Source of the DNA: Hormiphora californensis
Taxonomy: Eukaryota > Animalia > Ctenophora
DNA length: 64,000 nucleotides
NCBI GenBank assembly: GCA_020137815.1
Contig: CM035353.1
Coordinates: 2,356,001 to 2,420,000, forward strand
Reading direction: 5' to 3'
The notes beneath the pieces were generated by a model. That model worked only from the letters and a program-made list of their open reading frames with translations. It did no database searches and was not told where the DNA came from. This document shows positions 1 through 64,000 of this stretch, piece by piece; the stretch's first letter is position 1, and every line of letters starts with the position of its first letter. Both the position numbers and the translations under genes were made by a program.

Positions 1-244
1 GTACGCTGTGAATAATGTATGAGATAACGAAGCGCTTCAAGTTCGGGGATGGTTATTATTCATTAGCAGCTCTAAAAAGATAGCTTGAGCATCAGGCTAT
101 CTGTTGAGATGCAAATACAGTGCAATATTTAGGTGCCGGCAGGCACCTCCGACCCGATTTTTTTGTAACTGTTTGCTGAGCGTTATCTTTTCAAAAGAAT
201 TCATTTATTCATTTGTTGTACAAGGTGCACCCAACGGATGGACC

Positions 245-1554
245 TATAGTTAGGGGCGGGAAGCCAAATATCGGCCATGAATGGGAAAATCAATGCAACA
301 AGCTGATTTCTTCACCAATGTGTCCCCAATGGTGCCCTTTATCACCAAAAAAAAGTGTAACATCCGGCTCGGAGTGGAACATGCTCAAAATTTAGAAAAA
401 CCATATGGGCGTGGTCGAGCGTGGGAAATTTTTTTACCATCAACCAAAATGGAAAAACGAGGGCACTAGAATGTGCAGAATCATCGCATTAGTGGGGGTA
501 GGTGCCGGAGTTAAGTCTCTATCTCATCTGGTTAATTAGATAATTGGATAATTAGGTTTGCACATAATTTTCCTTTGGTTATATGGCTATAGCCACTTAG
601 GAAAGGAGTAGAGACAAAACCGAGGGCACTAAAATGATCAGCGTCCTCGAATTAGTGGGGGTAGGTGCTGGAATTAAGTCTCTATCTCATTCGGTTAATT
701 AGATAATTGGATAATTAGGTTTGCGCATAACCGTTTTTTGGCTATATGGCTATAGCCACTTAGGAATGGTTTAGAGACTTTTCATTGGTGCCATTTTGTA
801 GGTAATAGTCAAGTTATGGGGGGTCGACGTCGGACTTTTAAGCTCTATCTTCAACCGTTTAGCCGTTATTTGACTTTAAAGGTGCTCAAAATCGGGCTTT
901 TTACCGTTTTTTGCTCATTTTGAGCACCTTTATAGCCAAATAACGGCTAAACGGTTGAAGATAGAGCTTAAAAGTCCGACGTCAACCCCCCATAACTTGA
1001 CCATTACCTACAAAATGGCACCAATGAAAAGTCTCTAAACCATTCCTAAGTGGCTATAGCCATATAGCCAAAAAACGGTTATGCGCAAACCTAATTATCC
1101 AATTATCTAATTAACCGAATGAGATAGAGACTTAATTCCAGCACCTACCCCCACTAATTCGAGGACGCTGATCATTTTAGTGCCCTCGGTTTTGTCTCTA
1201 CTCCTTTCCTAAGTGGCTATAGCCATATAACCAAAGGAAAATTATGTGCAAACCTAATTATCCAATTATCTAATTAACCAGATGAGATAGAGACTTAATT
1301 CCGGTACCTACCCCCACTAATGCGATGATTCTGCACATTCTAGTGCCCTCGTTTTTCCATTTTGGCTGATGGTAAAAAAATTTCCCACGCTCGACCACGC
1401 CCATATGGTTTTTCTAAATTTTGAGCATGTTCCACTCCGAGCCGGATGTTACACTTTTTTTTGGTGATAAAGGACACCATTGGGGACACATTGGTGAAGA
1501 AATCAGCTCGTTGCATTGATTTTCCCATTCAGGCTGGTCTAGCCCCTAACTATA
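245..1554. mobile_element. ~1.3-kb foldback/MITE-like palindromic element
   Basis: TATAGTTAGGGGC (245-257) is mirrored by GCCCCTAACTATA (1542-1554). Arms ~277-893 and ~917-1530 are near-perfect inverted copies; ORFs 281-469(+) and 1340-1528(-) are mirror images. Confidence 0.8.
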
Positions 1555-1769
1555 ATACTACATATTTGGCCGTTTGGCGTTTGACGCAAATTTTATGGGG
1601 TACATGACCACTGGATTTGGGACTGAATTGGGACTGAATTATTAAAATTTATTCGTTAATAATATTTCTAATAATATGTAAGAAAACCAAAATAGAATCG
1701 AGGGTTATCATGCGATTATTGGTCGATTGTCACCCCGCTACAACTTGTCAATATAATTATTTTCTACAG

Positions 1770-3551
1770 GTTGTTACAGCAAGACTCAAGCTGATACTGG
1801 ACGATATGTTGCTAGTGCTAACTCCAACCCAGGTTCAGACTCTCCTGGCATTCACTCGGGAACTCTCCCAGGTGATTGTGCATGTGATTACCAGGAACCG
1901 ACCGAATCAGGAAATACTGGTCCCTGATTGGCTGATATTAACCAGTCACGAGACCTAAATAACGAGTTCTGATTGGTTGTTTACTTGTTTCGATCGGTTC
2001 CTGGTGATTACTGTTGTCGGACCCCGATTTACCGGGGCCTGGTTTATCGGAACGCCGGTTTATCGGGATGCTCGGGAGTCCGGGAAAATGGGTTTACCCG
2101 GCAAATTGGAGTTTGGGTTACGAAGTTACCCCTTGCCAGCGCAGTGTGAGGTGTCTTCGATACCAAAGTTTGGGCCCTGTAAATTGGACCTTCATATCAT
2201 TGTTTTTTTAAGAACTTTCCATTTCTCTCTATTTTACTTCCATAAGCACTTCAAATTCTTCCCTCTTCCTTTTCACATTCTTCTCTCTTCCCATTCATCC
2301 CTCTTCCTAGAATTTTTGTCTAGTAACTACTGTTACGATGCTTTCTGTAACAAGATTGACCTGTAATACTATGACTTTCATTAAGTAGCTAAATATGACG
2401 TCCCTCCGATCGTACAGACGCGCTAAGTTAGGCCCACTATATTTCTTATTTCCATTTGGTATTCGGCTCATTGATTTCATTGGATATGTGATCTGGGTAA
2501 TTACAGTACTCTATGTTGTTGTAGGTTACTCTGGGGTTACTGTAAAACTAGAAATTTTCGTGAGTTTTTTATTTTCGCTCTTTATTTTTGGCTGGAAAAT
2601 CCGCGAAAATTAATTCCTCGAAAATATTTTGGACGATCTTTTACAGAAAATAATGGTCATGTGACCACTGCTCTTATACGTGGCAAGGGATTCAGTAGGA
2701 GTTGTAAGCCAATGAGATGTGAGCCTTTTCTGTCTCATCCCTGATTGGCTATCTCTTAGAGCCAATCAGCAATGAGAAAATGCTCACATTTCATTGGTCT
2801 ACGCCAGGTCTGGTGTCTCATGGCAATGATGACTGCACTCTTGGCGTAATTAGACAATAGACTAGGACCGTGAAATGGGGGTAGCAGTGGGATTAGCGAA
2901 AATTAAAATTGCGAAAATAGTAAATTTTTATCGAATCGCGAAAATTAATTGCCTCGAAAATATCTAGTTTTACTCTATGTCACACATTCGCCTCAAGCTA
3001 ACAAAGACGTAGCGCGCGGGTTGATCAGGGTAGGGATCTTGGCGCGCATACTACCAATTTCTGTGCTAAATTGAGTATGTATTTGAGTGCTAATTTGAGT
3101 AATTTTATCGACTCCAGTAATTACCCAATTACACAGTATATTAATTGTATATTTCTCCCGCCAGGTGATTGAGTTTTCATCGCCTCCTCCTCAACCTAAA
3201 CCCCTGAAAACTCCGAACGTCGCTCCTACACCCCAACAGAGGTCCTCGGTTAAAGCATCGTTTATGCAAAGGTATAATAGCTGAACTCAGATCTTGTACA
3301 CAGTATATTAAACTGAGTTTAGTCATGGGTCAATTACGATCTTACCTCACGAAGAAGGGAAGGGGGAAAAAGGAGAGGAGAGAGAGAGAGAGAGAGAGAG
3401 GAGAGGAGGAGAGACGAGAGAGAGAGAGAGAGAGAGAGCGAGGCGATGAGTAGAGAGAGAGACTGAGAGTAAGGAGAGAAGAGATAGAGAGAGAGAGAGA
3501 GAGAGAGACGAGAGAGAGAGAGAGAGAGAAGAGAGAGAGCAGAGAGACGAG

Positions 3552-3592
<41 letters not shown>

Positions 3593-3670
3593 GAGAGCAG
3601 AGAGGAGAGAGAGAGAGAGCGATGAGAGAGAGAGAGGAGATGAGAGAGAGGAGAGAGGAGAAGAGAGAGC

Positions 3671-3727
<57 letters not shown>

Positions 3728-3985
3728 CAGAGAGGAGAGAGAGAGAGAGAGTGAGAGACGAGGAGAGACGATTTAGCGCTTAATTTGAAGAGAATGAGAA
3801 GACGAGAGAGATGAGAGCGAGAGAGAGAGCGAGAGGAAGAGGAAGAGAAGAGGGGAGAGAGAGATAGAGGAGAGCAGAGAGAGAATGAGAGAGAGAGTAG
3901 AGAGTGTAGCTAGAGAGAGAGAGCGAGAGATAGAGGAAGAGAGAAAGAAGAGAGATGAGAGCGAGAGATCGCGAGCTCTCTCTTC

Positions 3986-4047
<62 letters not shown>

Positions 4048-7000
4048 CCCCACCCCAACCTCCCATCTCCCCACTACAGGTTTACTCGACAGCAGGATGA
4101 TGAGGCGAACTCGGGGGACGACACTTCTTTTGACGAGGTCGTTAGCGACGAAGTTGTGGAAACTTCCTACCACCTGAAAACGGGCACTATTGACATTTTG
4201 TTGTGTGATGATGACTGCAACTCCACTGGAAATGGTAGGAAGAGAGAGGAACAGAGGGACAGAGACTGAGACCGAGACAGAGGGACAGAGACAGAGATAG
4301 AGATAGAGACAAAGAGAGACAGCGAGACAAAGAGAGACAGCGAGACAAAGAGAGACAGCGAGACAAAGAGAGACAGCGACAGTAACTATCTCTATCTTGT
4401 ACAGATCTGCACACCCCACAACAGGTTCGTTACAATACCGCGGTATAAACGCGTTTATTGTTTCACAGGTTCGTTACAATACCGTTTATTGTTTCACAGG
4501 TTCGTTACAATACCGTTTCGAGGCGGTGCAAGTGGACCTATACCCGCACCGGACTGCCAGCGCATCAAGAAGACACTGGACTCTCCCTGTTCAGTATGTG
4601 AGAGATGGCCAACAGTGGGCTACCGAGATGTTGGGAGATTTTGTTGAGAACATCGCCCACAATCGGTGAGTCGTGCAGTGACACTGTGTCCACGCTCCAA
4701 GTCAATTGTTCGTGTTTTGTTTTCCACCCCTTTGAAAGAGATTCGAGCAATTGTTTTAGACTTTCTAGAAAAGAATAATACTTCTATGGTACAATGTTTG
4801 TTCTCTGTTTGGATATACAACTTCTGGATCTCGGTAGACACCATTTAACACCTCATCCCCCCCCCCCCCCCCCCCAGGGAATGCACTGGAAAATGTATAC
4901 GAGATGGTGGTAGTTATGCGGTGTGAGCATTTCCAGATGTTACCTGTTGTGGGAATCAAACCACGGCAAATACTTGGTAAGTGCACTGTACTTATATTGT
5001 ATGTATACAATGTACAAATATTGTATTAGGTCATCCAATATTGATCTGGACTGGGTTGTTGTGAGAGAACGGTATCAGATAGAGCCAAGCGGCCGGTTCC
5101 AGCGTCTTCCTTGGATATTTTTGGGTTGGACTAGCATGGTGGGAGCCTTCACATGCCTGCTCTATGGTCTCACAGGCAATGAGTTTAGGCATTACTCTAG
5201 TTGCCGCTTTTACGCCATTTTTCAACTCAATTTTGGACCAATTAGACCTACTTCCGGATAATTTGGACGGTTCTTAACCCTATATGTGTCTTATCAAATG
5301 GCTTGAGGTATTCCATGAACCTTCCTGAAATTTTTGGATAAAATTTCTAGCACTTGGAAGTGATTTTCGCAAGGTTTGGATAAGCTGAATTTTCAAACTT
5401 TTTACTCATGTTGAAAAAAGCCGCCATGAGCTAAGTATCCATTGATCGATCGTAATAAAACTCACATTGGACCTAGAAAATTGTACTAGCTAACATTTAA
5501 CGTTCGATTCATGTCATTTAGACGTCTAAAACGTACAAAAACGGGCATTAAGTGCGTTAGACGAACTTTTGACAAAAAGCCAATTTTTGAGAGTGAAGAT
5601 GGAATGTAAAAGCTTCAATTTTGGTTGCATCGTGTTCGGGCTTAAAATTGATCTAGGATCAACGGTCAAACCGATCATCTATCCCCAATAGACAAAATGC
5701 CATGACATATTCAATCTTCCATAGTGCCACAGTTTATTCTTGCGTAAAGCGGCAACTGGAGTAATGCCTAAACTCATTGCCTGTGAGACCATAGAGCAGG
5801 CATGTGAAGGCTCCCACCATGCTAGTCCAACCCAAAAATATCCAAGGAAGACGCTAAAACCGGCAGCTTGACTCTATCTGATACCGTTCTCTCACAATAA
5901 CCCAGTCCAGATCAATATTGGATGACCTAATACATGCATTTTATATCCTTTCCGGAATGACATGCACCCCCCCCCCCCGAAACTGAAGGGTGGGTGAAAA
6001 CCTTGGTTACGAAGTTACCCCTTGCCAGCACGCGCGAAGGTCGCCCGGCGACCTAAACAGAGTGTGAGGTGTCTTCGATACCAAGATACCAGGGGGTGAA
6101 AACCAGAACACCGTGTGTCACAGTCTGGTGTTTTAATGCAAAACAAATGTACATTTTCAATGAAACTTAATTACAGCATACAGCATACAACAAAGTGATA
6201 TTAAATTTAACTTCTAATTAGAACCTTGAGCCTAGCTAGACTGCCTTTCGCGTGCCCCACGAAAATAAAAGGGGTTGAACAAAACAACTAAACAGCTATC
6301 AGTCTCTATCATTAGTTTCGTCGTTGTCGTAATTCTCTTTTCGAGAGGGGTACCGTTATTATACCTGCTGCTACTCAGGGAGATCCAGGAACCGACCGAA
6401 TCAGGAAATACGGGCCCCTGATTGGCTGATAACCAGTCACGTGACCTGAATAACGAGTTCTGATTGGTTGTTTACTTGTTTCGGTCGGTTCCTGGGGAGG
6501 TCTATATGGTCATGTGTCCTGCTCCGTGCCACGTGTTGAGCTTCACTCCAACTGTAGCAAGAGCTGCTTCAAACCGCCCGGTACTTTCTAATCGCACAGT
6601 TACTCCTCCTTGATTTCGGGTTGTGGTATGGGCTGCATTTCCAACGAATTGGTCGGTCCCTCCTTATCTCTTTTCCTCCAGAGACCGTGAAGACCAGCTA
6701 GTGGTGCAAACAGTTTAATAATACCCACACGGCCCTTTTTGTAAAGATCAGAGTGGCAGACGGGGTTGATACAGCTGTTTAAAGGGAGGATAACAATGGC
6801 GGTCAGCTCGTACCACGTGGAGGTAACGAGTCGATCTGTTAGCATTGTGTATACCATGATTCCAGCCATGAACATCCACGTGATCAGCTTCACACCCACA
6901 ATCACCGCCACTTTTTGGCAGATTTCTACGAAACTACTATCATGTCGCCCAGGCACTGGCTTGACTAGTTGCCAAAGGATGCATCCGTATGCCACGCCAA

Positions 7001-10000
7001 TAGTGAGCAAAACCAGGAAAACAACTACAATGTAGACCGACTTGTACACGACCATGGGACCTGGTCGGACCGTAAACATGTTCGGAAGGCAAACCGGAGA
7101 CCAGCTATATAGAGAATAATCATGGACTTCAAAAATCTCCGGTCTGTTTGTAAGAGTCTTCAAATCATTGATTTTTTGGTAAAAGTCCGAGGACCTTTTC
7201 TCGCTAAAAAACACTTCGTGAATCTCGCTGATACTCGACATGTCGGTATTGTCGATCACAAATGGATTTGAATTCGGAATCTGGATTTCACTCCGGAATA
7301 CCTCCTGTAGTGCACCGTGTTTGATCAATGGAACGACAGCATGAATCAGATTTAGACTCATTAAGATCCAGGAAACTGCGTATACCTTGAGAGGGGAAAT
7401 CCCTTGGGATAGAGGATTCACACATTTATAGGCCCGGGTAACGGCCATAAGTATAACTATAATCAGGGATCCGTGGGAGGAAACACTGAAAACTACGCCC
7501 AACAGTTGGCAATATGGTCCGGTTCTCCATTGTGTGTCATATTGACAGTAGTTGCCATAGTAACGAAAGTTTGCACCTAGCAAACACGCAAGGTACAACC
7601 CCATAGCAAAATCTAGGGCAATGAGGCAGACGTTCAAGTATCGATCAATTTTGATGTGGTCGAGGTCAGTGGCTCCATAATCGATTGTAAACCCATTATA
7701 CAGATTTGCCGAGATAATCACAAACATCGTCACCAGAGACACGGCTAGAAGTAGATAACTTTGTATTATCTTATTGTCTGAGGAAAAGGGTCCTCGCGAA
7801 CACCCCGCACATTCATCTAACCCATTGCTGCAATCTTTGTAATTATCACATATCTTGTCCTCATCAATCCACTCGATTTTCTCCCTCTCGGTGGAACAGT
7901 AAAACCTACCGGGGCAGTACCGCTCATCGCTCCCGTCCTCACAATCAACATTGTCATCGCACAGGTGAGTTATGGAGATCTGACTGGTTACATTCTCACA
8001 CTCTGCCGCATATGACAACAACGGAAACCAAATTCGGTCGCGGCCCACGACCATATCACATATCTTCATGGATATATTACATGACATTTTGCATCTCTCA
8101 ACCAGTCTATCCGTGCTTGGCCTAGTGGCCAACATAGCTAAGTCCGCCAAGCAGTCAGATATTTCCTTGGCATGGAAATTTATGCAGCTCCCATCACATC
8201 CAGCTACGAGAGATATCGGACCAGTACACAAGTGTCTCGGCCGAGCGTGGACAGTCATTCGGGGGATCTTCCACCCGCAAAGCGTGGCCTCCAGACCCCT
8301 ACAGGCTCTCTCATCCTCGCCGTTGGGACAATCAGGGAGTCCATCGCAAAGCTGGTCAAAAGACACACAACCTGCATTATTTGGACAGTAGATAACCGAG
8401 GTGTTGTGGCAGTCACACTCGTCCGTCAGACATTGGGAGGTACCGTCACACAGATGAATGTCCTCCATAATGCACGACCAAGTGTCATTTAGGCACATTT
8501 TGCGAGTTTTTTTAGTATCGCATGTTGTTATATTGTTCGGTGAAAATTGACATTCAAAAAGATCAGGTATCCCGGATATGTTTCGGTGTGTTAATAGTCC
8601 ACGCATCTCCTTCGATAGAAGGGAGTTACAAGGATATTATTTTCTGGCGGTCCGCATAATTTTTTCTGCTTTCAGTATCTTTGAAAATCAACCACCGGTG
8701 CTCTGACCACTAGCAATATACTTGTAGCGATGAAAAAGCAAAGCATGATTCTATCCAACAAAGTCTAACTGAAAAGAAATATGTTTCAACATTGCTCGAC
8801 GATCTCTCCCCGGTTTGAAAAAAAAACAAGTTGAACAATATTGTTTGAGGCAGTCGTGATTTTAAATAGTAGTACTTTAAATGTCTCTCATGCGCTACCT
8901 ACCACCGTTCCAAGATGAAAATGAAGATGAACATCATTTGCTATTAAATTGTTTCACTCCGTTACGATCCACTGACATATTTTGTAAAGCAGAATATAAA
9001 TGAGAGAAGTTAGCGGTATTTCAATTCACAGCGAAGCTTTCTTAGAGTGATTTAAATTTCAATCCGATGTTCTAAATCTCTTTTATTGTTATGTTCTAAC
9101 CCTTCTTTACATATTTTGTAAAGGGAGGGCGAAGCTAAATATACTAAATATAACTCGACAACAACATGATCTCTCAGTCTATAATCTTATAAGAATGTAC
9201 ATTGGAAATGCCACAATTATTGAGTTGTGACATTTCAAATATATCTTCAGAACTCCTTGCGCAGGATTCCGAGTTCTGATTTCTGAAAGTATATTTGAAA
9301 TGTCACAGGAGTTCTGAAAGTATATTTGAAATGTCACAGGAGTTCTGAAAATATATTTGAAATGTCACAGGAGTTCTGAAAGTATATTGGAAATGTCACA
9401 GGAGTTCAGAAAGTATATTGGAAATGTCACAGGAGTTCTGAAAGTATATTTGAAATGTCACAGGAGTTCTGAAAATATATTTGAAATGTCACAGGAGTTC
9501 TGAAAATATATTTGAAATGTCACAGGAGTTCTGAAAATATATTTGAAATGTCACAGGAGTTCTGAAAGTATATTGGAAATGTCACAGGAGTTCAGAAAGT
9601 ATATTTGAAATGTCACAGGAGTTCTGAAAGTATATTTGAAATGTCACAGGAGTTCTGAAAGTATATTTGAAATGTCACAGGAGTTCTGAAAATATATTTG
9701 AAATGTCACAGGAGTTCTGAAAATATATTTGAAATGTCACAGGAGTTCTGAAAATATATTTGAAATGTCACAGGAGTTCTGAAAGTATATTGGAAATGTC
9801 ACAGGAGTTCTGAAAGTATATTTGAAATGTCACAGGAGTTCTGAAAATATATTTGAAATGTCACAGGAGTTCTGAAAATATATTTGAAATGTCACAGGAG
9901 TTCTGAAAGTATATTTGAAATGTCACAGGAGTTCTGAAAGTATATTTGAAATGTCACAGGAGTTCTGAAAGTATATTTGAAATGTCACAGGAGTTCTGAA

Positions 10001-13000
10001 AATATATTGGAAATGTCACAGGAGTTCTGAAAATATATTGGAAATGTCACAGGAGTTCTGAAAATATATTTGAAATGTCACAGGAGTTCTGAAAGTATAC
10101 TTGAAATGTCACAGGAGTTCTGAAAATATATTGGAAATGTCACAGGAGTTCTGAAAGTATATTGGAAATGTCACAGGAGTTCTGAAATTATATTTGAAAT
10201 GTCACATGAGTTCCGCAAGAGCCAATGCTTCCTCTGCCTCGCTTTGCTGCTCAGCGTATGAGTTGTTTATCATTTCTCTGGAGAACCCATTGATATCCAG
10301 GTCTGCCACCACCTTGATGTCACCATACTTGTTAACCTGCACCTGGGAAGAGCCGGATATTTGGGACATTGGAACTACGAACTGTAACGGTAGTTGTATG
10401 GTGTCATGCCCACCCGATCTGAGCACACTTTCGCGTGCCCTTATTTGAGAATAAAAAGGGGTCTGGTGCCGTCAAACAGGGTTCTAGAAAGCCTCCACTT
10501 ACCGGAAAGGAGTAGAAGACGCCCTTAGCTATACCATAAGTTCCGTCACTCGGGACGGCCATGCTGACAAACTGGCCAACAGGTGTCCCCCGTGTCCAGT
10601 ATTTGAGGTGGTCGGCGATGGCCTTTCCAGTCGACATCGTGGTCATCCCTCGTCGCCGCATTATCTCCGCATACCGGGTCCGGACACTCTATAATAATTG
10701 GTGAGGGGGAGTGAAGATATATATACGAAGTTACTCCTCCCTTGCCAGCGCGCAAAGGGTCATTTCGTCAATACTGCTCTAAACGAGTTAGAGTAGCTCT
10801 TGGGAGCCCGGCCCTAATTATATACTATCAAGTTTTGTGCCCTAAATACCTTCACCAATGTGTCCCGTGCCCACTCGTTTGAGACCAGATGAGTAGCAGG
10901 GCGGACCACCTCGCCAATTTTATGGGCAATAGCTAAATACATTATGCATAGTACAGTCGGACCCCGATTTACCGGGATGCTCGGGGGAAAGGGTTTTGCC
11001 CGGTAAATCGGGGTGCCCGGTATATCGGGGCAAAATATCGTCAACTTCTTATATCGGGGGAAGTTTATCCTCCCGGTAAATCGGGGTTCCGGTAAATCGG
11101 GGCCCGGTAAATCGGGGTCCGACTGTATATGGCAATTAATATACCAACCCCTGCAGGTCCCTTGGTTTACTCAGATAAATGCCAGTTTGGTCTGACAGAG
11201 ACAGGAATACTGGTCCCTGATTGGCTGATAACCAGTCACGTGACCTAAATAGCGAGCTCTGATTGGTTGTTTACTAATTCCCTATCATTGCAGGTCCCTT
11301 GGTTTACTCAGATAAATGCCAGTTTGGTCTGACTAACAATGATCCTGCTATTTTCCTAACTTTCGTGGCATACTATAGTGATAAAGAGGACCTACCAGGT
11401 ACCTAAATCTCTCTGTGCAGATATGTCCCATAGCCACAAATCTATCTCTATTATAATTTGGAGATGAACGTCGTGGTCGAAGTCGTTCGTTCAGCGGTAT
11501 CTAAGCGACAAGCTGCTCCTTCATTAAGAATTTCAATGGCGTGTTGTGACGAAATATCGGTGAACTGACGTAACTACGGCAGCCAAGAAGGAAATCGCGC
11601 GGCGCGCACAGCACACACAGAAGACATTAAAAACTTTTAATTCAACTTCCTACCCGCGTGTTCCAGACACGTCATTTTGGTCGAGGTGTCGTCATAATCA
11701 TTCATGTTGCTATAGGGACACCTTCTATTTCTACAGTTCTCTCAGATCTCCTGCTATCAGATCACATCAACCCTATTAGTTAACCTCATTAGTACCCCTG
11801 TCAGTGTCACATTTCTCATCAGCTCAGTGCTCACATGTCTTTGTGACATGTATTCCACACCGACAGAGAATAAGGATCGGTTGATTGTTTATTAGCCGCA
11901 TATCAGTGAGGAAGTTTTGTTTTCTCCTTCCGGCTGGACAAATGAGTAGACGTAGATTTTATTGTAGAATAACGCTATCAATTTCGGCGCACAGCACCAT
12001 CTTCAGGCTATAATATACGGAATATACATGTTAGAAAAACTGTACACATACCAATCGTAAAATAAAAATTACTGGAAAATTCTAAAGCTAAGCTAATTTA
12101 GTGAAATAGTAAAAAGTTGAAAAACTACACGCGGGACTGGAAAAATTATAAAACAAAAAGTAAAGACTAGGAAATAAACGGGGTTTAAATAGTAAAGAAA
12201 TAAGATCAGATAGTGAAATAAGATAGGAATCACGCGACTGCTCAAAAAGATATCTAGCTAAAAATACTCAATGACCAATATGGCCGTTAGAAAATACTAA
12301 TAACGGATAATATTAAGAAATAAGGAATCTAGATAGATCAGTCAACTCTTCTTTTAAATTAATAGTAGGCTTCTCTCTGTTAATATAATATGCTTCTATA
12401 ATCTTTCTATATAAGATACGTGACTCTGTTGTAATAATCTCAAAAATCAAATCAGGTACTGTCTTATTATGAAACTGTTTATAGTGCACTGCGAGTGCCA
12501 TCTCCGAGTAAGATTTCAACGTAGGGGAGGTGGCATACCGGAGATGTTCTCCAAAGCGGTCTTTAGCTGTTCTCCCCGTTTCCCCGATGTAGATCTCTTT
12601 ACAGATGTTACAGGTAATCCGGTATACTGGAGCAGTCACCTGGCAGTTCCTCTCCCCCTCTAGCCGTGGACATATTTTACATGATCTCCCCCCACAGTAA
12701 GCTGCTCCATTGTCAAGGGGCCGTGAGCTACAGAAGATGTTACGTAGCTTGGTACCTGGAGTAAATACTGTTTTGATAGGAAGAGAGCGGCTAGAGATAA
12801 ACTTCTGGATCGATAATGAAAATGATTCAGAGATGTAAGGCAGTTTCAAAATAACACAGTCCTCCACCTGCTGCTTCTGACCCTGGTACAAACGACAGCT
12901 CTGTTGTTGTGCGAACTGGCGAGGGTTCTGGTACCCATTAGCAATCAGCAGGTTGTCCACTATTCTCAGGGATGCCTCCTCTTGTTCCGAATCTGATGCA

Positions 13001-16000
13001 CTTAGCCTCGCTGTGGCGTAGAAATTACGGACAGTTTGGATTTTAGTGGAAATAGGGTGGTGACTGTTCGCGTGCAGTGTGATATTCTTGCGAGCCTCCT
13101 TGCGGTAGAAACGCGTCTGTACCTCCCCAGATTCGGTGACCCGGATGTTAGTACCCAAGAAAGGTACAAAGTCATCACCCTCTGGAAAGTCAACCTCCCA
13201 TTTGATAAGATGGTCCGGATCCTGCTCACCTATCTTATCAAAGAAACACACTGCCTCCTCTCTCGTATAACATACGGTACAGGCATCATCAATGTACCGC
13301 CCATATAGAATAGGCAAGTACGATACGTCGGTGTAGAGGGTGGCTCTCTCGAACATAAAAACTCTCACCACTGCTGCTATGGGACTAGGGGCACATCCCA
13401 TGAATAGCCCCCGGAGTTGTTTGTAGAGGCGCCCATCATACGTAAAGAATGAACTCTCCAGTACCAGATCTAGACACTCATGGACATCTACCAACTCTAG
13501 ACCCCTTAGGTTCAAGACGTCCAAGTGTTCCTCGGCAAAAGATACCAAGGACGATATACATGCCTGTATGTTCAGGTTGGTGTAGAGGGCACTGATATCT
13601 CCACTGCAAAACTTCTTACCACGGAGAACCTCTGGTGACAGATCTCTGAGCCATTGTAGATGAGTATGGATGTTTTTCAGGTGTGGAGAGACCTCATCAA
13701 GCAATGGACTCAGGATGGAGGTTATTAACCAGGCTAGTTTAGCGGTGGGTGAGCCAATACAGGATACTATGGGACGTACCTTGCATGTAGATAAGAACTG
13801 ATCCGGTGATACTATCTGACTAGCGTCGAATTTGTGCGTCTTAATCAGAATGTACATGCACGGTAACCTGGATTGAGTAGTGTGGAGTGCCAAGATCATG
13901 TCCTTACCCATTTTCCTCCGTATGACGATCTGCTCCCACAGGTTGTTACATTTGCTTTGGAGGGTTTGGGTCATGTTGGTTATCTGGGTTAGGTATGTGA
14001 CAGGTGTCGGTTTTGCAACCAACACCTGGCTACCAGCGTAGTTTCGGGTCGGCTGGACTAGCTGGTACACCCCAACTGAGCTGTCCAGGTGTAGTTTGGT
14101 TAGCTCATGTTGTATATCCCTGGGGGTGACCACAAACTCTCCCCCCTTGTCGGACACTGAGATGTGTAGTTCAGACTTCTTGGCTCTCAGAGATCTGAGG
14201 CCAGCGGCCTGCTGGTTAGATAGGTTGAACGGTACCCGGCAGGTTGACAGGAGTCGTGTGGCCAGCTGTTGCAAGTTGCGTAGATCGTCCTCTATTTGGC
14301 AATTGGAGACGGGGGGTGGTTTAAGATGACGCTTTCCAATTGGAGCCCCCTCACTCCGCCATGACTGAATCTGTGTGCATACTGTGGGCCTCTCCTCTGT
14401 GGCAACTTTCCATCTAAGTCTATACGCGGTCGCTGCGATCTCATGGTTAACCTGCTGATGGAGCTTCTCATCTACTCGAGTGGACAGAGAGAAATTAGGA
14501 CCTAGGTCTAATAGCGACTTCTCATCATCCGAAAGCTCTTCCAGAATCGGGGTGGTACGATTCTCCATCAGGACACTAGGTTCCACTGGATCGGTACATG
14601 CGGCAGGGTGCTCAGTGTAATAGACAGGGGTGGCGGGAGTGGCACTTTGCAAGTGGAGCTGGTGGGCATACTTAGCACGAAGTTTATCCTTCGCCTGAAG
14701 CTTCATAGAGTGGTTGTTACTCTCAAAAAGACAGTTAAATTATGGGAGTGGCGAATGGAACTTTGATGGAAAACTCAAAGCCGGGCAACGAAGTACACTA
14801 AACAGCCGACTTTCTTCTTGGGAGCAAATGTTTTAACTCTGCTGGCAGTTAGTGATTATTTCGGAACATAATTTAGCAATTCAGTCTCCATAGTTACCGA
14901 TTTAGTTGCCATGGCAACCATCAAATGTGGGAAAAAAGAGGGCCACCCGGCGAAGCCGGGTGGTTTGTGAACACCCCTTATTTGAGGCGCACCCAATGGG
15001 TGCGCTAGTCTAATATATGTTGAACTAAACTTCCTTGTTTTTATTTGTATCTAATATATGTCCCGAATCTCTCGAATGTCCATGTACAGTCGGACCCCGA
15101 TTTAACGGCACCCTTGGGGGAAAGGGTTTTGTCCGTTAAATCGGGGTGTCCGCTAAATCGGGGTCAAATACTGTTAATTTTCTATATCGGGGGAAGATTA
15201 TGCTGCCGTTAAATCGGGTTGCCGCTAAATCGGGGGCCGTTAAATCGGGGTCCGACTGTACCTACTGGTCTCTATATGGTAACAAGGGTTCGCTACACGG
15301 CGAGTTGTTACCGTGTACTACACCTCTTTTTCAGTTCCTCCCAAGTCCCTACATGTCCATGTGAACATGTGTACTACACCTCTTTTTCAGTTCCTCCCAA
15401 GTCCCTACATGTCCACGTGAACATGTGTACTACACCTCTTTTTCAGTTCCTCCCAAGTCCCTACATGTCCATGTGAACATGTGTACTACACCTCTTTTTC
15501 AGTTCCTCCCAAGTCCCTCCATGTCCATGTGAACATGTGTACTACACCTCTTTTTCAGTTCCTCCCAAGTCCCTACATGTCCATGTGAACATGTGTACTA
15601 CACCTCTTTTTCAGTTCCTCCCAAGTCCCTGCATGTCCATGTGAACATGTGTACTACACCTCTTTTTCAGTTCCTCCCAAGTCCCTTCATGTCCATGTGA
15701 ACATGTGTACTACACCTCTTTTTCAGTTCCTCCCAAGTCCCTGCATGTCCATGTGAACATGTGTACTACACCTCTTTTTCAGTTCCTCCCAAGTCCCTAC
15801 ATGTCCATGTGAACATGTGTACTACACCTCTTTTTCAGTTCCTCCCAAGTCCCTACATGTCCATGTGAACATGTGTACACCTCTTTTTCAGTTCCTCCCA
15901 AGTCCCTACATGTCCATGTGAACATGTGTACTACACCTCTTTTTCAGTTCCTCCCAAGTCCCTTCATGTCCACGTGAACCCCACTGAGATTAATGTTGAC

Positions 16001-19000
16001 ATCGCCACTGTGTGGTGGATCAGGGAATTCCTAGCTAACACCATGTCAACTGACTTCAAAGCCATGGTGAGTTAACAAGAGTTAACATAACAACTAGGAA
16101 TAGTTATTTTAAGAAATTTTCAAATCATTGGCGATATGGTACTTTGTACTAAGCAAGTATGGGGGGTAATCTGTCTCATATAAGACCGTCCTCTTCGCAC
16201 CGGGGTGCGCGATGTACAGTCCGTGCCTGACAAGTAACACATTAAACACTTTTCTCCAGTTACGGGACCTCAGTGCGGGCAGTACGACCACGGATATAAA
16301 GGTGAAAGCGGTGCTGATCCTACCGCACATTACCATTCCGATATCTGTGGAAGATGAGGTTGAGGAGGGCCAAATCAAGGGTCTCCAGTTGTGGTTTAGC
16401 AAGATTCAACTTACAAATCTTAATAACTCGTAAGTGGTTTACAGCAAGATTCAGCTTACAAATCTTAATAACTCGTAAGTGGTTTACAGCAAGATTCAGC
16501 TTACAAATCTTAATAACTCGTAAGTGGTTAACAGCAAGATTCAACTTACAAATCTTAATAACTCGTAAGTGGTGTAGCAAGATTCAACTTACAAATCTTA
16601 ATAACTCGTAAGTGGTTAATAGCAAGATTCAACTTACAAATCTTAACAACTCGTAAGTGGTTCAGCAAGATTCAGCTTACAAATCTTAATAACTCGTAAG
16701 TAGCAAGATTCAACTTACAAATCTTAATAACTCGTAAGTGGTTAATAGCAAGATTCAACTTACAAATCTTAATAACTCGTAAGTGGTTCAGCAAGATTCA
16801 GCTTACAAATCTTAATAACTCGTAAGTAGCAAGATTCAACTTACAAATCTTAATAACTCGTAAGTGGTTTAGCACTGGGGTGATCCGCTACCCGGTTTAA
16901 TTAATAATAGATATTCTGTGGATGTGGTATATTATACCTCGATATTATTCTGGTTCTTAGCCCCGCCCTGATATCCTAGATCTTCTTATCACAGTAGTAG
17001 CGCGGTAGTGGGGCACGCTTTATCATGCCTGCAAGGTACTCCTGATATCCCCTCTAATATATCCCTTCTAAAAAATTTTAATATCCCATCTCCTCCTCCC
17101 TGCAGGATGTACCTCCCCCTACTGACGCTACTTCACGAGCTGGTGTCGGATCCAACTATAGCGGAGGATGGGGCCTTTCCCAACAGAGAGACAGATACCG
17201 ATAACGGGCTACCTAGAGACCTACTGAATATTGATCTTCTGCCCCAACTCTTGGAGGAGTTACAACGCTTTGAACGGGTCAGTAAACTATAGACACAATG
17301 TATTGGTTAAAATATCTTATGTTCCCGCAATTTGTTTTTGCACAACTAAGAACTACTATTGTTAGAACATAACAATAGTAACCCCCTATATAGTAACCCC
17401 CTTTAGTAACTCCCTAGTAACGCCCTAGTAACCCCCTTGCCCCCTAGCAACCCCCTAGTAACCCCCTTGTCCCCCAGTTAAAGAGGGAGCACAGTGAGGA
17501 GAGGGCTCGGCAGCGCCGTGGTGTTTCTCCCGCCCCAGGCAACCTGCACAGCAACAGTGTCGACAGCTCCCCAGTTAGCAGTCGACGGAGCAGCACGAGT
17601 TCGCTATTTAGTGCGCTAGGTATTTTCTAATTACACAATATCTAACCAAACCAATAAACCAAACTAATACCAATATCAAACCAAAGCCTTAAACCAAACC
17701 AAATATCGTAGGTCCCCTTGGTACTAGCAGCCACTCTACCTGTAACGTCGCCATTCCTGAATCTACCCCATCTCTTTCCCTTTCTGAAGACTTCATCAAC
17801 CCTGGGGAATCCACCTGGAGAACTTTAGCGCTGATTTTGTGTACTCAACCAGTGGGATAGACAATGAAAAACACAGGTGCACAATAGGAATACTTATACA
17901 AATAATAAACGTTGTACAATAATTAGTATAGTGGGCATCCAAAACAGTAGCACCCAGACTCTAGTATAGGTCCTAGAGTCTAACTTTCCGCCGATCAAAT
18001 ATATATACCAGTTATGAGTTAGTTGCCCTGTTGCTCTCGATTCTGTGAAATGACACCATGACACTATATATTTTCAGATCTAGAAAGTTCATCACGGATG
18101 TACCTCTATCCCTTTACCTTCTGACGGAGCCACCCACCGAGACCCCAACTCCTGATCCTCCCCCCACCACTACCATGGAGAACGGACACAGAAAGTTGAC
18201 ACGAAACCACCTCCAACCTCCTCCCCCAGAGCCACCCGCACAGTATCTTGCACTACTAAAAACACCTAGCTCGGTTAGTTTAATGATCTTCTTCGGACTC
18301 AAACAGAAAGATATATATACATAGTGTATTCCACATTATGACGAGTGTGGAATCCACAAACTCGTTCTCGTCGAGAATCTTATCCAATATAGTAATAATT
18401 AGTAATAATTATAAATTCCGCAATCTGATTCTTGACTGAGTCAAGATTAATTGAGTCAATGACTCAATTAATCTCAATTAACCCTTAATATTATCTCATA
18501 TTAATTACCGATTGCCCCTGCCACCAGGTGCACTGTATTGTTGACCGGGATCAGTATCTCTTTCTAATGAGACTACAACAGGAACTACAACTGTTCCTCC
18601 AGAAAATAGTCCTCTCCGTTACCCAGATTTTCTCAGCCACTGACCCGGTAACTATAGTTATAATGTGTGATAATCCCCCCCCCCCAGGAACCGACCGAAA
18701 CAAGTAAACAACCAATCAGAACTCGTTACTTAGGTCACGTGACTGGTTATCAGCCAATAAGGGACCAGTATTTTCTGATTCGGTCGGTTCCTCCCCCCCC
18801 CCCCCCCCCCCCCCGATAATAATCTGTACATTACCATGATGGAATTGGATGGATAAACAATTCGAATTGTGTTAACAAGTTAACTCTGTTTCAGAGGGAA
18901 GAGGTGGGTGCAACGTTCAAGTTGCTGGGAAGATTACCCCACGTTATGGCGGATATCATATTACCTACTACACCTATCCGGGTGGTACCTGGATCTAATG

Positions 19001-20275
19001 TATCGCCCCCAACCACGCCAGTACCAGCCTATCACATCTCACCACTTCATCTCCCTCTCTATCGTGAGTTGTTGTTTGTTCAGATCAGGAACCGACCTGA
19101 AACAAGTAAATAACCAATCAGAACTCGTTATTTAGGTCACGTGACTAGTTATCAGCCAATCAGGGACCAGTATTTCCTAATTCGGTCGGTTCCTGGTTCA
19201 GATTAACTTTTAGCCCAAGGCTCATTATATATATCGACAGATATATGCATCCATTATTGAAACACCCCTTCCTCAGGTCCCGATTATCGACTCTCGACCC
19301 AGACGAATTCTTTGCCGAGCTGGAACAAAAGATCCAAACTCTAGCCCAGTCGGAAACTAGCAGCTTGAACCTCTCCAACTTGGCCGAGAGACTCTCCCTA
19401 ACGGAGGAGGTGATGAACTGTCAGAGGGATCATCATCTGTCCCGCGGGCACCCTCAGAAAACCGGGAAACTCTCCTGAAATTCATCATGAGGGTTAACAA
19501 GAAACGAGAGATGGTATCGGTGGGATGCCAGACGGCCAGCCAGGTTGATTTGGTTGCTAGTAACTACCAAGAACTCCATAGCAACAGCCTGACAACAACC
19601 ACTAAAGAGGAGAGTGCAGGTACGGTGAAAGAGATGGTGCAGATCCACGCTGGGGATATCTCACTTTCCCTCCTGTCCGCACAAGACACAACTCTCAAGG
19701 TCACGTGTGGACAAGTCGGGTTGTTGGACGGTCAATGGGAGAAGAAAGCACGGGGCACGTTTCCGGATCATCGCTTTTCAGTTGTACCCGGTGAGGCTAG
19801 GGTCCGGGTGGATATCGTGACTGAGAGTGATTCAGATGTAATGAATAGTGACCAAAGTCTGTCTGGCGCCGCGACCCATCTGAGCCGCCAGAGTGAGGGA
19901 GCTGCAGCAGGGGCGGGGATCAATTGTGAAGTGATGTTGACCCAATTTTCTGGGTATCTAAAACTCCCAACCCTGGAGGGATTATCATCCTTCATAGCCC
20001 CAGACCCCACTCTCCCATCTACCCTCCCGTTCTCCCTGTCCTGTTTTGTTGTCGATACCGAGGTAGACATTGCGTTAGACAGTGAGACCACCAAACACAT
20101 TGTGGTGCCGAGGTTGGCGGTGGGGGTGGAGCGGGATGAGAGTGTTCATGTGGGCAGGCCGTGTTGCGGAGTTGACCTCCGGGGGTTCAAGTGCGCCTGT
20201 GAGGGCGAGATGGCCAGACTGAGGAGGGAGAATGAGGAGTTGAAGAGGTTGTTGTTAAACCTACCGAAACAATGA
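1770..20275 (+). CDS. BLTP3: Bridge-like lipid transfer protein 3 / UHRF1BP1(L)-like, multi-exon, 5' part upstream of window
   Basis: GT-AG exons ~1770-1871, 3165-3271, 4080-4234, 4500-4665, 4878-4976, 11294-11398, 15948-16066, 16260-16429, 17106-17277, further exons ~17478-19070, terminal ~19277-20275. Peptides LKLILDDMLLVLTPTQ, VETSYHLKTGTIDILLCDD, LQYRFEAVQVDLYPH..HW and AIFLTFVAYY..DLPVPPKSLHVHVNPTEINVD match BLTP3 family motifs as recalled. C-terminal coiled coil. The 3' exons are less certain; a frame change near 19480 needs a small intron or is a sequence error. Confidence 0.8.
1892..2003. mobile_element. ~110-bp MITE family A (CAGGAACCGA...TCGGTTCCTG), hAT-like
   Basis: TIRs CAGGAACCGA/TCGGTTCCTG with 8-bp TSD GTGATTAC. 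Other copies: 6386-6494 (GGGAGATC/GGGAGGTC), ~11202-11275 (partial), ~18685-18793, 19086-19195 (TSD GTTCAGAT), 20369-20477. Confidence 0.85.
2540..2976. mobile_element. Non-autonomous TIR element (CTGTAAAACTAGA...TCTAGTTTTAC)
   Basis: Inverted termini, TA on the left flank; related copy at ~37202-37397. Confidence 0.55.
3350..4045. repeat. Imperfect (GA)n then (CT)n microsatellite; further tracts at 24113-24222, 24853-25005, 26495-27245, 36744-36902
   Basis: Direct reading; these tracts generate the spurious ER/SL ORFs. Confidence 0.95.
5022..5934. mobile_element. ~0.9-kb non-autonomous DNA transposon with ~190-bp TIRs
   Basis: 5022-~5212 is the reverse complement of ~5743-5934; no TSD found. 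Confidence 0.7.
6600..8746 (-). CDS. LDLa-repeat rhodopsin-class GPCR (GRL101/RXFP-like, no LRRs evident), nested in a BLTP3 intron
   Basis: 668-aa ORF 6600-8606 with LDLa modules (CDGLPDCPNGEDE, CDDNVDCEDGSDE, CDNYKDCSNGLDE), seven hydrophobic helices, WRTGPYC before TM3 and PLNSCINP in TM7. A probable signal-peptide exon 8746-8696 (MLCFFIATSILLVVRAP) joins in frame across GT-AG intron 8695-8610. Confidence 0.85.
9281..10213. repeat. 31-bp tandem repeat, ~30 copies (GTATATTTGAAATGTCACAGGAGTTCTGAAA)
   Basis: Period 31 read directly, no spacers; one inverted copy at ~9227-9257. Confidence 0.95.
10202..11709 (-). CDS. Malate dehydrogenase C-terminal domain protein, MDH1B-like (probably non-catalytic; 5' end unresolved)
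   Basis: Phase-compatible exons 11709-11654, 11447-11403, 10932-10850, 10688-10503, 10342-10202 give ...LWLWDISAQRDLAIAHKIGEVVRPATHLVSNEW...[42 protein letters not shown]...DINGFSREMI..., typical of the cytosolic MDH/MDH1B C-terminus. Confidence 0.7.
10954..11125. mobile_element. MITE family B (CAGTCGGACCCCGATTT...AAATCGGGGTCCGACTG), Tc1/mariner-like
   Basis: TA-flanked TIRs. Copies at 15087-15258, 39008-39221, 58988-59159; partial at ~2016, ~38080, ~62942. The empty paralogous site (TAATTA near 56135) supports a TA TSD. Confidence 0.85.
11972..12012 (-). ncRNA. Putative minimal hammerhead ribozyme in the Penelope pseudo-LTR
   Basis: Minus strand reads CUGAAGA-U-GGUGC-UGU-GCGCC-GAAA-UUGA-UA, followed by AAUAAA; stem I is weak. 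Confidence 0.5.
12313..14706 (-). CDS. Penelope reverse transcriptase + GIY-YIG endonuclease (797 aa, may be 5' truncated)
   Basis: SDKG, KTHK..RPIVS, DISALYTN, GLFMG, RYIDD, FLG; C-terminal VYRITCNICKEIYIGETGR..RFGEH..EAYYI. Confidence 0.92.
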   Translation of the reverse strand: MKLQAKDKLRAKYAHQLHLQSATPATPVYYTEHPAACTDPVEPSVLMENRTTPILEELSDDEKSLLDLGPNFSLSTRVDEKLHQQVNHEIAATAYRLRWKVATEERPTVCTQIQSWRSEGAPIGKRHLKPPPVSNCQIEDDLRNLQQLATRLLSTCRVPFNLSNQQAAGLRSLRAKKSELHISVSDKGGEFVVTPRDIQHELTKLHLDSSVGVYQLVQPTRNYAGSQVLVAKPTPVTYLTQITNMTQTLQSKCNNLWEQIVIRRKMGKDMILALHTTQSRLPCMYILIKTHKFDASQIVSPDQFLSTCKVRPIVSCIGSPTAKLAWLITSILSPLLDEVSPHLKNIHTHLQWLRDLSPEVLRGKKFCSGDISALYTNLNIQACISSLVSFAEEHLDVLNLRGLELVDVHECLDLVLESSFFTYDGRLYKQLRGLFMGCAPSPIAAVVRVFMFERATLYTDVSYLPILYGRYIDDACTVCYTREEAVCFFDKIGEQDPDHLIKWEVDFPEGDDFVPFLGTNIRVTESGEVQTRFYRKEARKNITLHANSHHPISTKIQTVRNFYATARLSASDSEQEEASLRIVDNLLIANGYQNPRQFAQQQSCRLYQGQKQQVEDCVILKLPYISESFSLSIQKFISSRSLPIKTVFTPGTKLRNIFCSSRPLDNGAAYCGGRSCKICPRLEGERNCQVTAPVYRITCNICKEIYIGETGRTAKDRFGEHLRYATSPTLKSYSEMALAVHYKQFHNKTVPDLIFEIITTESRILYRKIIEAYYINREKPTINLKEELTDLSRFLIS
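14942..15009 (+). mobile_element. Possible Helitron 3' end
   Basis: Two GC hairpins (CCACCCGGCGAAGCCGGGTGG; GCGCACCCAATGGGTGCGC), the second running into CTAG|T. Confidence 0.35.
15313..15979 (+). repeat. 56-bp tandem repeat x12 containing a BLTP3 splice acceptor and exon start
   Basis: Unit GTGTACTACACCTCTTTTTCAG|TTCCTCCCAAGTCCCTACATGTCCATGTGAACAT. Confidence 0.95.
16391..16874 (+). repeat. 38-45-bp tandem repeat x~11 containing a BLTP3 exon end and splice donor
   Basis: Unit AGCAAGATTCAACTTACAAATCTTAATAACTC|GTAAGTGGTT..; GTGGTTTAGCA brackets both ends. Confidence 0.95.
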
Positions 20276-23200
20276 TCTGCCGCGGAAAACTGTTTTTTTA
20301 AATATTCATCAGCTGCATCAATAGATCACGTCTTGTTCTGAAGGTTATGAAACTGCATTATGAGAGAGCAGGAACCGACCGAAACAAGTAAACAACCAAT
20401 CAGAACTCGTTATTTAGGTCACGTGACTGGTTATCAGCCAATCAGGGACCAGTATTTCCTGATTCGGTCGGTTCCTGATTATGAGAGATGATACCGGCAT
20501 GAAACAGACTACTACAATAACACAAGACAAATAAAGGAAAGCTGTCCTTTTAAATATGCTGCAGCAACATATTTCTGTAATGTATTGAAGTAGATATTAT
20601 TAATTAGATGAAGGTGGTGGGTATACCCGGGTTTGACGTTATATAAATGTATGTATAAGTGCTGAGTTTGGTGACTGACAATTTGTACTCCATTAATTAT
20701 TTCATTGAAAAAGTTAAAGAATTGTGGAAGTTAACGAATTGAAGGAGGGATGCAGGTTTTCACACTGCTCTGAAAGAAGAACTCTGTTGATACATTTACA
20801 ACTGCTGAGCGTGTTTGTATTTTTTGAAAAAAGTAATGATTTGTATCCAGTACATATTTGTAACAGATAATATTTGTTGAGTTAAGTAACGGATTGTTTT
20901 TACTGTATCCATGGTACCCAACCCACCGGTGCACGGACTCGGAGAGACTGAGGGAGGGTCGAGCAAGGCAAATCTGCCCCCCCCCCCTTCTTCTTTCAGG
21001 CCAATACAAATGCTCTAGCTCTGACCGCTGTTTTCGCTATGCAACCCACCGGCACCTTGGCCACGTCGCACTCCTCTGTGACCAATGCAATCCCCTCTCT
21101 CCCCATATTCGTTGGGCTCGTGCGAGTTCGGGACGGGGAGGTCATAAACCGATAAATCTCAATGTCTTCTTTCCATTTATATCCAAACATTCCCCCAGCA
21201 AGGTTTAAATGTACAAAACAAGTGATCAATGAGCAGGGGACCCAAGAAATGGATTGAATCAATATGGAGTTGCAACCAGGTAAACTATTGTTATGTTCTA
21301 ACTAGTATTATAGGGTCCGTTCTACCCTCCCTTTACACAGTCTATAGCTAGGCAAGTAAACTAGCAGCTGTGATCTGTCTGGCGGACCCGACCCCGTTTT
21401 GATAGTGCGATCAGATCGGTACTGCGCCGCCAGAGAGTTTATGAACTAAAAATATAATTTGTTGGGTAAATTTGGTTAAAAATGTTGACAAACTAAAAGT
21501 GAATACTTGTGTTCACAATTACAAGCCAGTGCAGCTACAAAGTGTAAACTCAAGTAGCCCACAGCTGTTCAGGGGTCGCCAAGTAATCAATGCGGCTGCT
21601 GTAAGTAGCCCACTGGGTCGCCAAGTAATAATGGGGCTTTGGGGGGGGGGGAACAGGGAAAGGGGGAAAAAACCTTTCAGGGAGAGGAGAGAAAAAAACC
21701 CGGAAAAAAAAAAGGAGGGGGAACCCCCCTTTAAAAAAAAAACCCCCCCCCCCCCTTTTTTTTCCCCTCCCTTCTTTTTTTGCTCCTCTTTTCCCTTCCC
21801 CTTTCTTCCCCCTTTTCTCTCTCTCTTTCTGTCCTTTTCCCCCCTTCCCTTTTTCCCTTTTCTTTTTGTGCGGGGGTTGAGTGGGGGTGTAATGGGTGGG
21901 GGTTTATTTTTGGAAAACCTCCTAAAACCCCCCAGACCCCCCTCCCACCACCTCTATTCTCTCGTTTATAGCACACCATGCAATAACCGTACTACTATCT
22001 ATCTTTCTCTCTCCCAGGTTGTCAAGCAGATTGGGCCCCCACTACACCAACGAAGCGAGAGCAAAAAGGATTCCGTTTTTTTTTTTCCCCTTTTTCCTTC
22101 TCTCCTCTTCTGCCCCCCCTTTTTTTCCCTCTCTCTTTTTCTTCCCCTCTCTCTTTCTCTTTTTTCTCTCTCTCCCCCTCTCTTCTCTCTCCCTCTCGGT
22201 ATATATTTTAGACCCATTTTCCCACTTGCCTGTACCCCTTGTTTATTTTTAGTTTGTCTCAAATGCTTGGGGAAAAATAGGTTTATGACCGATCGGCACT
22301 TTCTTAGTTTAGTTCGTTTAGTTGCTAACATTTTAGAACATCATCACTTGCAAAGGTTTGGTTTGCTCATCTGGGACTGTACACAGTCACACAGCCAAGT
22401 CTCTTCGACCTTTCGGAATCACTACCACCAGATCGTCTTCTTTCTGTGATTCTGTCGTTGGTGTGGAACTGGAAGGGTGGTGGCTATAATGGGTTTGCCT
22501 GCTAAATCGGGGTGCCCGGTATATCAGCTATCAGAGACCATTGGCCTGACTTGTTGAGTAAGGGGCCTTACTCAACAAGGCCTGACCCTACTTTCAATTC
22601 TTCCAAATTCCCTCGGAACCCCCTCGACAACCGCGGTTAAAGCAGCGGGGCCAGGGAGTTTTTAATTTTTAAAGGGGGGTTTTGGGAGGGAGGAAGGAAA
22701 GGCCAGAAGTGGGCCCCCAAGGGGGCCCCGTTTTCCGGGGAAAAACCCCCGAGAGGAAAGAAAAACCCTGGGGGGGGCCTAGCCAAAAAAGAAACTGGAA
22801 AAAAAAGGGGGGGGGAAAAGGGAACGAATTTGCTTGGGTCCGATTTTGGGTTTGGGGGTTTTTTCAAAACATCCCGGGGGGGAATACAAAACCGAAAAGA
22901 AGCCCCCCCTTCTTTCCCTTTCCCCTCCCCACATATCTCTCCTCCTCTTTTCCCCCTTTTATTTCTTCTCTCCCCCTCCCCCCTTTTTTTTCTTTTCCCC
23001 CCTTTTTTTTTTCTTTTTTTCTAAACCTTTCTTCCACCTCCGTTTTTTTCTTTTTTTCTTTTCGCCTTTTTTCCCTTTTTTTTTTTTTTCTTTTTCCCTA
23101 AATTCGAAATCCCCCCTTCCCCAATCGGTTTTTTTTTCTCCTCCCCCTTTCCCCCCCCCCCCTTTTTTTTTTCTTTTTCCTTTTTTTTGGCCTCTTTTTT

Positions 23201-24111
23201 ACCTATTGGTGTGTCGATAACTTTTTATATGGTGTAAAGGCTTTTTTTCCCTAATGACCCCCGTAAAACAGGCAATTAAAAAAAAACAGGAGATAGGGAG
23301 GCAGGGACTGCTAATTGAGCGTCTCCCGTAATTGAGGTGTAATTGCCTGGCCTGATTGGTTTTTATTACCCGAACAACCGTGATATATTGGGCACCGCCG
23401 CGGTATATAATAAACCTCCCCCCATTTCCACAGTTATCTGCAGGAGCTGCACAGACCAGCTGTTTTGGTAACGCCATATCGTTTTGGTAACGCCATGTAT
23501 CGTTTTGGTAACGCCGTCATATCGGATCGGCGCCGCTAAACTTATCAGTGTTATGGCTTGTACATTGACATCATAATTATATCGATCATTCTTTGTTTCT
23601 GCTTATTACCCTTGTGGTATTACATCTGTGATTATAAGATTTCTCATATTTTGTGTCTCTTGATTTGATGGAAAACCATATCATTGGTTAGTTTTCTTTC
23701 GATTTCTTTAGTTTTGGATACCACCTGAAGATGCAAATTAATTTTTGACTGTTACCAGTTACTAACCAGTCGTTTGATAGGCTCTAATCTAAGTATATAT
23801 GGTCCATCGCAGCGACAGCCGTGAGACACCGAGACACTTTTATGCCCCTAGGAGAGTCCGGTAGCATGTCTATCCGTCCGCTCTTATTATATAGTTGTCT
23901 TTTTTATTGATACAGATGATTGACGGTTTGAAACAAGTATTGCTCGTGTTGATACTTGAAAGGAACTAAGCGGAGAAAAAGATAGACGAGGATTAATAAG
24001 CTCTATTTGTCTGGACGTGGTCCGATTGGTCCGATCTCCCAGCCGAGGAATGGCGATTTTTGATTGGTCTTGGCGCGGCTGGGCTCAAAGAGCATGTGAT
24101 TCAGACGGGTG

Positions 24112-24222
<111 letters not shown>

Positions 24223-24655
24223 GGATGAGGTTAATCCTTGGGATGTCTGCAAGGGTTCTATACCAAATATAATCCCAATATTATACGGGTATGATAATTT
24301 TTATAGTCAGTCATTCCAAGAGTCTAGAGATTGTGAGGGACTGGTCTATTGGGATTCTCTGGAAGAATATTTTAGAACTGATCAGACTAGATGTTGATTG
24401 CGCTTATTGCCCCCCCCCCCCTCTCTCTGTCTCCCTCTTCCCACCCGTCTGAATCACTCTCCCACGCGCCAATCCGCCAAACTTTGTTCGGTTTTGATCA
24501 AGGGTGGTATAAAAACCAACCAACCAAGGGTGGAAATATTACTGGTGAGACAGCTCAGTGGATTTTTTGGGCTTCATCTAATACCACATGTGTTCAAGCT
24601 TCTACTGAATCTAGGGTAACACATTTTCAAACCTCCCTCTCTCAGTCCGACTCTC

Positions 24656-24686
<31 letters not shown>

Positions 24687-24848
24687 TCAGTCTCTCAGCT
24701 TCTCAGCTTCTCACTAAGCCACGGGGAGCTAAATTTGGATCACACCGCCGCACAGAGTTGACAGATGTGCATTGAGCTTATTGGGCTCTAATTGGTGATT
24801 AAGAAGGCAGTGCGGCACTGGCTAAAGATGCTGCACGGCGGGAAGCCA

Positions 24849-24884
<36 letters not shown>

Positions 24885-24918
24885 ACGAGAGAGAGAGAAG
24901 AGACGAGAGAGATGAGAC

Positions 24919-24953
<35 letters not shown>

Positions 24954-24964
24954 AGGAGAGAAAG

Positions 24965-25005
<41 letters not shown>

Positions 25006-26611
25006 GGGCACTACCCTGCATGAGGTACGTTGACGACGCGTGTGCTGGTAAACACGCCTATACGTCATCACGATATTTGCTTGTTACCATGGTAACACAC
25101 GTGGTTGTGGGATGCACTGCTTATTACCATAGCAACGGTTTTTGTTTGAAGCTAGCCATTTTAAACACACACCCATGATATCTTGTAGCATGCACTAAAG
25201 TGATGCAGCTATAATATAGTGAAGGACTGGACGTGAGATATAATACATGATCCAGCATATCACCTGTTTTGAGCTATACCTCGCCAACAGTTTATGCTTA
25301 GTACCATTGGGTTATAATAGCATGTACAATGAACTAAAAGACTATATCTCGGTTCTAGCCACGGAAAATGATTCCGCAGTTCATCTCAAACGATTGGAGA
25401 TACTAATAATTGCAATTAGTCTGAGAGTTATATTGGAACTCGCAATAACAAGTCTGTAGTAAGTTTGTGATATAGTAGGAGCAGTTAACCACTAAGCCAA
25501 CTAGACTTCCCGACAATCAACCGACACGGACTGATTTCCATGGCTACGATGAAAGTCTTGTTCGGGGGGGGGGGGGGGGGGGGGATTCGGTCTTTTCGGG
25601 TTGGCAGTATGGTGCTGACCCTGGGTATTAACCCGGACAACATGATATAGCCCTTATATTATACACAACCCATAATGGCATGAATGATCTCGATATCATC
25701 TTCAGATTTGGTGATCTGGTCACGCTGGACCATAAAGTAGCTGTAGGTGGGAGCCACAAACAACAACAACCCATATAATTGGCCAGGGGTCCCAGCTCCC
25801 CCGGTCCCCTAAATTTCAAAAAATAGTTCGCTCTTGGTAGGGGACTTCGATATATATGTTAAATCATTTCGTTCCCTACCAAGAGCATTGGAAGTTATCA
25901 AATTTGACTTATCTTAACGAAAAATCCGTGACGGTTAACCTTTCGGTTTTCCAAGATAGATAATCTTAACTGTTTTTGAACTGAATTATTCTTCAAATAC
26001 TTTGTGATGTCAATCTTATCCCTTTGCACTTTATATCGCAATTTCTTCTATTATACATCTTCTTCTATCTTTCTCTCACCCTCTCTCTCTACTCTCTCTC
26101 TCTCTCTCTCGTCTTCTCTTCGTCTTCTTCTCTGACCTCCTTTCCTATGTTATCCCGATGAGGAGGAAGGTTTCCAACTTGCACTTCTAAAAATGATTTT
26201 TGGTCCCCTTAGTCTAACAAGGCTCCAAAGCCTATGTTGGGAATGAAAAAAGGGGAGCGGGTATTGGAGCTTGTGGGACTTTTCTCAAAGAAATGGTAAG
26301 TAATTTGATGAGGTTTCATCACGTGAAGAGGCCCTTTTTTTAGGGCCCTTTTACGGGGGATCCGGCAATAATTTTGGAAGGTTTCCCCAATGCGTTTCGG
26401 GTCCTGTCACGTTTGGAAGGGAGGAAAATGAAGTTTTAGGTAAGGGATTGAAGGGGGGGGAAGGGGAAAAAAGGGAGAGGGAGGGGGGAAACTGCTCTCT
26501 CTCTCTCTCTCTCCTCGCGTCTCAACCTCTCTCTCGCTCTCTTTCTCTCTCTCTCTCTCTTCCTCTCTTTCTCTCTTCTTCTTCTTTTTCTCTCTCTTCA
26601 TTCTCTACCTC

Positions 26612-26715
<104 letters not shown>

Positions 26716-26716
26716 G

Positions 26717-26748
<32 letters not shown>

Positions 26749-27011
26749 TCTTCTCTCTCTCTCTTCTCTCTATCTCTTCTCTCTCTCTCTCTCTTTCTCT
26801 CTAATGGCCACACCCTCCCAACTATGTGAATGCTTTCTAGCTACTAAAACAGCCTAAAATTTTTTAATGGGCTATTGACAATCCACCATTATAAAGAACC
26901 CTGCCGTTCTCTCTGTCTCTGTCGTCTTCTCTCTCTCCATTTCTCCCCTCTATCTCTCTCTCTCTTCTCTCTCTCTCTTCTCTTCTTCTCTACTCTCTCT
27001 CTCTCTTCTCT

Positions 27012-27058
<47 letters not shown>

Positions 27059-27206
27059 TCTTCTAAGGGCACACCCTCATCCACCTTGTGAATGCTTCTA
27101 GTACTAAAAACAGCACTAAATTTTTTAATGGCTATTGACAATCACCATTATAAAGAACCCTGCCGTTCTCTCTGTCTCTGTCTGTCTCTCTCTCTCTCCA
27201 TCTCCC

Positions 27207-27246
<40 letters not shown>

Positions 27247-28170
27247 GATAAAAATTCGGTAATAAACCGTCCCGCTATCCCGCGTTAGTGAATAGCGGAC
27301 TACAAGTGGCCGTATGGTTGGACCAGCGGACCACACTGAATTGTTCAAAGTTTCGCGGAAACTGTACCAACAATGAAAAATGAACTTTGAGTTTTGACCT
27401 TGATTTTTCTTGTCACTGTCAGCAAAGATCTTTGTTTATCCAATGTTCAACCAAAATTTTAAAAAGATTGAACTAAAGATCATAGCCGTGATACAGCTGA
27501 TTTTAAGTTGCAGGAAGAGCAAAAATTATGCATGTGTATTTTCTCAACTGCCATGTGACCTGGTGCTTAAATTTCGTTTTTAATTTTTATGGTGCTCATT
27601 GGAAAGATAAATTCAACCCAAAGAAAAATAGGATAAGGATGGAAAATTAGGATGCTCATACCATAAATGAACGAAAATGAATGGAGGAATGAACAATAAA
27701 TTTTCGATAAAAATTATGGAAAAAGTTTTAGTTATCCAAGAATTGATCTAGAGTGCTCCCATAATTTTTATCCTCACAACTATCACCGTTTTGACGCCAA
27801 ACCTCGCTAACCGTTACTAACAATCCGTGGGCCTTTTCCAATGCATTAGTATTTAGTACGTGGTTAGCTAGCTACAGCTATAGCTGTTGGTGTTGGTGCA
27901 GTCTATATAGGGAGGAGAGTGTTTGAGTGCGTGGGTAGATAACAACACCATTAGCTTTGGCACACCCAAGTGAGAAACATAGAGGAGAGAATAGAGAGAA
28001 ATATTTGGAGGTAAGGATCAGCTAGAGACAGAGAGATCCGGAGAGAAAAAGGGAGAGCTATATTGACTTGAATCTAGTTCAATATAGGCGTGCAGTTAAA
28101 AAACTATCAATTTTTTGACATCGCAAGTTGTGTTTGACTAGTTCAGTGAATTGATCTGCACGAACACATA

Positions 28171-31100
28171 ATGGAGACTTTCAAGTGCCTCCTTATTGCG
28201 TTGATCATCGCTGGTCCTATGGTAGAAGGTAAGTCAGGATTCCATGTATTACATGATGTAATGATGTATACTCATTTTATAAGATGGCGTCGTTGCCATA
28301 AGTGAGCGATCATTGCATTGTTCATACAAGGTGCAACAGCACAAAGCGATCATGGCAATAAACGTGCTTATAATTGTTCTATCTGCCTGTCGTATATCTT
28401 ATTTAAATAATATCTTATTAATAATAAGTATAAATAATTCTTAGTGAAGGCAGTAGGGGTCCGGACTTTGGAATAGCACCCTTCAGCAGTTATACTGCCG
28501 TGTAGAGATTTTTGAGCTGAAAAAGAATATATCATTCTTTTTTCTCTACGATACTGTTTTCTATTCATTATGGGCTCATAAATGAATGGGGTCTTCTCAA
28601 ATGCTGACAATTCCCTCAAGCGCGTTTTAATGCTCTCTCCCCGGCTTAGGGGTCACGTGATACGGTCGCTGAGTGCGTGTGGCTTCTAATTAGCCCCTGC
28701 TTACACACGGTTTGTCACTCGATATACATGCTGCACCCCCCTCACTTTATATCATCTCCCACATTTAAAATCAATGTGGATTCAGACTGGGACCCAAATA
28801 AGAATATGAATATGATTATACTGTTTTAGTTCCTGTTATAGGGATCTGAACAGTGCAGTAATTAATGCACATCGCAAATGGAACATTTTCAGATCTTTTT
28901 AGTACCCCTCCCACATTCTCCCCTCTATAAGTTAGATTTATCAGAACACATGCATTCATTCTTCATTTAACTACTGCAACTTGGTAGCTTCATGTAGTTA
29001 TTCTGTGCCCCGCTCGAATGAATAAAAACCAATGAAGATTAATCAGTTGTGTATTCAAGAACAAGATTCGTTACTACTAAAACAATTCCAATTAGAGAAA
29101 GATCCAGTTTCCGGATTCCGGTCAGTTAACATCTCAATCAGAGTTTGACATGCAACACCAGCTAAAAATCCAGTTTGAGGCTGAGCTCAAATGCAGAGTT
29201 CCGGAACCATACCCCAGCTTCCAAAATACCCCAGCTTCCGAACCAATCAGTCTGAATCACACGTAGTTCCAAGCTATATTAATATAGAACATGATGCAGA
29301 AGTTCTATCTATTCCATATTTGTTCACATGTCGTTCGGAGATGCACTTAATAACGAAATCGGCTGCCAGAAGATTTCGGATTTTTCGAACTATGTCACGA
29401 AGAGAGAAGTCCTTGCCCATTTCAGAGCAGTGTGTGCTGAGGATCTCGTTGGTGTAGCCAAATCAGTAAAAACGAACCAGGCAATTTCCCTTACTGCTGA
29501 TACCGTGCTCCTTGTACTTGTTAACATGGGACACACCGCTGTTTTGAAAAGATCAGTTGTTGCGTAAGTTTCGTTTTGACTATCTCTTTGCAGTTGCTAT
29601 TATGTATTGGATGGCAACTAAAAATTGTCCCTTCAAATTAGTTAAAAATTCATTTTGAAAAGCTGTGCTTCAAAAGCTAAAGGGAAGACTCCTCAACCGT
29701 TTGAAATTAGGGACAATTTTTAATGCCAACCGTTAATCGTTATATTGTATCATTGTTTATGCTGAGTTTCCTGAAAAACTGGGAAAAGAGGTGATCGGGG
29801 ACCTACATGGTGCTAGGTGGATAAACCTGGGGGCAAGAGTCATCCGTCTTTACATCACTCTTCGCCCAACAGACTCCATCTACCCAACAGTGAGACGGTT
29901 GGCAGACTTTATCGTAGGATTATATTTCAAGGTAAAACAAAAAACAATTTATATCACAGTATTACTATGAATTTCTTTGAGTATATCTTTGGGATGTATT
30001 ATTTTATCACTCTGAATTACCACCTTTTTCACACAGGTTTATTCTGATATCAAGTTGAACTGGCGCATAGAGCATGGAGCAGGCCATATCCTCAACGAGA
30101 TCATTCTGGTGCGGCAGCACCTTGCCAAGGAGGATGCTGATGTGATCACTAAGAGTATCGGCATCAACTCTTACATGGGTCATCCGACCAATGTGCTGAT
30201 TGCCATGATGGGTAAGTGCCACTTACTAAGTGGTGTCAAAATATTGATTAATCCCTCAAAAATATCACAAAATGTTTACTATTATGTTATTAGTGTACTA
30301 CCGTGTGCGGCAAAAAAAAGGCCCCCCCTAGACCACCATAGTTGCCGATGTGGTGGAGAGCTGTAACTTGGCAGGGTTGCTCCACTATGTCTATCTTGAT
30401 CCTGACAGAAAAATCAGAGCTCTAGCTCAAAATTCATTTTCATGAACGGAATGAACTTCTCCGTTCCTTCGATATGAGACCCCCTCATCATTCAGAATTT
30501 TTTGCCCGTCTTTGGCTAACGATTATCTTTGTAATGAGACCAATTTGAGCATAATCTGATTACCAGGAGAGACACAGTGGAGGGTTTTCCGACCGTCACT
30601 CCTGACATGTGATCCAGGCCCGGTCACGTGGTGAAAAGTGGGTTTGGGGTGCTGTTAACATGTCTCAATAACGGATTATTGCTCTCATATCCCTTGAATA
30701 TCCCTCCACAATGCTCTCAAGTCACTTTGTGATGCTGATTGATTGGGTTCATGTCACCAGTTCTTGTCAAAGTTCTCAAGCGGCCCGTGATACGAGATCA
30801 TTTCATCAAGGAGGGGCCATCTTGTGTCACTAATCAGCCTATCATCTCACATTACACTAGCCAAGGGATCTGGGGTATTTAAATCTTCAAATGTTCATCA
30901 AAATCATTCCCAATCGTTACTTGCAATGCATTTTACACCCGAACAGAGGAACTTCATCTGGCTCAAGAAGGAAACCAACACCCTCTACCCCACCATCGAA
31001 CAGGAGTTCTTTATCAAGTTTGGCCGCCTTCTTGAGCCAGATGAAGTTCCTCTGTTCGGGTGTAAAATGCATTGCAAGTAACGATTGGGAATGATTTTGA

Positions 31101-34100
31101 TGAACATTTGAAGATTTAAATACCCCAGATCCCTTGGCTAGTGTAATGTGAGATGATAGGCTGATTAGTGACACAAGATGGCCCCTCCTTGATGAAATGA
31201 TCTCGTATCACGGGCCGCTTGAGAACTTTGACAAGAACTGGTGACATGAACCCAATCAATCAGCATCACAAAGTGACTTGAGAGCATTGTGGAGGGATAT
31301 TCAAGGGATATGAGAGCAATAATCCGTTATTGAGACATGTTAACAGCACCCCAAACCCACTTTTCACCACGTGACCGGGCCTGGATCACATGTCAGGAGT
31401 GACGGTCGGAAAACCCTCCACTGTGTCTCTCCTGGTAATCAGATTATGCTCAAATTGGTCTCATTACAAAGATAATCGTTAGCCAAAGACGGGCAAAAAA
31501 TTCTGAATGATGAGGGGGTCTCATATCGAAGGAACGGAGAAGTTCATTCCGTTCATGAAAATGAATTTTGAGCTAGAGCTCTGATTTTTCTGTCAGGATC
31601 AAGATAGACATAGTGGAGCAACCCTGCCAAGTTACAGCTCTCCACCACATCGGCAACTATGGTGGTCTAGGGGGGGCCTTTTTTTTGCCGCACACGGTAT
31701 GTTCTAAAACTGATATACTATGCCTTCCCAGGCCAAGATGAGTTTAGTGTCAGAAAAGAAGCTGTGGATATTATTTCTGACATCAGGAAGTATCGACAAC
31801 AGGGCGTTCAACAAACCTCTGTTGAACTTTAAGGCAACAAAACTGTCTGAGCTGTGTCATATGAAGAAAGTAAGTTACTACTCTACAATGTTTAAATCAG
31901 TTTTTTGTTACCCTATTGCCCTAGTGACTAAAAAGGATATCAATTTATAGGACAGGATAGAGTTCAAAGGGAGATGGACGTTCCTTGGACACACGGGCAA
32001 GGTTCACCTAATACAGGAGCCGCCAATGGTGAGAGGCAAGGATCTCCTACAATATCTACGTTCACCATTGCGTTCAGAAGTTCCCTGCCACACTCAGGTA
32101 CTACTTTGATTTGACTTTTCATTATATTTAGTCAGTTCTAAATTCCGATTCCTCCAAATTTAATTCATTATGTTATGACTAAATTACATCCCCTATTCTT
32201 CCTCTCAGGCAGTGGAACGAAACGTGGCCCTGACTTCCCAATGTGTCAAATCTGTATCGTCAAAGAAGGGCCAAATAGGGCAAGTTCTGGCCGTAGTAAG
32301 TAACAGGAAGGCCTATCCTGGGAAAGTTAGGGTATATAAGAGGCAAAAACACATGATGGATGATTTGTAGGGTGAAGTTTTTTGAACTGGTACTAGTAGT
32401 AAGATTATAATATATGTAATGCTTGTATTATATTAGTGGATCTGATAAGAGCTGATATTCATCCATGTTGATTCTAATTTTAATTTAACTCCTATGGAGC
32501 ACTATAATATATAAATCGTTTGAAGTATTTTAATATTGTGTAAAAATCATTGATTCATTAGGAATAGGAACTAAAACAGTATAACCATATTCATATTTTT
32601 ATTCGGGTCCCATTCTGAATCCACATTGATTTTAAATGTGAGAGATATATAGTGAGGGGGTGCAGCATGTATATCGAGTGACAAACCGTGTGTAAGCAGG
32701 GGCTAATTAGAAGCCACACGCACTCAGCGACCGTATCACGTGACCCCTAAGCCGGGGAGAGAGCAGTAAAACGCGCTTGAGGGAATTGTCAGCATTTGAG
32801 AAGACCCCATTCATTTATGAGCCCATAATGAATAGAAAACAGTATCGTAGAGAAAAAAGAATGATATATTCTTTTTCAGCTCAAAAATCTCTACACGGCA
32901 GTATAACTGCTGAAGGGTGCTATTCCAAAGTCCGGACCCCTATGAAGGCAGCAGCTACTTTATATGAGTTATTCTAGTTACATATTATGATTCCCGCAGC
33001 GTGGACTCCTGTTCAGCGTGATCATATCTTCCCATTTGAGCTGGAGAGTACCCCTATTCAAATCAAAACGAACTCTGCTCATGGAAGTGGGAAACACATT
33101 TGGATGGGGGCGATATCTGTTGATAAGTATATTGGAGCGTTAGTAGTTAAGTTCTCTACTCCACGTATGAAATACTACATTTCTGGCTGTAACTCTTACA
33201 CCCACTTTCCTGATGCTGCACTGCAACCACCAGAGGAGGTGGAAAAGACTTGGACCATTCGGAAGACAAGCACCAGTGTCAGTATAGAATGTAACGGAGT
33301 GCATGTTCTATACTACCGATTCAGTGAGAGTACTAAAAGTACTTGTACGCCAAGCTGGGGAGGAGATGTAGTGAAGATAAATTTTTTAGCCCGCGGCTAT
33401 GACACCGCGTCAGTTAGCTATCGAGCAAAGCCAGGTAAATAACTATAAGTAGTTTTTTAATAACTATAAGTAGTTTCGGGTTTTTTTAGTGGCGTTTTGT
33501 CCTTCATGACACTGCATGATATGTCACAAACTCGTGTATCTGGATAATCTAGCAGGTCACCCGCCTAAAACCCATGAATTGTTATATATAAGCCGGGCCC
33601 GCTTTTTTTGGAGAAGTTTAGGGGAAAGGGATGGGGTCACCTTTGCTCTAGTCCAAATTCATTACTCATTTTAATCTATATATAGATGATAAAAAAGACA
33701 AGGTAGAAATGAGAGCAGCCGAGATAACTAATTTTATAATTCCTTCAGCGTGGAATCCTGTTCAGCGTGATCTTATCATCCCATTTGATCTGGAGAGAAA
33801 CCCCCTTCAAATCAAAACGAACTCCTCAAGTGGGGACGAGATTCGCGTGACTATGAAAACTGCGGGTGGAGAGAACATTGGATTGGTGGCGGTTCGGTTT
33901 GGCGCTCCTGCATCGATGGAATTCAAAATAACAAAATGTACTTATAATGACAATTTTGTTGTTGTCGCGACGCAACCCCTAGAGGAGGTGGACAAGGTCT
34001 GGACATTTCGAAAGACAAACACCAGTCTCAGTATAGAGTGCAACGAGGTGGATATTTGGAAATTCTCGTTTGCCAAAAAAGCTCAATGTTTATCATTGTG

Positions 34101-35622
34101 GGGTGGAGATGTAGTGGAGAAGATAGCGTTTGTCAGTGGCCATGACAGTGCCTCTATAAGCTACCGAGAAAAGACAGGTACATATTAGGGAGAAAGTAAA
34201 TACATACAACTAATATTAGGGTGATTCATAATGATTGATCCTTGGTTATTTCACTAAGAAATACTTGTCAGAATGAGATGCGGGTTGTTTTATCGGATCA
34301 AGGAGACGAAATATAGCTGATTAGCACACTAATTATCTGATTTTACGGTCAAAAGCATTTTTGTGCCGATATTTGCAAAATTTGGTCTGATTAGCGCCTC
34401 ACGTCCCGTTTTTGGGCTCCTAAAGTTAGCAAATCATTTCAAATTGTCTGGAAACTTCACTAAACGATAGCGTCAATGCCATTTAAACAAGAAACAAGTT
34501 TTTTGTTACCAGTTGGAGGCTAATTTTTTTGTAGAGTGCCAAAATACTCGTAAAAATACTGTCTGGCGCCGCGACCCATCTGAGCACACTATCAAATTGG
34601 GGTCTGGCGCCGCCAGACAGTAAAAATAAGAAATTTTTGATCTGAAAAAACAGCCATTTTGGAGATCAGTTTTATAAAACCATACCTATCAAAGATAACG
34701 AATGATAACATCAATATTATTATTGATACACCTTAGCAATGGTTCGATCTAAGTTTTCTAGTGCTTGAAATGTTAATTTATGAATATTTGGTCTGGCAAG
34801 CGCTGCTGGTAGTCAAAAGATGAAAAAATAACGCCATTTCTTAAAACCCTTGCCAGAGCCGAGTTTTGAATTTTTGTTGTTCGATTTTGGGCTCATTTTA
34901 AAGCTAAAACTATGGTCTAAGATATTGATGCGGTCACATATCAATATACACTAAGATTTTAACGCCAGAACTTGAAATGTGGCACCCCATTTTCTGACAT
35001 GAGACCGTACCTTCGACAACACTTTAATATTTCTGGTTTCAAGATGGCGATATATCTTCAACTGGAATATAGAAACTGTTTTCCAATCGCAAAATGTCCA
35101 TACTAAACGATAAAGCATGTATTATTTGGTTCTGACTCGAGATTTGGGAGTCATTAGCCAAGGATCAATCATTATGAATCACCCTAATATTACTTATTAG
35201 TTCACTAATTACTCAAAATGGACGGCGTCCGAGCTATTATATTTATAGCATGTCTATCAATTTAAACAAGTTAGTTCAGTTTACAATTGTTTCAATACAA
35301 TTCATTTGTATTGAAACAATTGTAAACTGAACTAACTTGTTTAAATTGTAATAGCTCCTCACAACCGTGAGTAGAGCACTGTTCGAGACAAGGACCGTCA
35401 ATACTAGCATGTCTATCTAACAATTCCTTATCATTCCATCAGTTTGTTATGGGTATCCAGTGGTAGGATCAGTACAGGGAACTCTAAATGAAACAGAACC
35501 AGAACAAACAGTCAACATCACCTGTATCACTCATCACCTTCTAGAGGGTACCTCACAGATGACGTGTGATAAATACGGAATGTGGACTACTGATCTTCCC
35601 ATATGCAGAATAGCATACAGTA
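28171..35622 (+). CDS. Secreted/surface protein: signal peptide + two ~143-aa 'W..VQR...DLE..PLQIKTNS' domains + sushi/CCP domain (3' end unresolved)
   Basis: Phase-1 exons 28171-28228 (METFKCLLIALIIAGPMVE), 33000-33434, 33749-34177, 35443-35622 (C..TVNITC..LEG..MTC..G.W...P.C). The two domains are clearly paralogous. Confidence 0.75.
28454..32942 (+). mobile_element. 4.5-kb DNA transposon, ~380-bp TIRs, 9-bp TSD, degenerate spliced transposase (hAT-related, hATm-like)
   Basis: Termini TAGGGGTCCGG/CCGGACCCCTA; TSD TGAAGGCAG at 28445-28453 and 32943-32951. Exon fragments 29.2-32.4 kb include EPP...PCHTQ|AVERNVALTSQ...R..YP. Confidence 0.8.
30301..31697. mobile_element. 1.4-kb palindromic foldback element, TA TSD, Tc1/mariner-like
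   Basis: TA|CCGTGTGCGGCAAAA ... TTTTGCCGCACACGG|TA; ~670-bp arms around a ~55-bp loop (30972-31026). Confidence 0.9.
34217..35186. mobile_element. Non-autonomous TIR element (TAGGGTGATTCATAATGATTGATCCTTGG)
   Basis: ~30-bp perfect inverted termini; lies in an intron of the secreted gene. Confidence 0.7.
34559..34620. mobile_element. 62-bp micro-MITE (CTGTCTGGCG...CGCCAGACAG) with 8-bp TSD
   Basis: TSD TAAAAATA on both sides. Copy 39137-39201 (GGTAAATC/GGTAAATT); diverged copy 21375-21437; partial copy 19859-19893. Confidence 0.8.
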
Positions 35623-35629
35623 GTGAGTG

Positions 35630-38060
<2,431 letters not shown>

Positions 38061-38360
38061 GGAAATTCATCCTCCCGGTAAATCGAGGGGTCCCACTGTA
38101 TTACCGGTTACAAGTCATTTTTTAGGAAACTGAGACATAACAAAGGTTTTCAACTTGCATTGTACAGGGTGTCCCACTTTCTTTGCGTGACCTGTGATTT
38201 TGGGTCATGAACGGGCTCCATTAATTTAATGATTAAATTAATCAAATCTCATCAAAAATAGGTCAAAATGGTTCTAACAAAAACCAGTGTTCTAGAGAAT
38301 TGTCTGCCGAACATCCTGGTTACAAGATTAACGCTCCAAGTCTTACCAATATCGTCTTAA

Positions 38361-38831
38361 AGTGAGAGTGGACCGAATCAGAATTTGAAAATTTTGTAGT
38401 AGGTAGTAGAGATTAGCTTTCTGAGCATTTTGCGTTTTTGCCGCTCAAAATCGACCCACCCATCACTGAGATATTTTTGTTATGTTGGGAGAATTCCTGC
38501 TGGATCAGTATTTATCAAACAGGATAGAAACAATCCTTGTGTTTTACTAACACATTCTTTAAATTTTTGATATGCTGGCTTGCATTGCCCCATGCTTCTG
38601 TGCATAGTCATGTCAACCTCACTGCTTATATTCAGAATGTGTTAGTAAAACGCCATGAATGTTTCTATTCTGTTTTATACATACTGATTAAACAGGAGTT
38701 CTCCCAACATAACAAAAATATCTCAGTGATGGGTGGGTCGATTTTGAGCGGCAAAAATGCAAAATGCTCAGAAAGCTAATCTCTACTACCTACAACAAAC
38801 TTGTCCAATTCTGATTCGGTCCACTCTCACT
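38361..38831. mobile_element. Palindromic non-autonomous element with TTAA TSD (Kolobok-like)
   Basis: TTAA|AGTGAGAGTGGACCG ... CGGTCCACTCTCACT|TTAA; ~200-bp inverted arms. Confidence 0.75.
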
Positions 38832-39691
38832 TTAAAGTCGAAAATACGTGTTCATGAAATCCGACCGGGGTTCACGTTGGGGTGCCAAAAACACCAAAAA
38901 AATTTGCCACTCCAACCGAAGTGAAGAAAGTGCCCAAAATGACCACGCCCTTTTACCTGTATTTTCAGCTTTGACCAAAAATAGCAACTTTGCTTTGGAT
39001 TGGAGTACAGTCGGACCCCGATTTACCGGGATGATAAACTTCCCCTGATATAGAAAATTGACGTTATTTTACCCCGATATACCGGGCACCCCGATTTGCT
39101 GGGCAAAACCCTTTCCCCCGAGGATCCCGGTAAATCCTGTCTGGCGCCGCGACCCATCTGAGCGCACTGAGAATCAAATGGGGTATGGCGCCGCCATACA
39201 GGGTAAATTGGGGTCCGACTGTACCAACAATGAAAAATGAACTTTGAGTTTTGACCGGTAGGCGGACTCTAGTGCCAACGGACTCTATATCTAAACCCAA
39301 GGAGGACTCTATATCTAAAAGCGGACTCTTTATCTGCAGTTAGACTTTGAAAAAAAATTAGATAAAGATTCCGGCGCGACGCCAGACAATTCATTCTGAA
39401 GAATGGTCGGAAATGAATAAAAAAGTCTAAAGGGTTCCGACCTTTCTTAAAAATTATTTTGCTCATGGTGGGTTCCAGAGACTTGAGAGAGGGTCCGGGG
39501 TGGAGCAATGCAAATGTTGGGACATCAAAGCTTCAAAGCAGAGTTTGAGTTTCCCGCAAAAAGTAGGCATGCCATGGCACATGCTATTGTGCGCGCACCA
39601 TGCGCGACAAATTTTGACGAGATTTCCATTCAGGTCAAAGGTCGGCGCGTTACGTCAGGTTGTAGTCGAGTTTATGTGACCGCCAAAGTGT

Positions 39692-41209
39692 GGGGGGGGG
39701 GGGGGGGGGGGGGCGGCTGAAGTTTTTGAAGTTTTTGAAGTCAACTTCAAAGAGAAACTTAGGGTGGAAAACTTCAAAAACTTCAAAAACTTCAAAAACT
39801 CATATCTCCTAAACCGTTGAAGATAGGCCCTATGTTGCTTCATAACTCTTATATAGACCCCGCTCGCTCAAATAGACGCACGGCGCGCTCAAACAATTTG
39901 CACTGGTCTATTGGGCCGTGCACTGCCGTGAGTTTGTGTCTCGATAGACGCACGCCCTCTGACAGATTTGTGTAAAGATCACAAAGAATCACTGGAAACA
40001 CGATAAAATGACATGACAACACAAACAGGGAGTGTTTGTACAACCAAGAGGGAGTGTTTGTACAACCAACTACGCTCTCTGTCTATATTTGGCGCCGGCC
40101 AGTCTGTTGGCAACTGTTCCTCTTGACCCACAATTAACGGTTATCTCTCTCTACATTCCACCCTTTTGAATTGTTAAAACGATTGCTACGAGTGTGTAGG
40201 AATGTAGAGAGACACTCTGTAGCTTCATTTCCAACTGTTTGACCCGTTTTGTGTGAGCTCTCTGTTTGAGAACCACGTAAATTGTGCTTGTTTTGCTTCT
40301 AGGTGCCCGCCAGCGGGGTCTATAGAACATAACTCCCTCCCTTGCGTGCAGATATACCTGTAAACCCCTCGCTGACGCTCGGGATTTACAGGGCTGTAAC
40401 GCACGGGTCCCTTCGGGACCCGTGCATTACAGCTCAATAGACGCACTGCTCTGCAGTGCGTCTATTGAATAGATGCCCGCGCGGGAGGGAGTTATGTACT
40501 ATATAAACTCGAGGCCGCTGATGATTTTGGTGTCCATATTTTTTTCACTACTCCATTAATAAAAAATTTGCATTTTGTGAAACTGGCGAAAAGGGTGTGG
40601 CCCCAAAAAAAATTTTGAAAATTTACTTCATAGTTTTTAACACTTTCTTAGCGTTTTCTAGGCAATTATTTGAGTTGTAGAATGAAAATGAAATCTGTTT
40701 TTACAAAAAAAATTAAATTTTTTACACCAAATTTTGCCATGGATTTCATGGCTAGGAATCATTGTAAATATCCTAATTTGTGGTAGAAAAAGGGCAGCCA
40801 AGGACGGATAAAGTTGCCACAATATGTATTAAGCATGAAACTAACCTATACTCGGATTTTTTGAAACTGTCACCCCCGTGAAATAAAAAATTTGTCATAT
40901 CTCCGGTTCCTGATAAGATAGAGACTTGAAATTTGGAGGTTCGGAAGAACTTAGCAAGGTCTTCGTAACTTCCAAATTTCAAGTCTCTATCTCATCAGGA
41001 ACCGGACTTATCGTCATTTAAAGAAATTTGAAAACTCTAGGGGGGTGACAGTTTCAAAAAATCCGACTTTAAACAAGTGTAATAATAGTCACTGATAGCA
41101 TATAAAAGTAGTTTAGAGTTTTTGAAGTTTTTGAAGTCAACTTCAAAAACTTCAAAAACTCAAAAAGTAGGGCGGAAAACTTCAAACTTCAAAAACTTCA
41201 GCCCCCCCC
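39692..41209. mobile_element. 1.5-kb non-autonomous element, poly-G/poly-C termini, 9-bp TSD (Mutator/foldback-like)
   Basis: CCAAAGTGT at 39683-39691 and 41210-41218; subterminal TGAAGTTTT/AAAACTTCA repeats at both ends. Confidence 0.7.
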
Positions 41210-41799
41210 CCAAAGTGTCCCAAAACTTGTCATTGTACTTGTCTCACAATATAATACTAGCCAGTAGCCTCCCCTAATCGGACGTAGAATGGCCTAGTAT
41301 AGAAAACTGTAAAATAAAAAAACTCGAAATTTCGAATGTAGTATAATAATAGGTGATCATGATCGGGGGAATCCCACCCAGGCGATGAGCCCTGTCGACA
41401 GAATTCTCGGAAGATTGAAACTTCCTGGAGACATTTAATTTGAAAGCAGGAAAATTGAAATTTGGTTCCATCACCATTTCTATTGGGTCACTCTCAATCA
41501 GTAACATTCTCCTCCAGTCCATATTGTAGGAAATCGGGGTCTAGGACTGAATGTCGAACGGGCGATAAAACTCAGCTCAAAAATGTGGCCCTAACCCTAA
41601 CCCGAACGATAGCCCTAACCATATTAGGAAGACAGTACACAGTAAACTCTTCGTATTTGGCCTAGCGGCCAAATTATCGAGCTTACACCCTCGGTGATTT
41701 ATCGTCCGTTCGACTTTTAGTCCGGACCCCGGAAATCGTACCAATAAAAAGAAAATCAGCATGAAATTTGACGTTACTGTCAAGTGTCAAACTGACTCT

Positions 41800-42500
41800 G
41801 AATGAAATTGGCAGAATGAGGAAGTGATGGAAATATGGTGAGCGATTTGGACAGTTCGAACACAATGTGGACAAGGCGGCCGAGGATACGAAAAGCAAGT
41901 GTCCGTCCAAAAAGCAGGTTCTAATAAACCTAGCCAACGTGGTATGAGACTTGGTACGCCTTAGCTTAATGCCCCGAAAAAAAAAAACCTAGCCAACGCT
42001 GCAGGAAAAATGTTAACTGAAAGATTTGTTGTTTCACACCTACAATCTATCAGTGTCGATTCCAATACGGTCCATCTGAGGGGGTTGGTGAAGGTAAGTA
42101 TCCAATGACCATTACTATATAGGGAAGCAATTAGTACCACGTCCACTCCAACAAATATAAGTGCTGAAGATGTAATGAAGATCAAGAATCATGTCAAGAT
42201 GTCTGACCGGTAGGTTACTAACTAATTTCATTAGTCAAATTTAGTGTTTCTCATATATTATATAGATTCATTATCATGATCGATTAGGCTGGGTGTACTA
42301 AATTAACAATTGTTTCTCAGGCAGAGCAGGATCGTACTCCAGACTGCAGTGTGGCCCAAACAGTGTCGCTCGGTACATTAGGGACGAATTGGTGGCGAGC
42401 AAAAGCGTGTTCTTCACATGTAAGGTTGTCAACTTCAAAGACAAAAGGGTCCTTCCCCGCCCCATTATGTTTTGCCATGATGTCCCAGGATGCCAGGCGC
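41800..42500 (+). pseudogene. Degraded transposase fragments, Chapaev-like
   Basis: Exon-like pieces ISAEDVMKIKNHVKMSDR and ..FFTCKVVNFKDK..PRP/FCHDVPG resemble the pre-catalytic region of Chapaev transposases (from memory); frameshifted. Confidence 0.3.
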
Positions 42501-43373
42501 AGCGGTGAAATATAGGTAATATTGGACAGACTGTGGGTGTTCAGAAATTAGAGAAAATAGCTCCCCCAATAACCAATTACACTCTCTCCTACCAGACTGT
42601 TGTTGAAGTAGTGGTCAGAGAGCAATTTATCACCCATTACCTTTTTCAGACTCAAAGTCATTACAGGACGAGCAGAAAATTCCGATTGGACTACTGAAGA
42701 GCTGACGTTGAGCTTCAAGCAAACCGATTCACCAATCGAGTTATTCAGTTACACGGAAGCGGTTGTTAAGGCACATAGAACTCAACTTCCCCGTCTGATA
42801 GAAGGAGACTAGGATGAACATAGAAACTTAATAGTAATAATAACCTAACACTACTCAACACTCTGGGATCAGAAATATCATGTTACTATATCACGTGGCA
42901 GGAGACACATATCATCCACCTAACATTTGTAAACAGGAAATAATAAAACAACCACCAAGTACTTTTGGAAACAAAGTGGTCATCTGGACAGGTACAGGTA
43001 TCAGAAAGAACGGATCAGATCATTTCCAAATCACATTTCTTATTATTATATTATCAAGGAAAGGAACAAAGAATCCCAAACTAATAAAAAGGAAAAGTTA
43101 AGTTATGCTTTAATTAATAGTAATAAGAATAATAATAGGGGGGAAGAAAAAATATGGGATGGATGGGGCCACTGGATAAGCTTGCAAAAATTGCTGCCGA
43201 GGAAGGCTAACGACCAATATAAGGCTTTCGATTCGGAAGTCGAAACATAATTCATAAACCTTTCATAATAATTGATCATAATAATTATATTATAATTGAT
43301 CGAATAACCAAAATAGCACCCCTAATGTAAATCGTAATAATGAGACGCCCTCTCTATTTTAGCCAAGACAGTA

Positions 43374-43620
43374 TGTTGAGATGTGTCATCACAACAGTAA
43401 ACACGTGTTGCGGGAATACGCCACGTAGGCAGGAATACGCCGTTGTTTTGTCTGCGTAGCAGACATAACAAACCCCAGCAACCCTGGTTATAAGGGAGAC
43501 CCCGGCGAGGGGAAACTAGATTTTATATCGCCACGTATTTTACATTCTAAAACCGTATCCAACTATTTCTCTTTGTTCCCTACCAACGGTTCACCCACGT
43601 CACCCCGAACACTTTTATCA
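43374..43620 (+). repeat. 5' LTR
   Basis: TGTTGAGATG...CTTTTATCA; one mismatch to the 3' LTR seen; TATAA at ~43489. Confidence 0.95.
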
Positions 43621-43674
43621 AGTGGAGCCTGATCGTCATCGAACATCGACCCAGCTCTACCGACAACCGACATC

Positions 43675-44781
43675 ATGGGAGACGACAACCAGCTAACCAA
43701 GGTAAGTGAGACAATAGACAGTCAGCTAGGCAAGCTAAATCTGGAAGAAGATTTATCTAGGGCAGATATCTCTAGAATTATTAAATTGGATAAGTTTAAA
43801 GTAGGAGAAAGTTTCGCAACATTTTGCGATAAATTTATAATACAGGTAGCAATTGCAGGGTTGAGAACACCCGATCTCCACCTTTTGTTCCTTCAAGCGC
43901 TCGATAATGAAACGTTCGGCAACTTGAAAATAGAGGCGGAAAAGCTCTCAGACCGTGAAAAAGCGGATCCAAAATTGTTTTGCGAGAGGTTCAAAAGCAT
44001 AGTTTACGGCGATAGCGACAGTAAGATTTTCCTGCAGCAGGAAGTTTTTGATTGCAAGCAGAAAAATGCAGAAACTATTGCAGAATATGTCGCACGATTG
44101 AGAGGTAAAGCGGATATTGCGTACGACAATCGAAAAGATGCCGAAATCGCTTGCTTCTTTTCATTTAGAAAGAACCTGGCAGACAGGACATTACTCAGAA
44201 AGCTGAAAGAAGCTGCCCCTATGACTTTTGATGAGGCCGTGAAACGGGCCAAGCTTTTAGAAACGGTAGCACTAGAAGAAACAGCCAATACCGTCCCTAT
44301 TCTGAAACAAGAAACGGTAACATTTGAACCTGGTAAGGGAGAACGTGAACAGCATGAGAGAATGAGAAGAGATGAGACCCCATATCCTGAAAGAAGGAGA
44401 AGAGATTCGAGAGAGAGATCACCATACTCCGAAAGAAGGAGGAGAGATTCAAAGGACAATTCGTTCCGTGATGGACGGAATGATTCCCGCAGTAGAGAGA
44501 GAGGATCTAGAAACGGATCTGACTACAGGTCGGGTAGACCTTCGTATAGGAATCGATCTTTATCTAGAGATCGTTCTTCATCCCGAGGTTACTCGAGAAA
44601 TAGGAGTAGAGAATCTAGGGATCGTTCTTCATCTCGAGGTTACTCGGGAAATAGGAACAGAGATGCATCTCGAGAAAAATCGAGAGAATATAAGCCAAGA
44701 AATTGGAGCTCAAACAATGTAATTTGTTGGAAATGTGACAGGCGAGGTCATTACCAAAACCAATGTCCTGATTTAAACTAG
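43675..44781 (+). CDS. gag: Gag
   Basis: Q...ETIAEYVARLR major-homology-like motif, RS-rich basic tract, CCHC knuckle CWKCDRRGHYQNQC. Confidence 0.92.
   Translation: MGDDNQLTKVSETIDSQLGKLNLEEDLSRADISRIIKLDKFKVGESFATFCDKFIIQVAIAGLRTPDLHLLFLQALDNETFGNLKIEAEKLSDREKADPKLFCERFKSIVYGDSDSKIFLQQEVFDCKQKNAETIAEYVARLRGKADIAYDNRKDAEIACFFSFRKNLADRTLLRKLKEAAPMTFDEAVKRAKLLETVALEETANTVPILKQETVTFEPGKGEREQHERMRRDETPYPERRRRDSRERSPYSERRRRDSKDNSFRDGRNDSRSRERGSRNGSDYRSGRPSYRNRSLSRDRSSSRGYSRNRSRESRDRSSSRGYSGNRNRDASREKSREYKPRNWSSNNVICWKCDRRGHYQNQCPDLN
44772..44778 (+). promoter_or_regulatory. -1 ribosomal frameshift slippery site T TTA AAC
   Basis: Heptamer in gag frame directly before the gag TAG; the -1 frame is open from here into pol; downstream pairings GGTTTG/CAAACC and TTGTGC/GCACAA. 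Confidence 0.8.
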
Positions 44782-47700
44782 AGATTGATTGTGCTAACCA
44801 AGGGTTTGTTTCCAAACCTGAAAAACGGGAAATACCGAGAAAAATCACCGTAGAGGCACAACCAGTGAGAGCTCAGAAAGGGGCTGAAATACTAGTACAT
44901 GCAGCAATAGAGGGTTATCAAGTGAATGCGCTTTTGGATACAGGAGCTGCAATCAGTCTCATATCGTCCAGAATTTTGGAACAAGTTAATTGTGAGGGGA
45001 GACTTCACAGTACAAACCGCAGAATATGTGGACTATCCAAAGTAGAAATACCAGTAAGGGGAGAGATTGAATTGAGTATCTCAATCGCAGGTGCAGAAAC
45101 AATGCACACATTTGTCGTAGTAGATTCACTTTCAGACGATGTACTAGTGGGTACTGACGTTATGTCAAGCCTTAATATGCATTTATTAATGGATAAAAGG
45201 TGCATTACCACTCCCTTCGGAAAGACGAAGTTTTTTGATTTTCCGAGAAAATTGGAAAAACGGGTGAAAGTTAAACTCGCTAAATCAATAGAGATTCCTC
45301 CGAACTCTATTGTCTACCTGAAAGGAAAGGTTCATAATAATTATAAAAACGCTAATTATCGAGCGGTTATGATAGGGAATAAACAAATCCCATCTAATGT
45401 CGGAGTTTCTATTGGTAATACAATAGTACATACACACAAGGGTATTATTCCTGTCATGTGTGTAAACCCTTTCTCACAGAGTATAAAACTGTGGAAACAT
45501 AGGGTTGTCGGGCATCTAGAACCGTTAGCACAAGACACTGTTATTAGGGGAATTAGGGAATATTCCGAGGAATATGATCCTAAAATTAACCGTACAAGGT
45601 TACCCCATGCCGAACCGGAAGAGGTTACCCGAGAAAAGGGTAGATGGGATGATATTGAGCGACTGTATACAGAACTCAAGATCGGTGAAATAAATATCCC
45701 TGAAAAAGAGAAGATAGAGCTAAAATCCTTAATCAGGGAGTATTCTCATTGTTTCTCTCGTCACAAGTTTGATTTGGGGGAGGCAAGCTTCTATGAAGCT
45801 GGACTCACCCTAAAACATGACTATGTGGCCAAGTGGGTACCATCGAGGGAAATGCCTCACAAACTAAAGCCGTATATGGATAAAGAGATTGAAAACCTGG
45901 AAAAATCGGGTCAGATCGAACCATGTCAGTACAGCTTATGGAATAGTCCAGTATTTTTGGTGAAAAAACCAGGAGCCGAGGACAATAATTTCAGAATGGT
46001 ACAGGATCTTCGACAACTCAATGGGGAAACACTCCCAGATAATTTTGAGTTACCGAAGATACGAGATCTGATGGATAAAATGACAGAATGTGAAGTTCTT
46101 TCGTCATTTGATTACTCCAAAAGTTTCACGCAAATCCGCATGAACGAGGAGAGTAGACCTCTAACTGCATTCAGTTATGGCGGCAAGAGGTATCAATTTG
46201 CCAGAATGGTGATGGGCCAGACATCATCATCTAGTTCATTTGCTAGAGCCATGATGATGCTGTTCAGTAAAGTACCTTTCAACTCATTAGTCTGTTTCAT
46301 CGATGACATAATGATTGGAAGTCGAACAGTGGCTGAACACATTAAACGTCTTCGTTTTGTTTTAGCACGGTTATCTTGGGGAAACCTCAAGATTAATCCT
46401 GCGAAAACTCAACTACTGCGTAGCAGTGTTAAGTTTTTGGGCCACATTGTGTCTAAGAATGGATTGCAAATAGATCCGAAACGAATGGAAGCTATCCAGA
46501 GACTGGAAGCACCCAAGAGCACGAAACACCTAATGAAACTATTAGGATGTTTGGGCTACAACCGAAATTTTGTACCAGGTTATAGCACAATAGCAGCACC
46601 ACTGTATCAACTCCTGAAAAAGGGTACACGATTTAAGTGGACAGAAACTCACTCAAAAGCCTTCAAGAGGCTGAAAAAACTCATCTGTTCAGCACCGGCA
46701 TTGGCGGTTCCGAATACAGATGATCCGCACGAATCCTATGAACTTACTATTGACAGTAGTAATATAGGGCACGGAGCGACGCTCACACAGTTGAATAACC
46801 TGGAAAGAAGGGTTATTTCTTATTGGTCTAAGGCAGTACCTGCCCACCAGCGCAAGTTCGGTGCTAGTAGACTGGAATTTTTAGGGCTCTGTCATGCCCT
46901 GAAACATTTCCGAGTTTACCTGGCGGGAACAAAGTTTGTTGTGAAAACAGACTGCGCAGCATTATTGAATTTAAAGACCATGTTCCGAAAAGAGGACAGT
47001 TACATCCATCGAAAGATGGCGGAGCTACAACAATATAACTTCAAAATTATTCACATTGATGGCAAATCAATGGATATGCAAATGACGGATTATCTAAGCC
47101 GTCACCCAGTAAAGGAGCAATATTCCACTGGGACACAAACTGAAGCAAGTCAAGGTCTACAAGAGACAATTCGAAGGGTTATTACCCAGGAAACGGATAA
47201 AACTAACCCGGTAACTTTGAATTGTATCAAAGATAACTACCAATATGACAGAACATTGTCTGAGGTAATAGAGTGGTTAGAGAGGGATGAAAAACCCAAA
47301 ATAAGTTCCACAATGTCTGAGGAACTGAAACATTACTGGAAAACATTCGAGCTTCTCGAGTGGCAAGATGGTATTTTATACCGGAAATTTAACGATGCCA
47401 AGGATCCGAAAAAGGATAGGAATTTAATGGTGATAGCGGGTACGCTAATTGAGAGAGTATTATATACCTCTCATAACGTGAAGGGCCATACTGGGCCTGA
47501 GAACACGCTAGAAATAATGCAGAGAAAGTATTATTTCTATCACCAGCGAAAACAAGCCAAGTTATACTGTAGAGCTTGTTTGGAGTGTGCACGTGGGAAA
47601 CAACCACATGCATTTGGGAAAGCTCCAATGAAACCGATAGTTTATGGTGAATTTAACCAGTGTATATCTATCGATTATTTGGAATGGAGTAAAAAGCCCA

Positions 47701-49520
47701 ACCGTAGAGGTTATACCTGTATCCTAACTATCACCGATATGGCTACCAATTATTTGGTGGCAGTACCGATGAAAAGCACAGGTGCAGAAGAGGCCATAAA
47801 AGCTATATTACAACGCTGGATTCTAGTGTTTGGAGCACCTAAAGCATGTTTACATGACTTAGGTAGTGCTTTTATGAGCAACTTGTTTAAATCCATGCTG
47901 GAACAATTCCGAATTAAGGATAAGCATGGCGTGGCTTGGAAATGCTCAACCAATGCAAGAGCGGAGAGCTCGAACAAGCGAATGAATACAACAATTCGCA
48001 CCTGTCTGAATAAGACAGAACAAGACAATTTCGATCTACACATAGGTTCAATTGTCTTTGCACTGAATTCAATTCGCTCAGGAAGCACGGGTTATACTCC
48101 CAACTTCCTAGTCTTCGGAAGAGAAGTAAGAGCGCCATCTGATCTCTTTATACAGAGCGCGAATGCAGATCAGCGTCTGGGTAGCATTGACCAGCACGCT
48201 TGGAATTTGTATAAAACAATAAAAGCATCTACGCGGGCAGCGGTAGAAAGCAAGGCTGAAAAGGTCAAGTATATGAAAAATCATTATGATAAAGGGGTTA
48301 AGGGACCCAAATTTGAGGCAGGAGATCAATGTTTGTTAATCATTGAACCGGCCAGACATAAATGGCAGCCCAGATTCCACGGGCCGTACAAAGTGCTGGA
48401 GAAACAAACCGAGCACAACTATATAGTTCAGGTCGGGGACACTAGAAAAATAGTGAATATGTCAAAAATGAAAAAGTATACTGCAAACAGGTATACTAAG
48501 GAGAGTATCTCTCCAACACCTCCGGCTGAAAAAGCAAAAACGGCAAGCTTTAGTAACAAAAAGCGATGCAATGCAATTAGGAGTGATTCATCTTCCGAAG
48601 AAGGAATTGATATTCACCCCATGATTACTAGGAGGAAAGCTCGGACCAGAGCAGAGAAAAGGGGAGAAAAAATCCCGCCGGAGTCGTTCGGATCAGAGGT
48701 GGCTACACCACCAGAAAGATCTGAATCTGAATCGGGGGGAATACCCCGAAATGTATCTGAATCAGATAAACTCGAAGGGCAGCACTTTGTAGAACCTGAA
48801 ACTGCGATCAACGAAACGGTGAGAGAGCCACAGCGGCAAGACGTTTCAGCAGTGGAAGATTCGCGTGTGGACCCGACACAATCAGATTCAGACAGATCAG
48901 AGGTTGCTATACCCCGGGAAAGATCTGAATCAGAAAATTCGGGAGAAAGATCTCGCATTAGATCTGAATCAGAAAAATCCGGGCGAACACCCCGTGTAAG
49001 ATCTGAATCAGAAAAATCTGACGGGCAATACTGTGCAGAATCTCAAATTGCAATGAATGAAACGTTGACAGAGCCACAGCGGCAAGTCGTTTCAGCAGCA
49101 GAAGATTCATTCATGAGCGCAGTGTCAGATCAGGAGGAAGAAGGTCAGGAAATGACTGAAAATCCTGAACTAGCTAGCAACGCGGAACAGCTTGTTCCGG
49201 AAAGGGCTAGCTCGAGCAGAAATGAGGGCTCAGAAACGGGGGGAGAAGGATCTTCTAGTACAGAACTTCCTAAAAGTGTCAGCAGAGGCACAAATCCCAA
49301 GAAACCCGGTCAACCTCCATGTGCCACCATGTCACTAGGTGCCTATATGAAAAAGAGTATGAAAAAAGACCGAAAAAAGTTAGCGAATATGTTGTCGGGA
49401 AATTCGAGTACTCCTGAGAAAGGGAAGAAGCCCGAAACTGGACCTAGGTCAGCCAAGGCAGGCAGACCGCTTAGAGAGAAGGTCGAGAAACCTGATCGTT
49501 TTGGTTACAAACCAACCTAA
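44778..49520 (+). CDS. pol: Pol (protease, RT, RNase H, integrase, long low-complexity tail)
   Basis: LLDTGA; WNSPVFLV, RMVQDLRQLN, FIDD; TIDSS..LEF..TDC; H..GH..C..C zinc finger, DDE core, GPY motif. Confidence 0.95.
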   Translation, partial: LEIDCANQGFVSKPEKREIPRKITVEAQPVRAQKGAEILVHAAIEGYQVNALLDTGAAISLISSRILEQVNCEGRLHSTNRRICGLSKVEIPVRGEIELSISIAGAETMHTFVVVDSLSDDVLVGTDVMSSLNMHLLMDKRCITTPFGKTKFFDFPRKLEKRVKVKLAKSIEIPPNSIVYLKGKVHNNYKNANYRAVMIGNKQIPSNVGVSIGNTIVHTHKGIIPVMCVNPFSQSIKLWKHRVVGHLEPLAQDTVIRGIREYSEEYDPKINRTRLPHAEPEEVTREKGRWDDIERLYTELKIGEINIPEKEKIELKSLIREYSHCFSRHKFDLGEASFYEAGLTLKHDYVAKWVPSREMPHKLKPYMDKEIENLEKSGQIEPCQYSLWNSPVFLVKKPGAEDNNFRMVQDLRQLNGETLPDNFELPKIRDLMDKMTECEVLSSFDYSKSFTQIRMNEESRPLTAFSYGGKRYQFARMVMGQTSSSSSFARAMMMLFSKVPFNSLVCFIDDIMIGSRTVAEHIKRLRFVLARLSWGNLKINPAKTQLLRSSVKFLGHIVSKNGLQIDPKRMEAIQRLEAPKSTKHLMKLLGCLGYNRNFVPGYSTIAAPLYQLLKKGTRFKWTETHSKAFKRLKKLICSAPALAVPNTDDPHESYELTIDSSNIGHGATLTQLNNLERRVISYWSKAVPAHQRKFGASRLEFLGLCHALKHFRVYLAGTKFVVKTDCAALLNLKTMFRKEDSYIHRKMAELQQYNFKIIHIDGKSMDMQMTDYLSRHPVKEQYSTGTQTEASQGLQETIRRVITQETDKTNPVTLNCIKDNYQYDRTLSEVIEWLERDEKPKISSTMSEELKHYWKTFELLEWQDGILYRKFNDAKDPKKDRNLMVIAGTLIERVLYTSHNVKGHTGPENTLEIMQRKYYFYHQRKQAKLYCRACLECARGKQPHAFGKAPMKPIVYGEFNQCISIDYLEWSKKPNRRGYTCILTITDMATNYLVAVPMKSTGAEEAIKAILQRWILVFGAPKACLHDLGSAFMSNLFKSMLEQFRIKDKHGVAWKCSTNARAESSNKRMNTTIRTCLNKTEQDNFDLHIGSIVFALNSIRSGSTGYTPNFLVFGREVRAPSDLFIQSANADQRLGSIDQHAWNLYKTIKASTRAAVESKAEKVKYMKNHYDKGVKGPKFEAGDQCLLIIEPARHKWQPRFHGPYKVLEKQTEHNYIVQVGDTRKIVNMSKMKKYTANRYTKESISPTPPAEKAKTASFSNKKRCNAIRSDSSSEEGIDIHPMITRRKARTRAEKRGEKIPPESFGSEVATPPERSESESGGIPRNVSESDKLEGQHFVEPETAINETVREPQRQDVSAVEDSRVDPTQSDSDRSEVAIPRERSESENSGERSRIRSESEKSGRTPRVRSESEKSDGQYCAESQIAMNETLTEPQRQVVSAAEDSFMSAVSDQEEEGQEMTENPELASNAEQLVPERASSSRNEGSETGGEGSSSTELPKSVSRGTNPKKPGQPPCATMSLGAYMKKSMKKDRKKLANMLSGNSSTPEKGKKPETGPRSAKAGRPLREKVEKPDRFGYKPT

Positions 49521-49713
49521 CAGTTGAAGACACTGTGTGAATCTCAAACAACGAGATGTAAAGGTGCCGAATAGTTACCTGGTTGGAGATCAGAAGGCGA
49601 AGTGCACGTCGCTGTGATTTAAGTATCATTGATCACCAAGTTTGACAGGTCAAAAAACCGGCATAGCGGTAGTTCTCGTTCCTTCTAACCGAAATTTCTT
49701 GCTAGCCCAGGCA

Positions 49714-51369
49714 ATGTTTAAAGCACTTGGTACGGTAATGTTATTCATGGTATGGTTCCCGGGGGTCCTGACTAAGGCTTCTGAGGAAACATTTGGAGAT
49801 AGTGGATTGGTGATGATTAGTGAGGGGAGTGTTGCAGTTACTAACAGCTTAATCTCCAGCTCTGTTATCATCAAGTTTCCTTCTTGGTATGGAATGACTG
49901 AGAAGATAAGAGAGGATTTAGGCTGTCAGGATTGGGTGGAAAAGTGCAGCAAGAACAGGGATTTAGTGGAAGAGTTTGCCAAGGTAACGGATAGGTTACA
50001 CAGAGAAGAGGAGGAATTTGGTGAGGTTATGAGAATGGTCCTGGGGGAAATAATCACTCAAAACAATGGAGGCGGAAAGAAGAAAAGATTCCTGGAGTTT
50101 CTAGGAGCCAGTGCGATTGCTTTGGGTTTAGCGGGATTGAATTTCGGGCATACCAGGGAAGTTGAAAAACATGTGAAAGAACATGGGAAGGATATTGAAG
50201 ATATCCGTAGAAACATTGAGAACCTGAAAGAAGGAGAATTTGAATTTAGAAAGGCAGTTACCTCATGGTCACAGAATGTGACCAGGAGCGTGAATAATGT
50301 CATGCATGAACTGAAATGTAGTTCAAAAATGCATCTTCTAGCAGCTGAATTGAGCAAAGGACTAGAGAAAGTAACTTCCTTGATCAGAGGAGTATTGAAA
50401 CCAGCGTTTGATGGGCCAAATTTTGGTACTCTATCACCAGATACCATCCCGCCCAAACACTTACTGGAATTGGTGAATAGCCAAGATGCATTTGGAGATA
50501 CTATCTTCAGATCCCAGCCAGGATTGCTATACTCTCTAGCACAGGTCACTGTAATTGCGGTGAGAAATCACGGACGCCAAGAAAAGTCCGCGGAATTGTT
50601 GGTAACAGTACCCCGGATAACGGGAGATACATACCCCCTCTACAGGATTGCACAAACAGGTATACATCTGGGAAACAATGTTTGTGGGTTCTGGAAAACA
50701 CCAAAATTCCTAATTGATATGCAGGGAACACTGTATGAAACTCACACAGAAACATGTGACAAAAGGGGAAAATTCCACGTGTGTCATTCAAATATGGTGG
50801 AAAACCATTCATCATGTGTACAACATGACGCGAACAATTGTACTATTATACAGGACTCCCACTGTTTAAACAATTGTGTAGTAATTTACACCCCGCAAGG
50901 GCTGACAGTTCGTGATAACACACAGAAATCCGAAATAAGATTATCTCGTTTTGATACAGGGTATATCCCGTGGAATACGGAAGATGAATTGAAAGTGTGT
51001 GGAAAAACTGTGGGAGAAAGACAACCCATTATCACTTTTGATATTCCATCTCCAAGATTTAACCCCATAACCCGGAATAGGGAATACACGAAGGAAGAGA
51101 ACCTACTTCTGCCGCTCGTGTCCAGGATATCTATAGGACACAATATGTCACTGCACGATTTTTTGCAGCCATTGGGGCGATCTCATTCACTTTTGAGACA
51201 CGATTTCTCATTCTATGTGACTGTCATAATGAGTTTTCTCACGATAGGAGCGGGAATAGCCGCCATATTACATGTCGCCCGAAAAACATTAAAATGGAGA
51301 GGGTGTCCGATGCCATGTGTGGGAGACAACACAGAGAGGGAGAATGCAACCTTAGAACCGTGTTTATAG
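49714..51369 (+). CDS. env: Envelope glycoprotein, class I F-type fusion protein
   Basis: Signal peptide MFKALGTVMLFMVWFPGVLT, basic cleavage site KKKR then fusion peptide FLEFLGASAIALGLAGL, heptad repeat, Cys-rich region, N-glycosylation sequons, C-terminal TM FYVTVIMSFLTIGAGIAAIL. Confidence 0.88.
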   Translation: MFKALGTVMLFMVWFPGVLTKASEETFGDSGLVMISEGSVAVTNSLISSSVIIKFPSWYGMTEKIREDLGCQDWVEKCSKNRDLVEEFAKVTDRLHREEEEFGEVMRMVLGEIITQNNGGGKKKRFLEFLGASAIALGLAGLNFGHTREVEKHVKEHGKDIEDIRRNIENLKEGEFEFRKAVTSWSQNVTRSVNNVMHELKCSSKMHLLAAELSKGLEKVTSLIRGVLKPAFDGPNFGTLSPDTIPPKHLLELVNSQDAFGDTIFRSQPGLLYSLAQVTVIAVRNHGRQEKSAELLVTVPRITGDTYPLYRIAQTGIHLGNNVCGFWKTPKFLIDMQGTLYETHTETCDKRGKFHVCHSNMVENHSSCVQHDANNCTIIQDSHCLNNCVVIYTPQGLTVRDNTQKSEIRLSRFDTGYIPWNTEDELKVCGKTVGERQPIITFDIPSPRFNPITRNREYTKEENLLLPLVSRISIGHNMSLHDFLQPLGRSHSLLRHDFSFYVTVIMSFLTIGAGIAAILHVARKTLKWRGCPMPCVGDNTERENATLEPCL

Positions 51370-51753
51370 ACATAATATATCAAGTATGGTGGGAAAAGAA
51401 AACGGGGGAGGTAATATTGAAGACCCCCCATCATTTCTTTGTTCCATATTTTGTGAGAAGTATCTTCTCCACTGTAGCGTTAGCAGTAATCTAATGATTT
51501 TGAAAGCTATTTCTTTCAATAAGTGTAATAACTTTGAAAGCTTGTTTCATTAAACAGTATTTATCAATAGTGCAATAACTTGAAAAGCTTGTTTGTAATA
51601 GCTTGTTTAGGGGGAGAAGCATCATCTCCTTAATAGTATTAGGGTGAAATAACCTTGGAACCGGTTGACAGGAAAATGTTTGGAAAAATCCGGATAATCA
51701 GTTATTCTCGGATAGAGAAAGAGTCCTTTTACCTAATATGTCAGTCCTCCTAG

Positions 51754-52035
51754 GCATTGGTGAAACTAAAAGTCCTGGTGGCGGTTCTCATGCTGGCACA
51801 TTTAGTGAGGCTGTACGGCTATCTGAACGAGGGAGGTGCCAAGATCAGTAAATGTCCTATAGAAGCTAAAATTGAGGAATTGTCAGAGGAGATAGAAAAA
51901 TTGCGAGAAGACGAGAGTGTGTTTAGATGGGTCATCCAGGAGGCCATCGTGGACCTATTTAGAAAGGATTCGGAGATGAGGAGGCAGTTGGAAGAGAGAG
52001 ACGATCCGAAGGAGGATGCTGTGAAGACAGATTAA
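51754..52035 (+). CDS. Accessory ORF4: hydrophobic N-terminus + coiled coil, unknown function
   Basis: Open frame inside the LTR element, preceded by CTAAT...CCTCCTAG acceptor in phase 0. Confidence 0.55.
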   Translation, partial: ALVKLKVLVAVLMLAHLVRLYGYLNEGGAKISKCPIEAKIEELSEEIEKLREDESVFRWVIQEAIVDLFRKDSEMRRQLEERDDPKEDAVKTD

Positions 52036-52289
52036 TTTTATTTGAGGGAGAAACATCCCATGCATTTGCTAAGCTATAGTTTGACAAACTTGAAAGTTGA
52101 ATGCTTGTATTATTCCGTAGTGTAACAACTAAGCAAAACAGAAAAATGTTTCCCTTTAGCAGCAGTATCAGTATAGAGTGAAATAGCTTTGGTACTCTGT
52201 TGATTATGAATTGAGTAATATCGTTTTATCAAGGGTGTAGAAATTTGTCACATAGAGCTAACAGAAACAGGTTTTCCCCCTCTAGTGTC

Positions 52290-53306
52290 ATGTCTAACAC
52301 CACAGCCGTTCCGGAGATCTCGGAAGAGGAACTCCTCCTATCCCCGCAAGAAGAAGCATCCACTAGTGAGACCATACCGATGGAAACTCCTGAGGATAGT
52401 GTCACGCCTGACACACCCATGCCAATGGAGAGCCCTGCAGGAAATACTCCAGTTATATACTTCGCGTGCATGGATTGTGGGTCTAAGAACATCAGAATGT
52501 CCACCAAACCATTTCCCGTTCCGGAGCATCAACCCGCAGACAACAATCCACCTCCAACCGCAGAAAGCACCCCACCTCAAACCAGGCCAGCACCAGAGCT
52601 GTTCCAGTCTGCCAGCAGAATCACGTTGGGAGAAATGATGGAAAATCCCCGAGTGACCCCACGAGCAAGAGGCAGGGGAAGAGGGTCAATGATTGGGCAA
52701 CACACCCTGGCGTTAGACCACCCCATGCCAACGAGACCGAGGAGAGGAAGAGGGGTGAGGACGATGCGTGAAAGAGCGCCAGCACGGAACATAGACAGTC
52801 GGGAAGCAGCAAAGGTTCACTTTTTAAGGGAACTAAGAAGAATTCCTCGGCCAAGGGGAATGCTGGGAGCTATGAAGACTGAGCTGAAGGAGGCAGTGGA
52901 GGGGGCAACACCCCTACCAATCCCCTCTCAAGAGATAGTTGCTGAAACTATCCCTGACTGGATAAGGGAAGAGGCCGAAAAAGGCTTTGCTGAGATTCTG
53001 AAGCAGGAAGAGGCCCATTGCGAAAATGCGACAGAGATAACAAATACCTGGAATAGGGTAAAAATAAGGACAGAGTTTCTCTGTCGCTCTCTGTTGTACG
53101 TCCTCAGAGATAACTCTGAGGGCGTACAGTTTACATGTGCCCGGAATAGGGTACGCGGTTCAATGGCCGATTACGTATTTTATCCAATACGAGAAGCTCA
53201 AAGGATAACGGAGACGGAGGGATACGACATGAGAGAGAAGATGGAAGAAATGAGAAGAAACTGCCGATCTCTGAGTGCGAGAATAAGTGGGTACGCGAGG
53301 ACCTAG
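52290..53306 (+). CDS. Accessory ORF5 (~338 aa): PEST/Pro-rich N-terminus, CMDC motif, RG-rich segment, helical C-terminus; unknown function
   Basis: Intact 1-kb frame between ORF4 and the 3' LTR, with a pyrimidine tract + TAG just before the ATG. Confidence 0.7.
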   Translation: MSNTTAVPEISEEELLLSPQEEASTSETIPMETPEDSVTPDTPMPMESPAGNTPVIYFACMDCGSKNIRMSTKPFPVPEHQPADNNPPPTAESTPPQTRPAPELFQSASRITLGEMMENPRVTPRARGRGRGSMIGQHTLALDHPMPTRPRRGRGVRTMRERAPARNIDSREAAKVHFLRELRRIPRPRGMLGAMKTELKEAVEGATPLPIPSQEIVAETIPDWIREEAEKGFAEILKQEEAHCENATEITNTWNRVKIRTEFLCRSLLYVLRDNSEGVQFTCARNRVRGSMADYVFYPIREAQRITETEGYDMREKMEEMRRNCRSLSARISGYART

Positions 53307-53506
53307 GCGGGAGGACGAGAAGAAGAAGACGAAAGGAAGAGGACGAGAAGAAGAAGACGAAAGGAAGAAGACGAGGAGGAGAAGATGAAGAAAGAAGACA
53401 AGTTTATTGATTTTTCTTCTAGTTCCTATAGCCTATTATTTTTCTATGGGTGGAATAGCCTATCATTTTCTATGGGTGAAATAACCTATTATTTTTTGGG
53501 GGCATA

Positions 53507-53753
53507 TGTTGAGATGTGTCATCACAACAGTAAACACGTGTTGCGGGAATACGCCACGTAGGCAGGAATACGCCGTTGTTTTGTCTGCGTAGCAGACATA
53601 ACAAACCCCAGCAACCCTGGTTATAAGGGAGACCCCGGCTAGGGGAAACTAGATTTTATATCGCCACGTATTTTACATTCTAAAACCGTATCCAACTATT
53701 TCTCTTTGTTCCCTACCAACGGTTCACCCACGTCACCCCGAACACTTTTATCA
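53507..53753 (+). repeat. 3' LTR
   Basis: Copy of 43374-43620, preceded by a short GGGGGCATA PPT-like tract. Confidence 0.95.
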
Positions 53754-55380
53754 CTGGTACCGGAAAGAGTGCCAAGAGAACTAATCTACATACCCAGGTA
53801 AGATAGCACCACCCCCCCCCCCCTCAAACTGATCATAAAATGAATCCACACATGAACTAACCCCATTGCCCCCTACAGGCTCGAATCGCATAGTGATTAC
53901 CTACGAATAACTCTGCCATCACACACTCCCGTGAGCCTTCTACAAAGCAAGGAAACCATCCAAATAGTGATCAACGGGCTAACCAAGAACAGGGTAACGT
54001 CAGATGACCCAAAAGCCAAGTGTAAGCCGCTCCTACCACCCAAAACGAATTTAAAGGTATGTACGCAGATATACGTAGAACTGCCCCCAAGGCAAAGGTA
54101 ACTGGCCTTCAACCAGCACACTGGGCCTTCCACGTGTCCAAACCCTTAACCTGATTGAACACATTAAAAGGAAGACTGATTCGATGGAGCAGTAGCCCGC
54201 ACGCGATCCCATCTACCAGTGGTGCTGTAAAGGAAGGGGCGAGGAAAAGGAAGGCTGATGCTGTGGAGATTGATAGCCCTGGTGAGAAAAAGGAGGAGGC
54301 AATGGAGACTGATCATGAAGATCAAAAGGAGAAGGAGAAGGAATACACCAACCTTCTGAGAAGAAGAAAGGCTGCAAGGAAAGATCTCCATGAGAGAAAG
54401 CAACAACAGGGGATGGAGGCAAGGAGGAGGGGCGATAGCAAGGAGGTCCGACGGAAGATGTTCGAGGATCATACACGGCAAAGAGCAGAGCTCGATGCTA
54501 ACTTCGAGAAAGAGATTGCTCCCCTAAGAAGAGTTTAGGACTCTAACAAGTTTTTATGTTTAATTATACAGTGTTTTTATATATTCCAGCTAATTTATTT
54601 CCTGCCTCAAAATAGCTACAGCGTGTTCTGAATCGAATTTACCACGGAGGTCAGAATAGGGGTAGCGCGCGAGAACATGGTGAAAAGAGAGTTGGTGTTG
54701 TCAGCGTGTGTGCTGCGCTGACACGAGGAGTGTGTAGTTGAAGGCGGGAATTGGTGACATGCCAGGAACTCCTTCAGATGACTCGAAGGTGGAGTTCTAT
54801 ACCACCGGGAGTTCCTCCAGATCCAGGACAAGGACTACGCCGCCTATGAGCTCGCTTTGCTATCCCTATGTGCTGAGCTAGGCATAACACTCCACCACTC
54901 TAAATCTGGCAGAGCAATATTTGTCAGAGGCAAGGAGAACCTGGTACCGGAAAGTGTGCCAAGAGAACTAATCTACATACCCAGGTAAGATAGCACCACC
55001 CCCCCCCCTCAAACTGATCATAAAATGAATCCACACATGAACTAACCCCATTGCCTCCCTACAGGCTCGAATCGCATAATGATTACCTACAAATAACTCT
55101 GCCATCACACACTCCCGTGAGCCTTCTACAAAGCGAGGAAACCATCCAAATAGTGATCAACGGGCTAACAGGGTAACGTCAGATGACCCAAAAGCCAAGT
55201 GTAAGCCGCTCCTACCACCCAAAACGAATAAGGTATGCACACAATTATACATAGAACTGCCCCCAAGGCAAATGTACCAAAACTTTGAATCTGTAGCCCC
55301 AAAAGACTACGCCTATATAAGGCAAAGGTAACAGGTCTCGATCCAGCAGACTGGGCCTTCCATGTGTTCAAACCTTTTCT
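53754..55380 (+). repeat. ~400-bp diverged direct duplication (53754-54145 / 54941-55375)
   Basis: Shared CTGGTACCGGAAAG.GTGCCAAGAGAACTAATC..., including a GTAAG...CTACAG intron. Confidence 0.8.
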
Positions 55381-56160
55381 GGTCGAACATATCAAAAAGA
55401 AGACGGAATCGATGGTCCTCTAGCCAGCATGTTTTTATTCACTAACCCAGCTGTTATATTTCGAGCATTAAAAAGTTAACGGAGCTGAGAATTGCTAATC
55501 CCAAATAAGTATTGCTTGTGACCTCAAAAAATTATGGCAGTGTGTGAATCGGGAACTTTATATATTCTTTATTAAACCTTAATTCTTAAACTTGCAATCT
55601 TTGTAATAAATCTTAAACTCTATAATCTCCCGTGTTTAGTACTTTGTAAAAAACAGAGTTTGTTACACCGTACAGGAAACAACTGTACCAACACCAGGGC
55701 CAGGTACTGCCGTATGGCGTTGGAATTATTCCTACACTGTTTGAGAGGCCCTGGAGAAGGCCTTCGATCACTTCTAGCTCGCCGTGACGACATATAATAT
55801 ATCTGTAACGTTCAGACACGGGGGGGGGGGGGGGGGGGTGGAGTCAGTGGATTCAATGAAGACTTTCAACTATCCAGCAGGCACATTTAGACCTTTCTGA
55901 ATGCTAAAGGGTTTGAACTAACTGCTAAGTACATTAATACGAACCTGGAAGATGCCATACAGCGAACAGGGGTGTTTTACAAAGAAAGTCGATTCTGTAG
56001 ACGGACCGGGAGACAAGTCCCCTGGACTCTTCCCGTGGAGGCGAACGGAGAGCCGTTCTGGATCAAGATGGAGAAAATGGGGAGAGATATCTCCATTGCG
56101 ATTTATTCTTATACCGAATGTAGACCGTATTACTTAATTATTGCTTCCCAGTGTAGCAGC

Positions 56161-56454
56161 ATGTCTGAACAACCCTCATCAACCAAAGAGGAGGAACTAC
56201 GAGAATTATTGAAATGTCCCGTAAGCTACTGTAATGTGCGACCCCCGGTGGACCAGTGCCCTGAAGGACATGTAATTTGTAACGGTTGCAAAGAGCAACT
56301 GATGGAAGAGGTATGCCCTGTCTGCAGGTCCCCCATGCAGGAGAAAATAAGAAACCTGTTTTTTGAAAAGGTAGCAAACACCACCCATTATTTAACGTAT
56401 AAAAATAGGTATGTTAAGTGCCCGGATAAGGACATATATATATGTAATCAATGA
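56161..56454 (+). pseudogene. SIAH/Sina-type RING copy 1 (truncated; second RING Cys changed to Ser)
   Basis: LLKCPVSY..VRPPVDQCPEGHVICNGC....CPVCR....IRNLFFEKVA. Confidence 0.75.
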
Positions 56455-56764
56455 TTACTAATGATTACTAATGATTACTAATGATTACTAATGATTACTA
56501 ATGATTAGTATACTAATGATTACATGTTGGTACCCGAATGGAGCTAAACTAACACCTGTACGGACATGCAACGGACATGCGACATCCGCCAACCTAGTGT
56601 ACCGTCACCCTAAATAGATGCGTAATCCAATAACTGTGTAAATGTGAAACATAGATTAGCAAGGTGTCCTTGTGTATAACTTATATAACCCGGTAGTTAT
56701 GTAACGAATGCTACATGTATGTTTTCATCATGTATGATTTCCCGCCAATTTGGACTAGATAGCA

Positions 56765-57043
56765 GTGGGGACGCACATGCCTCAACTGTCAACATGTCAA
56801 CTTGGTTTGGACGATTTGGAATTCATGTTCACTGGAGACCTAAAAGTTCTCAACTTGATAGCTGGTGTCATGAGCAACAGTGCTAAACATCCTTGCGTGT
56901 ACTGCCACGCATCGAAAGCCGATGGACGTTTTTCAAAATCTACAACTCTGAGAACGAACAAAACGTCAATGAAGGAGTTTTTAAAGGATGGGGGTAACAG
57001 GAACAGGGCTAAAAACTATTTCAATTGCGAGAAGTCACATTAG
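56765..57043 (+). pseudogene. DDE transposase catalytic fragment, Chapaev/Transib(RAG1)-like
   Basis: TGDLKVLNLIAGVMSNSAKHPCVYC motif (D.K...G......PC..C). Confidence 0.6.
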
Positions 57044-59181
57044 TATATTATTAACTTTTCATGTTTATAGTTCAGACCCAACCCACCACCACTGATAAAA
57101 CCCCTCGTAGAAATAATGACAAGAAGATGCCCAAAAAAGGCCTGTGGGGAAAAAGTATCATAACTTGCTGCCGAATGTAAAAGATTTCGTTGGGCCCTTG
57201 TAGCTTGTCCACATTTAGCACGTTGTATGACTTGTGGGGATTGTTTAGGTCAGGGGCCCTACCTCAAACCTCACTGCATGCAGCATGGTGCAGTGGGCGG
57301 GGCACATTTTAAAAGAAAGTGTATACCCTCATTTCTAAAACCTTCGTTTATATAATAGTAACATTAATGTTCAAACTTCTTCTAGTTAAATTAAATGTTT
57401 AAATGAATAGTAACATAAGCGTCTTGCGGGAGGGGACTGAAGTGGGCCGGAAAACGGGGATAGAACCTCAGGAGGACTCTCCAACTCGACATGGAAACAC
57501 TCCACTTGGTGGAGGCCGTGGAAGCCGGAGCTGAGGATGAGTCGCCATGGCCGTCCAACTAGGGAAAGTGGAAGAAAGCCTTCCGCAAGGGTGAATCGGT
57601 CACCAGTCAACCGACCGCGGAGGACCTAGAGGACTTCCGGAGCGGTCCTCCGTCCAACATCAATTCAGGTAACAGTATATACCTCCTCCACCCTCCCACC
57701 TCTACCGCCCCTCCGACCCCAATCCCGGAACCAGTTACAGATTCACCTGTAATTGAGCCCGTCACAGCTCCGGACCAGACGACAGCTCCTGACACCACGA
57801 CTACCCCACCAACCACCACCGCAGCTGAACTAGTGAAGGCCCCTCCCGCACCGCTCCAGGAGACAGTTTCGCCTTCCTCCTCAACCCCCATGGACACCAC
57901 CCCAGGGACGGATCTACCTGTCCCGAACTTTGCGTCACCATCCAGGGCGGGTCCAGCTCCCCTGTACATGCAGCCACCACCCTTGACCCCCAGGCATTAC
58001 AACAGGGTAGAGGAGCTGCAGCTGGAGACGGAAATCAGGAGAGCGGAGTACGATACGGTAAGGAGGTTGCACGAAGAGAAGCTGGCGGCGCTCCTGAAGT
58101 GCGAGGAGAGACAGAAAGAGGAACGAGATCGGCAACGCCAAGAGGTGCAGCACCTCCTGCAGCCCTTGAGGCCGGGGCGACGTCACCCCTAAAACAAGGG
58201 TGACTCCCCCACCACCCCCTCCGCTCCTCGGGAAAGATACCAGTGGCCCATAAATTATATAACAAATAAAATAGTAACTGGTATCCCCTAATCCACCACA
58301 GATTAGCGATGGGACCACGACATGTGTGTGATGAAATTCCGGAGTCTGATACGATTCGCAGCTATTCAAGACAGGACACGGGGATGAAGTAACAGTCATT
58401 CGACTATTTAAAAGGACAATTTCGGACACAGTAAATATACACAGAGTTTGCTCGTGTGATAGTTGCATTACATCATTCATGTTCCTTTAAAAACAATATT
58501 ATTCAAGTCCTTTGTAGAAATTGCACTGTTGATGCAAGTTTAACTCCAGGTGATACTGATATTGTATTGATCCTGTCAACGAAGAAGAGGCGGTGACCAT
58601 ACCATGCCTTCAGAAAATACCGATCTGGCCCACGGAAGTCACATTCATCTTTAGATGAAAAAAGGTAAGATCGAAAACTTTTTAGATGTACTATGGAATA
58701 ATATCATATTTGAGATGTTGTCCATTCATAATGTTGTAATTTTTTTCAGCAGCGACGAAGACAGTGGTGACTGGCGATTTGCTGATGATGGTAGGAAGGA
58801 TAAGTTTGCTGCCTATTGGTATTATGAACTAAAATGCAGGGAGGTACCGCTAAGTCCTCCCTTACGCCAGGAGTCAGTGGTTGATGAGGAGGAGGTGTGT
58901 CCTCCTGGATCAAGCTGGAGAAGAAGGGCAGAAATATCTCCATTGCGATTTATTCTTATACCGAATGTAGACCGTATTACTTAATTACAGTCGGACCCCG
59001 ATTTAGGGACCCCCGATTTAGTGGCACCCCGATTTAGGGACAGGATTTTTTCCCCCCGATATAGGAATTTAACCTTATTTGACCCCGATTTAGTGGACAC
59101 CCCGATTTAGTGGACAAGAGCCTTTCCCCCGAGGGTGTCCCTAAATCGGGGTCCGACTGTAGTGCTTCCCAGTGTAGCAGC

Positions 59182-60946
59182 ATGCCTGAACAACCCCCAT
59201 CAACCAAAGAGGAGGAACTAGGAGAATTATTGAAATGTCCGGTATGTTATTGTATGGTTCGACCCCCGGTGAACCAGTGCCCTGAAGGACATGTAGGCTA
59301 AATGAACTCCCTGCAAGGAGGTGGAGGGAACAACTTATAGAAGGGGTCGACATGATGAATTCAGTGGTTAACCCATCTAGTATCCCGGGAGCGGACGGCA
59401 CCTGTATATATTGTATATAATGGTTCGACCCCCGGTGAACCAGTGCCCTGAAGGACACGTCATTTGCAATGGATGTAAGGAGCAGCTCATGAAGGAGGTG
59501 TGCCCGGTATGCAGGGCCACCATGGGAAAGATAAGAAATCTCTTTTTCGAGAAAGTAGCCAACATGCTACTGCTGATGTGCAAGAGCAATTGCGGAGAAC
59601 CGGTTTAACGACACCACCGATTATTTGACTTGCAAGAATAGGTATGTTAAGCGCCCGGAAAAGGACATTATGAAATCATGTTGGCACCCGAATGGAGCTA
59701 AACGAACACCTATAAATGAAAGAAATTCCTTGCTAAAAGAGTCTCGAATTACAAAAGAGAAGACAATAAAAGTTGTATTTATCAGTTGTTCAGTTACATC
59801 AACTTCAATGTTTTATAACTGACATATTTTCTATTTGAACCGGTACCCCGGCCTTCGCAAAAAATGTTTTATAACTCTGGAACTTCGACAGAATTTAGGG
59901 TAGGTCTGAATCTAGGGTAGGTCTGTAACGTATCGTTTATCAAAACATTGCAATTCGAGAATAAAGATGGGTGCACCACTTTTAATTTCAGGCCGATAAA
60001 GTTAATTTTATTTGATATTGTGATGTACGGAACACAGTTCACCGACCACCGTCTACCGACGTAATGGATGATTAAGATGGAACTTCAATGATTTGATACG
60101 AGATACGGGAAGTGGTTCAGTTGCAGTGACCTAATCTGTGTCTAACCTCGAATTTCAATGAGTTGATACGAGATACGGGGTGTGGTTCAGTGACCTAATT
60201 TGTGTCCAACCTCGAATTGCAATGAGTTAATACGAGATATAGGACCTAATCTCGAATTGCAATGATTTGATAAACGATACGTTACGGACCTACCCTAAAT
60301 TCAGACCTACCCTAAATTCAGACCTACCCTAAATTCAGACCTACTCTAAATTCAGACCTACCCTAAATTCTGTCGAAGTTCTACTGAGAAGGTAGCCAAC
60401 ATGCTACCGCTGATGTACGAGAGCAACTGCGGAGAAGCTGTTGAGTTTAACGACACCACCCATTATTTGACTTGTAAAAATCTCTATGTAAAGTGCCCGG
60501 AAACTGACATTTGTATACATGTGGATTGTGGACACGCGGAAAGAGTTGATGGATCATTTATACGGACATGCTACTAGTGAAAAAGTGGTAGGAGACACCG
60601 TTGTGCTAAAACTGGATTGCCTGGATGGGCAAAGTCATGGACTCTTCCGCTCATGACCTATGAGGAGCCCTTCTGGGTAAAAATTGAGAGTAAACCGAAG
60701 AAGGAGATTGAGGTAGCGGTCTATTCTTTATCCTTCCTTGAGAAGCGGTTTGACACAAACATCAAGTGGAACGGGCCTATTCCAAACCTGGAGAGCGACT
60801 ATGGGGTAAACGAGGGAGACGTTTTGAATATTCCTTGTCGAACTTGGCAGCGACTGCTCGGCACATCGAGAGATCTAAGTATCAGGGTTCGGATTAGACA
60901 GCTACAGACAGTGCAGCTCAATGGAGCAGGATGTGAAATCCAGTAG
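59182..60946 (+). pseudogene. SIAH/Sina-like RING copies 2-3 plus fragmented C-terminal region, split by insertions
   Basis: 59182-59301 CPVCY..VRPPVNQCPEGH; 59420-59608 rest of RING; 60385-60946 zinc-finger-like and beta-rich C-terminal remnant (EEPFWVKIE..VYS..IKWNGPI). Confidence 0.65.
59880..60381. mobile_element. ~500-bp TIR element with internal tandem subrepeats
   Basis: GAACTTCGACAGAATTTAGGGTAGGTCTGAA and its reverse complement at the ends; 17-bp repeats at 60288-60370. Confidence 0.7.
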
Positions 60947-61287
60947 TGTGTGACAACACACATGTCGGTGTGTTAATCACTATCATTAACTTAATATTAT
61001 ATCAGCAGCATGCCCATTTTAACCTAATCTAACTACCTTTTCATTGAAAGCCGTCACAAACAGACTATCTTTTAATGTTCAGAACAATCCGAGTACCAGT
61101 TCTTTAGCACGCAAGAAGGTGCAATACTACATGTTATATTGTAATGTATATCAGAGATAATAAATAAATAAATAAATGTGTTTTCGCAATGATCCTTGTT
61201 TTCATACCTGTTTAATGCACTGCATTTTACGTTATCTACACACTAACCAAATTAATTACTTAACTAGTGCTTCCCAGTGTAGCAACA

Positions 61288-61412
61288 TGCCTGAACAACC
61301 CTTATCAACCAAAGAGGAGGAACTACGAGAATTATTGAAATGTCCCGTATGTTATTGTAATGTGCGACCCCCGGTGAACCAGTGCCCTGAATGGATGCAA
61401 GGAGCAGCTCAT
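61288..61412 (+). pseudogene. SIAH/Sina-like RING copy 4 (internal deletion)
   Basis: MPEQPLSTKEEELRELLKCPVCYCNVRPPVNQCPE, then frameshift. Confidence 0.7.
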
Positions 61413-64000
61413 GGTGGGTCCGGTATGCATGTACACCTGTACATGCAACGATGAAAAAAGGCAACCTTCACATAAACCTGATATAATATTTAATTTACAG
61501 ATTGTACTTAAAAAGTTAATTTATTTATTTATTATGGCAACTATTATTCGCTCGCTTTCTTTGGTGACAAAGTCAATTACAATAACTCGAACCCCGGACC
61601 AATGGCTCAAGAGGCTCAAGAGGGCGGAACACCGGGCAAGAGCGGAACAACCTGATATAATTTATTCTATTTTTCTCAAACTAATTCAAGGTGTCTGGTA
61701 AGTGATATTATTCGATGTGAAAGATACGAAAGGATATTATACCTGTAATAATCATTCATCAAGAAAGAGATTCGTGACTTTAATAGCTCAGCAAAAGTGA
61801 TGAATTGATACAGTACCACACTAACCGGTAGATGAACCCGTTTATATTATGAGTAGAGAAGAGTTCTATCGACTTAACGCTGAAATGGCAGAGCAAGGAG
61901 CCTATCTTTACAACCTTCCCATGGATCTAGGGGCTAAAATACTATTTATTTCACTGTTTCTTAAATAATCAGTTGCAGGAAATGAACAAAGTCAGTAAGC
62001 GTCCGGAAGGATGGACATTTAATGGAAAAGTGTCAAGATGAATGCTGAAAAAACATAAAAAGTAGGGCTAAAAAAAGCTGAAAAAGGCCAACATAAAAAA
62101 GCCATCAACCAAAATCAGGGTACCTTTAGCTTTTTTTAGGGCTGGCCCCCCCCCCAGTCTACCATTCAATGTTTTGTCATATCATGGGGGGGGGGTTAAC
62201 CCTAAAATTTTCTCCTTCACTTCAGAAAACGGCGGATCAGACGCAACATCCCTGCCCTCCACAGATACCCCTGGTGCCAGAGAAGTTATATTGCAGTTAC
62301 AATTCAATTTTTATGTCATATCATTTGGGGGGGGGGGGGGATTTCAACCCTAAAATTCTCTCCCTCTCACTATTCTTCTCCCTTTCATAATATCCCCGCT
62401 CCTTCACTTTGAAGGAAACTTCGGCCCAGACGCTACACCCCTGCAGCCCTCCATGATAGATGCCCCTGGAGAAGGTATATTGCAGTCTACCATTCAATTT
62501 TTACTTCACTTTGGGTATTGGTACCATGCGACTATAACAGCAACTAAACAAAGAGGTAATGAAAACACTATCTCTATCCCTCTATCTCTCTATCTGTTCT
62601 TGGTTTATATCTAAATGAAAAAACTAAACAATCTGTATTTGAGCTCAAAGCTGAACAAATTTATTATTCTCAGGATTGAAGTACAAGGTCGTTTTCGACG
62701 ACGATGGAATATCCAAGTGGACGAATGACATTGCAGAAAAGGGGACACATGAGGTAAGAACCCCCTAGAAGAAACGCTAGAAAAGTCATCACCTGTTTAT
62801 TAATTATCTGAGACCCCGGTCTCAGTATGTTGTTTCTTCAAAATATTAAAAAATTGTACCATCCGAGGTATTATATTGCCACACCTGTGACATCACACAA
62901 TTGGTACACTAAATAGTGACTACCACAGGTTGAAGAGGAATGGGGGTCCGACTGTATTATGTTTACAAAAGGTTAAGACTGAGAGAAACAAGGAGAAGGC
63001 TAATGGTGCCGAGAAAAGAATTATGATCATCAATCTTCCTAACTGATAACTTGATAACTTCTCTTGAGAGGTGACTCCCCATGTTATGGAGCAAGAGTGT
63101 GTTGTTTTTCTTCTTTTTAAAACAGAACTGTTTAACCAGAACTTTAATATCCAATTTTAAAACGTTTTTTAGTGTGCCCCACTAAGGACACACTAGACTA
63201 AGAGTCGGCGAAAATAAAATAAACACCATTTTTGAGAATTGGGTAATCTGAGTCGGCAAAAAGAAAATAAGCACCGGTGGGCCAGTTGAGGTGGAAAGCA
63301 AGAATGGATGAAGCGGCAACGCAAACTCCACCTCTGATCCTCCATGACCAGGAAACGCAGACTCCCTCCCAGGAAACACGTCACATCCGGTAAGACCCTG
63401 CATCCTATCTACAACCAATAACAAGTAACTATAACTATCGTTGCTTCCCTGCAGCAGGGGGTGTGTGGATAGAGATGCAGCAAAAAAGACCATCCAGAGT
63501 CACATACGATATTTGGAGGAAACAGTTGAAAGTCATCGAGCCCGCAACACAAAGTTAGAGGAGGAGAGTCGGTGCAACAGCACAACTTGTTACAAACATG
63601 AATTGCTCACAATTTGACGCACCTCATATAAAAGGTCCTCTACTGTGCAAGATGTTCGTGGCATTCCCACCTGCCTAAGGTGACCTGGGGAGTGAACACT
63701 GAACGTACCAACGAAATAATGCCATTTCTTCAGAACCTGGTCGGCAATATCCCTACGAGACTTGAAATAGGATTATATGCACATACTGCAAAGGCGTGAA
63801 GCCCTATGGACACAATCTCGGGCTTGTAAGAACCGATGTCCAAAACATCACACACACATGATCTTTAAATATGATGTTTGAAAGCAATGACATAGAATGG
63901 GTGAAGTATAATATATATTTTCGATGATGACATCCGCCTCCTCCCGAGGGTAAAAGAGAGGAGGTAGCACGAGGTACAGGCTGCTGAAGATATCACTTAT

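Follow-up and report, generated by a model that had tools for sequence, protein, structure and literature searches.

Introduction

Ctenophore "ancient errantiviruses" carrying an F-type env have already been published (Chary and Hayashi, eLife 2026, PMC13524379). Two of them, Mlei_errantivirus_1 and Bfor_errantivirus_1, both placed in clade X by RT and in clade R by IN (PMC13524379), have the gag-pol-env order, a Ty3/gypsy pol and an F-type env that bears both a cleavage site and a fusion peptide, as does the element of Hormiphora californensis described here. The primer site of the latter agrees with 11 of 12 bases of that of Mlei_errantivirus_1 and 10 of 12 of that of Bfor_errantivirus_1, 1-2 nt behind the LTR. 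The two published elements differ, however, in size from the one found here: their LTRs measure ∼575 and ∼714 nt against 247 nt, and their internal regions ∼12 kb against 9.9 kb. None of the four ctenophore rows with LTR data in PMC13524379 matches these dimensions (five rows, three of them F-type, come without such data). The same paper annotates three ORFs, whereas the present element has five; the terms "accessory", "extra ORF" and "splic" have 0 occurrences in its main text. Because their internal regions span ∼12 kb, the two published elements have room for unannotated ORFs.

Accessory genes together with multiple splicing are treated as a mark of complex vertebrate retroviruses. These viruses (lenti-, delta- and spumaviruses) use one major donor, several acceptors and a frameshifted pol. 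Their accessory genes lie near or behind env (see the table in PMC2238898). Compared with them, pol of the present element is nearer to Ty3 (228 bits) than to the RT of MLV or foamy virus (at most 126 bits), its env is F-like and not retroviral, and its likely accessory genes are without homology. In Cer1 of C. elegans, the regulator CERV is made from a spliced message and is needed for the export of unspliced RNA (PMC10309623); a Cys motif and Arg are implicated (PMC10309623). Compared by description, CERV is large and has three structured domains (G-protein-like and M are named), whereas ORF5 of the present element comprises 338 aa, and its C-domain is predicted to have four helices. The position of the Cer1 regulator also differs from the place of ORF5 3′ of env.

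Short, single-TM proteins borne by Ty3/gypsy elements, as ORF4 would be, are known from the MDG1 group (sORF2/FAST-like proteins; bioRxiv 10.1101/2025.03.14.642691). ORF4 falls within their single-TM, 60-210 aa range; as a FAST-like fusogen it was rejected, since it lacks MGxxxS/T (position 6 is Gln) and a polybasic stretch after the TM. Unlike those elements, the one described here has its own env. The bdelloid TelKA (PMC5408684) has a paramyxovirus-F-like env, as here, and env of Oikopleura Tor3a (PMC4402516) is spliced from a donor close to where gag begins, as predicted here; in the accessible parts of these two papers, TelKA/Vesta and Tor have a single third ORF, unlike ORF3-ORF5 here. 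"ORF4" and "fourth" have 0 occurrences in the accessible text of the bdelloid paper (PMC5408684). In the literature searched, no description of the two likely accessory genes was found.

An intact Ty3/gypsy element with an F-type envelope gene

The element lies at 43374..53753 of the window, which is the whole 64,000-nucleotide stretch of H. californensis DNA analyzed (contig CM035353.1); all features given below are on the + strand. It is bounded by two LTRs of 247 nt with TG...CA ends (43374..43620 and 53507..53753), which differ by one mismatch. A tRNA primer-binding site (43623..43634) lies 2 nt past the 5′ LTR, and a polypurine-tract-like site, a short G-run (53496..53506), precedes the 3′ LTR. 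The LTRs, PBS and PPT of Ty3/gypsy (Metaviridae) are thus all present, the PPT being short. The single LTR difference, the intact gag, pol and env (all open on +) and the two additional ORFs between env and the 3′ LTR (51754-52035 and 52215-53306) had been reported in the first-pass annotation, and all were borne out. Its claim of a very recent insertion held only in so far as the family is young: no target-site duplication of 4, 5 or 6 bases flanks the element, which makes dating by the LTRs unsafe. The missing duplication bears on the history of this copy, not on the family. A 9,944-nt short-read contig (run X1, possibly the source of this DNA) corresponds to 43591-53534 with zero differences; therefore, the open frames are not long-read artefacts. 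An Rfam search of the window gave 0 matches. Two further frames were rejected as genes, one of 137 codons (51081-51494) that overlaps env and has no Pfam match, and one of 139 codons (52219-52638) that overlaps ORF5.

The gag frame (43675..44781; 368 aa from its ATG) has a weak Retrotrans_gag match, an RS-repeat block and a CCHC knuckle at the C-terminus. A predicted −1 frameshift heptamer (44772..44778) abuts the gag stop on its 5′ side and is followed by a 7-bp hairpin (z −2.3). The pol frame (44772..49520; 1582 codons stop to stop) has the domain order PR-RT-RH-IN(-SH3), as placed by Pfam, followed by an acidic/Ser-rich tail of ∼330 aa with an internal repeat. Its best match among solved structures is Ty3 Gag-Pol (E 1.5e-66), and it scores 228 bits against Ty3 compared with 128 for the CaMV type and 126 for MLV, these being similarity scores and not a tree. 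Judged by such similarity, Ty3/gypsy is the nearest group for RT/IN, ahead of Retroviridae and Caulimoviridae.

The env gene (49714..51369; open frame from 49633, ATG at 49714) encodes 551 aa with a signal peptide, a polybasic cleavage site at ∼122-125 (K-K-K-R, not R-X-X-R), a fusion peptide (126-144), a TM (504-522) and 14 Cys. Pfam Fusion_gly matches residues 55-410 at E 3.9e-4, which is under the curated cut-off. No relatives were present among 7,996 candidates, and no sequence match was obtained in PDB; the single-sequence structure model (mean pLDDT 34) was unusable for fold comparison. On its predicted anatomy, env is a real paramyxovirus-F-like (F-type) envelope gene, and the F-type env Ty3/gypsy half of the element is of a kind already known (PMC13524379).

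Two likely accessory genes behind env

ORF5 (52290..53306; open frame from 52215, ATG at 52290) encodes 338 aa. When the 2,137 nt that follow env were simulated as 2000 Markov copies, a chance frame of at least 363 codons never arose. From the N-terminus, the protein has an acidic stretch (net charge −12 over the first 60 residues), a CxxC (60-63), a Pro-rich linker, an Arg/RG-rich block (∼120-190; +14 over residues 121-210, by composition) and a conserved helical domain (∼216-338). In a set of 1.84 billion representatives, ORF5 has six relatives (32-88% identity, with E between 1e-37 and 2e-6), and a profile search added one further fragment. The similarity spans ∼110 residues with conservative replacements (32-49% identity over that span). 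None of the contigs that carry the relatives exceeds 1.2 kb, and 5 of 10 relatives appear broken at one end; the aligned part is the C-terminal 40%, with the Arg-rich block outside it in every relative. No DNA loci of the relatives were found in metagenome contigs or in viral contigs (0 each). Screening 3,132 candidates close to ORF5 in length gave no relative. ORF5 has no relative in Atlas, no Pfam family and no PDB match at E < 0.06. The C-domain is modeled as four-helix (pLDDT 60.6, pTM 0.56); at E 0.001, Foldseek with this model had 0 matches in the viral and PDB libraries, and its best match in VIA, a FAT-type four-helix bundle (Z 8.8, rmsd 5.1, 114 aligned), does not stand out from common helical arrangements. 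As regards homology to Rev/Rex/CERV-type export factors, these searches yielded no more than helical bundles of a generic sort. Going by its conserved sequence, the C-terminal part of ORF5 is an unnamed protein domain without known family. A simple pattern search for a leucine-rich export signal had 0 matches.

The longest hairpin of the element (53093..53130; 17 bp, 4-nt loop) overlies the most conserved ORF5 peptide, and part of the ORF5 conservation may therefore be RNA-driven. This hairpin was matched neither in 300 Markov copies nor in 1000 synonymous shuffles.

ORF4 (51754..52035) has 93 codons from stop to stop and 81 from its first ATG. Of 2000 Markov copies made of the 916 nt around it, 79 had a chance frame of at least 93 codons, so that ORF4 needs support other than its length. 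Such support comes from codon use, which resembles that of gag/pol/env in both ORFs. ORF4 scored 0.194 bits/codon (stops excluded), the best of the parts tested and above all 754 off-frame windows; ORF5 scored 0.024 bits/codon (stops excluded), above all 460 off-frame windows and under all 230 in-frame training windows, the off-frame windows in both cases overlapping one another and being drawn from the training set. ORF4 has a hydrophobic segment at 2-20 (hydropathy peak 1.98), one Cys (34) and a heptad repeat (36-75), and fusion to the gag leader would give 102 aa; net charges of −4 and −4 were obtained within residues 31-90. If started at its own ATG, about half of the hydrophobic segment is lost. 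Its sequence suggests that ORF4 combines a membrane anchor with a coiled coil; the chance that it is membrane-anchored is put at about even, and otherwise it would be secreted or non-functional. ORF4 has no relative in Pfam or in Atlas, where the best score (0.79) is a lead at most. In organism B (run X7), one contig over 51566-51974 covers 221 of the 282 nt of ORF4 with 16 differences and no gap. Contigs of run X5, possibly a source of the same DNA, match 51601-52019 (ORF4) and 52990-53340 (ORF5) with zero differences.

Predicted splice signals

What is new is the sole perfect match to a splice donor, at gag codon 9, together with predicted acceptors and branch points immediately upstream of env, ORF4 and ORF5. 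The predicted donor (43699..43707; cut after 43701, phase 0) is the only 9/9 consensus match among the 513 GT of the element, where 0.17 are expected per Markov copy. The predicted branch point and acceptor of env (49680..49710) end with the AG at 49710, which keeps the gag-leader frame (another AG, at 49705, would break that frame). Those of ORF4 (51720..51753) are in phase 0, with the acceptor AG inside the stop codon that opens the ORF4 frame, and those of ORF5 (52255..52285) end 4 nt upstream of the ORF5 ATG. Thus, two of the three joins from the gag donor (env and ORF4) are in frame; that to ORF5 is out of frame.

When at least 10 pyrimidines in 14 and a CTRAY branch motif were demanded, 4 of 336 YAG downstream of the donor passed, three of them where env, ORF4 and ORF5 begin; with at least nine pyrimidines (plus CTRAY), four of six were well placed. 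The branch-point filter was picked after the list had been seen, which makes the resulting placement figure (∼5e-6) too good, and the CTRAY consensus may not be the host's own. By pyrimidines alone, the acceptors of env, ORF4 and ORF5 rank 20, 13 and 6 of 356. In one run guessed to be RNA, a single 36-nt piece matches the element, which speaks neither for nor against expression.

Proposed expression scheme and alternatives

The locus is best described as an intact Ty3/gypsy element with an F-like env, in which ORF4 and ORF5 are probably real accessory genes that would be expressed by alternative splicing from one gag donor. The probability of about 0.68 that we give to this reading covers the architecture (two coding genes, spliced), not the functions of ORF4 and ORF5. 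Of the complex-retrovirus-like organization noted at first pass, the two likely coding ORFs 3′ of env stand, and a splice scheme resembling that of complex retroviruses is predicted for them; likewise, of the proposed retrovirus-like lineage with its own accessory genes, the likely coding ORFs hold up, and the ctenophore kind with F-type env was already published.

According to the proposed scheme, the unspliced LTR transcript would serve as genome and gag message, with pol made via −1 frameshifting. Splicing from 43701 to 49710 would fuse the nine codons of the gag leader in frame to the hydrophobic N-terminus of Env, and splicing from 43701 to 51753 would do the same for that of ORF4. Splicing from 43701 to 52285 would create a 12-codon leader frame with its stop just beyond the ORF5 ATG, and ORF5 would be translated by leaky scanning or reinitiation. 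Because a strong donor and three acceptors would drain unspliced RNA, ORF5 may be its protector or exporter. The Arg-rich middle suggests an RNA-binding regulator, and ORF5 acting in the nucleus like Rev and CERV is a tentative proposal, the likeliest of the single functions considered and yet held at appreciably less than even odds. The hairpin at 53093..53130 would be a candidate cis element for it; the RS block of Gag could itself do the export job. ORF4 would most likely be a small membrane-anchored dimeric coiled-coil protein that works alongside Env during the assembly, release or entry of particles.

That both genes are real and ORF5 is an LTR transactivator (Tat/Tas-like) or a small-RNA silencing suppressor instead of an export factor falls only somewhat short of an even chance, each of the two roles being unlikely by itself. 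The protein runs from the acidic N-terminus (−12 up to residue 60) through CxxC and the Pro-rich linker to the basic block, which fits this, retroviral transactivators having a similar order of features. A contig of run X5 also joins 44437 to 51990 (short side 27 letters; contig ends agree), a form that has lost pol, env and ORF4 and kept the donor, the ORF5 acceptor and ORF5, which fits any trans-acting factor. Against either role, no family or fold match to these classes was obtained for ORF5, and the splice layout calls for export control specifically. It is unlikely that ORF5 is the sole gene and ORF4 a chance spacer frame, or that the conservation of ORF5 stems mostly from an RNA element or from a piece of host sequence that was captured. 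The length of ORF4, matched in Markov copies, and its lack of Pfam and Atlas relatives would agree with a chance frame, but its codon score is the highest, it starts exactly at an in-frame acceptor, it has a clean hydrophobic segment with heptads, and it is gap-free in organism B. Similarly, the hairpin over the best-kept peptide, beyond all Markov copies and synonymous shuffles, speaks for an RNA element, whereas the similarity of ORF5 over ∼110 residues extends far past these 38 nt.

Expression of env, ORF4 and ORF5 from internal promoters, with incidental splice motifs, appears very improbable, despite a precedent in env of Oikopleura Tor3b/4b (in the accessible part of PMC4402516), AT-rich spacers of 384 nt before ORF4 and 254 nt before ORF5, and the ATGs that env and ORF5 have of their own. 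It would leave unexplained a perfect gag donor and three well-placed acceptors, two of them in frame, and the start at its own ATG would cost ORF4 its intact hydrophobic segment. Finally, ORF4 might be a headless stalk-like partner that triggers or stabilizes the F-type Env, like the stalks of paramyxovirus attachment proteins. Its N-terminal hydrophobic anchor, single Cys and Ile/Leu heptad, and the leader exon that ORF4 and env would have in common, are in line with this notion. A heptad with a=Ile and d=Leu, however, favors a dimer, not a four-helix bundle, and ORF4 has no sequence likeness to paramyxovirus stalks. Headless stalks are disulfide-linked helical bundles and are enough to trigger F (as stated in the accessible part of PMC7077268), but most F-type errantiviruses have been described with three ORFs only (PMC13524379). 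The stalk reading is decidedly doubtful. The same low odds are given to the full combination, in which a ctenophore Ty3/gypsy lineage would independently have attained the complex-retrovirus grade with one donor and three messages, a Rev-like ORF5 acting on a hairpin in its own CDS, and ORF4 as such a partner of Env.

If ORF4 and ORF5 are expressed as the preferred, spliced reading predicts, a Ty3/gypsy lineage of a group among the earliest-branching animals reached the design of complex retroviruses, and the three-ORF annotation of "ancient errantiviruses" is incomplete. The predicted junctions are directly checkable in existing ctenophore RNA data.

Coverage and a possible rearrangement in organism B

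At 80% likeness, env is nearly without cover in organism B (X7) and the bins of ORF4 and ORF5 are covered; the gap itself proves nothing. A contig of the same run, which counts in favor of the spliced two-gene architecture, joins 49680 to 53494 (short side 29 letters), so that env, ORF4, ORF5 and all three acceptors are gone as one block.

Coding capacity and kinship of the element

The element (43374–53753, plus strand, LTR to LTR) contains five forward frames between its LTRs, namely gag, pol, env, ORF4 (51754–52035) and ORF5 (52290–53306); the two extra ORFs that the first-pass annotation had placed between env and the 3′ LTR were, thus, recovered. The pol domains (PR, RT, RNase H, and IN; Pfam) follow the Ty3/gypsy order, and the best solved match of pol is Ty3 Gag-Pol (E = 1.5e-66), with caulimovirus and retrovirus enzymes scoring well below. 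A canonical −1 slippery heptamer lies directly 5′ of the gag stop, with a hairpin downstream of it. Env combines a signal peptide, a polybasic site with a hydrophobic peptide behind it, and an anchor at the C-terminus, and it contains 14 cysteines; its match to Pfam Fusion_gly covers 355 residues at E = 3.9e-4, which is below the curated cut-off. Preceding its zinc knuckle, Gag carries a long RS/RD-repeat block (44330–44690), the length of which differs in organism B (sequencing run X7; two joints). The pol tail (48500–49520; ∼330 aa) is acidic, serine-rich, and gene-like in codon use, with an internal repeat of 133–152 nt.

Ty3/gypsy elements with F-type env are already known from early-branching animals, and the element is one of them. 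Chary and Hayashi (PMC13524379, in its accessible part) describe nine ctenophore env-carrying elements, six of them with F-type env, and the primer site shares 11 of 12 bases with that of Mlei_errantivirus_1 and 10 of 12 with that of Bfor_errantivirus_1. This agreement is the main ground for a ctenophore host and for the putative lineage placement. The retrovirus-like lineage with accessory genes proposed earlier is supported in part: enveloped elements with F-type env had already been published, whereas no Ty3/gypsy element with two ORFs behind such an env was found described in the freely accessible papers searched. The main text of PMC13524379 contains no occurrence of “accessory,” “extra ORF,” or “splic”; a review, as far as accessible, mentions captured ORFs “downstream of env” (PMC6431247). 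The layout not found described comprises two likely accessory genes 3′ of env and a predicted scheme of one donor and three acceptors. Splicing, selection, host, and function are what we infer; most likely, the element functions like a complex retrovirus, though it is not itself one.

Insertion site and age

The LTRs (247 nt each) differ at a single base, as had been noted before, but the very recent insertion deduced from this identity and from the open gag, pol, and env cannot be dated by LTR identity. No target-site duplication was found at the flanks (43369–43373 versus 53754–53759). The right flank opens within a repeat, and the sequence preceding the second copy of this repeat (54941–55276, 93%) is unlike the left flank of the element; the two flanks, therefore, are not halves of a single target site. 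Copies may have recombined, an adjacent stretch may have been deleted, or the pieces may have been misjoined. Consequently, the LTR pair may stem from two insertions, and its identity provides no date. Judged by sequence identity, the family is nonetheless young, because run X5 yielded long contigs with 0–1 differences to the element, and pol of organism B is ∼97% identical (47 differences in 1,648). A short-read contig of 9,944 nt from run X1, possibly the source of this DNA, showed no difference to the element interior.

X5 also contained an in-frame 3-base loss in env at 50844 and an 18-base loss at 53426, in the 3′ untranslated repeat. X1 and X5 also yielded contigs from a related LTR family that departs from 43374–43620 at many positions and carries two insertions. 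The LTR (43374–43620) has a TATA-like motif at its position 116 and contains neither AATAAA nor ATTAAA.

Predicted splicing

Only one of 513 GT dinucleotides matched the donor consensus at 9/9 positions (0.17 expected per Markov copy), and it would be cut after 43701, that is, after gag codon 9. Among the 336 YAG downstream of it, four combined a pyrimidine tract of 10/14 with a CTRAY branch motif (1.41 expected), three of them at the starts of env (49710), ORF4 (51753), and ORF5 (52285) and one inside pol. The predicted joins of env and ORF4 to the gag leader are in frame (products of 561 and 102 residues); that of ORF5 would create a 12-codon leader frame with a stop just beyond the ORF5 ATG. 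Because the acceptor filter was picked once the ranks had been seen (by pyrimidines alone, the three rank 20, 13, and 6 of 356), and because CTRAY may not match the host's own branch consensus, the scheme is counted as a good prediction, not a proof. In Tor3a elements, env is spliced from a donor near the gag start, according to the accessible part of PMC4402516.

Two contigs represent joined, deleted forms, each joint resting on fewer than 30 letters on its short side. That of X5 joins 44437 to 51990, without pol, env, ORF4, and the 3′ part of gag, and retains the donor and ORF5. That of X7 (29 letters) joins 49680 to 53494, running from pol to the 3′ LTR, and lacks env, ORF4, ORF5, and the three acceptors, as expected if these formed one module.

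ORF4 and ORF5

The length of ORF4 (93 codons stop to stop) is within chance (equal or longer frame in 79 of 2,000 Markov copies). The frame opens exactly at its predicted acceptor. No other part tested reached so high a codon score, which surpasses that of all 754 off-frame windows, a set with mutual overlap that derives from the training data. An organism B contig spans 221 of the 282 ORF4 bases gap-free. Searches of Pfam and Atlas revealed no relatives. In the product, a hydrophobic segment is accompanied by a single cysteine and by six heptads of Ile/Leu; we would guess at a membrane partner of Env, speculatively likened to a headless paramyxovirus stalk (by analogy with PMC7077268, accessible part). 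A FAST/sORF2-like protein was rejected, as two of the traits described in the accessible part of bioRxiv 10.1101/2025.03.14.642691 were lacking.

ORF5 (338 aa) is longer than expected by chance (0 of 2,000 Markov copies), and its codon use is gene-like, yet weaker than that of gag, pol, and env. Searched in full, a set of 1.84 billion representatives yielded six relatives (E up to 0.001; 32–88% identity), all aligning to residues 195–337; with cluster members and one profile match, there are ten, all unnamed and from ENA contigs of ≤1.2 kb. Five of the ten diverge at one end, resembling broken transposon copies. Replacements are conservative across ∼110 residues, which points to selection on the protein. 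The longest hairpin of the element (17 bp) overlaps the best-kept ORF5 peptide; it surpasses all 300 Markov copies and all 1,000 synonymous shuffles. Across the element, at least 10 of 103 windows fold strongly (z ≤ −3.7; 20 shuffles each); with 200 shuffles, 47470–47630 scored z = −3.95 and 52970–53230 z = −4.83.

One strong donor with three acceptors would require part of the element RNA to stay unspliced. Cer1 achieves this through CERV, itself made from a spliced message (PMC10309623, accessible part). On this need and this precedent, an export or splicing regulator is the favoured, still tentative, reading of ORF5 (roughly 35%). A pattern search found no export signal in ORF5, and the RS block of Gag is an alternative candidate for the same role. 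A transactivator and a silencing suppressor are each less likely, neither ahead of the other. The ORF5 protein begins with an acidic stretch; a CxxC, a linker rich in proline, and an arginine/RG-rich block follow. Its predicted four-helix domain gave only generic structural matches.

Other features of the window

Nested perfect inverted repeats at 28454–32942 (arms of 287 and 680 nt) represent a foldback-like element or an artefact. An ORF of 808 codons (12313–14739, minus strand) with a C-terminal GIY-YIG domain is, by its architecture, presumably Penelope-like. ORFs at 6600–8636 (minus strand) and 55891–56454 (plus strand) encode repeats of LDL-receptor class A and a RING finger of the Sina type; the RING region is found again at 59150 and 61255.
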